From Candidatus Cloacimonadota bacterium (GTDB lineage Bacteria; Cloacimonadota; Cloacimonadia; Cloacimonadales; TCS61), in contig JAMOPB010000237.1 of assembly GCA_027064945.1 (NCBI GenBank), forward strand, positions 1 through 45,632: a DNA stretch of 45,632 bases, read 5' to 3'. The notes under the pieces were generated by a model, which saw only the letters and a list, made by a program, of their open reading frames with translations, did not search any database and was not told the DNA's origin. The translations under genes and the position numbers were made by a program. How positions within the stretch are numbered: position 1 is the first letter of the stretch; the number at the start of each line of letters is the position of its first letter. Below are positions 1 through 45,632 of the stretch, in pieces.

Positions 1-90
1 TAATTGAACAGATTTTTTCATTGTCAAATTCCTTTAGGAAATATTATGCATATACGGACTTTAGTTCTTTCATTAAAATTAAAGGAAAAA

Positions 91-1704
91 TTAAGATTTG
101 ATCTCAATTTTTTTATAATTGATTTTAGCAATTTCGTCTACAGGAATTCCGTATTCTCGCAATCTGTTTTCTGTAGTTGCGTCCATAGCCTCAACAGTTT
201 TTAGTTTGCGAGCCGCTTTCATTGAATTTAAAAATTTATTAACTATATCATCAAACGATTTAATTGTTTGAGGAAAACTTTTAATGGTATAATCTGTTAC
301 AGAGTAATTGGTTTTTAATTGTACAGTACTTGCGTTTTTTTTGATGATTGGAAGCTGCATTAATTGATTATTTATAGCGTAAAGATTACCTCCAATTTTA
401 AAATAAGTGTCGTGTATGAGAGCTGGGACGCGTAACTTAGCCACATATGAACGCCCGTTTTCAGGCTTAATTTTGATCTTATATATATAAAAACGTGATC
501 GCCCATTATCTTTAATTTCTTTTTCAATTCCAAGAACATGCATTTTAAAATTTGGATCATCAAGTGATTCAATCAGTTTTTCTATATTACGATCGAGGTT
601 CTGATCGAATTCTACTTTTGTACGCCCAGGATCTGTTATCCATTTAACTCCTGTTGCTTTAAGCGCATTAATACCTATAGTTTTTTTATTATACATTTTA
701 TCAGAATCAATATTTTTCTTATACACGAACTGTTTGCGGTGTTCCGCGATTAATGTATCAAAACTTTGTGGTGTTCCTTCAATTTTGATTTCATTTTTAA
801 GAGCTTCATTTATAAGATTTGCTAATTCATTTGGATCACCTATGTTTATTTGCATATCTGGGTGTTCTGATAAAAATTTGCGAGTAATAGCAACAAGCGA
901 GTCGAGTTCTAATTTATCATCAATTTTTTTATTAAATTTTTTAATTAAAACTTCTTTTATCTTATCTGCTGTAATATTTTCAGGGTTTGGGATGTGTTGA
1001 TTTTGATTTTCAGCAGTTTGTGATAAAATGTTTTCTAATTGCTCATCCCGGTTTGATACAATTTTAGTTAATTTAGTAAATACAGTTTTAGGAACCTGCA
1101 TACTAGAATCAATTGTTAAGGATAAATATTTATTATTGTGGTAAAAAAATACATATCGGTCAGCAATTTGTACTGGAAATCTATATTCGTTTAATTTCAA
1201 ATATAATAATAATTTTTCCAGTTCCTGATATTCATGATTGAAATCTAATACCACTACTGTTTCGCTAGCACCTAGTTGTTTAGCCGCTGTTAGCATATTA
1301 TATATTGAATTTATAAGATTAAAAAAATCAGGTGCTACATATTTAATTCCGCGGCTGTTGACTAATTGCCAGAATGTTTTAGACACAGGACTCAGATCAA
1401 CTATTACTGGAGTATTTATAGAATTTTTAACAATTTTTTCTACTCGGATATTTTTAACTTCTTTTTTCAAATCATTGATATAATTTTGTATGCGGCGCAC
1501 AGCTATACCGCTAATCTGTATTTTATCAGGTACGATTATTGTTCTATAATGTTGCCTAAATTGTTGTTCACTTTCATACCATTTTTTAAAATCTGAAAGA
1601 GAAAAAGGTATATAGATTATATTTACACGAGCTTGCCACCAGTTAGCACGTGTGAATGGTGTAACAGGATTTTTAATGCCTGCTTTAAAATTTAACATAT
1701 CCAT
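91..1704 (-). CDS. hypothetical protein (537 aa)
   Basis: Long uninterrupted ORF. ATG at 1704 has AAAAGGA about 8 nt upstream, and a conserved GCCCCAATCATTAGCA element (1726-1741) lies just upstream. No domain recognised confidently. Confidence 0.55.
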   Translation of the reverse strand: MDMLNFKAGIKNPVTPFTRANWWQARVNIIYIPFSLSDFKKWYESEQQFRQHYRTIIVPDKIQISGIAVRRIQNYINDLKKEVKNIRVEKIVKNSINTPVIVDLSPVSKTFWQLVNSRGIKYVAPDFFNLINSIYNMLTAAKQLGASETVVVLDFNHEYQELEKLLLYLKLNEYRFPVQIADRYVFFYHNNKYLSLTIDSSMQVPKTVFTKLTKIVSNRDEQLENILSQTAENQNQHIPNPENITADKIKEVLIKKFNKKIDDKLELDSLVAITRKFLSEHPDMQINIGDPNELANLINEALKNEIKIEGTPQSFDTLIAEHRKQFVYKKNIDSDKMYNKKTIGINALKATGVKWITDPGRTKVEFDQNLDRNIEKLIESLDDPNFKMHVLGIEKEIKDNGRSRFYIYKIKIKPENGRSYVAKLRVPALIHDTYFKIGGNLYAINNQLMQLPIIKKNASTVQLKTNYSVTDYTIKSFPQTIKSFDDIVNKFLNSMKAARKLKTVEAMDATTENRLREYGIPVDEIAKINYKKIEIKS

Positions 1705-1725
1705 AGCGGTCCTTTTAAATTATTT

Positions 1726-1741
1726 TGCTAATGATTGGGGC
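1726..1741 (-). promoter_or_regulatory. GCCCCAATSATTAGCA element upstream of 91-1704
   Basis: The minus strand reads gaatGCCCCAATCATTAGCAaaataatttaaaaggaccgctATG. Confidence 0.35.
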
Positions 1742-1754
1742 ATTCATGAATCTC

Positions 1755-1795
1755 AAAAAAAACAAAAAAAACTGCGGAACAAGAGATCCGCAGTT
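1755..1795 (-). terminator. intrinsic terminator after 1998-2897
   Basis: Stem aactgcgga (1770-1778)/tccgcagtt (1787-1795). The A-run at 1755-1769 on plus is the U-run on minus. Confidence 0.75.
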
Positions 1796-1997
1796 TTATA
1801 CTGTAGAAGGAGGGGTTTTGTTAAGAGCCGCCTTTCTTCTTTCAATAATATTTTTTTGTATATTATAAACCTTTTCTATCATGTATAAGGGGAGGGATAA
1901 TAATTCAGAAAAACTGAATGGCAACATTTGAAAGCTAGCATTATACATGTAATCGGATAATGCGTTTTCCCAATAAGCTTCTTTTTCATGCGGCTCG

Positions 1998-2897
1998 TTA
2001 AATAGAAAAGGTTTTACGAAAAAACTCGCTTTCAGGTGATACAGACCAATTGAAATTGTGTCCGCAATGCTCGCACGTTACAGGTACTTTAAGATCAATA
2101 ACATATTTATTAAATGAATCATTGATAAATTTGTTAATTTCATCGTGTACTTCTAATGGGGCGTTATCCAAGTAAGGTCTAATTTCCGTAATCATATCTT
2201 TAAGTACATATGTTTCTTCTTTACCTGTTTCCTCATTCATATATTTAAACTCAAGAGATTCGATAAACATTAATAAAGTATCTGTGCTGTCGATTATTTG
2301 ACCTTTTTGAATTAAATTTTTACGTACAGTATCAAAATTCATAGACTCATAAACTTTATTTCTTTTAAGTTCTGTCGGCATTTTAATAGAAACTGTTAAT
2401 ACATTATCAAACATTGTTTTTGTAAATACTTTTTCGTATACCGGAAGATCTTCTTCCCAAACAGGAATTTTGCTTTCTGGATTACTGAATAAATCTGAAA
2501 TTACCAAATCATATTCTGTTAATTCACCACATTCAGGACAGTACGCTGTTCTTTTAGGAAGTTTTGTATATGATGCATCAAGCAGCAATGCTATAAGAAT
2601 TTCTTTATCAGGACTAGTTAGTTTAGATTCAAAATCTTCAAAACTAGCAAATTCAATGCCGTTATACTGACCTTTTTGATACAGGAATTCATTGATCATT
2701 TTATTAAAAGTGAGCATAGATGTGCGTGCTGTTTTAATTTTTAAATCATCATGTCCTGTTAATGGATTCATAGTAACTTCTACGTCTTTAAGAAGTGCGA
2801 GTTTTGCACTAACTTTTCTTGCTTCAATAACTTTTTGAGTTGCCTCAAGTGCCTTTAAAAATGCCGGTTTTACAGCATTCGGATCAAATGTTTGCAT
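1998..2897 (-). CDS. zinc-ribbon protein (two CxxC pairs), virion-block associated
   Basis: 299-aa ORF with AAGGAG 7 nt before ATG 2897. Motifs YCPECGELT and TCEHCGHNF form a four-Cys zinc ribbon. Flanked by terminator hairpins on both sides. Confidence 0.55.
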   Translation of the reverse strand: MQTFDPNAVKPAFLKALEATQKVIEARKVSAKLALLKDVEVTMNPLTGHDDLKIKTARTSMLTFNKMINEFLYQKGQYNGIEFASFEDFESKLTSPDKEILIALLLDASYTKLPKRTAYCPECGELTEYDLVISDLFSNPESKIPVWEEDLPVYEKVFTKTMFDNVLTVSIKMPTELKRNKVYESMNFDTVRKNLIQKGQIIDSTDTLLMFIESLEFKYMNEETGKEETYVLKDMITEIRPYLDNAPLEVHDEINKFINDSFNKYVIDLKVPVTCEHCGHNFNWSVSPESEFFRKTFSI

Positions 2898-2935
2898 CCA
2901 TGTACTCCTTATTATAAGATTTATTTTTTAGTTTT

Positions 2936-2983
2936 AAAAAAACAAAAAAGAAAAACTGAGATCAAACGGGTACGATCTCAGTT
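2936..2983 (-). terminator. intrinsic terminator after 2985-5342
   Basis: Stem aactgagatc (2954-2963)/gatctcagtt (2974-2983). Long A-run on plus immediately to the left. Confidence 0.8.
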
Positions 2984-2984
2984 A

Positions 2985-5342
2985 TCAAGAAATTATGAAT
3001 TTAATATCCATATTATTCACATCGAAATGGAAATATGTTGGAACGCTTGTGAGTTGGTCATCTACATTATAATTACCGTTTTCAATTATACTGTCCCATT
3101 TTTCAACAACTAAAGTTTTAGGGCTCTCGACCGTGACTTCATTAATTATATCAGGATACATCTCTTTTATTAATTTAATAATAGATGTTGTATAAATTTC
3201 TATTCCATCGCCTTCATTATCATTCAAATACCCGAGAACTGCAAGACTGATATCAGTTTTAAGGTCAATTAAGGTTAGACCGCTGGAACTTAATGCGTTG
3301 CTATCGTATTTAATTTCAATAGATACTGGATATCTAGCTAACAGATCATTGTTATCGTTTATTTGTACGCCGTCTGCTACGATGTTATCAACATCAATTG
3401 TATTCATTAATGCTTGGTTAATTGATATATTAAAAGCAATTTTATTTTTAAGATCTTTTTCGGATATTATAAAATAATCAACAAAACTGGATTCATATTT
3501 TATATCGTTCGCAAAATTATCATGATATTCTTTTTTAATGAAAGGTAAAAAAAGCAATTTTTCAGTTCCATCTTGGAAAGTATATTTTTTATGATTTTGA
3601 ATTTTCTTCATTACAACAACACTATTTACCACATTATATTCGTGAATATTGTAATTAGTAGAATCATTTCGCAAATTAACGCTATTTATGATTAAATCTT
3701 TATCAAAAAACTTATTGTAAATAAGTTCAGAGCTGCTGATATCAGCACGATAACTATTCGCGCTACTGAGTTCATAGTTACCAACATTACTTTCAATTAT
3801 TAAAGTATAACCTGCTCCAAAAGCATTCGATTCAAAATAAAATGCTTCATTTGTAGCATCCCATTTAATATATAATTCTATATTGATTTCAGGATTTGAG
3901 TTAATTCTTAATATAGTTAATGGAATACGTAGATTATCGTATTTATAATATGATGTTACTTTACCATTATAATCTATATATGTGAGTGGTGAAATAAGTT
4001 GTACTCCATTATATACATATTCAGGATTGATGCACCAGTTATTAGCCGAAAAACAGCTGCTAGTATCTATATTGAGTGTTGTACTTTCAACTATTTCATA
4101 AGTATAAGGATTTCTCAAAATATTATAAACTGATACAATAGGGCTGCTTGTATCTATTTGACGCGAAATAACCGTAGCAAATTTTTTAGTAACTGGATTT
4201 GCAAAATATTTTTCGAAATCAAGTTGTGTGATTAATGAATTTCTTTCAGTAATTTTTTTCAAAATTCCGAATCTAATATCATCAATGCTACTAGCATCTT
4301 GCCCACCGCTTGCTGGAGTTTCTGTTTTTACATTAAGATTTACAGTATTAAATACAATTGTATCATTTGTATTTGTGTCAATTTCATAATAATTTATGTT
4401 TTCAATTTGAGCAAGCCCGCTAGGCACATTACCAGCTGCACCGAGACTGAATTCAACAATAGTTATAACTTCATCATTAGTGGATAATTTATATCCATAT
4501 AATCCGTTACCTAGTGTAAATGTGATATTTTGGTAATCAGTCAAATTAGCGAATATCACTTTTTCAGTAGATGTTGTGTTAAATTTAAAATATTTTAGAT
4601 CAAATTCTTCAAGTTGTGGATAAATATTCGTAATTGCATCAATTGGTAAATGCTCTATTCCTGTTGTGTCGATCGGTGGATTGCTGTTTGTATTGACATA
4701 TGTTTTCATTAAATATAATTGATGTCCTTCAGGTATTGGTATATTGTACGATACATTATCGCCTATATCATATGCCGGAACCACAAACTTATCAACAATT
4801 CTTTCTACTTGTCTTACTTTATCATCTGGAATAATAATAAAGTATGTAGGAGTATTATTATCATCGACACTATCAATTATATCAAGTTGATATGTACCGA
4901 TTCCGTCTGTTAAAGTTGCGGTAATTGCATTTTCCGTAATTTCTACATTTATTTCGCCTTCGATTCTGAAAGCTGCATTATTAATTTCAAAATATGAGAA
5001 AGATGGAACTGTGTACTTTAACTTACGGTTGCTATTAACGGTGACTTTAGGAATCATAAGATAAGAAGTTACTTTAGATGGTAACGCTAAGTTGAAATCA
5101 TATGAATAGACTGATGCATGGAATAACATAGATTTAAAATTCTGTGCTGTAGCTACATTGAATTCTTTAGTAACATATTCATAATATTTTTGTGCGTCAA
5201 ACGCAATATTTGAAAGCATATTGGCCAGCACAGATAGCGCCCCACTTGTTAATAATTTAGTATCTTTAATACCTAGGTTGGTTTGTAAGTCATAATTTAT
5301 CTGTGACAGATATTCTTCTGGCGTGTTTATTAAATTTGCCAT
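2985..5342 (-). CDS. baseplate wedge protein, Baseplate_J / T4 gp6-like
   Basis: 785-aa ORF. The N-terminal ~100 aa (TPEEYLSQINYDLQ..SGALSVLANMLSNIAFDAQKYYEYVTKEF..ATAQNFKSML) follows the pattern I associate with Baseplate_J family proteins. Size and virion context fit. Motif-level only. Confidence 0.45.
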   Translation of the reverse strand: MANLINTPEEYLSQINYDLQTNLGIKDTKLLTSGALSVLANMLSNIAFDAQKYYEYVTKEFNVATAQNFKSMLFHASVYSYDFNLALPSKVTSYLMIPKVTVNSNRKLKYTVPSFSYFEINNAAFRIEGEINVEITENAITATLTDGIGTYQLDIIDSVDDNNTPTYFIIIPDDKVRQVERIVDKFVVPAYDIGDNVSYNIPIPEGHQLYLMKTYVNTNSNPPIDTTGIEHLPIDAITNIYPQLEEFDLKYFKFNTTSTEKVIFANLTDYQNITFTLGNGLYGYKLSTNDEVITIVEFSLGAAGNVPSGLAQIENINYYEIDTNTNDTIVFNTVNLNVKTETPASGGQDASSIDDIRFGILKKITERNSLITQLDFEKYFANPVTKKFATVISRQIDTSSPIVSVYNILRNPYTYEIVESTTLNIDTSSCFSANNWCINPEYVYNGVQLISPLTYIDYNGKVTSYYKYDNLRIPLTILRINSNPEINIELYIKWDATNEAFYFESNAFGAGYTLIIESNVGNYELSSANSYRADISSSELIYNKFFDKDLIINSVNLRNDSTNYNIHEYNVVNSVVVMKKIQNHKKYTFQDGTEKLLFLPFIKKEYHDNFANDIKYESSFVDYFIISEKDLKNKIAFNISINQALMNTIDVDNIVADGVQINDNNDLLARYPVSIEIKYDSNALSSSGLTLIDLKTDISLAVLGYLNDNEGDGIEIYTTSIIKLIKEMYPDIINEVTVESPKTLVVEKWDSIIENGNYNVDDQLTSVPTYFHFDVNNMDIKFIIS

Positions 5343-5344
5343 GA

Positions 5345-6199
5345 TTATCCTTTATATGGGCGAAGTAACCCTTTTTCTACACATAGGTCTATAAATTCTC
5401 TAAATAACACTGAATCTGTATAAAATTTAGAAAAATGATCATTTGAAGACATTTTTTTGGTTGTAGGATACACAGAACGATCGTGGTCGACTATATTATA
5501 TTGGATATTTTTCATATAATGATTATTTTGACCTCTTTGGCCAAATGAATCTGATAGCGTATCATTAGAAGGAAAAACACCAACATATTTAACTATTTCT
5601 CGAGGTCGCAAATCAATTGGATTATATGCATATGCCCAAATTTGACCATAATAAGGAACCGGGTAAAATATATCAGTATCTTTTGCTAGATATTCATCTG
5701 GCAGGTCAACAAAACCTTTTTTTAAATCACTCATAAAATCTATCCACATCATATGTGTAAATTCTACCAAATTTCTTTCTTCGAGATATGTTATCGATAT
5801 ATTGTTTATTTTTGTATCATATGAAAAAACATTTTGATTTAAATGTCTTAAATTATAATTGTCTGCGCTTGCGTTAACTGTACCCGGATCTATCTGAAAA
5901 GCAAGTTTCATACTATTCATCATGAATTCTTTTATTACATCAGCATATTCAACAATTGAACTACCATATTTGTCTTGTAATCTTTTATCATGTTTTATTA
6001 ATTCCGGCCATGGACCTGGATCTACAAATATAACATAACCGCCGTTAAAATTTGGAGTATATTCATACAAAAGATCATGTGTAACATACTGATTCAATTG
6101 GCTTTGATAATCCGTATATAATTTACCGGAAAGAACGCTTTTACTCGGTGTAATTGTTGCTTGTTCATTCAATCCTAGGTTAACTATATAATCCTTCAT
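5345..6199 (-). CDS. hypothetical virion protein, possible tail-tube-fold (T4 gp19/gp48/gp54-like)
   Basis: 284-aa ORF tightly packed after 6180-6854. The segment ISITYLEERNLVEFTHMMWIDF...YYGQIWAYAYNP..VKYVGVFPSNDTLSDSF resembles the tube-family pattern. Weak. Confidence 0.3.
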   Translation of the reverse strand: MKDYIVNLGLNEQATITPSKSVLSGKLYTDYQSQLNQYVTHDLLYEYTPNFNGGYVIFVDPGPWPELIKHDKRLQDKYGSSIVEYADVIKEFMMNSMKLAFQIDPGTVNASADNYNLRHLNQNVFSYDTKINNISITYLEERNLVEFTHMMWIDFMSDLKKGFVDLPDEYLAKDTDIFYPVPYYGQIWAYAYNPIDLRPREIVKYVGVFPSNDTLSDSFGQRGQNNHYMKNIQYNIVDHDRSVYPTTKKMSSNDHFSKFYTDSVLFREFIDLCVEKGLLRPYKG

Positions 6200-6854
6200 T
6201 GTCCTCGCCTTTCATCGGAATATCATATTTTGGAACATCTATAATGTTTGATATTTTTTGAATCAATTCTAAAAGATCAAATTCGAATCCCACGATCATA
6301 TGATAAAGTGTATCTGCAGGCAGTGTTAAAGCAATTTCATCCAATATACCTACATACATAGCAATACGTTTTAATTGATCAAATTCATCTATATCATACT
6401 TGAGTTCCATTAAATCTATTAAATTTTCGAGATATTTTTTCAATTTTTCTAGACGTTGAATAAGATATATTTTGGTGAATATTTCTTGTGTTTGAGATAT
6501 TTGAATAGCTACAATATCATCCTCATCGATTTGAGGTTCTTCACCTTCGGCTGGCTGTTCTCCAGCTGGCTGTTCTCCAGCTGGCTGTTCTCCAGCTGGC
6601 TGCTCTTCAGCTGGTTGCCCTTCACCTTCGGCAGGCTGACCTTCAACAAGCTGTTCCCCACCTTCAGCAGGCTGCTCTTCAGCTGGTTGTGGCTGCATAG
6701 GTTCTTCTATATACCAGAGTCCACCCTCGTCATCTTCACCATTATCTAAAGGTATTAATCCTTCATCATTTTCATAGAAAACCTGAAAAGAAGCACGTTC
6801 AATAATTGAACGGCGTTCTTCCAATATATCCAAAATATTTTTGTCAATTATCAT
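6180..6854 (-). CDS. acidic protein with (EQPAG)n low-complexity repeat, scaffold-like composition
   Basis: 224-aa ORF. It contains QPAEEQPAEGGEQLVEGQPAEGEGQPAEEQPAGEQPAGEQPAGEQPAEGEE, encoded by 15-bp tandem repeats at 6551-6625. Overlaps the next gene by 20 nt. Confidence 0.5.
   Translation of the reverse strand: MIIDKNILDILEERRSIIERASFQVFYENDEGLIPLDNGEDDEGGLWYIEEPMQPQPAEEQPAEGGEQLVEGQPAEGEGQPAEEQPAGEQPAGEQPAGEQPAEGEEPQIDEDDIVAIQISQTQEIFTKIYLIQRLEKLKKYLENLIDLMELKYDIDEFDQLKRIAMYVGILDEIALTLPADTLYHMIVGFEFDLLELIQKISNIIDVPKYDIPMKGEDNEGLYS
6541..6695 (-). repeat. in-frame 15-bp tandem repeat (ctggctgttctccag x3 plus variants)
   Basis: Exact copies at 6551-6565, 6566-6580 and 6581-6595. Diverged copies flank them. 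Encodes (EQPAG)n. Confidence 0.9.
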
Positions 6855-6863
6855 GCTTAGTCC

Positions 6864-8045
6864 TTAAACCAATGTGCGTTCAAATTTATCCATTTTACTC
6901 ATGGTTTTTTGGAAGAAATAGAATAAAATATACATATAAAGTTTACGAAGTTTTAGTTTTTGAGTAGCGGATACTTTCATGAGAGTATTGATTCCAAAAA
7001 TTTCTTTTAACGATTCATCAATAAGTTGTTTAAGATTGTTAGAATAAACTTCGTTTTTACGCATCAATATTTTGTCAACCGTATGTAGTATAGGTAATCT
7101 GTGTATATCGTTTTCTGATTTCACTCCTACAGCCATTAAAAATTGGCTTATTTGATGTTTGATTTCGTTTGGATGATGTTTAATATATTCAATAATTTTA
7201 TCAACTGCTAATTCTGTTACCACAAGTCTTTTGGTTAAAAATAGTTTTTCTGAAATCGGCATATCAGGAAATTTTATAGTAATTGCTTTTTCAAACTTAT
7301 CAACCAACATATCTACAGCACCTTGGAGTAAATGATCTTCAATTTTTAATACTCCTTGGTCGTCTTTTGATAAAGTTTCGATTGCAGCATCTATATTTTT
7401 ATCATTAACATGTTTATAATATAATTGAGCTACATTCTTAAAAACTTGATTTAATCGTCCCCATGTTTGCATAAACAATCTAACAGCCATCTCACTTGGA
7501 TTCTTTTTGATCTGTTCACCATATTTTTTATCAAGAGTATCAATAAAATATGCAATTAGTTCAAGAGGTGTTCTGTTTTTTAGTAACGATTTATTATTAA
7601 GACGTACGCGCTTAATGAATTCTGCTACGTTTTCTTTACATCCGTTTTTAAAATATTTATATTGCATTCCGTTATACAACTTAACAAGTGTTAAGAACAT
7701 AGCAATTTTACGCAATTCATCATCATTTGAATAAAGTCCAATAAAATATAAAATCATAGTTGATTGATAATATGGATCTTCGAACATTCGATTTGTATGA
7801 AACTGAAGTTTTTTAAAATCTTCTTTTATTTTATTAAACGGCACGCCGTACACATCAAACAATTGATCTGGTAATCTATGTGGTATCTGAAATCTGTAAC
7901 AGAAAGTGCTAGCACTTTGGGCATTTAAATAAAGCTGTGAAGTTACCTGTTGTAATTTTTGTTTTAAGTTTGTTCTTAAAGAACTGTTTTTTTTAAATTT
8001 TTCTATTATATAATCAATAGACTCAGCGCCTGTGTAAATAGCCAT
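6864..8045 (-). CDS. hypothetical protein (393 aa, helical)
   Basis: ORF with AAAGGAAAA SD before ATG 8045. It has its own sigma70-like promoter at 8074-8102. Confidence 0.55.
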   Translation of the reverse strand: MAIYTGAESIDYIIEKFKKNSSLRTNLKQKLQQVTSQLYLNAQSASTFCYRFQIPHRLPDQLFDVYGVPFNKIKEDFKKLQFHTNRMFEDPYYQSTMILYFIGLYSNDDELRKIAMFLTLVKLYNGMQYKYFKNGCKENVAEFIKRVRLNNKSLLKNRTPLELIAYFIDTLDKKYGEQIKKNPSEMAVRLFMQTWGRLNQVFKNVAQLYYKHVNDKNIDAAIETLSKDDQGVLKIEDHLLQGAVDMLVDKFEKAITIKFPDMPISEKLFLTKRLVVTELAVDKIIEYIKHHPNEIKHQISQFLMAVGVKSENDIHRLPILHTVDKILMRKNEVYSNNLKQLIDESLKEIFGINTLMKVSATQKLKLRKLYMYILFYFFQKTMSKMDKFERTLV

Positions 8046-8073
8046 CGATTTTCCTTTATAAAAGTTATTTGAA

Positions 8074-8102
8074 ATTATATCAAGTTTTTGGGTTTAGATC
8101 AA
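8074..8102 (-). promoter_or_regulatory. sigma70/sigmaA-type promoter with extended -10 for 6864-8045
   Basis: The minus strand reads TTGATC-17 nt-TATAAT with TG one base upstream of the -10 (TGATATAAT). It lies about 28 nt upstream of ATG 8045, leaving room for the AAAGGA SD. Confidence 0.55.
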
Positions 8103-8182
8103 GATATATCTATAATACCGTCCCAGTATGATTCATAGTTGTATGATATTAAAGATATCAGTTTTCTTGTCCATGAATATTT

Positions 8183-8221
8183 GCGAAAAAGCAAGAAAGC
8201 AGAGGTCTGAACTAGACCTCT
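8183..8221 (-). terminator. weak terminator after the portal gene
   Basis: Stem agaggtct (8201-8208)/agacctct (8214-8221). Only a moderately U-rich tail. Confidence 0.4.
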
Positions 8222-8248
8222 ACTGTTTATCAAAGTTATTTTTGATTT

Positions 8249-10507
8249 TTAATACCCCATTCCGTTTCCTTGTTCTTGAGGCATCATTGCTTGTTGTACT
8301 TGTTGTTGTATAGCTTGACTAGCTTGTAATTTTTCTTGATATTTATCACCTGCTTGTTTTACTGCATCCCAATCAATTATCTTAATAAAGCGTTTTAAAA
8401 TCCATACAGGATCAGTTGGCAAGTTAACAGAATTTAGTAAATTAATAATATTAGTTGCGCTTGATAATGTTGATTCTAAATGTTGTAATACGAGGACAAG
8501 CGGTGGGTTAAGTTTTATGTCTATATATCTTGAAAGCGTTGTAAATTCTGGCTCACGACCATTTAAAATGTATAACTGTTTAGTTACCGCGTTAACTAGT
8601 TCTTCGAGTGATTCATTAATAAATGTTTGAAATGTATCAATTTTTGTAGCAAAAATAATATTGACGTTTACTATCTGTTCTCTTAAATCATATGTGTCAG
8701 TTATACCGAGCATAGGTGACGGTATACCAGAAGCTGCGATTAAATCAGCTTTTAATGTGTCCAATTCATTCATTGGTAATGATCTGTCATGCATAGGCAT
8801 AATTTCTAAATCAACAAAACGTTTTCCGTCTTGCGAAATTGTTACAAAATCTTTATAGTCAGAAACCATTTGGCTGACATCTTTAAGTTTCATAATATCT
8901 TCAAAACTGATAGTTTGGTTTCTTAGCTCGCGTTTAAATTTTTCTATCAATTCGGCATGATTTTTGTGAGAACCTGCTTCGATTGTCCATTTACGAACAA
9001 TTGATGCACGATTCATTCTTGAAATAATGCTTGAAAGTAAGCCGATTAAATAAAGACGTGCCGGAAACAACACAGTATCGAAAATCGATGTTCCATATGG
9101 TGCATATTTATCGATCGGATTGGTAAAATTAACCATTTCATCAGCTGGCACATAGCGAATAGTTATTTTTGCGTAGTTTTCGTATAAATCATATAATAAT
9201 GATTTCAATGCATGGATTGTGTTTTCATCACTAATTAAATTGATTAATTCGTTTATTTTTGTAATTTTATGTTTATTTTTAATTTTTTTAAATACATTTT
9301 TTAACAATTCATCTAATTGATTTCCAGTTTCTGCATTTTTGTCTTCAAAATTCGAACCTGATTTACCAAAAGATTTTTGTATTGTGTCTACAAAATTATA
9401 CTTTTCAGTATTAGCTGATCCGTTTGAAGTTTTCTTGTCTGTCCCTTCAATAACTAAATAACCATATTTATTACCATTTTTTTCAAGTATGATAACATTT
9501 TCAGGTGTAACATATTTTAAGTTGATAAATTTGATTTTTGTTAAATCAAGAGATCTAATTCCTTCAATCATCTGATTTACTGAAATATTATCATTTATTT
9601 CTTCAAATAAAATTTGTGATTCAAAACTAAGATCACCTGATTTTTCCTCCATTAGCAAATTTATCTGTCTGTCGAAATCAAGTTCTGTTTTACTAATTGC
9701 TGTATTCAGTTCTTCCATTATAGATTCATAATATATATTTGAAAGGTCAAATTCCACATTAAGGCCGAGTTTATGTGAATTATAATTGATTTTAATATCT
9801 TCGAGTTTAGAATATTGTTCTGTCAATATTGCTAATGATCCTTTTTTATTTTCTATATCAGCAAACTTGTTTAAATTTATTACTTCAACAAAAAAGTTAC
9901 CTAGCACCAGTTGTTTAGGAAGTATATCATTTTTCAAACGTTTTTGAATATCAAAATAAGCAAAAATCATTTTTACAAGTTTTAACAATACTTGTTTGTC
10001 TGTATCAGCAACTGACTTATCTTGTTCAAGCATTTCGCTATATAAAATATCAATGAATTGTTTTGTATAAGGATTTTTAATCAAAATATTATCAAGATAT
10101 ACTTGTATCATTCTAGTTGCTATATATAATTCATATGGTAATTGAGAATATTGTTTATAGCGTTCTAGTCTTTCTTTTGGAATTGAAAGATTTTCAAACT
10201 GTGTTAAAATAGATTCATCGAGACCTTGTGCTCTCTCTTTAACATCTTCTTGTAAAGATTTAGATTCTTTTTTATCTTTATATACACCAGTTAAAGAACG
10301 TAAATTTATACTTTGTATATTATTTAAAAGCGTGTCGTCTTGAGTATTCATTTTTGTTAATAAATCCTCAAAGGCAGCGTCCAGAGTTTTATCTAGAATC
10401 CCGAGCTTTTTTACAGGATCCAATACATCGCCGCTGTTTTCTTGTTCTATGTTTTCTGTTTGATTTTGATTTTCTGGAATTCCATAGCTATCATCTGTAT
10501 AAGCCAT
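8249..10507 (-). CDS. portal protein (T4 gp20-like pattern)
   Basis: 752-aa ORF. PYGTSIFDTVLFPARLYLIGLLSSIISRMNRASIVRKWTIEAG matches the portal core pattern (YG.S.....R.....L......R..RA..R......G) recalled from gp20-type portals. It has a Q-rich C-terminal tail, and size and context fit. Confidence 0.65.
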   Translation of the reverse strand: MAYTDDSYGIPENQNQTENIEQENSGDVLDPVKKLGILDKTLDAAFEDLLTKMNTQDDTLLNNIQSINLRSLTGVYKDKKESKSLQEDVKERAQGLDESILTQFENLSIPKERLERYKQYSQLPYELYIATRMIQVYLDNILIKNPYTKQFIDILYSEMLEQDKSVADTDKQVLLKLVKMIFAYFDIQKRLKNDILPKQLVLGNFFVEVINLNKFADIENKKGSLAILTEQYSKLEDIKINYNSHKLGLNVEFDLSNIYYESIMEELNTAISKTELDFDRQINLLMEEKSGDLSFESQILFEEINDNISVNQMIEGIRSLDLTKIKFINLKYVTPENVIILEKNGNKYGYLVIEGTDKKTSNGSANTEKYNFVDTIQKSFGKSGSNFEDKNAETGNQLDELLKNVFKKIKNKHKITKINELINLISDENTIHALKSLLYDLYENYAKITIRYVPADEMVNFTNPIDKYAPYGTSIFDTVLFPARLYLIGLLSSIISRMNRASIVRKWTIEAGSHKNHAELIEKFKRELRNQTISFEDIMKLKDVSQMVSDYKDFVTISQDGKRFVDLEIMPMHDRSLPMNELDTLKADLIAASGIPSPMLGITDTYDLREQIVNVNIIFATKIDTFQTFINESLEELVNAVTKQLYILNGREPEFTTLSRYIDIKLNPPLVLVLQHLESTLSSATNIINLLNSVNLPTDPVWILKRFIKIIDWDAVKQAGDKYQEKLQASQAIQQQVQQAMMPQEQGNGMGY

Positions 10508-11019
10508 TAGCTACCCTTTTCTATTGTTTTAAGTATCTGATTTGCATTAAAAATATTTTTTGAATTTTTTATTTCATACGCGTTTATTTTATTATGAAAA
10601 TACTCTTTTAAATAAATATCCAGAGCGCGGCGATCAGAAAAATAGTTATTCATAAGAGATTTATATATTTGAGGATTTATACACGCCTTTACATCCGTTT
10701 CAAAATTTTCAAAGGTTTTAGACACTAGTGCTTTAGTTACCCCATCAGAACCTTGTGTTAAATACACAGGTAAAATATTTTTTTCAAACCAGTATATAAA
10801 TTTTAATTCACAAGTGTTAATAAATAAAGTAAATGCTTTTTCAAAGCTCATACCGGTATGATCTGTTTTAGAATTTAATTTCTTCAAATTGTTCTTCAGT
10901 TTGTTGTTTGTTATCTTCAACTGATAATTCTGTTTTATTAATATCAATATTACTGCTATCGCTGTTATCAGTGTTGCGTTTATCGGTTGCGCAATCCAAT
11001 ACATGATTTGATCCATCAT
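10507..11019 (-). CDS. N-terminally membrane-anchored hypothetical protein (170 aa)
   Basis: AAAGGAG lies 6 nt upstream of ATGATG at 11019. Hydrophobic helix LITAIAVILILI near the N-terminus. Its stop overlaps the portal ATG (TAATG). Confidence 0.5.
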   Translation of the reverse strand: MMDQIMYWIAQPINATLITAIAVILILIKQNYQLKITNNKLKNNLKKLNSKTDHTGMSFEKAFTLFINTCELKFIYWFEKNILPVYLTQGSDGVTKALVSKTFENFETDVKACINPQIYKSLMNNYFSDRRALDIYLKEYFHNKINAYEIKNSKNIFNANQILKTIEKGS

Positions 11020-11149
11020 CTGATTCTCCTTTAATATGAACAGGCCTTAAAGTGGTGTTTTCTTCATTATTTAAATCTAAATCATCATCTTTTCTAAACA
11101 CCAGATCTATAGTAATTTCAGAAAAGTTATCTACAACCAAATCTTCCAT
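10868..11149 (-). CDS. small acidic hypothetical protein (about 93 aa)
   Basis: ATG at 11149 with AAGGA 8 nt upstream (the ORF track starts it at a TTG at 11155). Overlaps the 5' part of 10507-11019 by 152 nt in another frame. Confidence 0.4.
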   Translation of the reverse strand: MEDLVVDNFSEITIDLVFRKDDDLDLNNEENTTLRPVHIKGESDDGSNHVLDCATDKRNTDNSDSSNIDINKTELSVEDNKQQTEEQFEEIKF

Positions 11150-11151
11150 TT

Positions 11152-12186
11152 TCAATATCCTTTTTTATATATATTTTCTACCACATTAGCAATTTCTTCT
11201 TTTGGTTCTAATGATTTCGCTATAGTTGCAGGAGTCTGGAACCACGCGTTTTTGTAGAATGTTGGTTCTTTAAGAGCTGTTAAAGCATCTTGTGCTAACG
11301 GCTGCAATGTTATTCTAACATTCACTGTTAATGGTTGTTGGTATATATTAAAATCAACATCAGTTCCACCGCGATCAAAATTTATATTTGTAATTCCTGC
11401 AAGTTTATAATGCCCCATTCCGTGAGCATCCACTTCGTAAATAAAAGGTGTGCTAAGATCCGTTCCTGTACGCGAAAGTGGGGAACTCATGATAAATATA
11501 ATGATTAGTGGTTCGATTATATATCTCCGAATTGATTTTGGATCACCGCTTGGACTAGTTAATTTTATGCTTAATTGTAAGATATCTTGGACACTAGTAT
11601 TCGTCCACATTTTAGGCATATGGATTCTGTATCCTGAAAAAGCATCAAGTGCTCCAAAAATATCATTAAGATCCATGTCGCCGTTATACTGGTTTCCTGA
11701 AAGCATTTTAAATATTGATGCCGCGTTTCCAGTTGTATTTATCGCTTTTGAAAACACGCCTTTTGTTTTAGTGTCAAGAAATGAAGTTACTAAATCTTTG
11801 ACTCCAGTAGCTCCTTGATCCAATATATTAGAATCGTAATTGTGCGATATGCTATTGTTGATCGCACTGTCTACTGTAGCCACTAATCTAATACCATCAT
11901 ATCCAGTGCTCGGATTATAGGTAGTTAAATATTCTTTATGATTTTCTATTACTTTATTAAACCATTTCATTGGGTGATCAGCATCCGCGTAAGTTAAAAC
12001 ATCATTCACAAATGTTTTCATATCGTTAACGCTTGTAATATTTAAACCTTTATTAAATTTAAGTGTTCTTGGATACAAGTCCACAAACGCAAGATGAGGA
12101 AGAAGTTTATCCTCATACGAATAGCGTTTATTTATATTTTTATTATATCCAGGAACTTTACCTATTGTAAAAAATTTTTTAGGCAT
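11152..12186 (-). CDS. hypothetical tail protein, possible tube-initiator/distal-tail type
   Basis: 344-aa ORF immediately downstream of the tape-measure-like gene. The C-terminal beta-rich segment (WTNTSVQDILQLSIKLTSPSG..FIYEVDAHGMGHYKLAGITNINFDRGG..LTVNVRITLQPL) is reminiscent of the tube fold. Weak. Confidence 0.3.
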   Translation of the reverse strand: MPKKFFTIGKVPGYNKNINKRYSYEDKLLPHLAFVDLYPRTLKFNKGLNITSVNDMKTFVNDVLTYADADHPMKWFNKVIENHKEYLTTYNPSTGYDGIRLVATVDSAINNSISHNYDSNILDQGATGVKDLVTSFLDTKTKGVFSKAINTTGNAASIFKMLSGNQYNGDMDLNDIFGALDAFSGYRIHMPKMWTNTSVQDILQLSIKLTSPSGDPKSIRRYIIEPLIIIFIMSSPLSRTGTDLSTPFIYEVDAHGMGHYKLAGITNINFDRGGTDVDFNIYQQPLTVNVRITLQPLAQDALTALKEPTFYKNAWFQTPATIAKSLEPKEEIANVVENIYKKGY

Positions 12187-12200
12187 TTATTATTCCTTTT

Positions 12201-15200
12201 TTAATGATCATGTAGTGGATGATTCACTTTTTCTTCTAACTTCTGTTTTGCTGCTTTAGCAACTTGTATAGTTGCTTGTACTTGTTTTTCATGACCAGCT
12301 GCTGATACGCCTATGAGTTGATCAAGTTTAATTAATATACCTTCTAATAATCCAGGTACATCATCTTTTGATATATTTGAAATTTTGTTTTTATCCATTT
12401 TAGATGTTAATACATTGATATTGGTGCGAGCACTTCGATCATTGGCGATCTGTTTGCCAATTTTTGCTTGATAAATATTTTGAAGATGTTGTTTAGTTTC
12501 ATTATCCCAATCATCAAATTCAATTAATTTCTTAATCTGCTCTTTATCTAAACGTTTAACCGCATCCCAATCTTTAATCTCGCTATTGCCAAACCAATTA
12601 TGATCAACAATACCTTTGTCTTCAAGTTCAGCAACTATGTCTGCAGCACTCATTCTAGCATGGCGCGCTAAAGCTGTTTTATTAATTTTTATATTTTTAT
12701 CAATTTTTCTAATTTGTTCGCGTTCAATTGTATTTTTTTGTTTTTTACGAATGTCAAGCAACATTTGGAGGCGCTTCTTATCTTCATCGCTCAAATTAAG
12801 TTTTAATAAAGATTTGATTTGTTCAGGTTTAAGTCTTTCAATTAGCGCCCAGTCTCTGATTTCACTTATTATAAAAGGCGCAGTGGAAAAACGAATTGCA
12901 GCTGCTCGTTCAAGTTGATAATAAAGTTTTTTATCTTTTGAATTGATTGAGCTAAATAATCCACCAAGTGTTAACACATCATCTAGAACAGCGTGTGTAA
13001 GACTAGTAGTTATAATGCCAGTATAATAACCAAATTTACCTTGTTTATTTTTATTTTCATTTATGCGTTGTTTTATTATCTTTTGATACTCTTTTTCATT
13101 TTTAATAATATCTTTCATTTGAGTATCTTTATTTACTCGTTGTCGAGTTTTTAAAGTTACAAGATTTTGTAAAAATTGTTTATCTTTATCATCCCAATCA
13201 TCAAAACTCAATAATTGTGTTAATTGTTCAAGAGGCAATTTAGCAATCGTTTTATAATCTTTTATTTGTGATTTACCGATCCAATTATATTCAATAATTC
13301 CTAGTTTGTCGAATTCCTCAATTAATTTTTTTTCGCGCCCGTATCCGTAGCTCATAATTCCACTGATACCTAGCGAAGCTACGGCTAACGGCCCACCACC
13401 TTTTATGAATTTAGTGCCATATTTTAATAATCCTCCAATGCTAAGACCACTAAGTGCGGTACCTAATAACGCACCAAGTGATGCGTCAGATCCACCTGCA
13501 GTAGCCGTATTTCCGCCTCTTGTTATTAATGTTTTTAGACCATCTAAACTGAAAAATTTAACAAGTTTATTGGTATTCATCATAATTTTTTTCAAAAATG
13601 AATTTTGTAAAACTTCTGCATCTATAATATCATTTTCTTTGGCTTCTTTAATACCTTCAAGAGTATTGTCTGCAGATATCAATGCAGTTGGTTTTCGTCG
13701 AACTGGATATTTAACACTAAATATTTCTTTTCCTCTATTAATCAACTCGTCCGCTAGATATTTAGCACCTAGTTTTAAACTCTCTTCATTAATCGTAACA
13801 CAGCTACAGTATTCAGCTGCGTTTTTATTTTTAATTTTAACATGATCTTTTAAGATTGCAGCTGCTGGTATTCCTTCTTCATAATCGACATTTCCAAACG
13901 TATGTCTAATTCTAAGAAGTTTAGCTGCATCTATACTATTTTCAGTAATTTTTTTAATATCTTGTGGGGTTTTAATTCCACCAAGAAATTCTTCAGTAAA
14001 CAGCGGCCTGTACATCATTTCAGTGGCAAACTGCCAACCAGACTCTGCTGTTAGTTTTTCTTTTTCATAGAGATATTTGAAACCTTCTGCAACCCCTTTA
14101 ATTAGATCATCTTCATCATTTCCTTTACGACTTCCTTTTTTAAAACCATATTTTATAACATCAGCAAATCTAGCCCACGCTTTTTTAGTTTCAAAAGCAT
14201 TTTCTTTAGCTTTTTCTACGATTGCTTTCATAGCGCTTTGCATAAATTCTTTTGCTTCTTCTTCTGTTTCTAATTTACCAGTGTATTTATTCATAGTACG
14301 TGTAACACGAGCGCGTGGTTTTTCAATTAATCCATATCCTGTTAATGCTTGTGATAAATTAGCAGTATTTATCATAGTAGCATGTGTGAATAAGGCCACA
14401 TTTGCTAAATGATGAATCATCAAATCAAATTGATCTGGCATTGTAGTAGTGGCATATCTATAATAAAGCTGCTGATCTTCGAGTTTTTCGAGGCCTACTT
14501 CCTTCATAAGAGCAGTTATTTCTTTTTCCATCTGCTCTTGATATCTGAGCTTAGCTTTCTGTTCCAAGCCCATACGATTCTCATTTGCCAATATTCTGAA
14601 TACCGGTAACTTTAATAAAGCTTTATTGGTTTTTTCAATTATTGGCTCCATTAATCTTTCAAAAAATGATGTTTCTCTTCGAATATCAAAGCCTTCGGCC
14701 ATTTTGTTAAACATTTCATCGTGATAACGATATACATGTGGCCCACCAAGTAAATTTAAGAAGAAATTACCGATACCACTCATTTTACCGCCGCGACCGG
14801 CAACCCATTGTGCTCCAAGTGCTGCAACATTACGCGCACCACCTAGCATCATTCTAAGCATTTCGAAAAATGGTATTTTATTTGACAACCAATCTAGTAT
14901 ACCACCTTTTTCATTATCTGGTTTTCCGATTACATTATATTTAACAGGTTCTTTAATTCCATATCCGCGCGTACGGATTGTAGCCACCTCAACGGCGGTC
15001 ATTCTAGTAAATTCATATATTCCTGATAATAATCCAATTTGTGCATCTTCAAAAGTTCTAGCTCGTGAAAGAACACCTTGAGAATCTTCTGTAATACTAT
15101 AATACATATTAATATAAGACTCTTCTTCGCCGATACCTAGGCGCTTAGCAAACAATGCGGCTTTTCTCTGTTCAACTGTTTGAAAAGCTTTATCGAATTT

Positions 15201-16340
15201 TTTCATTTCCTCTTTAATATTACCACCGCTCATTACTATTTGCAACTGCTTAATGAGATCTAAACCAATCGCGGCTTTATTCAAAAATGATCCAAATTCA
15301 GTTGCTGCAAGTCCAAGATTTTCAGCAAAAGAATGCGCAAATTGTCCATGTTCCATACGTTCTGCATGTTTACCGATTACAGTAGCGTATTCTTTACCTT
15401 TATAAAATGTTGCTAGTTTGCCTAGGTTTCTGTTATAAGTACTCGCAGATGATATATTTTTACCAATAATATTGTTAACAAATTCTGAAGTTAAAATAGG
15501 GATTGAACTTGTGTAAGAAGCGATTCTAGCCAACATATTAAGTTGTGCCAAATCAACAATATTAATATGTTCGCCTTTCGGATCTAAAGCATACAATTGA
15601 TTAATTAATTGATTTGTTTCATGCATCGGTTCTTGATTAACAAACTCAGATGCAGCGTGCATTTTCGCATCAATTGTAATAGGGCGTAATTTACGCACTT
15701 GTTTGTGAGATATACCAGCTCCAGTTAACTTGCTAGCTAAAGTAGAAGTTAATTTACCTAAAAGCGGCATAGCCATCGCAATAACTGGTCCTGCAAGTAT
15801 GCTTCCAAGTACTTGGCTTCCTGTTAAAGCAGCTGCTGTGCCAGCTATCTTGTTTGCTGCTCCCATTGAAAGCGCATACATAGGGTTAATATATTGAAGT
15901 GTGCCAAATAAATGTTTTAATCCTCCAGCTTGAGATGCGATATTCGCAGCACCGCTTCCTAGAGATTTAAGAAATTGATTTTGTATCCCTGCACTTTGTA
16001 ATAAATTTACTCCGCTTGAAACTGTGCCTGCTAAATATTGAGGCATCATAGCAAGCATATAATTATTAGCCATAGCTCTCTGAAATTCAGCAGCACCTTT
16101 TAATGTAGTACCACCAGCTGCTCTAACTTGAGTAATTTTTCCTTCATTAATATTACCAGTACGAAAAGCTTCCCATTGCTCAGCAAGCCGCTGTGCTTCT
16201 TCTTCGCGTTTCTTAGATTGATAACGAGCAGTTTGTTGTTCATATTTGATTTTATTTTGCACTCCGCGTAAAGAACTTTGTGCTCCTTTTGCTTGTAGAT
16301 AAGTCATAAATGCCATTAAAGCAGGGTTAATAGGATTCAT
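12201..16340 (-). CDS. tape-measure-like / ejection-type giant virion protein (1379 aa)
   Basis: Longest ORF in the window. It has Gly/Ala-rich hydrophobic stretches (residues ~100-210 and ~920-980), long helical regions and a threefold internal ~55-aa repeat near the C-terminus. First gene after array L. Confidence 0.45.
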   Translation of the reverse strand: MNPINPALMAFMTYLQAKGAQSSLRGVQNKIKYEQQTARYQSKKREEEAQRLAEQWEAFRTGNINEGKITQVRAAGGTTLKGAAEFQRAMANNYMLAMMPQYLAGTVSSGVNLLQSAGIQNQFLKSLGSGAANIASQAGGLKHLFGTLQYINPMYALSMGAANKIAGTAAALTGSQVLGSILAGPVIAMAMPLLGKLTSTLASKLTGAGISHKQVRKLRPITIDAKMHAASEFVNQEPMHETNQLINQLYALDPKGEHINIVDLAQLNMLARIASYTSSIPILTSEFVNNIIGKNISSASTYNRNLGKLATFYKGKEYATVIGKHAERMEHGQFAHSFAENLGLAATEFGSFLNKAAIGLDLIKQLQIVMSGGNIKEEMKKFDKAFQTVEQRKAALFAKRLGIGEEESYINMYYSITEDSQGVLSRARTFEDAQIGLLSGIYEFTRMTAVEVATIRTRGYGIKEPVKYNVIGKPDNEKGGILDWLSNKIPFFEMLRMMLGGARNVAALGAQWVAGRGGKMSGIGNFFLNLLGGPHVYRYHDEMFNKMAEGFDIRRETSFFERLMEPIIEKTNKALLKLPVFRILANENRMGLEQKAKLRYQEQMEKEITALMKEVGLEKLEDQQLYYRYATTTMPDQFDLMIHHLANVALFTHATMINTANLSQALTGYGLIEKPRARVTRTMNKYTGKLETEEEAKEFMQSAMKAIVEKAKENAFETKKAWARFADVIKYGFKKGSRKGNDEDDLIKGVAEGFKYLYEKEKLTAESGWQFATEMMYRPLFTEEFLGGIKTPQDIKKITENSIDAAKLLRIRHTFGNVDYEEGIPAAAILKDHVKIKNKNAAEYCSCVTINEESLKLGAKYLADELINRGKEIFSVKYPVRRKPTALISADNTLEGIKEAKENDIIDAEVLQNSFLKKIMMNTNKLVKFFSLDGLKTLITRGGNTATAGGSDASLGALLGTALSGLSIGGLLKYGTKFIKGGGPLAVASLGISGIMSYGYGREKKLIEEFDKLGIIEYNWIGKSQIKDYKTIAKLPLEQLTQLLSFDDWDDKDKQFLQNLVTLKTRQRVNKDTQMKDIIKNEKEYQKIIKQRINENKNKQGKFGYYTGIITTSLTHAVLDDVLTLGGLFSSINSKDKKLYYQLERAAAIRFSTAPFIISEIRDWALIERLKPEQIKSLLKLNLSDEDKKRLQMLLDIRKKQKNTIEREQIRKIDKNIKINKTALARHARMSAADIVAELEDKGIVDHNWFGNSEIKDWDAVKRLDKEQIKKLIEFDDWDNETKQHLQNIYQAKIGKQIANDRSARTNINVLTSKMDKNKISNISKDDVPGLLEGILIKLDQLIGVSAAGHEKQVQATIQVAKAAKQKLEEKVNHPLHDH

Positions 16341-16405
16341 ATAACAACCTTTATTAGTTGATTTGTAGCTATTGCTTTGGGTTTAAATGAAGTACACAAA
16401 ATTTT

Positions 16406-16917
16406 AAAATAACAACCTTTCTAATAGCTTGTTGCAGTTGACTGTACCTAGATGCAGAAAAACTTTTTTAGTCTGCGCGAACCGGTCTGGACGGTTCACT
16501 GCGAATTGTTTTCTAGTTAATAGAAAATAGTAACCTTTCTAATATTATGTTACAGTTGGCAGAACCTAGATGCAGAAAAACTTTTTTAGTCTGCGCAAAC
16601 CGGTTTGATCCCTAGAAACTTTTTTCTAGTAAATAGAAAATAGTAACCTTTCTAATACTATGTTACAGTTGGCAGAACCTAGATGCAGAAAAACTTTTTT
16701 CTAGAGATCATCTCGGTCTGATCTCATTGTTGCGATGAAGTCGCAACAATGAGACGGCCTGTTAGATAACTTCCTTTTAGAAGTTATCTAACCAGTCTGA
16801 TCCCTAGAAACTTTTTTCTAGTTAATAGAAAATAGTAACCTTTCTAATGTTATGTTACAGTTGGCAGAACCTAGATGCAAAAAAACTTTTTTAGTTCGCG
16901 CGAACCGGTCTGGACGG
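16406..16917 (-). repeat. tandem array L: 4 copies of a ~113-118-bp unit (one expanded to 192 bp), reverse complement of array R
   Basis: Core aacctttctaat-NNNN-tgttacagttggcagaacctagatgcagaaaaactttttt begins at 16414, 16532, 16645 and 16837. A degenerate partial copy at 16341-16362 abuts the ATG of 12201-16340. Confidence 0.95.
16722..16792. repeat. double-hairpin module (copy in array L)
   Basis: tctcattgttgcga-tgaag-tcgcaacaatgaga (14-bp stem) followed by gttagataacttcc-tttt-agaagttatctaac (13/14 bp). Confidence 0.9.
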
Positions 16918-16988
16918 TAAAACTTTTTTAATTAATAAATATATTTAATTTTCTTAACAAACCTATAGACTATAAAACAGGAGCGCAC

Positions 16989-18773
16989 ATGCAACTAGAT
17001 AATCTAAGTTATGAAGTGCAGGAATATATGAAATGCAAATATAATCCGTTGTACTATATCGAAAATTATGTTAAGATTCCTACACAAGGTGGGCCAGTTC
17101 TGATATCAGAGGCTGGTCTCTGGAAAAAAACAAACAAATATAGACTTGCTATCAAATCTGCTTGGAAATTCAGAAAAGTAATTTTATTGTTTCCTAGACA
17201 GACTGGTAAAACAACGTTGAATGACGCAATTTTATCTCACACTTTGAATTTTTACGAAGGTATCCAAGCGGGGTTCGTATCGATTGATAAAAATAGAGTT
17301 ATGGATTTTATTAGACGATTACAATTTATTTACGACCATTTACCTGTGTTTTTAAAAACACCGCAAAAACGCTCGCTGTCAGATAGAGTAACGTATTTTA
17401 AATTATTAAACGGTTCTCAATTACACACAAGCGGAGTTTCTGGCAACGTTTCAGAATCAGAAGTATTCAGGGGTCTATCTTTAAGTAACTTGATAATAGA
17501 TGAGGCTGCATTTTTAAATATGAATGATTTGTTAACATCTGTTGGTCCAGCATATTCGAAAGCAAGTACAGAAGCAATCAAAGCAGGTAAACCAAGTGCA
17601 TTAATATTAACAACTACACCAAACGGCATTAATGATGGCGGTTTTTATAAAATTATGAGCAATGCAACTTCGATAGAAGAGTTGATAGTAGATCCAAAAG
17701 ATCCACTTTGTGATAAATTAAAATCTGACGAAGAATGTTTCGAAATCTTGAACCAAGAAGGACGTAACGGATATGTACTAGTAAAATTGAATTGGTGGGA
17801 AGTGTTTGATGATCAATGGTATAATCAACAGAAGCAATTATTAAACTTTGATAAAAGAAGAATTGCTCAAGAGATCGATCTTGTATTTTTAGGAAGCAGC
17901 ACATCGGTATTATCAGATGATGTTATTGCAAGAATGAAACCTGCTACACAATATACTGAAAAACAATTATTTAATAATATTAAAATTCATTTTTTCAATG
18001 ATCTTGATCCTGAACATGTGTATTTAATTGGAGTCGACGTAGCTGCATCCAGTGCAGATAGTCAAGCTGCCGATTATAGCGCGCTAGTTGTCTGGGATGC
18101 GACGTTAAATAGACAAGTTGCTGAATTAAAAGTACGAGAACCTGTGTTAAAAAATTATGGGTATGCGATAATTGAATTGATTAAATTTTTAATTAAAATT
18201 GTTAATATACCAGAATGGAATTTAAAATTGGTAATTGAAAGAAACTCGTTTGGATTAGGATTGATTGAACATTTACTATATGATCCAGACTGGGGTGACC
18301 TGATGGCTAGGATCTTGTATAAAAGTAAATTAAGAAATGATTTTGTATACGGGGTACAAGTAACCGCTGCTAATAGACCGCTTATTATTAACGCATTATT
18401 GCAGCTAGTAAACGAGAAGCCAGAATCTATTGTAGGCCCAGAATTAATTAAAGAATTACAAGTTTTAGAACAGAAAAGTAATGGAAGAATCGAAGCAGCA
18501 CGCGGTTTTCATGACGACGTTGTATTCGCCGCTTCACATGCAGTTTATGCTAGAAAAGATTTGATTAAAAGAGGAGAACTCGAAGGAAACCCTGATGAAA
18601 ATTATGGTCCAAGAGTATCACTTGAGCAAATTTTAACAGTTGTTAAAACAGATGATAGTGAGGATGAGCAAGCTGAATTACAAGTAATTGAACATCGCAG
18701 TAATAATTTGGAAGCTGAAAAGAGGGATAGGCAGTTAGAAGTTGAAAAAGCAATATTAAGTATATTAAATTAA
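16989..18773 (+). CDS. terL: terminase large subunit
   Basis: Walker A LFPRQTGKTT, Walker B LIIDEAAF, RNaseH-like nuclease motifs GVDVAASSADSQAADYSALVVWD and GFHDDVVFA. 594 aa. AGGAG SD 6 nt before the ATG. Confidence 0.9.
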   Translation: MQLDNLSYEVQEYMKCKYNPLYYIENYVKIPTQGGPVLISEAGLWKKTNKYRLAIKSAWKFRKVILLFPRQTGKTTLNDAILSHTLNFYEGIQAGFVSIDKNRVMDFIRRLQFIYDHLPVFLKTPQKRSLSDRVTYFKLLNGSQLHTSGVSGNVSESEVFRGLSLSNLIIDEAAFLNMNDLLTSVGPAYSKASTEAIKAGKPSALILTTTPNGINDGGFYKIMSNATSIEELIVDPKDPLCDKLKSDEECFEILNQEGRNGYVLVKLNWWEVFDDQWYNQQKQLLNFDKRRIAQEIDLVFLGSSTSVLSDDVIARMKPATQYTEKQLFNNIKIHFFNDLDPEHVYLIGVDVAASSADSQAADYSALVVWDATLNRQVAELKVREPVLKNYGYAIIELIKFLIKIVNIPEWNLKLVIERNSFGLGLIEHLLYDPDWGDLMARILYKSKLRNDFVYGVQVTAANRPLIINALLQLVNEKPESIVGPELIKELQVLEQKSNGRIEAARGFHDDVVFAASHAVYARKDLIKRGELEGNPDENYGPRVSLEQILTVVKTDDSEDEQAELQVIEHRSNNLEAEKRDRQLEVEKAILSILN

Positions 18774-18784
18774 AAAATACAAAA

Positions 18785-18829
18785 AACAGAGTAACGCAAA
18801 ACGGTATAATCCGATTGCGTTACTCTGTT
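18785..18829. terminator. bidirectional terminator between convergent terL and 18842-19456
   Basis: 15-bp stem aacagagtaacgcaa/ttgcgttactctgtt. A-rich on the left and T-rich on the right. Confidence 0.85.
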
Positions 18830-18841
18830 TGCTATTTTCTG

Positions 18842-19456
18842 TTATTCTAATCCATATGAATATGATTTTCTTATTTTTGTATCGAATGCAGGAGCTGGAG
18901 CAGGTTTAACTTCTTTAGATTGACCTGTAATTTTATCTAAAAAGTTTGCAGCTTTTATGCCACTTTCAGTAGGCTGTAGACCATATTTGGCAGTTTTTTC
19001 AACATTATTTTGGAATGTTTTAACACCTTTAGATATAATATTTTCTGGTTTTGGAACTGTTTTATCATTTAAAACTTCACCAGTATTTGTGATGTGTGTG
19101 CCGCTTGGTAAAGTTACACCTGCATTAATTTTATGACCAGGGTGTACTTTATCTGGTTTTGGAACTGTTTGTTCAGCCGGCGCTTTAACTTCGACTGTTT
19201 TGTTACCGAGATTAGTATGTTTCTGTGTTTCAGCTGCTAAATCTTTTTGTTCAGCCGGCTGTTCAACTGTTTCTTCATTTTTCTTATTGAAAAATTCTTT
19301 AGCGGTTTTTAATGCGGGATCAAGATGCCCTGTTTTATATGCATAATAAGTACCTCCTGCAAGAGCTGCTAAACCTGCTGCTGTTGCTAGTTTACCTTTA
19401 TGTTTAGAAACAAATTCTTTTGCTTTTTGTACAATAGATTCATGAATTATTTCCAT
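18842..19456 (-). CDS. YtxH-like membrane-anchored protein, paralog of 19574-19993
   Basis: KAKEFVSKHKGKLATAAGLAALAGGTYYAYKTGH aligns with KAKDFVVKNKGKLAALAGAAALAGAGAYYAHQH of the neighbouring gene. N-terminal MEIIHESI leader. Confidence 0.5.
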   Translation of the reverse strand: MEIIHESIVQKAKEFVSKHKGKLATAAGLAALAGGTYYAYKTGHLDPALKTAKEFFNKKNEETVEQPAEQKDLAAETQKHTNLGNKTVEVKAPAEQTVPKPDKVHPGHKINAGVTLPSGTHITNTGEVLNDKTVPKPENIISKGVKTFQNNVEKTAKYGLQPTESGIKAANFLDKITGQSKEVKPAPAPAFDTKIRKSYSYGLE

Positions 19457-19520
19457 TATTAAATCCTTTTTGTAATTTTATACAGTTATTTGGGCATAGA
19501 TTTCTAAATGCGCAGTTGCT

Positions 19521-19560
19521 AAAAAAACAATAACGAGATTCGCAGCTGCGAATCTCGTTA
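19521..19560 (-). terminator. intrinsic terminator after 19574-19993
   Basis: Perfect 30-nt palindrome taacgagattcgcag/ctgcgaatctcgtta (19531-19560), preceded on plus by aaaaaaacaa. Confidence 0.75.
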
Positions 19561-19573
19561 AATGATAATCAGA

Positions 19574-19993
19574 TTATTTTGTTTCGTTTCCTGAGAAAGT
19601 TTCTTTAACTTTTTCTGCTATATCGCCAGCTTTTTCTTTAACAGTTTCAGCTGCTTGACCAGCTTTTTCTTTAACAGTTTCAACTGCTTCGCCAGCTTTT
19701 TCTTTAGCGTTTTCTAGTGCTTCGCCAGCTTGATTTTTAAGAGCTTCTACTTGATCAGGATGTTGATGTGCATAATAAGCACCAGCACCTGCAAGAGCCG
19801 CTGCTCCAGCTAAAGCTGCTAATTTACCTTTGTTTTTTACAACAAAATCTTTAGCTTTTTTAAGTGTATCGCCAGCTGCTTCAACGATATATACATATCT
19901 TTCAGCAGTTGGAGTACCAGCTGCTTCTTCTAAAATAGTAGTTTTAGCTTGAAGTACTGCGTTTTCTACAATTACATCGAATAAATGTGCCAT
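19574..19993 (-). CDS. YtxH/LEA-like protein with 11-residue amphipathic repeats
   Basis: Ala/Gly hydrophobic helix followed by KEKAGEAVETV KEKAGQAAETV KEKAGDIAEKV, encoded by 33-bp tandem repeats at 19626-19757. Confidence 0.5.
   Translation of the reverse strand: MAHLFDVIVENAVLQAKTTILEEAAGTPTAERYVYIVEAAGDTLKKAKDFVVKNKGKLAALAGAAALAGAGAYYAHQHPDQVEALKNQAGEALENAKEKAGEAVETVKEKAGQAAETVKEKAGDIAEKVKETFSGNETK
19626..19757 (-). repeat. in-frame 33-bp tandem repeat x4 (11-residue amphipathic repeat)
   Basis: ccagctttttctttaacagtttcagctgcttga and variants at 19626, 19659, 19692 and 19725. Confidence 0.85.
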
Positions 19994-20008
19994 ATTTCTT
20001 TCCTTTAA

Positions 20009-20425
20009 TTAAAGAATTTCAAGTTTAGCTGCAATTTTAGCCGCTAGGTCTGCGCTTTCTTGCACTAAATCTTCTTCTTTAGTTTCTTCAGCTTCGCCAG
20101 CTTCAGGAGCTTCACCAGCTTCAGGAGCTTTTTCACCTTCTTCAGCTTCAACTTCTTCTGCTTTAACTACTTTGTAACCAGCAGCTTCTAGTTGTTTTTT
20201 AAGTTCTTCGAGTTCTTCTTCGCTAGGTACAAATTCATCCATAGCTTCTGTTATGATTTTTTCATAAAGTTTACTAACAGTATCAACTTCTTCTTTAAGA
20301 ATCGCGCCACTTTCTTGAATTACTCTGTGGATTGTGCTATTTAGAGCAGCTGCTGCTAAATCCATAGCTGCTGCAGCACTCGCTTCAGCGATTAAATCTT
20401 CAAAAACGATTACATTTTTTTCCAT
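20009..20425 (-). CDS. acidic Ala/Glu-rich hypothetical protein (138 aa)
   Basis: ORF with AAAGGATATTTAAT before the ATG. N-terminus MEKNVIVFEDLIAEAS. PEAGEAPEAGEA repeat. Confidence 0.5.
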   Translation of the reverse strand: MEKNVIVFEDLIAEASAAAAMDLAAAALNSTIHRVIQESGAILKEEVDTVSKLYEKIITEAMDEFVPSEEELEELKKQLEAAGYKVVKAEEVEAEEGEKAPEAGEAPEAGEAEETKEEDLVQESADLAAKIAAKLEIL

Positions 20426-20485
20426 ATTAAATATCCTTTATGGGAATTTTTATATTACAGGTTTTAGTTAAAGCAAACTAGAAAA

Positions 20486-21331
20486 CTAGTTTGCTTCTTC
20501 GTTGTCTAATCCAATCCCTGCCACTTCAGCGGGATTGAATGGTACGTTTATGCCAGCTTCTTTTAACGCGTTTACGAAAATAAAAGGTGCAACAATTGCT
20601 GCAATTTTAGCAACTGCTGATTTAAATGCTTCAATTTTTTCAGCAAGCGTGTTTCCAAAAATATCAGAATATCCTTCTGGTAAATTGTTTTTATAATCTT
20701 CAATTTGTTTGAAGATTCTTGAAGGAATTAACGTGTTTTCTATAGCATGTGCGACCGCATTTTCTGCACCCAGATATTTAGCAACTGCTTCAGGATCGTT
20801 TTTATCCAGAATACCAGTTTTAGCACATTTGATTATCAAACCTTTAATGCCAGGTGCTAGAATACGTTTTGCTTCACATCCATTTTGTACATCTTCGAAT
20901 AATAATTCAGATTTTAAATTTGGTTTATTAAATTCATGTTCTAAAATTAAATTGAAACTTCTTTTATAATGTTTAAGCATCTCGTCTTCTGATAATACTT
21001 CGTAATCGATAGCTGGCGATACAGTACGCGGAGAAACATCCGCTTCTTGTAAAATTTGACCAGCTAGAACCATAGCTTCAGTAATCAATTTATCGTAAGC
21101 TGCTTTAGCAGCTTCGCTTTTGCTACCAATAATTGTTTCAAAAATGTGCTCAAAAAATATTGCATCTTTTTCTGCTTTTTTGAGCATATCTTTTTTATCG
21201 AAACCTTTTATTTTTTTAACACCTTGGGGCCCCGATTGTATCCCACAGTTGCGTCCTTCTTCGATCATTTCTAGAGCCTTGCGAGCAGTCTCCAGTGTCT
21301 CGAATTTTTCTTTTTCAGAAAATCCTATCAT
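20486..21331 (-). CDS. hypothetical protein (281 aa)
   Basis: ORF in a tightly packed minus-strand operon. No domain recognised. Confidence 0.5.
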   Translation of the reverse strand: MIGFSEKEKFETLETARKALEMIEEGRNCGIQSGPQGVKKIKGFDKKDMLKKAEKDAIFFEHIFETIIGSKSEAAKAAYDKLITEAMVLAGQILQEADVSPRTVSPAIDYEVLSEDEMLKHYKRSFNLILEHEFNKPNLKSELLFEDVQNGCEAKRILAPGIKGLIIKCAKTGILDKNDPEAVAKYLGAENAVAHAIENTLIPSRIFKQIEDYKNNLPEGYSDIFGNTLAEKIEAFKSAVAKIAAIVAPFIFVNALKEAGINVPFNPAEVAGIGLDNEEAN

Positions 21332-21347
21332 CGAAATTCCTTATTAA

Positions 21348-23948
21348 TTAATGTTTTTTCTTTGGTAAAGATATATTTTTATATAAGCCGCGTGATGGAT
21401 CCATTAAGAAATCATAATTATTACGCAACTCTCTAATCGGGATTTTGGTCTTTGCTCCTCTATATAAATAAGGTACCCCAACATTATTCATATACACATA
21501 TGCATCATTGCGACCGTAAATTATTACATTGAAGTATGTTATTCCGTATACTTTATCTAGAAACTTGATCACAGAATCTGGTGAATTATAAGTAATTCCT
21601 GAGAAAGTATCCGACATAAGAACATATGTGAATTTTGCCAAATCCTGAATAACAGCACCATCAAAAGTTAATAACCCTACATTGCTTGGAGTTAATAATG
21701 TACTGAAATGTAGAATATCTTTGGAAATAATATCTGCCTCCACATCATTTCTACGAGAATTATAAATGAAATTATCAAATGCATATCCAAAAAAGTTAAT
21801 TAATACAGGTTTTAGATAATATTTGAAATAAATTTCTAGTAAATGTTCAGCTAAAGGTTCTTCATTTATTTTTTCAGAAATTTTTTTAGAAGCAATTTTT
21901 GCTGAAGCAATTTTACGTAAATAATCTTCAGGGAAAAGATTATCATATTCGCTAATATATTGAGCAATTTCATCATTAAATATAAAACATTTATTCACAT
22001 TCTTAATAAATTTTTCAATCGCAGCTGCATATCCCGGAGATATGTTCTCAATTTCTTTAAGTTCTTCATCAGATAACACATATTCTTTTAGCATCCAATT
22101 AATATATTTAAGACCATAAAATAATTCAAGTTGTTTAATAGCATTATCATAATCAGTTGCTGTTTTTATAGACGCTATGTAACCAGTAATTTTTGTAATT
22201 GAAAAATCAACAATTTCTATATATGCTAAGATTTTAATTAAAATTTTTTCTATTTTATGTTTAATAATGCCACTTAGATGTTTGATTGTTTTAGAAATTG
22301 CTTTTGCTGCATTATTGATGATTGATTGCACCATACGTTCAGCAACAGTATCGTTATTTAAAAGGTTACCAATTTTACTAAATGCATTATTTAATTCGCT
22401 TCGGATACTAGCGCGAATATGCCCAATACTGATAGTTAACCCTTGACGAGTTATAATATTTTGTACGATTTTTTCGATATTATCGGCTTCATAGGTACGT
22501 ACTTTGAAACATTTCCCGATATCATCTAAAAGATCTTCTATATCTTCTTTTAATCTATCTAATAATATTTCATCTTTAGAGAGTTTTCTCTGATCCCAAG
22601 CTTGCTGAAAACTGTCTTTACGCTCTTTTAATTTGTCAGTTTCATCACAAATTTCATTAATATAATTAATATCATTTTTAAAAATTTCAAAAATAAAATA
22701 ACTCAAATCTGTTTTATGGTTTAAAAATTTATCGTATGTGATTACTTTACGTGATAAATCAGATACTGATTTATTTTTTTTCAGACCTTCATAAAATTCT
22801 GCAACTACTTGAGAAATAAATTTATCTTTTTTAGGATTTTCTGGATCGGTATCTAGTAACTCTTTAGTTAAATAATTACGAGTATAATCGCCTATCTGTT
22901 TAAGCGTGCGCTGCAATTTAAGTTTCAAGGAATTCTTAATGTTGTAATCAGACAGCTTATATGATGTTGACCAATCAAGTAATCTTTTTTCACCTGTACA
23001 GATAGCTGCATACTCGCGTGTTATCACCGGTATAAAAGAATCCATTTGTGCGGTAAGATCTTTCTGTAGTACATTACTATCTAAAGCTTGCTCAATTTGA
23101 TTTCTGTATTCCAGTTTCTTTTCATCTTGCGGTGAAAGGCCGTATTCTGTATATTTTTCTAACATGTCTTGTGTCATAGGTCGGTAACTGAAATCAGTCA
23201 CTATGTTTCTTGATTTACCCATATATATCAAGAACCCTACAACATCTTGAATATCTTTATCCCTAATATGTTCAAAGTATTCTGATAATACTGTAATATT
23301 TTTTTCAAGCGGTGTAACAACAGGATTTTTGCCTTTTAATGCACGTTGCCAATCTAGCGAAACACTTTTTTCAATTATTTTGTCTTGTATTTTATATCCG
23401 CTCGCTGTGATGTGAATATTTTTCACAAGTTCTTTGAATTTTTGTCTCATATTATCTAGATTTCCACCTACTGTGCTTCTGAATACAAAGTTGTATAAGT
23501 TCTCATCTTGTAGCACAATTAACAGAACTCTAGTTCTATGAACAACATTGTCTCTGTTTTTCGGATTAAGAATAGAATTTGCATTGTCTGCATCATTGAT
23601 AACAAATCTATCTTCTTTTGGCAACATAGGTCCATTAGATAACAAGATTGCTTGAAAAATTTGAGCTGCTTTATCGCTATCAAATTTTTCCATTTTCAAT
23701 AAATAATATTCATAAATAACCTCAGCAACAGCTGCTCGAACTTCGTTATCTTTTGTATATTGAGCACCTCTTACAATTTCTTTATAGAGAACCGGATAAA
23801 ATAAACGGTGCCTGAACATAGGATCATATCTGAGATCTTCAATAAAAGCTTTAAGGCGGAGTGCAGCTTGCTCATGAAGTGTTTCTTGTATCGGTTTTGG
23901 CGGTTTTTTATTTTTAGATGTTTTTTTAGAAGATGTACCACTGGCCAT
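21348..23948 (-). CDS. large hypothetical protein (866 aa)
   Basis: Long ORF with a basic N-terminus (SSKKTSKNKKPPKP). No domain recognised. Confidence 0.55.
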   Translation of the reverse strand: MASGTSSKKTSKNKKPPKPIQETLHEQAALRLKAFIEDLRYDPMFRHRLFYPVLYKEIVRGAQYTKDNEVRAAVAEVIYEYYLLKMEKFDSDKAAQIFQAILLSNGPMLPKEDRFVINDADNANSILNPKNRDNVVHRTRVLLIVLQDENLYNFVFRSTVGGNLDNMRQKFKELVKNIHITASGYKIQDKIIEKSVSLDWQRALKGKNPVVTPLEKNITVLSEYFEHIRDKDIQDVVGFLIYMGKSRNIVTDFSYRPMTQDMLEKYTEYGLSPQDEKKLEYRNQIEQALDSNVLQKDLTAQMDSFIPVITREYAAICTGEKRLLDWSTSYKLSDYNIKNSLKLKLQRTLKQIGDYTRNYLTKELLDTDPENPKKDKFISQVVAEFYEGLKKNKSVSDLSRKVITYDKFLNHKTDLSYFIFEIFKNDINYINEICDETDKLKERKDSFQQAWDQRKLSKDEILLDRLKEDIEDLLDDIGKCFKVRTYEADNIEKIVQNIITRQGLTISIGHIRASIRSELNNAFSKIGNLLNNDTVAERMVQSIINNAAKAISKTIKHLSGIIKHKIEKILIKILAYIEIVDFSITKITGYIASIKTATDYDNAIKQLELFYGLKYINWMLKEYVLSDEELKEIENISPGYAAAIEKFIKNVNKCFIFNDEIAQYISEYDNLFPEDYLRKIASAKIASKKISEKINEEPLAEHLLEIYFKYYLKPVLINFFGYAFDNFIYNSRRNDVEADIISKDILHFSTLLTPSNVGLLTFDGAVIQDLAKFTYVLMSDTFSGITYNSPDSVIKFLDKVYGITYFNVIIYGRNDAYVYMNNVGVPYLYRGAKTKIPIRELRNNYDFLMDPSRGLYKNISLPKKKH

Positions 23949-23960
23949 TATTAGTCCTTA

Positions 23961-24176
23961 TCATTTTATAAATACTTTATTCATAGCTTTATCCACTCCT
24001 TTAACTATATTTTCAGGCACCCAGAGTTCAGTTTCATTCACAGCATTTTTAAGTTGTTTAAGCTGAATTCCTCTTAATATTTGTTTCATTACATATAATC
24101 CTGCCCAGTTGGCCGGCCCTTCGCACATACGTTTATCATAAGATAAACATAGGTTTCTTATTTCCACGACTTTCAT
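23961..24176 (-). CDS. hypothetical protein (71 aa)
   Basis: Small ORF coupled to the upstream gene by a 1-nt overlap at 24176. Confidence 0.45.
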   Translation of the reverse strand: MKVVEIRNLCLSYDKRMCEGPANWAGLYVMKQILRGIQLKQLKNAVNETELWVPENIVKGVDKAMNKVFIK

Positions 24177-24484
24177 CAGATTTCCTTTAAATTAACAATT
24201 GGTATTTTGAGTTTAGGAGCTCTTTTTGTTTGATTATTATTGGCCTGTGGGTTAGAAGAAGGCATTTCTAATTCATAAATTTCAACTTCACCTTCAAAAG
24301 TTTTATCAATTTTTGTAGAAGTTGATTGGTTGGTTTCTAAAGATCGGCTGATAGAATCTGCTGGCTGCTGACCAGGCTCGACAGATTGTTTAGATTTTAA
24401 ATTAGAACTGTTTATATTTGTCTGTTCCGGATTGAGCAATTGCTGTTTTTTCTTTTTAAAATTAAATCCTTCTTCTAAACCCAT
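24176..24484 (-). CDS. hypothetical protein (102 aa), polar low-complexity
   Basis: ORF follows 24494-25705 after a 9-nt gap. Q/N/S-rich. Confidence 0.45.
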   Translation of the reverse strand: MGLEEGFNFKKKKQQLLNPEQTNINSSNLKSKQSVEPGQQPADSISRSLETNQSTSTKIDKTFEGEVEIYELEMPSSNPQANNNQTKRAPKLKIPIVNLKEI

Positions 24485-24493
24485 TGTACCTCC

Positions 24494-25705
24494 TTAAAAA
24501 GGATTGTTATTTTGAAACTGATTTTTATTGAAATTTGAAGAGCCGAAATTTTTATTGTTTGGTTTGGCGTGTTCTGCTGCTTTACCTTCTTTAAAGAATT
24601 CATTATCACGTCTATTGAGAGCTGGTCTATTTTTACTTTCTTTGCTTATTTGATAAGCAAGATTTCTTAAATCACTGTCTAACTGTTTGCTGAGGTCGTG
24701 TCCGATTCTTACGTATTCCGGATCCTTAGAATTATTAAATGTGTCAATAATTTTTTGAACATTTTCAGAAACTTTGTTTACAACTTCAAGTAATTTATAC
24801 ATATTTTTATCGCGTGCAAGTCTCGCTATGTTGCGGAAAAGCGCCTCATTTAACATACCGCGTTTTAATCCATTTTCGTATACGCCAAACACTTTATCAT
24901 CAACATTACTTGCTTTCATGATTTTATAAAGTGCTTCTAATAATGTGATATAAAATTTAATTATTTTAGAACCTACACATCTCGCATAATCGTATTCTTT
25001 GTGTGAATTTGTAATTTTTTCTATAAATCTTGTAAATTTATTAGATTCTGATGGATTCCAGCCAACGATTTTCTGACATTCGTCAAATAAATCTGCAATT
25101 TCGCGAGCATCAATCATTGATAAAATCTCTTTTTTAGTACCTATACCATATTTATTCAAATCAACAGTAAGGAATTTACCAATTACTCTGCCCGCCATCT
25201 CAAAACCATTGATGATATTCTTTTTATCTTTGTCACTTAATCCTAGTAACACAGTTAATGCAAGAATTGTGGTAACAGCAGCTGGTGCAAAAATGCCTCC
25301 GAGGAAATATCCTGCAGCTCCCGCCAACGAACCTCCTACAACGATACTGCCAACGACAGATTTGATTCCTTCTGAAATTACATCATAAGAAGTGTTTAAT
25401 TTATATTCGATGTCGTATGGAAGTTGTTCATGCTCTGTAATCAATTTATATTTAACATCTAAATATGTTTCTAAAAACAGATGTTCATATATCCAGCTAA
25501 CAATTATTTTTTGTTTATCAGATCTAGTTTTCGCTTCTAAAAACATTTCGTATTCAGGAGACTGGATGAATTCTTTATAAAGGTTATCAACCGGAGGCCT
25601 ATAATCCATGTTTTCAAAAATTGTATTTTCTGATTCGTTAAATTTATTAAAAATTGGTAAATACATTTCATTAAAAATTTTGTATGATAATGTAGATTTA
25701 TTCAT
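24494..25705 (-). CDS. membrane protein with glycine-zipper TM segment (403 aa)
   Basis: VVGSIVVGGSLAGAAGYFLGGIFAPAAVTTILALTVLLGL. AAAGGAAAAATTA before ATG 25705. Confidence 0.5.
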   Translation of the reverse strand: MNKSTLSYKIFNEMYLPIFNKFNESENTIFENMDYRPPVDNLYKEFIQSPEYEMFLEAKTRSDKQKIIVSWIYEHLFLETYLDVKYKLITEHEQLPYDIEYKLNTSYDVISEGIKSVVGSIVVGGSLAGAAGYFLGGIFAPAAVTTILALTVLLGLSDKDKKNIINGFEMAGRVIGKFLTVDLNKYGIGTKKEILSMIDAREIADLFDECQKIVGWNPSESNKFTRFIEKITNSHKEYDYARCVGSKIIKFYITLLEALYKIMKASNVDDKVFGVYENGLKRGMLNEALFRNIARLARDKNMYKLLEVVNKVSENVQKIIDTFNNSKDPEYVRIGHDLSKQLDSDLRNLAYQISKESKNRPALNRRDNEFFKEGKAAEHAKPNNKNFGSSNFNKNQFQNNNPF

Positions 25706-25837
25706 TAATTTTTCCTTTGCAAAGGGTTTTAGTTCAAGACTTTGGGTTTTGACTTCAATGAACTTTGGTGTTGGAAACAGTTTTTAGTAGCTGTATTTCA
25801 TATATCTCTTTTAAAATTTCAATAAAAAGTTCTTTGA

Positions 25838-25848
25838 GATAGATATTA
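25838..25848 (+). promoter_or_regulatory. GATAGATATTA motif (candidate phage promoter element), instance 1
   Basis: agatagatattaaatagaaaaaataaaa, 25 nt upstream of ATG 25874 and about 55 nt upstream of the hairpin cluster. Confidence 0.35.
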
Positions 25849-25873
25849 AATAGAAAAAATAAAAGGAGAAAGA

Positions 25874-26092
25874 ATGTTTATCAAAATAAATGGATTTTAT
25901 TATAATGAGGCGATTATCGCCTCATTCGGGCCAGACACAGCGGGATCTGGCCCGTGTATCAGATTCAATTTTATCGATGGCAGCAAAGCTGCCATCGAAT
26001 TTCCGTTGTCCAAATACAACGGAAATATAATGGAAGCCGAAAAGGCGCGCAACGCGCGCCTTGGACGCTTATACAAAAAATTATGCCAATAA
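25874..26092 (+). CDS. questionable 72-aa ORF coincident with a GC-rich hairpin cluster
   Basis: Good SD (AAAAGGAGAAAGA-ATG). However, codon usage (GCG/GCC/CCG/CGC/GGG) is atypical for this genome, and five perfect hairpins lie inside it. The mirror ORF on the opposite strand is also open. Confidence 0.3.
   Translation: MFIKINGFYYNEAIIASFGPDTAGSGPCIRFNFIDGSKAAIEFPLSKYNGNIMEAEKARNARLGRLYKKLCQ
25904..26062. other. cluster of five consecutive perfect hairpins in a GC-rich island (candidate structured RNA or DNA element)
   Basis: Stems: 25904-25913/25917-25926 (10 bp), 25927-25935/25946-25954 (9 bp), 25974-25984/25988-25998 (11 bp), 25999-26009/26016-26026 (11 bp), 26042-26050/26054-26062 (9 bp). 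All pairs are Watson-Crick. Confidence 0.85.
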
Positions 26093-26156
26093 AAAACGCG
26101 GTTGCCGGACCGCGAGAACAAAACCGGAGTTAAACTTGTTGTTCATTTTTTTCTTG

Positions 26157-26210
26157 CAAAAAAAAACAAAAAGGTTGCTAGCAGCAGCCAAAACGGTGCT
26201 GCTAGCAACC
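26157..26210 (-). terminator. intrinsic terminator after 26210-26764
   Basis: 14-bp stem ggttgctagcagca (26173-26186)/tgctgctagcaacc (26197-26210). A-run at 26157-26172 on plus. Confidence 0.85.
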
Positions 26211-26764
26211 TATATTTCATATCCATCTTTAAAAGTTTGTTCAAGAATTGATTTGACAAGCGCGTTGTCTGTTGCCTTAGCTGATTCCTGATCGGAAGAA
26301 CCACTACTAACAAGAGCAGTAGCCTCTTCGAATTTCTTAAGAACTTCAAGAAATTTATTTTCATCAGCCGCGGTTTCTGTAGATTTTTTCCATCTGAGAT
26401 AATTGCTGAGTTTATCATTTTGGAGTTTACTTTTTTGATTAACGTAATCCTGTATTAACTTTTCATATTTGATAATTGTATCTGTTACGATTTGCTGTAT
26501 TTCAAGTTGTTTAGAAATAGCTATCTGCAGCTGCGAACGAAGCTTATAATTTTTACTATCGGTAGCTTCAAGCTGTGAATAATTTGTATAAATAAATTTA
26601 TCTAACATTTTCTCTTTATCACGTAAATTTTTAATACGTGTTTCGAGCTCAGCTATTTTATCGTCAATTTCTTGATATATTTTATCAACTTCGTTGTCTA
26701 TTTTACTATAATCAACTACAACTTCGACCTCTTTAATTTTAGCACTCATCATGTACCTTTTCAA
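26210..26764 (-). CDS. coiled-coil hypothetical protein (184 aa)
   Basis: ORF with heptad-like K/E/Q-rich sequence. It overlaps the upstream gene by 26 nt and is followed by a strong terminator. Confidence 0.5.
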   Translation of the reverse strand: MKRYMMSAKIKEVEVVVDYSKIDNEVDKIYQEIDDKIAELETRIKNLRDKEKMLDKFIYTNYSQLEATDSKNYKLRSQLQIAISKQLEIQQIVTDTIIKYEKLIQDYVNQKSKLQNDKLSNYLRWKKSTETAADENKFLEVLKKFEEATALVSSGSSDQESAKATDNALVKSILEQTFKDGYEI

Positions 26765-28304
26765 GTTCTCTAATAGCTTTTAAAGCTATATTATCAATTT
26801 CCGCAACTGTTCTTTCCATATCAGTTTCGGGTATTTCGCCCCACTGATTGATATAATGTTCAGGATTAACAGCACGCAGCATGTCATTTTTCATTTTATT
26901 ATAGAACACCTGTGCGGTTTTTTCGTGCTCGAAAAATTTTTGTAACGCAGCAATCATGCGATCCGCATATAGAGAATCGAAATATTTTTTAATAGCTTGA
27001 TAATTTTTCTTAGATTTGTATTTACTTGAATAAGTAAATCCGTTAGCTAATTCATCTTCGCTGTTTTTTAATTGTGAACCTATTAATGTATACATATACA
27101 TATTATCGAGGATAGAATATTTCGGATTCATAAAATAAAAGAAATCAAGTTGATTCATTTCTCCGAGGTACTTAAACATTTCTAAAATATCGTGATTTGG
27201 TTTTAATTTGCGTTTATTTCTATTTTTAAATACATTTGCTAATGCTTCTGCTATCATTTGCTGCTTATTGTATGCGAAATGAGTTCTTTCGCCTTCCTCA
27301 AACATATATTGAACTGCAGCTACATAACCTATTTTAACTTTTGTAATGTCAGCAGACAATAGTGAAATTATGTTTCTATGGATAAGTGATATGTATGTAG
27401 ACATTAGTGCGCGAAGCTCTAATGGATTCCTATTTTTAATTGCTATTAATATCAAATAACGCACTATTGTGTTGAGCATTACATACATATCGCTAAGTTG
27501 CAATTCATAAATAAATTTCGAAAGACGCGAACTTTTTGCGTGATATTTTTTCATCCATGATAATGTGATTGAAATAATAGTATTTGCAAATGCTTTCATC
27601 TGCGGATGATTAGAAAGAATATTTGTGATTTCTTTGTTATATAATTCAATTGCGATTTTTTGTTTGTTATAACCTACTAACTCATCTTTATATTTTTTAA
27701 TAAATTCACGAGCAATTTTTTCTAAATTTTTAAGTAAATAATGCCACGTAATTAAAGTTACTTTATCGATACCTGCGTCGTCTACCGTTAATCCAACATG
27801 AATATCAAGATTGTTTAATACTTCTTTTTTATCGTCAGGCATATCAGGATCAGATTTGAATTCTGCCTCTACAAATTCATTAATTTTTTCTTTTACCCAG
27901 TCGACAAGATTTTGAAAAAAATCAATATCGAATTGTAGATCTTCATTTTTACCCAGTGCGCCAGAAACTATTTTATCATGGTTTTCTTCATTGTGAAATG
28001 TTTTTATTTGCTCAATAAAATGATTGTCGAAAATTTCGTCTATATTATACTTGTTCATAAATTCTTCGATAATTTCTTCAACTCGTTCTGGTGCAACAGG
28101 TATTTTACGTTCTCTTTTGTCATCAAGAGACATTTTTGCTTTAAACGCTTTTATTCTCTGTTCTTCTTTAAGTTCTTCTTCAGTAGGTTCATGTTTAGTG
28201 TCGTCTGTTTCTACTTCGACCACTTGGTCGCGTACATCATCATCTTGTATATCATCTGTTACTATACCGTTTTTCTCGATAAGATTTTCAATAATATCTG
28301 CCAT
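26739..28304 (-). CDS. hypothetical protein (521 aa)
   Basis: GAAAGGTAAAGA-ATG start. GATAGATATTA motif 52 nt upstream. N-terminus MADIIENLIE. Confidence 0.55.
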   Translation of the reverse strand: MADIIENLIEKNGIVTDDIQDDDVRDQVVEVETDDTKHEPTEEELKEEQRIKAFKAKMSLDDKRERKIPVAPERVEEIIEEFMNKYNIDEIFDNHFIEQIKTFHNEENHDKIVSGALGKNEDLQFDIDFFQNLVDWVKEKINEFVEAEFKSDPDMPDDKKEVLNNLDIHVGLTVDDAGIDKVTLITWHYLLKNLEKIAREFIKKYKDELVGYNKQKIAIELYNKEITNILSNHPQMKAFANTIISITLSWMKKYHAKSSRLSKFIYELQLSDMYVMLNTIVRYLILIAIKNRNPLELRALMSTYISLIHRNIISLLSADITKVKIGYVAAVQYMFEEGERTHFAYNKQQMIAEALANVFKNRNKRKLKPNHDILEMFKYLGEMNQLDFFYFMNPKYSILDNMYMYTLIGSQLKNSEDELANGFTYSSKYKSKKNYQAIKKYFDSLYADRMIAALQKFFEHEKTAQVFYNKMKNDMLRAVNPEHYINQWGEIPETDMERTVAEIDNIALKAIRELEKVHDEC

Positions 28305-28355
28305 TCTTTACCTTTCATTTATAATCCTTTTTTTCTTAATTTTAACTTAATTTTC

Positions 28356-28366
28356 TAATATCTATC
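28356..28366 (-). promoter_or_regulatory. GATAGATATTA motif, instance 3 (minus strand)
   Basis: The minus strand reads cgatagatattagaaaatt, 52 nt upstream of ATG 28304. Confidence 0.35.
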
Positions 28367-28466
28367 GTTAAGGCGAATTTGGAGAAATGAAATTTTTAAA
28401 TTAAAAAATAAAAACCAAACTATCAGACGAAAGACTAGAAACCAAGACATAATAAAAAGGATTATA

Positions 28467-29180
28467 ATGAGTTCTCTAATTAATTGGAATAACACAATTG
28501 ATTTTATTAAAATTCAACTCGGAGCTGATGTTAATCAACTCGAAGTTGATGAATACAAAATACTTGATATTATTAAAACTGTCACTATGCCTGAGTTTTG
28601 CCAATATTTTAATTATATAGACAGAATAGATTATCCGAGTGATAAAATAGAATTAGTAACAGAGGCTGAACACAAGCATCGTTATAAAATTATAAATTAT
28701 GAGCGTCAGATATATGAGATTAAAAATGTTTATTTTCCGTCCAACTGGACTGTAGCATATACTGTTTTTGATCAAATTGATGCAACTTCAGCAGCCGTTT
28801 CTAATTATACATATAGTATGGCAGATTCCATGACACCAGTAAGATCATTTCAATTTTTTAGACCAGATATAATTGAATTAACAATACCAATCGGATATTC
28901 AGAGCCTAGTTATTTTACAGTTGAACTTGGCGCTGAATTCTTAAATCCAAATGAAATCGAACCTTCAATGTATTCTGCTTTCAAAAAATTAGCTGCTGCC
29001 GATGTAATTGATTATGTACTATCTTTAAGATCTAAATTTGAACAATTAACTACTCCACAGGGCACTATCAATATGAACTTAAATAGATTAGAGCAAAAAG
29101 CTGAAAGATTGAGATCTGAAGCAATGCAAAAACTCGAAAATACTCAGCCAGATGTGCTCTGGGCATGGGTAAATTCATGA
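28467..29180 (+). CDS. hypothetical virion/baseplate-module protein (237 aa)
   Basis: First gene of the plus-strand operon that contains the spike. AAAAAGGA SD. Confidence 0.5.
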   Translation: MSSLINWNNTIDFIKIQLGADVNQLEVDEYKILDIIKTVTMPEFCQYFNYIDRIDYPSDKIELVTEAEHKHRYKIINYERQIYEIKNVYFPSNWTVAYTVFDQIDATSAAVSNYTYSMADSMTPVRSFQFFRPDIIELTIPIGYSEPSYFTVELGAEFLNPNEIEPSMYSAFKKLAAADVIDYVLSLRSKFEQLTTPQGTINMNLNRLEQKAERLRSEAMQKLENTQPDVLWAWVNS

Positions 29181-29749
29181 TGAATGAAACTAGATATCTA
29201 TTAAATCTTAATAAAATTCTAATTAAAAAAATTAAAAATGACAGCATTTATATAGATTCGCATGAAAATTGGTACTTTAAAACATTTAGACTTCGCAAAA
29301 CTGCGTACAAAGAAGACCATAATCGCGTAAGATATTTCATTATTCCTAGTTCACGCGGTTCTTCGCAAGCCGTTAAACAGAAAAAAGAATTAAGTGAAGA
29401 TGATTTTAAAAAATTGAAAGAAAATCATAAAAATGAATTTGTTTTTTATCAGCGCGCTATTTTTTATCATCCGCGAAATACTTCTATTATGATTGAACAT
29501 GATTTTATAGAACCACGTGATCAAAAATCTTTTGAATTCTGGTCAACAGAAGCAGAAAACAACGCGGATCTACAAGCTGTTGAACAATTTTTGAAAGAAA
29601 ATAATATTAAATATAAAAAAACTTCAGATAATTTGCGAACAATTGTTGAGAAAATGATAAACAATAAAAATCGAAAAATAAGAGAATATATTATTCAAGA
29701 GGCTAAGCAACATATTGTATCAACATTAAGGAATAAAAAATGGCACTAA
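29165..29749 (+). CDS. hypothetical protein (194 aa; alternative start ATG 29177 in an ATGA overlap)
   Basis: ORF overlapping the stop of the preceding gene. Basic. Confidence 0.45.
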   Translation: MGKFMMNETRYLLNLNKILIKKIKNDSIYIDSHENWYFKTFRLRKTAYKEDHNRVRYFIIPSSRGSSQAVKQKKELSEDDFKKLKENHKNEFVFYQRAIFYHPRNTSIMIEHDFIEPRDQKSFEFWSTEAENNADLQAVEQFLKENNIKYKKTSDNLRTIVEKMINNKNRKIREYIIQEAKQHIVSTLRNKKWH

Positions 29750-29961
29750 AAAATCATTCAATAATCAAAAGAACTCGCGAACAAAAAATTAACGCAGCTG
29801 CAGCTACACTAGCTGTGCAGCTGGCTAAGCAAAATAACGACCCGATGTACAATAAATTAAAACGTTATAAATCGTTAATGTTGCAAGCACGCCAGAAAAT
29901 CATGCAAAAGTGGTATAATAAAGCGAAGCAAATTGTTAGACAAAGATTAGGAAGTGAATAA
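29740..29961 (+). CDS. small basic helical protein (73 aa)
   Basis: ORF overlaps the upstream gene by 10 nt. Followed by a terminator at 30004-30044. Confidence 0.5.
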   Translation: MALKNHSIIKRTREQKINAAAATLAVQLAKQNNDPMYNKLKRYKSLMLQARQKIMQKWYNKAKQIVRQRLGSE

Positions 29962-30003
29962 TCATTTTAATTTCTGAAATGATGTGTTCTCTTATCTGTT
30001 TTT

Positions 30004-30044
30004 AAATAGAGGCCATATATTGCGGCCTCTATTTTTGTTTTTTT
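30004..30044 (+). terminator. intrinsic terminator after 29740-29961
   Basis: Stem aaatagaggcc (30004-30014)/ggcctctattt (30024-30034) followed by ttgttttttt. Confidence 0.8.
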
Positions 30045-30082
30045 CGTCGACCTATATCATAGCAAATATTAAGGAGGACCTT

Positions 30083-30919
30083 TTGAAATTTGATATTTAT
30101 GAAGGCATTGTACTTGATCGCGATGATCCGAAAAAACAAGGTCGATATTATGTATATATTCCTGAATTGCAATTTAACGATCTAACTGATAACCCTCCAA
30201 TTAATAATAAATATTCAGGTGTATGGTGTTATAATTGCGTTGGAAATAATTTTATTAGATACACAGAGGCTGAACTCAGAGATTTTAAAAACACTAACAG
30301 TTATGGCAGTTATATGCCTTTAAAACCTGGTACGCATGTGCTAGTTGGTTTTCCTGAAAATTCAAATAAAACATATTGGGATTCTGGATATATATTAAAT
30401 ATAATTACTTTTGAAAAACCGCCTAACGAAGACCGTGATGATTTTTATTTGATTTATACAACAGATAAAGAATCTTGGGCTTTTATCGATGAGAATGGAG
30501 AACAATTCGCGATTAGTTTTCATAATGGAAAAAGCAATGTATGGGGTAAAGATGATGTTATTCATTTATCCAAAAAAAATGGTACAGTTGCTGAGATTCA
30601 TGATGATCATATAACTTTATTTCACAATTCCGGCAATTATGTACATATAGACGAGAACCAGATAACTGCTAAAATTGGTGGCAGTTTTATTAAATTGTCA
30701 AATGACCATATTTCTATTAAAGCGGAATCTGTTTACATAGAAGGAAGTTCATTGGTTGCTATAGAAGGTGGTGCCGTTCAAATAAATGATGGAGTTACTG
30801 TGCCAGATTCAGCTGACAGTAAATCGGATATAGCAAAACCATCACTCGATGCTATAAAGGAAATAAATGATAAAGATAAAGAATTGCACAGAAAGATTAA
30901 TAATGGAAGAGCAGAATAA
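30083..30919 (+). CDS. baseplate central spike / hub protein (gp5/VgrG-type OB fold plus beta-helix)
   Basis: TTG start at 30083, 5 nt after AAGGAGG. YEGIVLDRDDPKKQGRYYVYIPEL...PLKPGTHVLVGFPENS matches the Phage_base_V/gp5 OB-fold pattern. The C-terminus is repetitive beta-strand (ITLFHNSGNYVHIDENQITAKIGGSFIKLSNDHISIKAESVYIEG). The 33 upstream codons in the ORF track cross a terminator hairpin. Confidence 0.7.
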   Translation: MKFDIYEGIVLDRDDPKKQGRYYVYIPELQFNDLTDNPPINNKYSGVWCYNCVGNNFIRYTEAELRDFKNTNSYGSYMPLKPGTHVLVGFPENSNKTYWDSGYILNIITFEKPPNEDRDDFYLIYTTDKESWAFIDENGEQFAISFHNGKSNVWGKDDVIHLSKKNGTVAEIHDDHITLFHNSGNYVHIDENQITAKIGGSFIKLSNDHISIKAESVYIEGSSLVAIEGGAVQINDGVTVPDSADSKSDIAKPSLDAIKEINDKDKELHRKINNGRAE

Positions 30920-31049
30920 AAAAAATAAAAAAAGATCATCCCGGGATGATATCATTAAACGCGCAAAAACTAAATTAACATGCGACGGAATTAATGGACC
31001 TTGTATCATAACTTCCAAAAAACAATTTATTTATCCTCCATATCTATAA
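30903..31049 (+). CDS. small basic protein (48 aa) downstream of the spike
   Basis: ATG 30903 overlaps the end of the spike gene. KKNKKRSSR then CDGINGPC. Function unknown. Confidence 0.35.
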   Translation: MEEQNKKNKKRSSRDDIIKRAKTKLTCDGINGPCIITSKKQFIYPPYL

Positions 31050-31060
31050 AGGATTCATTG

Positions 31061-31570
31061 ATGATAATTGGTAACCCTGCTCTTGAAAAACGTTTTTCCA
31101 CTAATGGATTATTTGAAACAAGGCCCAAAGGTGTTATGATATGTGACAGTTGGAATAATGGTGTTTATAAATTTGAACAAACTGCCATCGATACCGCGCG
31201 GCCTGATTGGCCGCGCGTCTGGGATGAATATCTTAAAAAATATTCATTAGTAGATCGCGCATTATTTTTCCCAACTCATTATGTAATAGATACAATTAAC
31301 AATTTACCACAAGTCATTTCTACTCGTCCTTTAAGTTATCGATCATTAATACCTGACTATGAAGAATGGATAACTATTATGATAATTGGAGATAGTAATC
31401 GAGATATTTATACTCCAAGATACTATATGTCAATTGCAGATTTTATAATCAATCCGATTTTTCGAGGAATCCAATCTTGGAAAATGGTGCCTCAACTTGG
31501 TAAAAATGTAGTTTTAAAAAATCTGGGTAGCGGTTTTGTACCTCAAATGCTTGAAAAATATTTGCATTAA
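31061..31570 (+). CDS. hypothetical protein, possible Amidase_2/PGRP-like fold (degenerate)
   Basis: ATG 31061 with AAAGGA 6 nt upstream. KGVMICDS...THYVIDTINNLPQVISTRP...WITIMIIGDSN..YTPRYYMSIADFI parallels the T7-lysozyme-type order of strands, but the zinc ligands are not conserved. Confidence 0.3.
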   Translation: MIIGNPALEKRFSTNGLFETRPKGVMICDSWNNGVYKFEQTAIDTARPDWPRVWDEYLKKYSLVDRALFFPTHYVIDTINNLPQVISTRPLSYRSLIPDYEEWITIMIIGDSNRDIYTPRYYMSIADFIINPIFRGIQSWKMVPQLGKNVVLKNLGSGFVPQMLEKYLH

Positions 31571-31624
31571 CTAATCTTTGAAAAATATATAATATCATAT
31601 TGCACCTCCTTTCATAGTTTTTTA

Positions 31625-31660
31625 GAGACCGCGTCTGCGGTCTCATTTTTTGCTTTTTTT
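31625..31660 (+). terminator. intrinsic terminator of the plus-strand spike operon
   Basis: Stem gagaccgc/gcggtctc with loop gtct, followed by attttttgcttttttt. Confidence 0.85.
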
Positions 31661-31708
31661 CAAAAAAAACAAAAAACAAGAATCTAGCTTGCTGTTTGCT
31701 AGATTCTT
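31661..31708 (-). terminator. intrinsic terminator after 31714-32190
   Basis: 12-bp stem caagaatctagc (31676-31687)/gctagattcttg (31697-31708). A-run at 31661-31675 on plus. Confidence 0.85.
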
Positions 31709-31713
31709 GTTTG

Positions 31714-32190
31714 TTATTTTTGATTAGCTATTATTGTTGGTGATCCGTACAGTTTACCTTTGATATAATTATACGCAGGTCGTGCTGCTGCATTTGCAGC
31801 TCCTGCAGCACCTGCACCGATTGCTGCACCAGCTTTAGCACCCTCACTACCACCTGCAATTGCTCCAATTGCACCACCAACTAGTGCACCAGGCACTGCA
31901 CCATGTAAAGCACGTGAAGCCACATTTTTTACAGTGTAGACATCTCTCATTGTCACATTAGGATCTTTACGCGCTAATGCTCCAATTGCGCCTTCTCTTC
32001 CGTATTCTACTCCAGCTTGAGGTTCTCCAACTTCTCTACCAACTTCTACACCTGTGTTTTTTTCGAAAAATCTCGAAACTGGCACAATAGGTGTTGTAGC
32101 AATAGATGCAAGATCGCTGCTACTTAGCGCGCCTTTGTTAATAGCTTCGCGCGCTTTTTCACTGGCTTCAAATATAATTTTTTCTCTCAT
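31714..32190 (-). CDS. glycine-zipper protein, paralog of 35735-36280
   Basis: GVEYGREGAIGALARKDPNVTMRDVYTVKNVASRA..GALVGGAIGAIAGGSEGAKAGAAIGAGAAGAA..RPAYNYIKGK aligns with the 35735-36280 product. MREKIIFEAS leader. Confidence 0.55.
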   Translation of the reverse strand: MREKIIFEASEKAREAINKGALSSSDLASIATTPIVPVSRFFEKNTGVEVGREVGEPQAGVEYGREGAIGALARKDPNVTMRDVYTVKNVASRALHGAVPGALVGGAIGAIAGGSEGAKAGAAIGAGAAGAANAAARPAYNYIKGKLYGSPTIIANQK

Positions 32191-32196
32191 ATTATG

Positions 32197-32769
32197 TCAT
32201 CCTTTTTTTGGCATCAAATAACAATAAATATCGTGATCACAAATTGCTTCAATATCTTTATCATTTTTTAATTTATTCAACATGTTTTTACCGATTTCTT
32301 CAGCATCCACAAACACAAAATAATTATCTGCTTTAATTTTATCTCTATCATCACCATATGAAGGCATAAGTTTGAAATAACTTGGCGCGTTTATTACAAA
32401 ATCTTTTATTAATTCATATGATTCTTTTTCATTAATAAATCTTGGAAATACTGTTGAAGAATATTTATCATAAAACGTGATTGCATATGGCTTATTTTTA
32501 GGAAACGGCTTACAGTTTGCGCAGTGAAAGTCTTTAGATTGCAAAACAACTGGTTCTGCGTAAGCTACTAGTTTACCGTTTTTTTCAAATGCGTATACGC
32601 CACAACAAGCATCATTTAATTCTCTTAGCACATCATTGATGTTTGCTGATTTCGGCTCATCAGATAATTCATCAAGATGTCTTGACACGTAATTTTTAAA
32701 CGATATAGATTTAGTTGCTGGTTTAATAATAAATTTTAAAGAATTTATTTGTCCCGTTGCCTCCAGCAA
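32197..32769 (-). CDS. Cys-containing hypothetical protein (190 aa, TTG start in track)
   Basis: The ORF is open from the upstream stop. The only in-frame start candidate is TTG 32769, with no clear SD. Confidence 0.4.
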   Translation of the reverse strand: MLEATGQINSLKFIIKPATKSISFKNYVSRHLDELSDEPKSANINDVLRELNDACCGVYAFEKNGKLVAYAEPVVLQSKDFHCANCKPFPKNKPYAITFYDKYSSTVFPRFINEKESYELIKDFVINAPSYFKLMPSYGDDRDKIKADNYFVFVDAEEIGKNMLNKLKNDKDIEAICDHDIYCYLMPKKG

Positions 32770-32811
32770 TAATGCTTTTGCGCGATATGTGATATATTTT
32801 TTATCCGTGTT

Positions 32812-33699
32812 TTATCCTTTATTTAATTTATTTGTTAAATATGCGTACAAACCAACACCGATTAATCCTGTTTTTGTTACAACACCATTCCAAAAAGCAT
32901 GTAATACTTGCGCAATCAATGTACCGCGATCTTCGATTGCTTGTTTTATTTTATAATTATTCGGGTTTTTTGAATATAATTCGATAAATTGCGATTGCAA
33001 TTGTGTTTTTTTGTGAAAATATGTTGTGGATAAGTGAAATACAAACGAAAACAATCTCACAATAACTAGAAACAATACAGGAAAACCGAGTGCGGCAAAC
33101 TGCATAATATATGAAAGAGCTTCAGCGCCTGCTAAAGCAGAGGTCATTAAAAAACCTTTATACTGTTTAACGGCTGCACGTTTAAAGATTTCTTCAGTGA
33201 ACGGCGCACATAAAATTGCACCAATATATAACCCCATAGGTCCGAATAACGATACGCACGTAGTCATCACAACAGTATTTAATATATAAATAAAAATAAA
33301 CATCACCGCAAGTATTAATGCATCTTTTGCTTGAATATTTTTTAATTCTTCTTTGAATTCATTGATAATAAAATCAAAAGTGAATATTTTATCCAGATCT
33401 TGATATTTGCCTTGCTCGATATTTTTAATTATTTGATCTATTTTGCGTTTATCGATTCCTTGTTTGTCTAAAAACTGTATTATTCTCTGTTGTTGAGAAT
33501 AATACATGCGTTTCACACGTTCAATATCTTTTTCAGACTGAAATGCTTTGAAAAGAGAATCATATATTTTTTCTAAAAATGCGTTAATCGGATTGCTGAG
33601 TTTAGCAAATTTTTCTGTGATATCAAAATCAGATGCACGCGATTTAACCGAAGCTGTTTTAGCAATAGCTACAGCTTCAGTTATTATCATTTCGCGCAT
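32812..33699 (-). CDS. CPBP (CAAX protease / Abi, PF02517-type) intramembrane protease candidate
   Basis: Multi-TM protein with PFTEEIFKR (EExxxR motif 1), a mid-TM His (FSFVFH, approximate FxxxH) and LHAFWNG (HxxxN motif 3) in the expected order. MREMIITEAV leader. Confidence 0.55.
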   Translation of the reverse strand: MREMIITEAVAIAKTASVKSRASDFDITEKFAKLSNPINAFLEKIYDSLFKAFQSEKDIERVKRMYYSQQQRIIQFLDKQGIDKRKIDQIIKNIEQGKYQDLDKIFTFDFIINEFKEELKNIQAKDALILAVMFIFIYILNTVVMTTCVSLFGPMGLYIGAILCAPFTEEIFKRAAVKQYKGFLMTSALAGAEALSYIMQFAALGFPVLFLVIVRLFSFVFHLSTTYFHKKTQLQSQFIELYSKNPNNYKIKQAIEDRGTLIAQVLHAFWNGVVTKTGLIGVGLYAYLTNKLNKG

Positions 33700-33701
33700 T
33701 A

Positions 33702-34214
33702 TTAACCTTTTTTAATAATTTTTCTAGGATCTGTCTTAATTGCTTCTTTAACTGCTTTAAGAAATTCTTGTTTTGCTTGATCGTTAGGGACACCATTTTT
33801 AATTAATTTAAATATCTCATATAATCTTGATATTGCAAATATTGCAGCAAGCGGTGTCATTATTGGCGCTGCAATCAATGTTACGCCGGGTACAAACCCA
33901 AGTCCGATAACAACTGCAATAACATCAATTATAAAGAAAAGTACAGCCATAGCAAATTGAGCGAAATAATCACTTTTAGACATTAGATGTTGATCACTTT
34001 TTTCAAGTAAATCTTCAACTTTTTCTCCCCAAGCAACTATTTTTTCCCACTGCTTTGTATTAATTTTACCTTGTTTATGCATTTTTTCAGCCCAATCATA
34101 AACTTCTGTGTATATATCTACAAGTTTATTATGGTTGGTCATAATTTGGTGTTCTAGATCTTGAGAAACTGATTCTTCTATTATTTGCATTGTTAAACAA
34201 CTTAATTCTGCCAT
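33702..34214 (-). CDS. membrane protein (170 aa, two TM helices)
   Basis: FAMAVLFFIIDVIAVVIGLGFVPGVTLIAAPIMTPLAAIFAI. N-terminal region contains MQIIEES. Confidence 0.5.
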   Translation of the reverse strand: MAELSCLTMQIIEESVSQDLEHQIMTNHNKLVDIYTEVYDWAEKMHKQGKINTKQWEKIVAWGEKVEDLLEKSDQHLMSKSDYFAQFAMAVLFFIIDVIAVVIGLGFVPGVTLIAAPIMTPLAAIFAISRLYEIFKLIKNGVPNDQAKQEFLKAVKEAIKTDPRKIIKKG

Positions 34215-34215
34215 A

Positions 34216-34740
34216 TTAATTTCCTTTTCTTTTATTTACTAGCGGACCGCTCCCGTCATACTGGGTACCAATTGCTTTGATGATTTCACGCTCATATTCG
34301 CGTAAATCTTTTGGATTATCAAATGTTTTTATAATAACTATCCAGTTATTTTTATATTCATCTAGGTTTTTTGGCATCAGATTATCAGGATTTCCGCTTT
34401 GCTTATTTTGTTCGATTTGTCTTTCAAGTTCTTGAAAAAATTTCTTTTTGTATTGATTTTGTGAATCATCGATATTTCGGACAAAATTGTTTATATGATG
34501 ATTCATACGGTACTGCAGGCTGTTTTCTAGTTTACCTACATATACTGGTAAGTATGCTGATTTAACAGTTTGCTGTTTACCACAACACTGAAAATTATAT
34601 TCATAATCACCACTATGGAAAGGATCTAAATACATATAAATAGCATATTTATGTTTGCGATAATCGAAACGAGCAACTCTCGGGCTAACTTTGTCATATT
34701 TAAGATTTGTGGTTTTGTAGCTGTCTGATGTTATTAGCAT
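34216..34740 (-). CDS. GIY-YIG homing endonuclease
   Basis: KYAIYMYLDP (GIY-like), PVYVGK (YIG), YRMNHH (conserved Arg/His), REYEREIIKAIG (catalytic Glu) and LVN, in I-TevI-like order. Confidence 0.7.
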   Translation of the reverse strand: MLITSDSYKTTNLKYDKVSPRVARFDYRKHKYAIYMYLDPFHSGDYEYNFQCCGKQQTVKSAYLPVYVGKLENSLQYRMNHHINNFVRNIDDSQNQYKKKFFQELERQIEQNKQSGNPDNLMPKNLDEYKNNWIVIIKTFDNPKDLREYEREIIKAIGTQYDGSGPLVNKRKGN

Positions 34741-35084
34741 TTTAACTTCTTCCTTAATTCTGTAAGCTGTTTGCTGTTTATCTTGCTGCAGATCGAATTT
34801 TCTTTTGCACGGATAAATAATTCGATAAATTGTCTAAAATCTTCGCGAGTTGCTTTTTGGCGATAACTACGTTTAAAACTTGTATGAAACATTTTATGAC
34901 ATTCATCACATAAACATATACCATTTTCCGGGTCGAAGCGTTTTTCTGGAAAATAAGTTGCGTGGTCTAAATGATGCGCGTGTCTATTTTTAATCGATCC
35001 ACAAATTTGACATACCTTATCACGTCTAATCACGGTGGCGCGCCAAATACGGTAATCGCGGGTTCGACGCCAGTTTTTGCTCAT
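34734..35084 (-). CDS. HNH homing endonuclease
   Basis: WRATVIRRDKVCQICGS..HAHHLDH....ENGICLCDECHKMFH is a classic phage HNH pattern with CxxC...CxxC and H-N-H. Confidence 0.9.
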   Translation of the reverse strand: MSKNWRRTRDYRIWRATVIRRDKVCQICGSIKNRHAHHLDHATYFPEKRFDPENGICLCDECHKMFHTSFKRSYRQKATREDFRQFIELFIRAKENSICSKINSKQLTELRKKLKC

Positions 35085-35326
35085 TTGTTTTTCTTTTTAT
35101 CAGATTTTGTGATTTTATTAGTCAGATAGATTGAACCTAGTGCTCCGCCTGCTGCTCCTAATCCTGCTAATTTAACATGAAGTGCAGGCATAGTTAAATC
35201 GCCTGCTAATGTATCAGCTAGCGCGTGACCAGCAACCGCGCCACCTGCAAGTCCCGCACCTAACATGGCTAACCTTGCTTTTGGATTTTCTTTCAATATT
35301 TTTCTTGCTTTTTCCGCAATACTCAT
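35081..35326 (-). CDS. small glycine-zipper membrane protein (81 aa)
   Basis: LAMLGAGLAGGAVAGHALA....LAGLGAAGGALGSIYL. MSIAEKARKIL leader. Lys-rich C-terminus. Confidence 0.55.
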   Translation of the reverse strand: MSIAEKARKILKENPKARLAMLGAGLAGGAVAGHALADTLAGDLTMPALHVKLAGLGAAGGALGSIYLTNKITKSDKKKNK

Positions 35327-35327
35327 T

Positions 35328-35735
35328 TTATAATCCTTTGCATTCGCGTTCTAAATCATGAATTTCTTTTTTAAATCTCTCGATAATTTGATCTAAAGAA
35401 ACTTTTTTAGCTTCGTCGTAATGTATTTTTACTTTTTGACCTTTTATTTCAGGGTTATCAATTGCATATTTGATATCCTGATCACATTTACTTAAATATT
35501 TTTTAACACTTGCTTTGAATATATCCATCGCGATTGCATAAGGAATTTTTTTACATCTGGTAGATTTTGCAGCTAGTAATTCAGCACGGCGCCAAAATAA
35601 AGCCATCAAGCTTTCAGGTACATTGTATTTTTTTGCCCAAGACTTAATAACATTAGAATTTGTTTCAAATCCACGGACTACCGGACAACGTGCTTCAAAT
35701 ATCAATTTAGCTTTTTCTGCAATTAGATCTCTCAT
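35328..35735 (-). CDS. hypothetical protein (135 aa)
   Basis: Coupled ORF. MRDLIAEKAKLIFEA leader. Confidence 0.5.
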   Translation of the reverse strand: MRDLIAEKAKLIFEARCPVVRGFETNSNVIKSWAKKYNVPESLMALFWRRAELLAAKSTRCKKIPYAIAMDIFKASVKKYLSKCDQDIKYAIDNPEIKGQKVKIHYDEAKKVSLDQIIERFKKEIHDLERECKGL

Positions 35736-36280
35736 TAGCTTACCCCGTATTTCTTTTTCATATTTTCAAGTTCAGCTTCTTTCTTGCCGCGCCAATAATT
35801 ATATCCTGGTTTGATTAAAGCACGACCAGCTGTTTTTAATAAACCAGCACCTGCCCCCAGCAGTGCACCTCCTCCAACACCAATCAACAAATTTAACCCT
35901 TCATTGCCTCTAGCATGACTAGCTAATGCTGCTCCTGTAGCTGCTCCTGCTGCAGCACCACCAACTACGTCTTTTGTTAAACCTTGTTTTGCACGCGCTA
36001 TAATATTTTTTCTCGTATAAACATCTGTCCATTTGATATTTTTATCTTTTGCAGCTAACGCCCCTACTGCACCTTCTCTTTCATATTTTTCACCAATTTG
36101 CTCGTGCCCAACTTTACGTCCAGCAAGAATTGAATTTATACGATTATACTCAGAACCATGAAACCAATCAGAACTGCGTTTGGCTGTTTCATGTTCGGCG
36201 TACTTATTTATTAAAGCACGTGCTTTTTGTTTTGCACGTTCCCTGGCTTCTTTTATACTGTCTGATGTACTACGAGCCAT
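35735..36280 (-). CDS. glycine-zipper protein, paralog of 31714-32190
   Basis: GEKYEREGAVGALAAKDKNIKWTDVYTRKNIIARA..VVGGAAAGAATGAALA..IGVGGGALLGAGAGLL..KPGYNYWRGK. Confidence 0.55.
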   Translation of the reverse strand: MARSTSDSIKEARERAKQKARALINKYAEHETAKRSSDWFHGSEYNRINSILAGRKVGHEQIGEKYEREGAVGALAAKDKNIKWTDVYTRKNIIARAKQGLTKDVVGGAAAGAATGAALASHARGNEGLNLLIGVGGGALLGAGAGLLKTAGRALIKPGYNYWRGKKEAELENMKKKYGVS

Positions 36281-36283
36281 CTT

Positions 36284-37303
36284 TTATACTCTTACTTTTG
36301 ATTTATAATTTAAAACGATTTTTTCCATGTTGAGCTGAATTTCGCGATCGATTGGCCCCATGTTAAATAAAATAGAATGATGCGCAGATATTACAGCCCA
36401 TGCTACAAAATAATCATAAGTACCGTAGATCATTGATAAAACATTTGTTCCAAATCTTTTTGCAATTGCGTTATTTAAAGCTATTGGTGTGATGTTAATT
36501 ACTTTGATCATACCAAGTAAAGCCGGTAATTTATCCATAGAATTCAAAGAGGTAATTCCGTTTTTTGCTAATAAATCTGCTATCTCAGATCCATATTTTT
36601 TTGCAATGTTATGTAATACCTCACGAGGTTTCAAATTTGTAAATGCCACTGTGAATATATAATCGATTGCTGCGTTATATATTTTTTTATCATGGATTTG
36701 CATCATGCTTCCGATGCTTATTTCAAGAATTTTTTTAAATAATTCTATACTTAAATCAAAAAGTGTAACACTGGAACCTCTGTCAATTTCAGCAACTATA
36801 TATCTTAGAAATGAAAAATAAATAGCTTCAGCAATTCTCGGATAATCGAGCATAGCGGCTAAAGTTTCTTGTAATTCCTCACTTTCATTTTTAAGATTCA
36901 CAACTTTTTCAATCGAAGCATCATCAATTCTTTTTTGTAGAGTTATAATTTCTTTTGAGATTTTTTCTAATTTTTTAATTATATTAATAATATCAGTAGC
37001 TGTGTCTGGCGAACAGCGTACTATGTCTGGTATAATGCCTGCTAGTAAATTATGATCACCAACATAAATAGAAAAAACCGGAACTTCGCTACCTGCAGCT
37101 GTCGCGCTGTATCCTAAAAATATTTTATCGTTATCTAACAATTTACGTACTGTTCTGGTGTATGCGTTGGCACCTAGTTTCTGCAACGTTATATCCATAT
37201 TTTTATAGAATCTATTGTAAAGTATTTTAGAAGGTTGTTTCAAGATTCTTGCAATAGATTTTTCACTGCTTTCAAAAAATGGAGTTAAAACTGTTTTTTG
37301 CAT
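36284..37303 (-). CDS. hypothetical protein (339 aa, helical)
   Basis: ORF in the operon. No domain recognised. Confidence 0.5.
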   Translation of the reverse strand: MQKTVLTPFFESSEKSIARILKQPSKILYNRFYKNMDITLQKLGANAYTRTVRKLLDNDKIFLGYSATAAGSEVPVFSIYVGDHNLLAGIIPDIVRCSPDTATDIINIIKKLEKISKEIITLQKRIDDASIEKVVNLKNESEELQETLAAMLDYPRIAEAIYFSFLRYIVAEIDRGSSVTLFDLSIELFKKILEISIGSMMQIHDKKIYNAAIDYIFTVAFTNLKPREVLHNIAKKYGSEIADLLAKNGITSLNSMDKLPALLGMIKVINITPIALNNAIAKRFGTNVLSMIYGTYDYFVAWAVISAHHSILFNMGPIDREIQLNMEKIVLNYKSKVRV

Positions 37304-37317
37304 GTGGATCCTTTAGA

Positions 37318-37659
37318 TTAAATTTTGCTATTTAATAATTTTTGTATATAAAGTTTATCTGGAATTAGCATCTGATCACCGATATTTTCGCGCGTAAAAT
37401 TAAAAAATGTTGGACAATCATTAATAAACATTATTATATTTGTAAGAGCTAACGATTGAAAATAATCCCATGCCACTAAATCAGGGCGCATATCGTATCT
37501 CGAAGAAGAAAATTCTATTTTATTTGAATTTTCTTTTAATTCTTTTAAATTTAAGTTAAAAATATTTTCAAGAGGCTCAGATGTTAATTGTTCATATATT
37601 GATTCATCGAAATCGTCCAATTCAGTAGGAATGAAAGGTGTATAGCGTTTTATTTCCAT
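37318..37659 (-). CDS. hypothetical protein (113 aa), faint LysM/tail-protein-X-like C-terminus
   Basis: YDMRPDLVAWDYFQS...ENIGDQMLIP is weakly reminiscent of P2 gpX-type LysM. Not sufficient for a call. Confidence 0.35.
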   Translation of the reverse strand: MEIKRYTPFIPTELDDFDESIYEQLTSEPLENIFNLNLKELKENSNKIEFSSSRYDMRPDLVAWDYFQSLALTNIIMFINDCPTFFNFTRENIGDQMLIPDKLYIQKLLNSKI

Positions 37660-37668
37660 TTTTTTCTC

Positions 37669-38247
37669 CTATACTGGGTTAAACGGCTGGTGTGGTTGGT
37701 GTTCTAATTTTCTAGCTATCGGAACACCGTTTTCTTTATAAAGATAAGTGCGCACTTTCTTTACCCGTTTATCCATAATTGAATTGTCAACTTTTACTTT
37801 GGGATAAATATCATTTTTAGTTTTAAAACGATCTTTTTGATCTACAATACTTTTGCTTTTGCGTTTAGGATTATAAGGATTAGCAACATTTCTGATCATT
37901 TCAGCGCTTTGCCCCATTTGATAAGGAGATTCATACATACTTTCTTTAATTATTTTTTGAGCTTTTTGCTTGATTGTTTTGCGATTAATTGGAAGTATTG
38001 ATGAAGGATTTAAATCGTTTTTTTGCAATTCTATTTCTGCATCTGGTTCACCATCAGAATCTATATCAAGTTCTAATTCGATTTCTTCAGGAGCTTTAAG
38101 TTGGTTTAATGACAGTTGTGCGCCTCGTTTAATATTTTGAGTTAAATTGCGTGCTTGGTTTGTGATTACAGTTTTAGTTCCTGTCATAATTTTAGCACCA
38201 CTTGTTATCGAGTTTAATATTGATTTATTATTATCGCCCATATACAT
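37669..38247 (-). CDS. hypothetical protein (192 aa, basic)
   Basis: Coupled ORF (1-nt overlap at 38247). Confidence 0.5.
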   Translation of the reverse strand: MYMGDNNKSILNSITSGAKIMTGTKTVITNQARNLTQNIKRGAQLSLNQLKAPEEIELELDIDSDGEPDAEIELQKNDLNPSSILPINRKTIKQKAQKIIKESMYESPYQMGQSAEMIRNVANPYNPKRKSKSIVDQKDRFKTKNDIYPKVKVDNSIMDKRVKKVRTYLYKENGVPIARKLEHQPHQPFNPV

Positions 38248-39146
38248 TATTCTGCCTTTTCGATTTCTGTATCATTATTTGTTTCATCATTTTTTTCTAG
38301 CTCTTCACCAACTTGTTCTTCTGTAGCATCTCCGGCAAAATCTGGGTGTGCTTCTTTATCTACTTTATAAGGACCGTAATGAGCTACTTCGGTTTCGTCC
38401 CCATTGAGATCTGCAACTTTAACAATAACAGATAATGATAACGCTCGTACCCAGTAATCTGCATCTACTTTCATTAGCATATATAAAAATGAATCTTGTA
38501 ATGTGAAACTCATATTTATTGAATGTGAATCACTGTTTTTATCTTGATTAAGTGAAATTGATTCACATTTCATAATCGGTGTTGAGACGCATTTAGCAAA
38601 CAGATCATAGTTACTAGCATCATCTTTCATTTGAGCAAATATATTTATTGCATTATCCGCAGCAGGATCATATCCTTCAAGTATATTTTCAGGTAAATAA
38701 AGAAAATAATCGTATTCAAAATCGTAATAATATTTACCCTCATGAGGAAAATACTCACTGTAATTATGAAAAAAATCTAACAATTGCGCACCAGTTTCAA
38801 AGTTAACTGTAATATCGATACCAATATTGTACCTATTGGTTAATCCGTATATTTCAAATTTATCCAATACGCTTGCTATTGGGAAAGCGTTAGGAAATTG
38901 TATCAAATCTGCAGCATTTGTACCGACAGACATGTTTTGAGCAAGAGGATATGTAAATTGTTTTTGAATATTATTAATGTTGATAATGCCTTTTGGGAAT
39001 GGTTGCGGATTTCTGTGAAGTTTGATAGAATCAAAGGTTTTAGAATTATAATTAAAATCCCATTGGCTAATTGGTAATAATGGTGAAGCTGATTGAATAG
39101 CTGCAGCCATACCTCGCATTAAAGCATAATATTGTGTGTGTATCAT
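38247..39146 (-). CDS. hypothetical virion-type protein (299 aa), first gene of the minus-strand operon next to array R
   Basis: AAAGGACGAAGACT-ATG. GCCCCAATGATTAGCA element (39184-39199) upstream. Acidic C-terminal tail. Confidence 0.5.
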   Translation of the reverse strand: MIHTQYYALMRGMAAAIQSASPLLPISQWDFNYNSKTFDSIKLHRNPQPFPKGIININNIQKQFTYPLAQNMSVGTNAADLIQFPNAFPIASVLDKFEIYGLTNRYNIGIDITVNFETGAQLLDFFHNYSEYFPHEGKYYYDFEYDYFLYLPENILEGYDPAADNAINIFAQMKDDASNYDLFAKCVSTPIMKCESISLNQDKNSDSHSINMSFTLQDSFLYMLMKVDADYWVRALSLSVIVKVADLNGDETEVAHYGPYKVDKEAHPDFAGDATEEQVGEELEKNDETNNDTEIEKAE

Positions 39147-39183
39147 AGTCTTCGTCCTTTGATCAATTGCCTTTTATTTAAAA

Positions 39184-39199
39184 TGCTAATCATTGGGGC
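39184..39199 (-). promoter_or_regulatory. GCCCCAATSATTAGCA element upstream of 38247-39146
   Basis: The minus strand reads gaaGCCCCAATGATTAGCAttttaaataaaaggcaattgatcaaaggacgaagactATG. Confidence 0.35.
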
Positions 39200-39223
39200 T
39201 TCTCAATATTTTTATATTTTTAA

Positions 39224-39235
39224 GATAGCATACTA
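39224..39235 (+). promoter_or_regulatory. degenerate GATAG-cATAcTA motif at the left edge of array R
   Basis: taagatagcatactagaaaaca. Same orientation as the array units. Two mismatches to the motif. Confidence 0.2.
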
Positions 39236-39383
39236 GAAAACAATTCACAGTGAACCGTCCAGACCGGGATGATATCTAGAAAAAAGTTTTTCTGCATCTA
39301 GGTTCTGCCAACTGTAACAAGCTATTAGAAAGGTTGTTATTTTAAAACAACAAACTGAAAAACTAGTTTGGTCGTCTAGACTA

Positions 39384-39454
39384 GTTAGATAACTTCCTTT
39401 TGGAAGTTATCTAACAGGCCATCTCATTGTTACGACTTCATCGTAACAATGAGA
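39384..39454. repeat. double-hairpin module (array R copy 1)
   Basis: gttagataacttcc-tttt-ggaagttatctaac and tctcattgttAcga-cttca-tcgTaacaatgaga, both perfect 14-bp stems. Confidence 0.9.
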
Positions 39455-39696
39455 TCAGACCGGGATGATACCTAGAAAAAAGTTTTTCTGCATCTAGGTT
39501 CTGCCAACTGTAACAAGCTATTAGAAAGGTTGTTATTTTAAAACAGTAAACTGAAAAACTAATTTGGATGATCAGACCGGGATGATACCTAGAAAAAAGT
39601 TTTTCTGCATCTAGGTTCTGCCAACTGTAACAAGCTATTAGAAAGGTTGTTATTTTAAAACTGCAAACTGAAAAACTAGTTTGGACGATCAGACTA

Positions 39697-39767
39697 GTTA
39701 GATAACTTCCAAAAGGAAGTTATCTAACAGGCCGTCTCATTGTTGCGACTTCATCGCAACAATGAGA
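39697..39767. repeat. double-hairpin module (array R copy 2)
   Basis: gttagataacttcc-aaaa-ggaagttatctaac and tctcattgttGcga-cttca-tcgCaacaatgaga. Flanked by 8-nt direct repeats gatcagac at 39687-39694 and 39766-39773. Confidence 0.9.
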
Positions 39768-40056
39768 TCAGACCGGGATGATATCTAGAAAAAAGTTTTT
39801 CTGCATCTAGGTTCTGCCAACTGTAACAAGCTATTAGAAAGGTTGTTATTTTAAAACTGCAAACTGAAAAACTAGTTTGGACGATCAGACCGGGATGATA
39901 TCTAGAAAAAAGTTTTTCTGCATCTAGGTTCTGCCAACTGTAACAAGCTATTAGAAAGGTTGATTTTTAATATCAGATAATTTGTCAAATTTAAAAAAGA
40001 ACTGGGAGAAAATAAACACCAATTTCTATATATTCTTTAATAATTAAAATAAGTTA

Positions 40057-40067
40057 GATAGATATTA
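40057..40067 (+). promoter_or_regulatory. GATAGATATTA motif, instance 2
   Basis: agatagatattataataagaaaaataaaa, about 47 nt upstream of the rod hairpin at 40114. About 30 nt are similar to instance 1, with 2 indels. Confidence 0.35.
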
Positions 40068-40113
40068 TAATAAGAAAAATAAAAAAATAAATAAAATAAA
40101 TAAAATAATTTTG

Positions 40114-40208
40114 CCTCGAAGCTGGTTACAGAGCCTAGGGGCTGGGAGAGAGGCGACCGCGCGGCGCGTACTCTCTCAGTCTCGCGGGCTGCTGAGCCAG
40201 CTTCGAGG
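40114..40208 (+). other. 95-nt GC-rich rod-like hairpin in the 5' leader of the plus-strand block (processing site, attenuator or ncRNA candidate)
   Basis: Outer stem cctcgaagctgg/ccagcttcgagg (12 bp). Inner stem ctg..gagagag (40142-40152)/ctctctcag (40171-40179). A-rich tract upstream and ttatttatttttt downstream. Confidence 0.7.
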
Positions 40209-40240
40209 GATCGTTATTTATTTTTTAAAGGAGAAAAAAA

Positions 40241-40372
40241 ATGAAAATTAAAAAACGCGATTGGAATATCGTAGCCATAGCTCGTGGCGAAATTAATGCA
40301 CGCCCAAAAGTAGTGCATTCTAAGAAAAAATATTCACGCAAATTAAAACATAAAAAGCGTGAATATTTCTAA
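40241..40372 (+). CDS. 43-aa highly basic peptide (MKIKKRDWNIVAIARGEINARPKVVHSKKKYSRKLKHKKREYF), speculative ArfA-like tail
   Basis: Not in the ORF track because it is under 60 aa. AAAGGAG 8 nt upstream of ATG 40241. The C-terminal K/R tail resembles KGKGSYxRKxKH of ArfA-type ribosome rescue factors (from memory). Internal 7-bp hairpin at 40295-40319. Confidence 0.4.
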   Translation: MKIKKRDWNIVAIARGEINARPKVVHSKKKYSRKLKHKKREYF

Positions 40373-40482
40373 TTTCTATTTTAAAATTTATCTTTTAAGA
40401 TTAATATATAGAAATTATATATTGAAGGAGACCAGTATTTTGGCTCCAAAAAACAAAAAAACAAATCAAAAAAGGAGAACAC

Positions 40483-40968
40483 ATGAACGGTTTAACTTAC
40501 AAACAATGGAATGAAAGTATCAGAAACATTTTAAATAAATATCCGAAGTTGGTAACAGAATTGAAATTACCAAATACGGTAATGCTACAGTTCAGAAAAG
40601 TTGAATCTAAAAAATTAACAATCGATACTTTTTCAAAATTTATAGAAGGGTTAGGATTAAGTTTCGAGATTGTTATCAAAGATAAAGATGGAAACACTGT
40701 AGATACAACTAAACTTGAAAACTTAGCTGCAGACAAAGTTGAAAAAACGAAAAAAGAAACCCTTGCAACCATTGCAGGTGTTTCTACTGTTTCAAAAAAA
40801 GAAGGAAATAACACGTCTGCGCATGTTACAATGCCAGATGCAGATGATGTATTACCAGCAACTGGAGAAGTTAAAATTGGAGAATCTGTGTCTCAAAGCG
40901 AGAATGATTCAGCGCTTGCTGCGTCACCAGAGGTAGAAGTAGATCTCCAAGCAATATTCGGCAACTGA
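40483..40968 (+). CDS. hypothetical protein, possible HTH-like N-terminal domain with acidic tail
   Basis: AAAAGGAGAACAC-ATG. TIDTFSKFIEGLGLSFEIVIKD resembles the end of an XRE-type HTH. Followed by a strong terminator. Confidence 0.45.
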   Translation: MNGLTYKQWNESIRNILNKYPKLVTELKLPNTVMLQFRKVESKKLTIDTFSKFIEGLGLSFEIVIKDKDGNTVDTTKLENLAADKVEKTKKETLATIAGVSTVSKKEGNNTSAHVTMPDADDVLPATGEVKIGESVSQSENDSALAASPEVEVDLQAIFGN

Positions 40969-41007
40969 GTCTAGACCACTTGTGGTCTAGACTCTTTTTG
41001 TTCTTTT
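40967..41007 (+). terminator. intrinsic terminator after 40483-40968
   Basis: 12-bp stem gagtctagacca/tggtctagactc with loop cttg, followed by tttttgttctttt. Confidence 0.85.
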
Positions 41008-41110
41008 AGGGTTTAAATATAGAAATATAATTGGTGTTTGCAAATTACTTATTCATGAGTGTTCATAAGTGGTCAGTGTGTTTTGCTACTCTTTTGAAAA
41101 GTTCGACGAA

Positions 41111-41150
41111 AGCAAGAGAATAGTTATCTCTTGCTTTTTTGCGTTTTTTT
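41111..41150 (+). terminator. second intrinsic terminator about 105 nt downstream
   Basis: 9-bp stem agcaagaga/tctcttgct with loop atagtta, followed by ttttttgcgttttttt. Confidence 0.75.
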
Positions 41151-41295
41151 CAATATAATTAAATTCTTCAAAACCTTCGATTGTTAAATTATTTGTGTGT
41201 GAATTGTGGTTAAAAATTTCACAAAGATGTGCGAGCGAGTAGAAGCGCGCGGCTAATAATTAGCCAAAAAGAAAAAAAATTCAAAAAGGAAATTA

Positions 41296-42636
41296 ATGAG
41301 TTTAAAAATTGATTTTTCCCTTTACGAGATCGATCTTCCTGTAGTGACTTCTTCCAAAATTTTTGCAAATAATAAAAATGAGTATCATGAAGAAGGATTA
41401 TATTCGCAGAAAATATTTGGACCGGTTAAAAATTACGAATGCAAATGTGGTAAGTTAAAAGGTAAATATTATGCAGGTCAAAGATGTGAAGATTGCGGAG
41501 TGCTTTGTGATAGTAATGATTTGCGAATGAAAACATTTGCGCAAATAAATTTACCATCTGATATCTGGGTTGTATTTCCACCTTTAAAACATGTGTTACA
41601 TAAGATCTTTAGCAAAAGAGCAGTTGATAAGATCATGACTTTTGATCCGCATGTGTATGAAGTACATGACTATTTTATATACGATTTAAATGATGCAACT
41701 CTTGTTAATGTGAATAATTTGATAAATGAGGATGAAATTAAAGCAAAAATTTCAGATCAAGCAAAAGAAGAACTGAATATTGATGAACTAGAAAAACTGA
41801 GAGCAGAATTTGTTAATAAATGGGTTTCTGAAAATCTTAATCCAGAGAGGTACTTAATTGATTTTAAAATTTATTCTATAATAAATCTGAAACATTTATT
41901 TGACTATTTGTATGAAAATCATTGGGAAATATTTGAGAAGAAACAAGTTGGTAATCGCGATATAGTTAAATTTGCTTTTGTGAATAAAATACCAGTGACT
42001 CCACCAGATACAAGACCTGTTATTAAGATAGCAAAAAACAGATTTAGTGTTAATGATATTACTAAATCCTATAGTGAAATTTTGAAAAATCTTGAACATA
42101 AATTCATGGATGATATTTATTTACAGATACAAGATGAAACCGAGCGTAATATATATCTTGCAAATGCTGCTAAAAAATTCCAGCGTTCAGTTGACGATAT
42201 TTATAAATTCGCACAAGAAAATCAGCTAGGCGATAAAGAATCCATTTTAAGAAACTCTATTCTTGGAAAAACAGTTGAATTTAGTGGAAGAACTGTCGTA
42301 ACATGCGGTGCAAATGTTCCACCTTATATGATCTCAATTCCTAGAGAATCTGCAAAAGTATTGTTTATTCTCGAAGTGCTAAATTATCTTGTAAATAATG
42401 ATAATGATATTTTAGATATTGATGATATTGCTTCTTTAATGCAATTAATTACGAACAACATTGAGGATGCAGAATTAAAAATTGATGATGATGTATTTGA
42501 TGAAATTTATCAGAAAATTAGACCGCAGCTGCGTGTTATGTTTGAAAGACCTCCAACATTGTTTATGTATAATGACAGCACATTTATTCTAGATGAGCTA
42601 TTTGAAAATAAATTTAAAATGAAGGAAGAACTATGA
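41296..42636 (+). CDS. phage multisubunit RNA polymerase beta-prime, N-terminal half
   Basis: IFGPVKNYECKCGKLKGKYYAGQRCEDCGVLC (beta-prime zinc motif), IPVTPPDTRPV, LRNSILGKTVEFSGRTVV (NLLGKRVDYSGRSV equivalent). It ends at ERPPTLFMYNDSTFILDELFENK ([22 protein letters not shown] equivalent). Confidence 0.9.
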   Translation: MSLKIDFSLYEIDLPVVTSSKIFANNKNEYHEEGLYSQKIFGPVKNYECKCGKLKGKYYAGQRCEDCGVLCDSNDLRMKTFAQINLPSDIWVVFPPLKHVLHKIFSKRAVDKIMTFDPHVYEVHDYFIYDLNDATLVNVNNLINEDEIKAKISDQAKEELNIDELEKLRAEFVNKWVSENLNPERYLIDFKIYSIINLKHLFDYLYENHWEIFEKKQVGNRDIVKFAFVNKIPVTPPDTRPVIKIAKNRFSVNDITKSYSEILKNLEHKFMDDIYLQIQDETERNIYLANAAKKFQRSVDDIYKFAQENQLGDKESILRNSILGKTVEFSGRTVVTCGANVPPYMISIPRESAKVLFILEVLNYLVNNDNDILDIDDIASLMQLITNNIEDAELKIDDDVFDEIYQKIRPQLRVMFERPPTLFMYNDSTFILDELFENKFKMKEEL

Positions 42637-42998
42637 TGACTTTAAAAATAATACTTGCAATTGTTTTTTTTGTTATTTTCTGGATAATTCCTAGTTTACT
42701 AGGTACTTGGATGCTTTTGAGAATTCTTAAAAAAGATTTTTTACCTGTAATCACAAAGTTGAATATTAAAGAGGATGGGCTATCTTTAGCTGATTTAATT
42801 TTTTTAAATATTTTTGTGTTTAGTGTATTATTTGTATTGTTTTTAACGTGGATTCCAGCTGTAAATTTTGTAATGTTATGGTCATTTTTTGATTACAGTG
42901 GCGATTTGAATTTAGATAAAATGTACATTATTAAACCGCGTGATAAGCAAACTAATTCTAATTCAGATTCAGAATATGATGGAATTATTTGTGAATGA
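42633..42998 (+). CDS. 121-aa membrane protein encoded between the two beta-prime halves
   Basis: ATGA overlap with the beta-prime N stop. GAAGGAAG SD. Two or three hydrophobic helices (ILAIVFFVIFWIIPSLLGTWMLL; IFLNIFVFSVLFVLFLTWIPAV). Confidence 0.55.
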   Translation: MMTLKIILAIVFFVIFWIIPSLLGTWMLLRILKKDFLPVITKLNIKEDGLSLADLIFLNIFVFSVLFVLFLTWIPAVNFVMLWSFFDYSGDLNLDKMYIIKPRDKQTNSNSDSEYDGIICE

Positions 42999-43016
42999 TT
43001 TTAAAAAGGGGAACAT

Positions 43017-45011
43017 TTGAAAAAGCAAATACAAACAATCGCAATAAACCCGATGATCGCAAGAAACTATAACGTGGATTTTGACGGCGACGGTATGGGG
43101 ATTACAAATCTCCAATCCGAGCAGGCCAAAAGAGATTTTTATAAATTGTTTATCGCAAATCATGTGAAATTATATTTTGATCCTGATACATACATTCCAG
43201 AGCTAACACATGAAGCTGTTTACAGCTTGTGGGCAGTTACTCATAAAATATCTGAGAATAACTGGCAACAGCGTGCTCCAATCACTGAATTTGAAAATTT
43301 TAAAAGTGTAAAAATTCGCACGTCAAATATAAAAAAATCTATTTTGGAACCTGTGTACGTTAAGAGTGTCGATACAACGATGCCTTGGTTTTGGGCACTA
43401 GTGCACAAAACTATTTATCAATGGGGGTCAGGCAAATTAGCAACTGAGAACGGCGGCGACGGTAAAGAAAAAATACTTTTTGACATTCATAAAGTATATA
43501 ATAAAAAAGCAATTAAAGAGATGTTTGATGCAATTTTTGATATCTCTGTTTCGAATATCGATTTTATGAACAGAATTTGGAAATTGAATCAATTTTTAAA
43601 TGAATTATCAAGTATTTACGATATAGCAATTCCTTCATTTGAAGCTGATGATTTTGTGGTTAGTTCAGAACAGATCGAAGAATTTAAAAAGAATTTCGTA
43701 ACTGAACCAGTGATCGGATTTCATCAGAACATGTATTTATTCTACAAAATGGTCTTACCTTATTTAGAAAACTATAAAAACGGTAATAATATTCTTTATA
43801 AAGTTTTTAAATCAGGTTCAAGACTTAAAGCTGTACAATTAATGAAATCAACTGCAAGTAGCGGTATACCGACTGATATTTATGGTCGCGCAATTAATAG
43901 AAATGTTGCAACATCTCTTTTGGAATCATTAAAGCCGGATGAAATGTTTGATTTAGCAAACGGTGCAAGAATGGCGCTTGCAGCACGTGAGACATTGATT
44001 CCTGCATCGGGCGAAATGCAAAGAATCATTATGAACAGTATCGGATTTATTATGTTGGATCAAACAGTTGAGGATTGTGGATGCGAACATGGTTTTAAGA
44101 TCAAAGTAAAAGATGAAAAGCATTTGAGATCACTACAGAAACGTATCATGGTGGATGGCCATGTTATAGATCCTGAAAAAGACAAACATCTGATAGGTCA
44201 AACTATTGAGATTTTTTCACCAATGACTTGCAAACTGGATGGTTTTAAGATTTGTAAAAAATGTTGGGGGCATTATTTACCGCCTGCTGATAAAAATGGT
44301 ATCAGTTATGTAGGTACTTTGGCAGCAAGTGCAGTTGTTGAACAATTATTACAATCAAGTTTAAGATTGCACCACACAGGTGGTACGTGGGAAATGGAAA
44401 CATTGTATAATGAAATTTTTGATATGATGGATCGCGGTGTAAAATTTTGGAGTGAAGAAAACGACGAAGGTGAGCCAATTACCTATACTGATGCTAATGA
44501 GAATGATTTGAATACATTAAAGGAAATTATGATTCCTAGATATTACGCAGAAGACGAAATCGAGTTCATAGAAGTTGAAAAAGGAAAAATCGCAATTGTT
44601 CCACATGTAAAACTACAAAACCAAGATGCTTCAAGAATATTAAGAGAGTTTGCTACATTAGTGTATGGTAAGCGTGAATTAAATGCAAGTAAAGAAAAAC
44701 ATGAGTTAATAGCTCCTGAAGTATTTTATGAAAAAATTGTGGATATAGTGTTTGAAGGTGCATATTTGCTATCTAACTATATAGAAGTGATAATGAGCGC
44801 ATTATTTTATGATGAAAATATGGAATCTATCAGATACAGTGGACGACCGCCTGTATATCAAACACCATTAAAATCCGTCATACACACTATAGATCCTAAA
44901 TTATCTATTTTTTATAAATTAAGTAATAATGCTCTTAAAAACATTTATCAAGGTGAAAGCAGATATGAGCTAGATCATATGATGTATAAATTAATGAATT
45001 GTTATAGATAA
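43017..45011 (+). CDS. phage multisubunit RNA polymerase beta-prime, C-terminal half (catalytic DFDGD)
   Basis: TTG start after [29 protein letters not shown] equals [39 protein letters not shown] (bridge-helix region). [25 protein letters not shown] (trigger-loop pattern). Confidence 0.9.
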   Translation: [664 protein letters not shown]

Positions 45012-45044
45012 CAAGGTTTAAAACAACCTTGTTTTAATTTTTTT
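45011..45044 (+). terminator. intrinsic terminator after the beta-prime C-half
   Basis: Stem acaaggtt/aaccttgt with loop taaaac, followed by tttaattttttt. Confidence 0.7.
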
Positions 45045-45061
45045 AAAAAAAGGAAGTGTTC

Positions 45062-45247
45062 ATGAGTATATATAAAAAAATAACTGCGGTAATTCTAATG
45101 ATATTGATAATATTGAGTTTAACAGTCCAATACACAACTGACAAATCCACCACTGAAGGATTAATTAAATATGGTATATCACAAATAGACACTTTGATAT
45201 TGTCAACAACATTGATATTATTGAGTTTATGTGAAAAAGAGGATTAA
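45062..45247 (+). CDS. small membrane protein (61 aa from ATG 45062)
   Basis: AAAGGAAG 5 nt before ATG 45062 (the track uses GTG 45056). Two hydrophobic helices. Confidence 0.45.
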   Translation: MSIYKKITAVILMILIILSLTVQYTTDKSTTEGLIKYGISQIDTLILSTTLILLSLCEKED

Positions 45248-45248
45248 A

Positions 45249-45494
45249 ATGGGATTATTGGATTGGTTTCCAGGGTGCGATATTTCACCTGTAGAGATGC
45301 CAGAATTTGACGGCATTTTTAAAGATTTGAAAGATAAACAAGCAGATTATGCGGCCGAAGAAATCCTAAATAAACATTTAAAATCCATAAGCGATGAATT
45401 GCTTTTAAAGTTATTTTTAGCAATTAAGAAGGAGCTGTTGGAAAGAAATCAATTTGAAGAAATTATGAAAAAGGATGATAATGTTCAAAATTAG
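45249..45494 (+). CDS. hypothetical protein (81 aa from ATG 45249)
   Basis: GAGGA 6 nt upstream of ATG 45249, directly after the preceding stop (the track starts at GTG 45231). Confidence 0.45.
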   Translation: MGLLDWFPGCDISPVEMPEFDGIFKDLKDKQADYAAEEILNKHLKSISDELLLKLFLAIKKELLERNQFEEIMKKDDNVQN

Positions 45495-45632
45495 CGGAGA
45501 AAAAATAATCAGATGGGAAATGAATATCGGTTTTCTGATTGCTATATTTGGTGCTTTTTTTATAGACACTAGTACGCTAAAAGGACTGATTATGTCGTGT
45601 ACAATGACAATAGCTGCTGGAATTTTTATGAG
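45481..45632 (+). CDS. membrane protein, 5' partial (runs off the window)
   Basis: ATG 45481 with AAAGGA upstream. MFKISGEKIIRWEMNIGFLIAIFGAFFIDTS... is hydrophobic. Overlaps the preceding stop. Confidence 0.35.
   Translation, partial: MFKISGEKIIRWEMNIGFLIAIFGAFFIDTSTLKGLIMSCTMTIAAGIFM

Follow-up and report, generated by a model that had tools for sequence, protein, structure and literature searches.

A twin-hairpin module with maintained base pairing in the tandem repeat arrays of an uncultivated phage lineage, and its possible role in leader RNA

The module described here, M, consists of two unrelated perfect hairpins with 14-bp stems, 6 nt apart, lying in the extra 79 bp of the longer units of intergenic tandem arrays in a phage genome, and its base pairing is maintained in every copy that we found. 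M is a fixed, optional 5' extension of the repeat unit (U), and thus integral to a lineage-specific repeat unit and not a mini-transposon. Based on the sequences of the arrays and of their relatives, we tentatively propose that M may act in cis as a pair of sense-strand stem-loops in the leader transcripts of promoter-like units, a reading to which we assign a probability of about 35%.

Twin hairpins within two inverted arrays

The window, i.e., the whole stretch of 45,632 nt that was analysed, is phage DNA with a GC content of about 30%. It encodes a T4-type large terminase (positions 16989-18773, + strand), which is at most about 25% identical to that of any cultured phage, and the beta-prime subunit of a multisubunit RNA polymerase split over two genes (41296-42636 and 43017-45011). 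The best solved-structure match of the C-terminal beta-prime fragment is a chain of the AR9 non-virion RNA polymerase, and its N-terminal counterpart has its matches among cyanobacterial gamma and bacterial beta-prime subunits. A search for tRNA genes returned none, and cultured phages gave no nucleotide match to the array region.

Two arrays were detected, mutually inverted and each placed in a divergent intergenic region. Array B (39257-39976, + strand) reads U-M-U-U-M-U-U, with a partial last unit, and lies between the divergent genes 38247-39146 (- strand) and 40241 onward (+ strand). Array A (16386-16929), read on the - strand as U-M-U-U-U, lies between a 1379-aa gene (12201-16340, - strand) and the terminase gene. 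The unit U is about 115 bp long and occurs five times in array B with start-to-start spacings of 196, 117, 196 and 117 bp, in agreement with the preliminary description, according to which the longer and shorter units differ by exactly 79 bp. Array B is built from a duplicated super-unit of 313 bp (TRF period 313, 2.3 copies, 94% matches), and its two M copies therefore represent one event and are not independent. The copies of M in the window are shown to derive from tandem duplication of a 313-bp block of one M and two U, and from exchange between the inverted arrays.

Hairpin 1 of the module has the form GTTAGATAACTTCC-N4-GGAAGTTATCTAAC and hairpin 2 the form TCTCATTGTTRCGA-N5-TCGYAACAATGAGA; neither gave a chance match in 100 shuffles. 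In the first copy of array B (B1), hairpin 1 occupies 39384-39415 with a TTTT loop and hairpin 2 occupies 39422-39454 with the loop CTTCA and an A-T pair at stem position 11 (39432/39444). In the second copy (B2), hairpin 1 (39697-39728) has an AAAA loop and hairpin 2 (39735-39767) has G-C at stem position 11 (G39745/C39757); all four hairpins are on the + strand. The array-A copy (16722-16792, - strand) comprises hairpin 1 at 16792-16761 (loop AAAA), the linker at 16760-16755 and hairpin 2 at 16754-16722. A pattern search recovered the same three copies as had been listed before (39384-39454, 39697-39767 and, inverted, 16722-16792). The exchange of A39432/T39444 in copy 1 for G39745/C39757 in copy 2 and the change of the hairpin-1 loop from tttt to aaaa between these copies, both noted earlier, were likewise recovered. 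The statement that all stems are perfect holds for array B; the array-A copy carries a C-to-T change in the hairpin-1 stem, seen as C.A on the + strand and as G.U in the unit sense.

Each U opens with a CCGG-centred quasi-palindrome, GATCAGACC|GGGATGATA, and its start also holds the A/T dyad CTAGAAAAAAGTTTTTCT; the arrays are clusters of dyads. All units share an invariant core, CCAACTGTAACA-N6-TAG, that is confined to the arrays and occurs once per unit, e.g., as CAACTGTAACA-N6-TAG at 39505-39524 (+ strand). From the position, orientation and invariant core alone, we infer that U may be promoter-like. The core fits the late-promoter consensus of phage AR9, AACA-(6N)-TA/G (PMC5312081). This is a low-information motif that matches 91 times in the window, and we have therefore kept the similarity as a lead only. 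A scan of the arrays for sigma-70 promoters gave nothing above shuffled sequences. Folding gave no significant structure for U (z of -1.6 to +1.0), and U as a structured RNA was rejected.

Occurrence of the module in related phages

A relaxed scan of metagenome contigs with a gapped hairpin-1 pattern returned 18 loci. At 4 of these (L007, L011, L012 and L017), true M copies lie within arrays of related units, and the other 14 are chance palindromes. A search for terminase homologues followed by contig look-up yielded one further contig, L030, which comes from the same sample as L002, encodes a terminase 96% identical to that of the window and adds one more M copy. In addition, contig L001 from IMG/VR carries an array of related units without any M. 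The total is nine full copies of M and one partial copy, to which the relatives contribute six full copies and the partial one. M is found in at least six contigs from several samples, at constant position and orientation, and some of the related contigs were obtained from hydrothermal-vent metagenomes.

Searches beyond these contigs gave no additional copies. A covariance model built from the nine M copies had no further match in the 176 kb searched. Exact and gapped scans of IMG/VR with hairpin 1 and hairpin 2 returned nothing, and the gapped pattern of the unit core detected there only L001 and three chance matches in coding regions; protein-seeded locus searches of IMG/VR with the terminase and the 299-aa gene also returned nothing. 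Among 185,579 species-representative genomes, hairpin 1 was absent and no true M copy was found; three matches to the hairpin-2 core in the genome collection are unrelated palindromes in high-GC MAGs. The plasmid collection held neither a match to the array region nor a copy of M.

The arrays precede different genes in different relatives. In L007, the array is located upstream of a homologue of the window gene at 26739-28304, a place where the window has no array. The unit sense points at the downstream gene in L001, L011, L017, L007, L030 and both arrays of the window. In L001 and L011, the array follows a co-directional gene and the terminator of that gene, and the core is missing from the last U of L007 and L017, which places M between the last intact core and the start codon, i.e., in a leader position. 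The array of L012 is an exception, as it points into the 3' end of a convergent gene. Besides, the array at the terminase locus has opposite orientations in the window and in L030, and in relatives whose terminases are about 80% identical, this place is occupied by tandem arrays of a quite different, CTAG-rich kind. The clade is a small group of uncultivated low-GC phages with their own multisubunit RNA polymerase, in which U arrays front operons.

In public assemblies of this phage, the arrays are sites of breaks or jumps. Contig L002 is identical to window positions 28247-39285 and then runs into an RNA polymerase beta gene, and contig L004 starts at window position 39811. The arrays with M appear to be break and inversion points of the genome modules of this clade as well as of the metagenome assemblies. 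The closest described architecture is that of the Campylobacter group II phages CP21, CP220 and CPt10, in which repeat regions separate genome modules and modules are inverted between phages (PMC4546147). Both systems have units of tens of bp to about 100 bp with a core consensus, direct or inverted arms and arrays placed between gene modules, and both show unit numbers and orientations that vary among close relatives, inverted modules, assembly breaks at the arrays and transposase genes in the vicinity. On the other hand, the two lineages are different, since the phage studied here has its own multisubunit RNA polymerase and a terminase only about 25% identical to those of cultured phages; the unit sequences are unrelated, and no hairpin, palindrome or stem-loop is mentioned for the Campylobacter phage repeats (PMC4546147).

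Base pairing, template switching and the unit junction

In the alignment of the nine full copies, all 252 stem pairs (252/252) are standard ones when read on the unit-sense strand. With the 3' partners shifted by 1-3 columns, pairing fell to 30-56% and no compensated pair was left, and a shuffle control was also far lower. Hairpin 2 has three compensated positions (C-G/G-C, T-A/A-T and G-C/A-T): four copies have C-G and five have G-C at position 2, L030 has A-T at position 6, and window copy 1 has A-T at position 11. The hairpin-1 stem is invariant in seven of the nine copies, and the remaining two (window array A and L030) each carry a one-sided C-to-T change, which gives G.U in the sense strand and C.A in the antisense strand. 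All other variation sits in the loops and the linker, i.e., the hairpin-1 loop (AAAA in 5/9, TTTT in 4/9), the hairpin-2 loop (CTTCA, CTCCA or CTTCG) and the linker (AGGCCG or AGGCCA). Stem-disrupting single substitutions are thus clearly not as common as compensated ones; no pair is broken in the six copies from relatives, which add two compensated hairpin-2 positions to the one described preliminarily and contain only G.U-compatible one-sided changes. The pattern, in which pairs are kept and unpaired positions vary, is the generic one for a pairing-constrained hairpin or a structured cis-RNA, a signal that template switching mimics.

When DNA polymerase switches template between the two arms of a short inverted repeat, the arms become homogenised, and if the switch is intermolecular, the spacer is inverted; such inversions have been documented for spacers of 2-5 nt flanked by perfect arms of more than 9 bp and are reversible (PMC8604942). 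RNA hairpins, too, have been shown to arise and persist through template switching (PMC8794818). Once copied to the opposite arm, a single mutation looks compensatory, and the double substitutions in M are therefore not clean proof of selection. Likewise, hairpin 1 of B2 is the exact reverse complement of hairpin 1 of B1, and the change from TTTT to AAAA is thus an exact spacer inversion. Quasipalindrome or inverted-repeat template switching (the Ripley model) accounts for the pair-keeping double substitutions, for the inversion of the 4-nt spacer and for the recurrence of both in M. It is, however, a mutational mechanism and not a function, and it leaves the low symmetric drift and the fixed position of M unexplained.

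It might be argued that M has no function at all and is a by-product of this mechanism, made and kept perfect by template switching, which can create or maintain perfect hairpins and invert their loops (PMC8794818, PMC8604942), and carried along by the concerted evolution of the arrays, some of which (L001) do without M. We regard this as improbable. Homogenisation of the arms does not stop symmetric drift, yet lineages with 27-37% divergence in the flanks (63% identity over 70 nt upstream and 73% over 60 nt downstream) are distinct at only 3 of the 28 pair positions, and M is about 91% identical between the two phage groups, even with each loop flip counted as four mismatches. Besides, long perfect palindromes are prone to deletion, yet M persists in at least six contigs at constant position and orientation. 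The low symmetric drift and the persistence of such deletion-prone palindromes make some purifying selection on M likely, acting on sequence as well as on pairing. The preliminary description had proposed selection on structure rather than on primary sequence; the structural part withstands the refuting condition set there, in that pairing is kept everywhere, but the stem sequences are too conserved for the second, and template switching offers an alternative to selection.

The same description regarded M as a MITE-like mini-insertion with a target-site duplication, bounded by the 8-nt direct repeat gatcagac. For B2, the left copy of this repeat (GATCAGAC) lies at 39687-39694 (+ strand) and the right copy at 39766-39773, where it overlaps the last 2 nt of hairpin 2. 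The repeat occurs seven times in the window against 0.65 expected, always in the arrays, and it is also the left half of the quasi-palindrome of U itself, GATCAGACC|GGGATGATA. It bounds two of the window copies with 8/8 matches; in copy 1, the left 8-mer is gtctagac (not gatcagac) and matches the right one at 5/8 positions, and the six copies from relatives match at 2-6 of 8. All ten M copies share one junction, immediately 5' of the CCGG-centred start of U, and run in the direction of U. To the left of M, two different unit tails occur, and to the right there is always the start of U.

These observations weigh heavily against M as a mobile or selfish palindromic element, MITE-like or PATE-like, that was inserted at a unit boundary with target duplication and then spread. 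This reading would explain why U occurs with and without M, why a perfect 8-nt repeat surrounds two of the window copies and why M is far more similar between phages than its flanks, as predicted by recent spread. Yet there are no terminal inverted repeats, as the outer end GTTAGATAAC agrees with the other, TCTCATTGTT in reverse complement, at 2 of 10 positions and each hairpin is palindromic only with itself. All ten copies have the same junction and orientation, the flanking 8-mer match is imperfect in 7 of 9 copies, and the search for dispersed copies called for by the preliminary description detected none outside the arrays in 176 kb or in the viral, plasmid and genome collections. M resembles MITEs, PATEs and REP elements in being small, non-coding, hairpin-forming and optional in its units, with a Y1 transposase gene nearby, and differs from them in lacking terminal inverted repeats and dispersal, in its single homologous site and in a flanking repeat that is not conserved. 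A MITE, understood as a non-autonomous derivative of a DDE transposon, was rejected for lack of terminal inverted repeats and of unrelated insertion sites.

The transposase gene is an IS200-type tnpA (Y1_Tnp, E 7e-38; a Y1 HUH transposase) located about 165 bp past the end of the window, with a GC-rich LE-like hairpin upstream of it; Pfam did not confirm a TnpB in the 334-aa ORF that follows, which is truncated by the contig end. The IS200/IS605 family is not known to make target duplications, and the tetranucleotide on the left flank of M is not conserved (AGAC, ATCC, ATAC, AAAC). TnpA of this family recognises subterminal hairpins, which would favour a link with M, but the IS200/IS605 palindromes are similar to each other and imperfect, and the target is a fixed tetra- or pentanucleotide (PMC3597680). 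The hairpins of M are perfect, unlike each other and unlike the LE-like hairpin of tnpA, and they lack such a target, so that a PATE derived from IS200/IS605 was rejected; the derivation of M from the neighbouring IS200-type element was rejected on its left end only, which has no similarity to M. Overall, the mobile-element reading is already largely refuted and we consider it very improbable. The coexistence of units with and without M probably reflects loss or gain between the short direct repeats that bracket the palindromes. Slipped deletion between these repeats explains the two unit types as well as insertion does, and gain and loss of M are equal in this respect.

Possible functions of the twin hairpins

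In the reading that we favour, tentative as it is, the promoter-like core of U would fire in the unit-sense direction, the upstream U would transcribe M into the leader, and M would fold there as two very stable stem-loops. These stem-loops might act on the RNA by protecting or defining transcript ends (processing, stability), or by insulating tandem promoters from each other or attenuating read-through between them. Actual formation of the hairpins would keep M symmetric through purifying selection working together with template switching during replication, which would copy one arm to the other and invert short spacers, so that one step would suffice for a "compensatory" pair or a TTTT/AAAA flip. 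As RNA, the 87-nt M segment is predicted to fold with -41 to -47 kcal/mol and a z-score of about -10 on either strand, in contrast with the -1.6 to +1.0 of U.

Several features favour this sense-strand RNA reading. Each of the two one-sided stem changes leaves a wobble pair on the sense strand but a mismatch on the antisense strand, the sense strand points at the downstream genes, M follows the last intact core and precedes the start codon in L007 and L017, and the loops of M vary freely. In addition, a second strand-asymmetric, RNA-type hairpin is located downstream of array B on the same strand. On the other hand, the two G.U cases amount to only a 4- to 16-fold preference for the sense strand, approximately, and the antisense fold is slightly stabler than the sense one (-47 vs -42 kcal/mol). 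Conserved stems with free loops are also typical of a DNA site bound by a dimer, and the orientations of the L012 array, which faces a convergent gene end, and of the terminase-locus array, inverted relative to L030, also speak against it.

An alternative that we consider possible but doubtful takes up the pattern of conserved stems with free loops: a phage regulator, dimeric or tetrameric, would bind each palindrome as a duplex-DNA operator, and these sites would control or insulate the promoter-like units, the symmetry of their variable positions being due to template-switch homogenisation and not to selection for pairing. Each site would then precede the core of the next unit by about 70-140 bp. 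The arms are conserved and the central spacers vary, and the inversion of the hairpin-1 spacer in 4 of 9 copies would be neutral for a duplex site; one-sided changes are tolerated, and the mutational mechanism is documented (PMC8604942). M is also tied to the 5' end of U, whose start is itself a quasi-palindrome with an A/T dyad, within arrays that are clusters of such dyads. However, 28 symmetric base pairs per site go far beyond the contacts of a dimer, at each of the three drifting positions both arms have changed, never one alone, and both one-sided changes are wobble-compatible on the same strand. Two unrelated palindromes would, moreover, need two different proteins, and we found neither an isolated M copy near any candidate regulator gene nor a DNA-binding domain in the genes adjacent to the arrays, and identified no candidate binding protein.

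M might also act at the DNA level, as a cruciform or single-stranded hairpin that primes, nicks or resolves, with the arrays serving as transcription-primed origins or as hot spots of recombination and module shuffling; we find this rather unlikely. Perfect palindromes of 14+14 bp with 4-5-nt spacers belong to the class that extrudes, and since extrusion is very sensitive to mismatches, it would explain the absence of broken pairs. Array B is directly followed by a very AT-rich stretch (39977-40110), which recalls the primary origin of phage T7, where tandem promoters are followed by an AT-rich stretch, and the cumulative GC skew is lowest at 37-39 kb, a signal confounded by a switch in gene orientation. 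The arrays occur at differing loci and orientations in close relatives, assemblies break there, and a Y1 HUH transposase gene is found just past the window; the arrays also resemble those repeats of Campylobacter group II phages that lie between invertible modules (PMC4546147). Against a DNA-level signal, the short and variable loops make a conserved nick site in the loop unlikely, the array of L001 without M indicates that M is not essential to array function, and M bears no relation to the hairpin at the left end of the neighbouring IS.

Returning to RNA-level roles, intrinsic termination of the canonical type is excluded, because no T run follows either hairpin. The stems of M are followed by AGGCCG and TCAGACC, without a T or U tract on either strand, and a terminator scan of 39100-40500 and 16300-17000 found no terminator-like site. 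M shares with intrinsic terminators only that its hairpins are stable and intergenic. The same phage uses long, perfect terminator hairpins with T runs, such as the one at 19531-19560.

Stem-loops of phage leader and intercistronic RNAs, such as the RNase III processing sites of T7 and the put sites of phage HK022, are stable hairpins without a U tract, located downstream of tandem phage promoters and upstream of genes, and the HK022 put antitermination RNA comprises two stem-loops in about 70 nt. M is similar in its lack of a U tract, in its position upstream of genes, and in its two stem-loops of about 70 nt. RNAs of the T7 and put types, however, contain internal loops or bulges and conserved unpaired nucleotides, whereas M has perfect stems, free loops and a conserved stem sequence, and shows no sequence or Rfam similarity to them. 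A more specific version, in which M is a hitherto undescribed cis signal for the phage multisubunit RNA polymerase, seems improbable to us. A self-templating twin hairpin in the nascent RNA or in extruded DNA would in this case modify the polymerase as it leaves the tandem promoters, for instance by processive antitermination of the put type, by hairpin-dependent termination or insulation that needs no U tract, or by priming replication at the promoter arrays from an R-loop or hairpin. Rfam 15 gave no match at the gathering threshold in the whole window; between 39100 and 40500, only sub-threshold chance matches were obtained, none of them centred on M, and an E-value threshold also gave none. 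M belongs to no curated RNA family, and we found nothing on promoters, terminators or RNA processing in this phage lineage.

The conserved pairing of M also serves as a natural caution for covariation-based RNA discovery, as compensatory pairs and loop inversions within perfect palindromes can stem from template switching during replication rather than from selection. The break and inversion points at the arrays matter for the reconstruction of the genomes of this clade. If M is a functional hairpin signal, it would be a compact, lineage-specific regulatory element of uncultivated phages that encode their own multisubunit RNA polymerase.

Unit core and RNA polymerase genes

Every unit of the ~115-bp tandem repeat contains a core of the form CCAACTGTAACA-N6-TAG (for example at 39505-39524), which agrees with the late-promoter consensus AACA-(6N)-TA/G of the non-virion multisubunit RNA polymerase (nvRNAP) of phage AR9 (PMC5312081). 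The best PDB match of the C-terminal fragment of the beta-prime subunit encoded in the window is also the AR9 nvRNAP. Because the AACA-(6N)-TA/G motif alone occurs 91 times in the window, the agreement is only a lead. The beta-prime gene itself is split (41296-45011) into genes of 446 aa and ~652-664 aa, which are separated by a 121-aa ORF (42633-42998) with no assigned function. The second of these genes starts with a TTG at 43017 in our ORF call, as against a public gene call of 652 aa.

Hairpins, short repeats and a transposon-like neighbor

Besides the hairpins of the 79-bp module, the phage carries other palindromic elements. At 19531-19560, the perfect 30-bp palindrome TAACGAGATTCGCAGCTGCGAATCTCGTTA has a run of T residues after it on the - strand. 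It is the canonical intrinsic terminator of the gene at 19574-19993, and contrasts with the module hairpins of the same phage. The near-perfect palindrome gatcatcccgggatgat(a)tc at 30933-30953 is preceded by an A run, i.e., a T run on the - strand, and is thus terminator-like; it has 13 nt in common with the quasi-palindrome opening each repeat unit. Short in-frame tandem repeats within ORFs of the minus strand were observed at 6524-6699, 19600-19764 and 20074-20158 (units of 15, 33 and 9-18 bp, respectively). They encode low-complexity protein repeats and have no relation to arrays A and B, which are composed of the ~115-bp units with or without the module.

Downstream of array B, a GC-rich imperfect hairpin of ~100 nt (40108-40215, + strand) stands out from the phage background of 30% GC. 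RNA folding gave a minimum free energy of -70.7 kcal/mol for the + strand (z -8.2) and of -49.0 kcal/mol for the - strand (z -4.6), and this higher + strand stability implies a richness in G.U pairs and points to what is probably a + strand RNA element. No match to it was found in Rfam. A basic 43-aa ORF (40241-40372) with a weak match to DUF7230 begins 30 nt downstream.

An IS200/IS605-type element lies ~165 bp past the window end, at 5815-7402 of contig L004, with its left flank beginning inside the window at 45611-45632. Its tnpA (Y1_Tnp, E 7e-38) lies between a GC-rich left-end-like hairpin, which comes first, and a 334-aa ORF that is truncated where the contig ends and for which Pfam gave no confirmation as TnpB. 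The sequences of this element and of the twin-hairpin module are unrelated.

Arrays within the phage and among its relatives

Array A (16386-16929, - strand) and array B (39257-39976, + strand) are inverted repeats of each other, with up to 166 nt at 95% identity, and enclose a 22.5-kb block of the terminase and minus-strand genes, mostly without annotation. In public assemblies of the same phage, breaks or jumps fall within the arrays: L002 departs from the window at 39285 and then runs into an RNAP beta gene, while L004 begins at window position 39811. These breaks suggest that a third array exists or that a genuine rearrangement happened.

The comparison of close relatives indicates that the arrays change place or orientation. 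In L030, a strain with a terminase 96% identical to that of the window, the terminase gene is preceded by an array (9470-9990) whose orientation is opposite to that of array A. In L007, a module-bearing array (3100-3349) lies upstream of the homologue of the gene at 26739-28304, before which the window holds only a 160-bp spacer.

In relatives with terminases ~80% identical, the terminase gene is likewise preceded by tandem arrays, but these are of a different, CTAG-rich kind (L035, 1-310; L036, 1330-1850; L037, 1-500; L039, 1-660), with units of, for example, ~41 bp (tctagaaccttttgggtcctaggcacctcagatgcacagaaa) or 32 bp (L036). L035 retains a CCGG-centred palindrome, tcaaaccggtttga, and a gccaact motif. 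Across these relatives, an array as such is conserved at this position, but not its sequence.

Follow-up and report, generated by a model that had tools for sequence, protein, structure and literature searches.

A conserved, covarying GC-rich rod beside the RNA polymerase genes of uncultured giant phages, a probable early small RNA

The window analysed here is the whole of a 45.6-kb contig (45,632 nucleotides; C237) from a 2.43-Mb metagenome-assembled genome (MAG) of 493 contigs. A large terminase and split beta/beta-prime-like RNA polymerase (RNAP) pieces among its genes mark the window as part of the genome of an uncultured jumbo-type phage, sorted into the same bin as a bacterial genome; the MAG, which is 89% complete, is assigned as the phage host from binning only. 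A leftward structural block ends at position 39146 and is separated by a 1.3-kb divergent gap from a rightward early block, in the order 43-aa peptide, 161-aa protein and N-terminal part of beta-prime (beta-prime N-part). Within this gap sits a GC-rich rod, and the cumulative GC skew turns at the divergent junction beside it. Upstream of the rod are five direct repeats of 94 nt each (39257–39976; 94–100% identical), arranged as a 313-nt super-repeat with spacers that hold two perfect 14–15-bp hairpins, and a related motif, TGCATCT(A/G)AGGT, is found in the same gap of the relative L015 and, inverted, in L017. Elsewhere in the window, positions 25900–26120, between called minus-strand ORFs, are GC-enriched (~0.55 in a contig of 32% GC) and contain only short overlapping ORFs on both strands. 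The features around the rod are as follows.

40021–40034, plus strand: upstream half, AATTTCTATATATT, of the palindromic early-promoter architecture; inverted repeat with 40403–40416
40044–40071, plus strand: predicted rod promoter, TTAAAA, 16 nt, TATAAT; the top sigma-70-like match of the region (10/12)
40078–40113, plus strand: A-rich 5' leader, which pairs with the U-rich trailer and lengthens the rod
40114–40208, plus strand: GC-rich rod RNA of 95 nt, defined by folding, alignment and pairing counts
40148–40173, plus strand: conserved apical module of 26 nt, GAGAGGCGACCGCGCGGCGCGUACUC, near-invariant among relatives at 45–83% beta-prime N-part identity
40157–40164, plus strand: palindromic apex, CCGCGCGG, inside the apical module
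40209–40226, plus strand: U-rich trailer and T-run, the presumed RNA 3' end (partial terminator)
40227–40372, plus strand: ribosome-binding site (aaaggag) and ORF of the 43-aa basic peptide (40241–40372)
40483–40968, plus strand: 161-aa early protein with an XRE-like helix-turn-helix (HTH) N-terminal domain, a neighbour of the rod in all relatives

A preliminary description of this DNA, made from its letters, had pointed to a GC-rich 95-nt segment with a nearly continuous stem, and this account is upheld. At 40114–40208 the outer stem pairs cctcgaagctgg with ccagcttcgagg, the inner stem pairs gagagag with ctctctc, and the apex is cgcg, with an A-rich tract ahead of the rod and ttatttatttttt (40214–40226) behind it. 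As plus-strand RNA the segment folds into one rod with a minimum free energy (MFE) of −69 kcal/mol, and this structure makes up 77% of the ensemble, compared to a mean of −40.6 kcal/mol in shuffled sequences (z = −7.96; none of 200 shuffles fold as well) and −48.3 kcal/mol for the minus strand. The rod is kept when the leader and trailer are included (40078–40262; z = −9.0), a fold in which the ribosome-binding site downstream is unpaired. With a GC content of 0.70 in 80 nt, the rod is also the top GC island of the window, for which 80-nt stretches have a mean of 0.32 and a standard deviation of 0.07. GC islands in AT-rich genomes are reportedly a classic mark of structural RNA genes (Klein, Misulovin and Eddy 2002). 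The rod contains neither a start codon nor an ORF. It had further been described as much longer than the other terminators, and this holds where the comparison was made, nearby terminator-like hairpins having 7–12 pairs.

Relatives of the phage were collected by searching metagenome protein collections with the beta-prime N-part (446 aa), which returned 18 relatives whose contigs were examined. Including the window, full rods occur as nine copies in eight phages, all of them uncultured giant vent phages: the window, L034, L021, L015 (two tandem paralogues), L017, L019, L032 (same as L029 and L031) and L033 (same as L026). All rods lie on the strand of the RNAP genes, and a homologous rod was found in every relative between 83% and 45% beta-prime N-part identity with enough upstream sequence. 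The preliminary description had named absence or lack of structure in close relatives as grounds for refutation, and the outcome was the opposite, the relatives having homologous rods that covary; in the window the model match spans 40109–40213 on the plus strand. More distant relatives (L028, L037 and L030; 34%, 31% and 29% identity, respectively) gave no covariance model match even with filters off. At the same relative position and behind the same kind of promoter, L037 carries a rod that is unrelated in sequence.

Four further rods are truncated, each by the start of an independent metagenome contig (L013, L024, L023 and L009, the last same as L022), with L024 starting at the exact centre of the apex palindrome. 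Most likely the assembler breaks at the strong inverted repeat or at the repeats upstream. The four contig starts had raised the idea of a hairpin telomere or protelomerase site, which was rejected: the window and the contigs of seven relatives span the rod, and L013 runs 13 nt past the dyad with an asymmetric 5' arm and has no fold-back copy. Tandem arrangements were also observed. In L034, positions 330–405 and 470–600 add units made up of a promoter, a hairpin and a T-run, arranged in tandem with the rod and comprising two unrelated rods, one of 131 nt and −55 kcal/mol, and L015 holds at 397–500 a diverged paralogue of the rod that is without the internal-loop motif. Given these extra units, the early gap of the rod-bearing phages looks like a small-RNA gene cluster.

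The nine distinct rods, which are related by descent, were aligned with MAFFT from sequence alone and a consensus was derived with RNAalifold. The consensus predicts 40 pairs, 35 of which show at least one double compensatory change. Across the alignment 85.8% of the paired cells can pair, compared to 63.6% in column shuffles (none of 500 reach the observed value) and only 36–45% when the 3' partner column is slid by 1–3 positions, while the covariation score is 0.72 compared to 0.28 in the shuffles and 0.13–0.24 with the slid partner. Conservation with compensatory changes among the relatives places the structure of the rod far beyond chance. Template-switch (quasi-palindrome) correction can inflate covariation in a DNA inverted repeat. 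Concerning the strand, G-U pairs outnumber A-C pairs by 53 to 13 (binomial p = 7e-7), with the G-U excess present in eight of the nine sequences, and all nine copies fold better on the plus strand, by an MFE advantage of 15–27 kcal/mol. The structure is therefore selected on the plus strand, as a transcript or, less likely, as single-stranded plus-strand DNA.

While the helix varies, its apical end is held nearly constant. Alignment of the relatives gives the apical consensus 5'-GAGA-R-GYN-(A/U)-CC-NNNN-GG-NRC-R-Y-A-CYC, composed of an internal loop (5'-A-R / 5'-R-Y-A), a bulged A/U, a CC/GG clamp and a palindromic tetraloop. The R-R mismatch changes jointly, being either A-A or G-G, and the bulged A/U is retained. 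For the internal loop, a Loop-E/sarcin-ricin motif and a K-turn were compared by hand and rejected, as the register fits neither consensus. The tetraloop varies by lineage (GCGC, GUAC, AGCU and UCGA, with CCUAGG in L033) and is always a palindrome, and at the DNA level every variant of the apex 8-mer is perfectly palindromic; the chance of retaining a palindrome is ~1/16 per independent change, and there have been three or four such changes. RNA dimerisation, a symmetric site at the level of DNA or template-switch mutation in a quasi-palindrome are possible sources of this constraint, and the perfection of the palindrome hints at some constraint at the DNA or dimer level. The combination of a variable, covarying helix with an invariant, asymmetric loop module is the pattern of a stable scaffold that carries a recognition site for a protein.

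The apex palindrome is also where a role at the level of DNA has to be weighed, in which the plus strand would fold as single-stranded DNA, or the duplex as a cruciform, in a replication origin, with the rod acting as a priming signal beside the iteron-like 94-nt repeats, or in which the rod would be an operator for an XRE-like dimer. Strand-specific rods are known as the single-strand origins of rolling-circle plasmids. The position of the rod at the divergent junction, beside the five-copy array and where the cumulative GC skew turns, is consistent with an origin, and the palindromic 8-mer and an XRE-like HTH gene that is always adjacent would suit an operator. This position is not a constant one, however, since in L032, L019 and L017 the rod is 1–5 genes away from the divergent junction and the repeats, and everywhere it is framed exactly by a promoter and a U-run. 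Moreover, a bulged A two bases off the apex and other asymmetries are conserved, which a symmetric site has no need of, and an operator does not require 40 covarying pairs. A DNA-level role is, on this balance, very unlikely.

The signals that frame the rod are predicted from the sequence. Ahead of it, the promoter (−10 box, 40066–40071) contains a conserved phage motif, TAGATATTATA, at 40059–40069. By regular-expression search this motif lies 29–60 nt ahead of seven of the nine rods, the other two being preceded by its slight variants catatagatataatc and gatagagaaataataag, and the window contains one other intergenic copy, at 40410, ahead of the 161-aa gene. As the motif also drives the RNAP subunit genes, these promoters would be early ones, recognised either by the polymerase of the host or by an enzyme of the virion. 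Each early promoter was also seen to be a palindromic pair, with TTTCTATAT ~25–30 nt upstream of ATATAGA(A/T)AT(T/A)ATA; such pairs occur in the window at 40021–40034/40058–40071 and 40365–40379/40403–40422, and the pairing of TTTCTATAT with ATATAGA precedes promoters in relatives as well (L017, 5770–5800; L024, 70–125; L032, 5060–5112). It is plausible that the pair is an operator for a dimeric regulator, for example the neighbouring XRE-like protein. Transcription would start near 40078.

Behind the rod, a T-run is present in all nine full copies. In several of them the U-run is 6–12 nt from the GC-rich stem, with the gap bridged by A-U pairs, and termination may for this reason be weak; a scan with a terminator consensus did not call the rod. 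Six relatives (L021, L013, L034, L015, L017 and L024) have a new promoter between the T-run and the next gene, and in these, with its own promoter, a U-run and a fresh promoter to follow, the rod is predicted to be a separate short transcription unit. The window, L008/L009, L019 and L033 have no promoter separating the U-run from the ORF behind it. The placement of the rod in the leader of the downstream genes, as first proposed, consequently applies to the window and these relatives and fails in most others. Several sequence features expected of a small-RNA gene were found, namely a predicted promoter upstream, a 3' T-run in nine of nine copies, no internal ORF and covariation on the plus strand.

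These flanking signals bear on the possibility that the rod is purely a terminator, insulator or attenuator, which would stop transcription in both directions, at the boundary where the repeat array or late block meets the early RNAP block, or would gate read-through into the genes downstream. The symmetry of A-tract, hairpin and U-tract is typical of bidirectional terminators, the T-run follows every copy, and in four lineages the ORF downstream of the rod has no promoter. For a mere insulator it would be odd that every copy has a dedicated promoter ~40 nt ahead of it, and 42 pairs and a conserved apical module are superfluous for a function that ordinary local terminators perform with 7–12 pairs. 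Attenuation would in addition call for a competing anti-terminator fold and a sequestered ribosome-binding site, of which the former was not found, the MFE structure holding 77% of the ensemble, and the latter is contradicted by the fold. Such a role on its own is quite unlikely, while control by read-through may apply to the ORF that follows the rod in the window and the other relatives lacking a promoter there.

The same arrangement of promoters bears on a second proposal, that the rod is a processing or stability element cut by host RNase III, cleavage of which would separate or stabilise early transcripts or free the mRNA of the basic peptide, in the manner of the T7 R sites and the lambda N leader. 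The duplex, of ~42 pairs, is imperfect, has conserved bulges and exceeds the length of dsRNA associated with RNase III sites (at least ~20 bp). In the window, L008/L009, L019 and L033 it occupies the leader of the ORF that follows, with no intervening promoter. With a duplex of this length and rnc encoded in the MAG, cleavage is plausible, though the MAG is the host on the basis of binning only. In most relatives, however, the succession of own promoter, U-run and new promoter leaves nothing to separate, and the rod does not lie between the cistrons of one polycistronic transcript, as sites of the T7 type do. RNase III also needs no sequence-specific apex, and the 26-nt module is near-invariant nonetheless. 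RNase III processing is thereby rendered unlikely as the main function of the rod.

Among the early genes adjoining the rod, the 43-aa ORF is rich in lysine and arginine, has a strong ribosome-binding site and begins directly past the U-run. As this ORF is without a promoter of its own, its expression is predicted to depend on read-through of the rod. A 39-aa homologue has the same place and arrangement in L008/L009, and in the window, L008/L009, L019 and L033 alike the ORF after the rod encodes a very basic small protein. Matches of the 43-aa peptide to DUF7230 and phrog_18092 are weak and sub-threshold, and no mention of DUF7230 was found in the literature. An ArfA-like identity of the peptide was considered and rejected, Pfam giving the sub-threshold DUF7230 alone and no match to ArfA. 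A 12-bp hairpin (40328–40339/40357–40368) overlaps the last codons of the ORF.

The 161-aa gene always adjoins the rod, on either side. Its N-terminal domain is confidently modelled and has weak but consistent Foldseek matches to HipB, HigA and C.Esp1396I (E 0.02–0.1); the acidic tail is disordered, an IDLSxIFG motif is conserved at the C-terminus, and the protein has no Pfam match. Based on the modelled fold, the protein is a candidate regulator of the shared palindromic promoters, and a functional link between it and the rod RNA is speculative. Past this gene, the segment 41014–41150 contains another promoter-like motif, ATAGAAATATAAT, and then an ORF-free stretch of ~110 nt closed by a strong terminator (41108–41138) and T-run. 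This unit may encode an additional small RNA or serve as a leader ahead of the beta-prime gene. Early mRNAs of the phage group were further observed to open with a short GC-rich hairpin located right after the promoter and ahead of the ribosome-binding site (window, 40427–40447; L021, 352–368; L015, ~805–825; L019, 4100–4125), which may be a 5' stabiliser.

Searches of RNA and genome collections placed the rod outside the described families. Rfam 15 at gathering thresholds matched nothing in the window; on the rod itself, at E up to 10, only chance-level matches were returned (e.g., MIR844 with 21.9 bits compared to 70), with a freshwater-2 match confined to the ribosome-binding-site tail and not the rod, and the rods of seven relatives had no match at E up to 1. 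No tRNA or tmRNA was detected. The INPHARED phage genomes gave no match to a query of 39100–41300 in distant mode. IMG/VR returned no relative to a single-protein query, one distant relative (29%), which is without a rod, to an alignment query, and no match to two DNA patterns of the rod, while a beta-prime alignment query found none in GTDB genome contigs.

Several cellular identities were considered and rejected. The covariance model detects the window copy alone within the MAG and has no match in 61 further genomes of the MAG family, which is at odds with a cellular RNA and restricts the rod to phages. For the SRP (4.5S) RNA or a mimic of it, RF00169 matches C68:1313–1412 only within the MAG, and the alignment of the rod with the host SRP RNA is trivial. 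A CRISPR-repeat mimic was set aside as no CRISPR-DR family matches the rod and neither BLAST nor the covariance model finds a similar sequence elsewhere in the MAG, which is 89% complete and is linked to the phage by binning.

The preliminary description had offered an RNase III site, an attenuator and a stable non-coding RNA side by side, and it is the last of these that the comparative data favour. The rod is probably a discrete early small RNA of the phage that binds a protein, or acts as a decoy for one, through its apical module. Transcription would start a few bases past the early promoter, and the polymerase would cross the A-rich leader and the 95-nt rod and mostly stop at the U-run (40214–40226), yielding a small RNA of ~150 nt in the window. 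The long imperfect helix with its G-U pairs should make this RNA very stable, and the 26-nt apical module would be its functional end, most likely recognised by a host or phage protein. Since almost no bases are left unpaired, action by protein binding or as a decoy is suggested rather than antisense pairing. In lineages without a promoter past the U-run, including the window, the fraction of transcripts that reads through would express the gene of the small basic protein. The proposed readings of the rod are not mutually exclusive.

A more far-reaching version of the decoy proposal, which is conceivable and at present doubtful, is that the rod represents a new class of regulatory or decoy RNA, an early, nuclease-resistant dsRNA with an apex that captures a specific host protein, perhaps as a symmetric dimer. 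The captured protein could be, for example, RNA polymerase, an enzyme that binds dsRNA such as RNase III, or a defence protein that senses RNA. If true, the capture of a host protein would make the rod a bacterial-virus counterpart of adenovirus VA RNA.

The small RNAs of lytic and giant phages are barely catalogued, and hardly any are supported by covariation or understood in mechanism. The rod adds a family from a clade of jumbo-type phages that is uncultured and comes from metagenomes, cleanly defined by nine copies, 35 covarying pairs, an invariant module resembling a protein site and predicted promoter and terminator signals. It can enter the RNA family databases, and synthesis of the RNA permits assays of binding, cleavage and dimerisation without phage culture. 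As several metagenome assemblies break inside the rod, RNAs of this type are under-represented in assembled viral contigs.

Among known systems, the closest in kind are the small RNAs of the jumbo phages 201phi2-1 and phiKZ, for which ONT-cappable-seq identified 5'UTR-derived and intergenic sRNAs of unknown function with a terminator that closely follows the transcription start; related phages share the position and 2D structure of at least one of these sRNAs (PMC11512511). Like the rod, these are short units, with less than 250 nt from start to terminator, in giant phages with their own multisubunit RNAP (PMC11512511). In contrast to the rod, they belong to Pseudomonas phages, were found by transcriptomics and have no sequence relation to it; the rod is defined by comparative structure only and is a single GC-rich structure of 42 pairs with an invariant apical module. 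The rod also adjoins the RNAP genes and not a tail gene. Phage sRNAs known so far act mostly by base pairing (PMC12197685).

Other long structured RNAs share single traits with the rod. The T7 R0.3 and R0.5 sites and the lambda N-leader and sib elements likewise belong to early phage RNA and form long, imperfect hairpins that contain internal loops; the T7 RNase III sites, however, lie between the cistrons of one long transcript and share structure without a conserved apical sequence, whereas the rod has its own predicted promoter and U-run. Like HK022 put, the rod is a structured RNA just past an early promoter, and like 6S RNA it is rod-shaped, with 6S binding RNAP and the rod adjoining the RNAP genes. 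HK022 put consists of two stem-loops that suppress terminators, where the rod instead carries a terminator-like U-run, and 6S RNA needs a large central bubble, which the rod lacks along with any Rfam match. The ever-palindromic apex recalls the phi29 pRNA and the HIV-1 DIS, in which the loop is constrained for intermolecular pairing, but a 4-nt loop with a CC/GG clamp makes a poor kissing loop, and the rod has no packaging context, the terminase being 22 kb away.

By analogy, the function favoured for the rod would be that of a decoy in the manner of adenovirus VA RNA I and the EBV EBERs, which are ~150 nt in length, mostly double-stranded, expressed from their own promoter and bind host proteins. 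These RNAs are eukaryotic and transcribed by Pol III and have no homology to the rod. The rod constitutes a previously undescribed RNA family of the general jumbo-phage sRNA kind, to which the rod shape, the invariant apex and the palindromic loop are peculiar.

Follow-up and report, generated by a model that had tools for sequence, protein, structure and literature searches.

In jumbo phages, the beta-prime subunits of both the vRNAP and the nvRNAP are cut after the double-psi beta-barrel, as in cyanobacteria, and the archaeal split occupies yet another site (PMC7598289). The N part of phiKZ beta-prime, gp55, carries the DFDGD motif at residues 417-421 (PMC7618050). That of AR9, gp270, carries ...NRNPTISIG...SGDYDG|D..., and in YerA41 and JD-Fnp1 the cut also falls after the barrel, with DFDGD in the N part. 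The splits of the jumbo-phage vRNAP and nvRNAP and of cyanobacterial gamma/beta-prime leave the barrel whole. Here we describe a beta-prime gene, encoded by an uncultivated large phage, that is cut inside the barrel. It lies on contig JAMOPB010000237.1 of assembly GCA_027064945.1, a Candidatus Cloacimonadota bacterium MAG, and the whole 45,632-nt contig is referred to below as the window. By sequence comparison, this cut point differs from those described in phiKZ, AR9, YerA41, JD-Fnp1 and cyanobacteria, and our literature search found neither such a cut point nor such a phage clade.

Layout of the locus and position of the cut

The two beta-prime halves are encoded on the same strand, 380 bp apart, within the following set of features:

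40967-41138, + strand: two terminator-like hairpins (40967-40994 and 41108-41138), 5' of the N half
41296-42636, + strand: beta-prime N half, 446 aa (ORF, profile and PDB-chain matches)
42622-42636, + strand: coupling signal for the 121-aa ORF, AAGGAAG 4 nt before the ATG at 42633
42633-42998, + strand: 121-aa ORF, putative accessory gene for a predicted membrane protein (ORF list, hydrophobicity, structure prediction)
43006-43019, + strand: SD-like AAGGGG, 5-nt spacer and TTG start of the C half (sequence inspection)
43017-45011, + strand: beta-prime C half, 664 aa, TTG start
45010-45033, + strand: terminator-like hairpin and T run, directly past the C-half stop
45506-45632, + strand: contig end, which matches the end of contig C377 exactly (sequence identity)

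The N half contains a Zn-ribbon (C49, C51, C64, C67) together with the clamp region and the opening portion of the double-psi beta-barrel, which reaches ERPPTLFMYNDSTFILDELFENK and is followed by a 7-residue tail, the polypeptide ending ...ERPPTLFMYNDSTFILDELFENKFKMKEEL. The last barrel strands, the bridge-helix/trigger-loop region and a C-terminal module are found in the C half, where DFDGD occupies residues 21-25 (codons 43077-43091). The ATG of the 121-aa ORF (42633-35) overlaps the N-half TGA (42634-36) to give ATGA, a 4-nt overlap also present in the relatives L028 and L029. The TTG at 43017 is the first start codon past an in-frame stop (43002-04), and L028 has AAAGGAG and then TTG at the equivalent place. 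The first-pass annotation had described the 380-bp separation, the ATGA coupling and a C half with its own SD and TTG, all of which were confirmed by their coordinates.

Terminator-like hairpins flank the pair of beta-prime genes, and none was found between the two halves; the two hairpins upstream of the N half are the predicted 5' bounds of the transcription unit. Contig C377 encodes beta as an N part of 424 aa and a C part of 659 aa, the latter matching PF00562 with E 2e-23, and since the end of the window is contiguous with it, the order of the operon is beta'N, slot, beta'C, small ORFs, betaN, betaC. Both beta halves, which the first-pass annotation had proposed to look for together with a second RNAP set, were thus located. 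Pieces of a second, divergent set were recovered as well, namely a beta'N-like protein of 430 aa on C493, a beta'C-like protein of 379 aa on C227 and window positions 91-1701 (phrog_3148), although the set is incomplete in this fragmented MAG. A second DFDGD-bearing phage gene was not found in the MAG.

Three comparisons were used to place the cut. The Pfam profile PF00623 (Rpb1 domain 2, 166 positions) is matched in two stretches, 1-109 by the N half and 125-164 by the C half. In phmmer searches against PDB chains, the N half aligned through residue 424 to ...NRAPTLHR of bacterial beta-prime (8x6f_D, through 420), and C-half residues 7-45 aligned to 6wvj_D 435-473. When uncut homologues and the host beta-prime were aligned to the two halves in MAFFT, coverage was contiguous, the extras being the 7 residues of the N-half tail and 6 residues at the head of the C half. 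The cut is equivalent in this alignment to K445|A446 of E. coli beta-prime and R434|A435 of B. subtilis. It falls within Pfam Rpb1 domain 2, about 15 residues ahead of the magnesium-binding DFDGD loop and between the hairpin after the 'NRxPTLH' strand and the strand entering the NxDFDGD metal loop, with zero residues missing. Pfam, PDB and MAFFT agree with the initial proposal that the break in beta-prime lies within the active-site domain, immediately ahead of the metal loop, and that all residues are retained. An AlphaFold model of the uncut homologue L036 (1024 aa, 28-row alignment) had a mean pLDDT of 71.8 and values below 50 over residues 376-454; as these form the barrel and metal-loop stretch, the model is unusable for judging whether the cut falls in a loop.

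Conservation of the cut among relatives

The cut point is shared by about 20 metagenomic relatives (83-29% identity). In some 20 independent loci a second ORF, downstream and separate, has DFDGD at residue 21-28 (residue 44 in L045). Seventeen homologues stop at the same motif as the window N half, and all of the N-half homologues P0002-P0017 (83-28% identity) carry an ERPP(T/V)L...ENK-type motif close to the C end, which is followed in P0016 and P0017 by an extra tail of ~80 aa. In L015, L021/L030, L023 and L054 the gap between the halves is 11-58 bp or is replaced by an 11-nt overlap, and a stop, SD and start are visible at the junctions read (L015, L021 and L023). For the N half dN/dS is ~0.1 compared with L028, and for the C half it is ~0.05, values that indicate strong purifying selection on both.

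Among related metagenomic phages, some have an uncut beta-prime and others are cut ~35 residues further upstream. Metagenomic group C is uncut (1023-1081 aa, ~30% identity to the window N half) and aligned straight across the junction, and cut and uncut beta-prime forms interleave on the tree. An AU test on the monophyly of all sequences cut at this site returned a borderline p = 0.046 for a group defined after the tree was seen, so that no firm conclusion on a single origin of the cut is drawn. Searching the viral contig set with the C half gave zero relatives.

We consider it probable (about 85%) that these genes represent a true fission, inside the barrel, of the beta-prime of a phage-encoded multisubunit RNAP, and that the ORF in the resulting slot is unrelated cargo. 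The two halves would be co-transcribed in the operon outlined above and each translated from its own start codon. By analogy with phiKZ/AR9 and cyanobacteria, they would then assemble non-covalently, with barrel and active site completed from two chains, and the split enzyme would be active as a polymerase. Unrelated cargo genes would in turn have settled in the short intergenic slot made by fission; for the window and its three nearest relatives this cargo would be a fast-evolving membrane protein of about 115-121 aa, ATGA-coupled to the N half.

The slot between the halves and competing explanations

The content of the slot varies. In the sister lineage L015/L021/L030, with 71% identity to the window N half, the slot has no cargo and the halves are directly adjacent. 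Ankyrin proteins occupy it in L013, nuclease-like ORFs are found in L025 and L039 (Vsr-like in L025), and group B has a conserved small soluble protein of ~100 aa unrelated to the 121-aa ORF. Given this presence and absence among relatives, and the unrelated genes at the same place, the 121-aa ORF is best described from its sequence context as an accessory (moron-like) gene in a variable slot, an optional passenger that is not part of the enzyme. It resembles phage morons in its presence/absence pattern, its replacement by unrelated genes in the slot and the occurrence of a homologue at another locus; it differs from them in that neither a promoter nor a terminator of its own was found, the gene relying on coupling to the one upstream.

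The 121-aa ORF has two Kyte-Doolittle hydrophobic blocks, and AlphaFold (model pLDDT 70) places helices at 2-41, 52-72 and 75-89; the protein thus has three predicted membrane helices and a disordered acidic C-tail, in line with the hydrophobic character first ascribed to it. The invariant motifs of its family are W-x-P-x-x-N and YIIKP. The only orthologues, of 114 and 117 aa and with 48-53% identity, are those of L019 and L028/L029, and their dN/dS of 0.33-0.46 indicates purifying selection, with evolution ~5x faster than that of the beta-prime halves. Synteny, which the first-pass annotation had wished to see checked, does not extend further: the position in the slot is kept only in these three nearest relatives. 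Among 1.8 billion representatives, the sole other homologue found, a distant one, adjoins a clamp-loader gene and lies away from any polymerase gene. A word-indexed protein search returned only the ORF itself, and no meaningful match was obtained in Pfam, PHROGs, NCBIfam, PADLOC or by tblastn against phages.

Class I holins are small proteins that have three TM helices and end in a hydrophilic, charged tail, a plan to which the three predicted helices and acidic disordered tail of the 121-aa ORF (model pLDDT 70) can be compared. None of the holin families in Pfam, PHROG, NCBIfam or PADLOC was matched, and its neighbours are RNAP genes and not a lysis cassette. We suggest that the protein may be expressed early and act in the inner membrane as an accessory factor, of the superinfection-exclusion, host-takeover or holin-like type, and that it is probably not a polymerase subunit.

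The 121-aa protein might instead be a partner of the polymerase, acting as a membrane tether or as an assembly chaperone that joins the barrel halves. The ATGA overlap with the N half, kept in L028/L029, could hint at such a functional link, and the conserved small protein in the group B slot could point to an assembly factor encoded there. We regard this role as unlikely, because the sister lineage, with its directly adjacent halves, lacks the protein, and because the protein evolves much faster than the halves, has its distant homologue beside a clamp-loader gene with no polymerase gene near, and shows no relation to the group B slot proteins. The broader proposal that slot genes are tied to barrel assembly, with the membrane protein tethering or nucleating co-translational assembly and the group B protein serving as a dedicated assembly subunit, seems improbable to a similar degree. 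The membrane ORF between the halves, singled out as odd in the first-pass annotation, is present as described, and is best read as optional cargo of a variable slot and not as a feature of the split.

It is very unlikely that the insert is a self-splicing group I/II intron, possibly degenerate, that carries the ORF and is removed to give a mature mRNA for a single beta-prime. AR9 does have an HNH intron in the DYDG|D loop, in the same region, and the slots of L025 and L039 hold nuclease-like ORFs. In AR9 g270/g271 and phiKZ gp55/gp56, as in the window, an ORF-bearing block interrupts the beta-prime gene a few codons from the catalytic loop; those blocks encode a homing (HNH) endonuclease and are spliced, the AR9 CDS being annotated as joined. 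The window differs from these introns in lacking a ribozyme signal, in having separate translation signals for the two halves and in its ORF product, which is a predicted membrane protein and not an endonuclease. An Rfam E-value scan gave no match, RNA folding of the spacer was not unusual (z = -0.06), and each half has its own stop and SD plus start. Moreover, the gaps of -11 to 58 bp in relatives are too short for any ribozyme, and the 7- and 6-residue tails vary freely among them. These comparative and sequence arguments speak strongly against splicing. Of the two outcomes that the initial annotation had set against its own reading, an intron and an identical split in described phage loci, neither was found.

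Joining of the halves after translation by a split intein, through protein trans-splicing, appears still less probable. Three sequences (L100, L102, L103) do resemble a split intein, reading DFDGD|SVIGAV... with a stop 42 aa later. In the window, however, alignment with uncut homologues leaves just 7 + 6 extra residues at the break, and inspection revealed neither a Hint block beginning with Cys/Ser/Thr nor an HN-C/S/T junction, while both sides lack an additional domain of ~100 aa. Finally, a decaying or broken gene, whether pseudogene or assembly artefact, might be suspected from the interruption itself and from the fragmented MAG that yielded the contig, but can be dismissed almost entirely given the same architecture in >20 independent assemblies, strong purifying selection on both halves, and intact Zn-ribbon cysteines and DFDGD motif.

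Significance and comparison with known systems

Gene fission inside the barrel remains our preferred reading, and it would mean that a clade of environmental large phages maintains, under strong purifying selection, a cut located a single strand ahead of the three aspartates binding the catalytic magnesium. Should the enzyme prove active, two polypeptides would suffice to complete the active-site barrel of a multisubunit RNAP, which would bear on the folding and evolution of double-psi barrels and on the design of split-polymerase tools. An active enzyme would also bear on the debate about a primitive or derived state of split phage RNAPs, given that the tree mixes cut with uncut forms. Fission would in addition have made a slot that later gathers cargo genes. 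The picture of phage RNAP function is unchanged by these results; what they add is a new architecture.

Cyanobacterial and plastid gamma (rpoC1) and beta-prime (rpoC2) offer a natural fission with two co-assembling chains, and gamma, a protein of ~625 aa, is the top PDB match of the N half (8syi_D, E 1.3e-23). The cyanobacterial cut lies past the barrel, at the jumbo-phage site (PMC7598289), and so is not the site of the window cut. The NADFDGD motif accordingly belongs to gamma. Single-polypeptide homologues are found in phages with an uncut beta-prime, namely the mReC clade (PMC7481178), Rhizobium phage RHph_Y65, Cobetia phage Carin-5 and group C.

The phiKZ/AR9-type enzymes (nvRNAP phiKZ gp55+gp74; AR9 gp270+gp154) are alike in having beta-prime as N and C polypeptides and a beta subunit that is also cut, as the window phage does, and among PDB chains the window C half is matched best by AR9 gp154 (7s00_D, E 1.2e-11). 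Enzymes of this type form two paralogous sets, virion and non-virion, lack alpha and omega, and include a fifth subunit of the gp68/gp226 kind. Identity between the window halves and these enzymes is only ~25-28%. The first-pass annotation had left open whether the split point is shared; it is not, since in phiKZ/AR9-type proteins the cut comes past the barrel and DFDGD belongs to the N polypeptide, whereas the window beta-prime is cut inside the barrel and has the metal loop in its C part. Gene order differs too, with the four RNAP genes of the window forming one operon and the two beta-prime genes of AR9 lying ~100 kb apart.

Layout of the polymerase locus and position of the cut

The window is an entire contig of 45.6 kb (C237), one of 493 in a 2.43-Mb metagenome-assembled genome (MAG), with a G+C content of 32%, similar to the remaining bin, and with the gene content of a phage: numerous orphan ORFs besides a large terminase and a baseplate protein of T4 type. 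ORF calling in the beta-prime region gave three genes:

41296..42636, + strand: ORF 1, beta-prime N half, 446 aa
42633..42998, + strand: ORF 2, 121 aa
43017..45011, + strand: ORF 3, beta-prime C half, 664 aa

The stop of ORF 1 overlaps the start of ORF 2 as ATGA, preceded by AAGGAAG, whilst ORF 3 begins at TTG 43017, the earliest start codon past an in-frame stop, with AAGGGG 5 nt before it; the spacer between ORF 1 and ORF 3 is thus 380 bp, as the first-pass annotation stated. Terminator-like hairpins were found upstream of the N half and directly after the C half, and none between the two. The last 127 bases of the window recur unchanged at the end of contig C377 of the same MAG, whose beta N and beta C genes encode 424 and 659 aa, respectively. 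We therefore place the operon in the order beta'N, slot (the interval between the halves), beta'C, small ORFs, betaN, betaC, an order matched in relatives. Contigs C431 and C377 indicate that the bin contains two related strains of the same phage: a beta'C fragment on C431 is 89% identical to that of the window, and between the two contigs beta N and beta C are 86-87% identical.

Pfam places Rpb1 domain 1 and profile positions 1-109 (of 166) of domain 2 in ORF 1, and positions 125-164 of domain 2 in ORF 3 residues 6-45; PHROG RNAP families likewise match both ORFs. Among PDB sequences, bacterial beta-prime and cyanobacterial gamma match ORF 1 as far as NRAPTLHR, ORF 3 residues 7-45 align with B. 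subtilis 435-473, and what remains of ORF 3 matches the bridge-helix/trigger-loop region, the top match being AR9 gp154. Counted in the alignment from the aspartates of the catalytic Mg-binding DFDGD loop, the break falls at the equivalent of B. subtilis R434|A435, or E. coli K445|A446. When the halves were joined in silico and aligned by MAFFT with the host beta-prime and uncut homologues, no homologous residues were missing at the break; the N half has 7 additional residues there and the C half 6. Together, the ORFs, Pfam matches and alignments confirm the divided beta-prime first noticed from the sequence alone. From barrel topology, we take the break to have the hairpin that follows the PTLH strand on one side and the strand leading into the metal loop on the other; an AlphaFold model was unreliable in precisely that stretch.

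Searching the bin for beta halves and a second RNAP set, as proposed at first pass, recovered pieces of a very divergent second set besides the beta genes on C377. One, a 430-aa beta-prime N-like gene on C493 (3664-4956, +), adjoins tail-fibre-like genes; its barrel is apparently whole, but ...SPIGGDSMEN occupies the DFDGD position, with two of three aspartates seemingly absent, and it could belong to a virion RNAP set or be an inactive paralogue. Within the window itself, a 536-aa protein among baseplate genes (91-1701, -) hits profile positions 495-592 (of 1424) of phrog_3148 'RNA polymerase beta subunit' (E 1.8e-10) and has no Pfam match; it is probably a fragment of a second (virion?) RNAP. 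Contig C227 carries a 379-aa beta-prime C-like fragment (597-1736, -), 25% identical to the window's C half and with no DFDGD piece nearby, as well as a ribonucleotide reductase gene (7413-11798, +) with two interruptions, one an intein-like block (CFTGDT...VHNC), the other a 424-aa ORF resembling a homing endonuclease.

Fission, intron or intein

A search with the N half yielded 17 homologues (83-28% identity), whose alignment was used to fetch 80 metagenomic loci. An ER(P/Q)P.L...-type motif lies close to the C end in 17/17 N-half homologues, and in ~20 independent loci among the homologue contigs and metagenomic loci the C half is encoded downstream by an ORF of its own, in which DFDGD falls at residue 21-28 (residue 44 in locus L045).

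An intron joining the halves at the RNA level was rejected. The gap between halves is 38 bp in L015, 11-23 bp in L021/L030 and 58 bp in L023, and L054 has an 11-nt overlap, leaving no room for a ribozyme in these relatives; reading the junctions of L015, L021 and L023 revealed a stop, SD and start in each. In the window, Rfam searches of 41000-45632 with permissive filters gave no match, and the spacer RNA is as stable as shuffled controls (z = -0.06). A split intein was also rejected, as non-homologous tails of 7 and 6 residues are far too short for intein pieces. Purifying selection on both halves is strong (dN/dS 0.05-0.10). Judged from sequence, the interruption is a gene fission, in keeping with the true split read by the first-pass annotation, which gains support from the recurrent cut, the short gaps and the Rfam result.

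Contents of the slot

ORF 2, described at first pass as hydrophobic, does contain two strongly hydrophobic blocks, and its AlphaFold model (pLDDT 70) has helices at 2-41, 52-72 and 75-89 and an acidic, disordered tail. A profile-free scan of 1.8 billion representative proteins returned no more than three relatives, of 117 aa (54% identity), 114 aa (50%) and 92 aa (34%, E 7e-4), all sharing with it the invariant motifs W..P..N and YIIKP; none of the libraries searched names the family. The 114-aa and 117-aa proteins occupy the same slot in the window's nearest relatives, L019 and L028/L029, the latter with the same ATGA overlap, whilst the gene for the 92-aa homologue precedes a clamp-loader gene, away from polymerase genes. 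A dN/dS of 0.33-0.46 marks ORF 2 as a real gene evolving much faster than its neighbours.

Elsewhere the slot varies. It is empty in the sister lineage L015, L021/L030, and in L013 it encodes two ankyrin-repeat proteins. In L025 (7553-9085), L039 (5345-6853) and L059 (8151-9608) it is taken up by ORFs of ~500 aa bearing CxxC motifs like those of zinc fingers; that of L025 has weak, sub-cutoff Pfam matches to Vsr and PD-(D/E)XK nuclease families. These may be free-standing homing endonucleases, which would offer a possible route for the slot's origin or upkeep. In group B, a sister clade, the slot is regularly filled by a conserved protein, soluble and 90-130 aa long, that is not related to the membrane ORF of the window; BLAST links the examples into two sets:

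L017 7296-7634
L033 1231-1518
L034 3063-3359
L035 6269-6541
L058 7310-7585
L059 7006-7278
L041 6322-6633
L056 6238-6552
L039 7145-7534

The two examined (L035, L041) had no Pfam match; this protein might serve the polymerase as an additional subunit or in its assembly. Given the variable slot contents, the absence of ORF 2 from the sister lineage and its homologue beside a clamp loader, we read ORF 2 as an accessory membrane protein riding in the slot and expressed together with the polymerase genes: ordinary cargo. Superinfection exclusion or host-membrane takeover would be our loosely held guess at its role, a holin-like function being less likely.

Cut points among relatives and known split polymerases

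All 8 sequences of the window's own clade (50-83% identity) are cut at the same site, as is group B at ~30% identity. Two other clades are uncut, with proteins of 1023-1081 aa whose alignment runs straight across the junction. A distant clade from sludge and digester metagenomes (L067-L090, L104-L106) is cut ~35 residues upstream, another undescribed cut point (in L074, halves 3846-5066 and 5086-7065): its N part has an acidic end with a ...RRRKIEQE..DAFD tail, and its C part begins before the NRQPSL strand, with a (D/N)ADxDGD loop at about residue 56. In L100, L102 and L103, the N ORF (360-1679 in L100; 4941-6293 in L102 and L103) stops 42 residues past DFDGD, spanning NADFDGD and then SVIGAVELNIEGKKK...; a 658-aa ORF in L102 (7525-9501), 1.2 kb downstream of the beta-prime N ORF, begins with non-polymerase sequence. 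In all three, an atypically split intein seems to be placed immediately past the catalytic loop.

In a quick maximum-likelihood tree of the N region, uncut clades nest within cut ones, and when monophyly of the cut forms was put to an AU test the result was borderline (p = 0.046, for a group chosen after the tree was seen). This suggests, and does not establish, repeated fission, or fission then re-fusion. A single genome could also carry both forms as paralogues.

The described phage polymerases compared here are uncut or cut elsewhere. Beta-prime is uncut in mReC phages (PMC7481178), and also in Rhizobium phage RHph_Y65 and Cobetia phage Carin-5. The window's cut point was not found among deposited phages or in the literature, where absence is no proof of absence; it is widespread in environmental phages and, as far as our searches reach, undescribed and new among split phage RNA polymerases. 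In phiKZ nvRNAP, DFDGD is residues 417-421 of gp55, the N part (PMC7618050). A 2020 review places the cut of both jumbo-phage enzymes, vRNAP and nvRNAP, behind the barrel, as in cyanobacteria (PMC7598289), and Iyer, Aravind and colleagues likewise assigned the catalytic barrel to the N polypeptide (PMC7824862). The N-part genes of Yersinia phage YerA41 and Fusobacterium phage JD-Fnp1 encode DFDGD at residues 424 and 407, and AR9 gp270, also an N part, translates as ...NRNPTISIG...SGDYDG, followed by an HNH-carrying intron and then D.... The catalytic loop thus belongs to the N part in phiKZ, AR9, YerA41 and JD-Fnp1, whereas in the window it lies in the C half.
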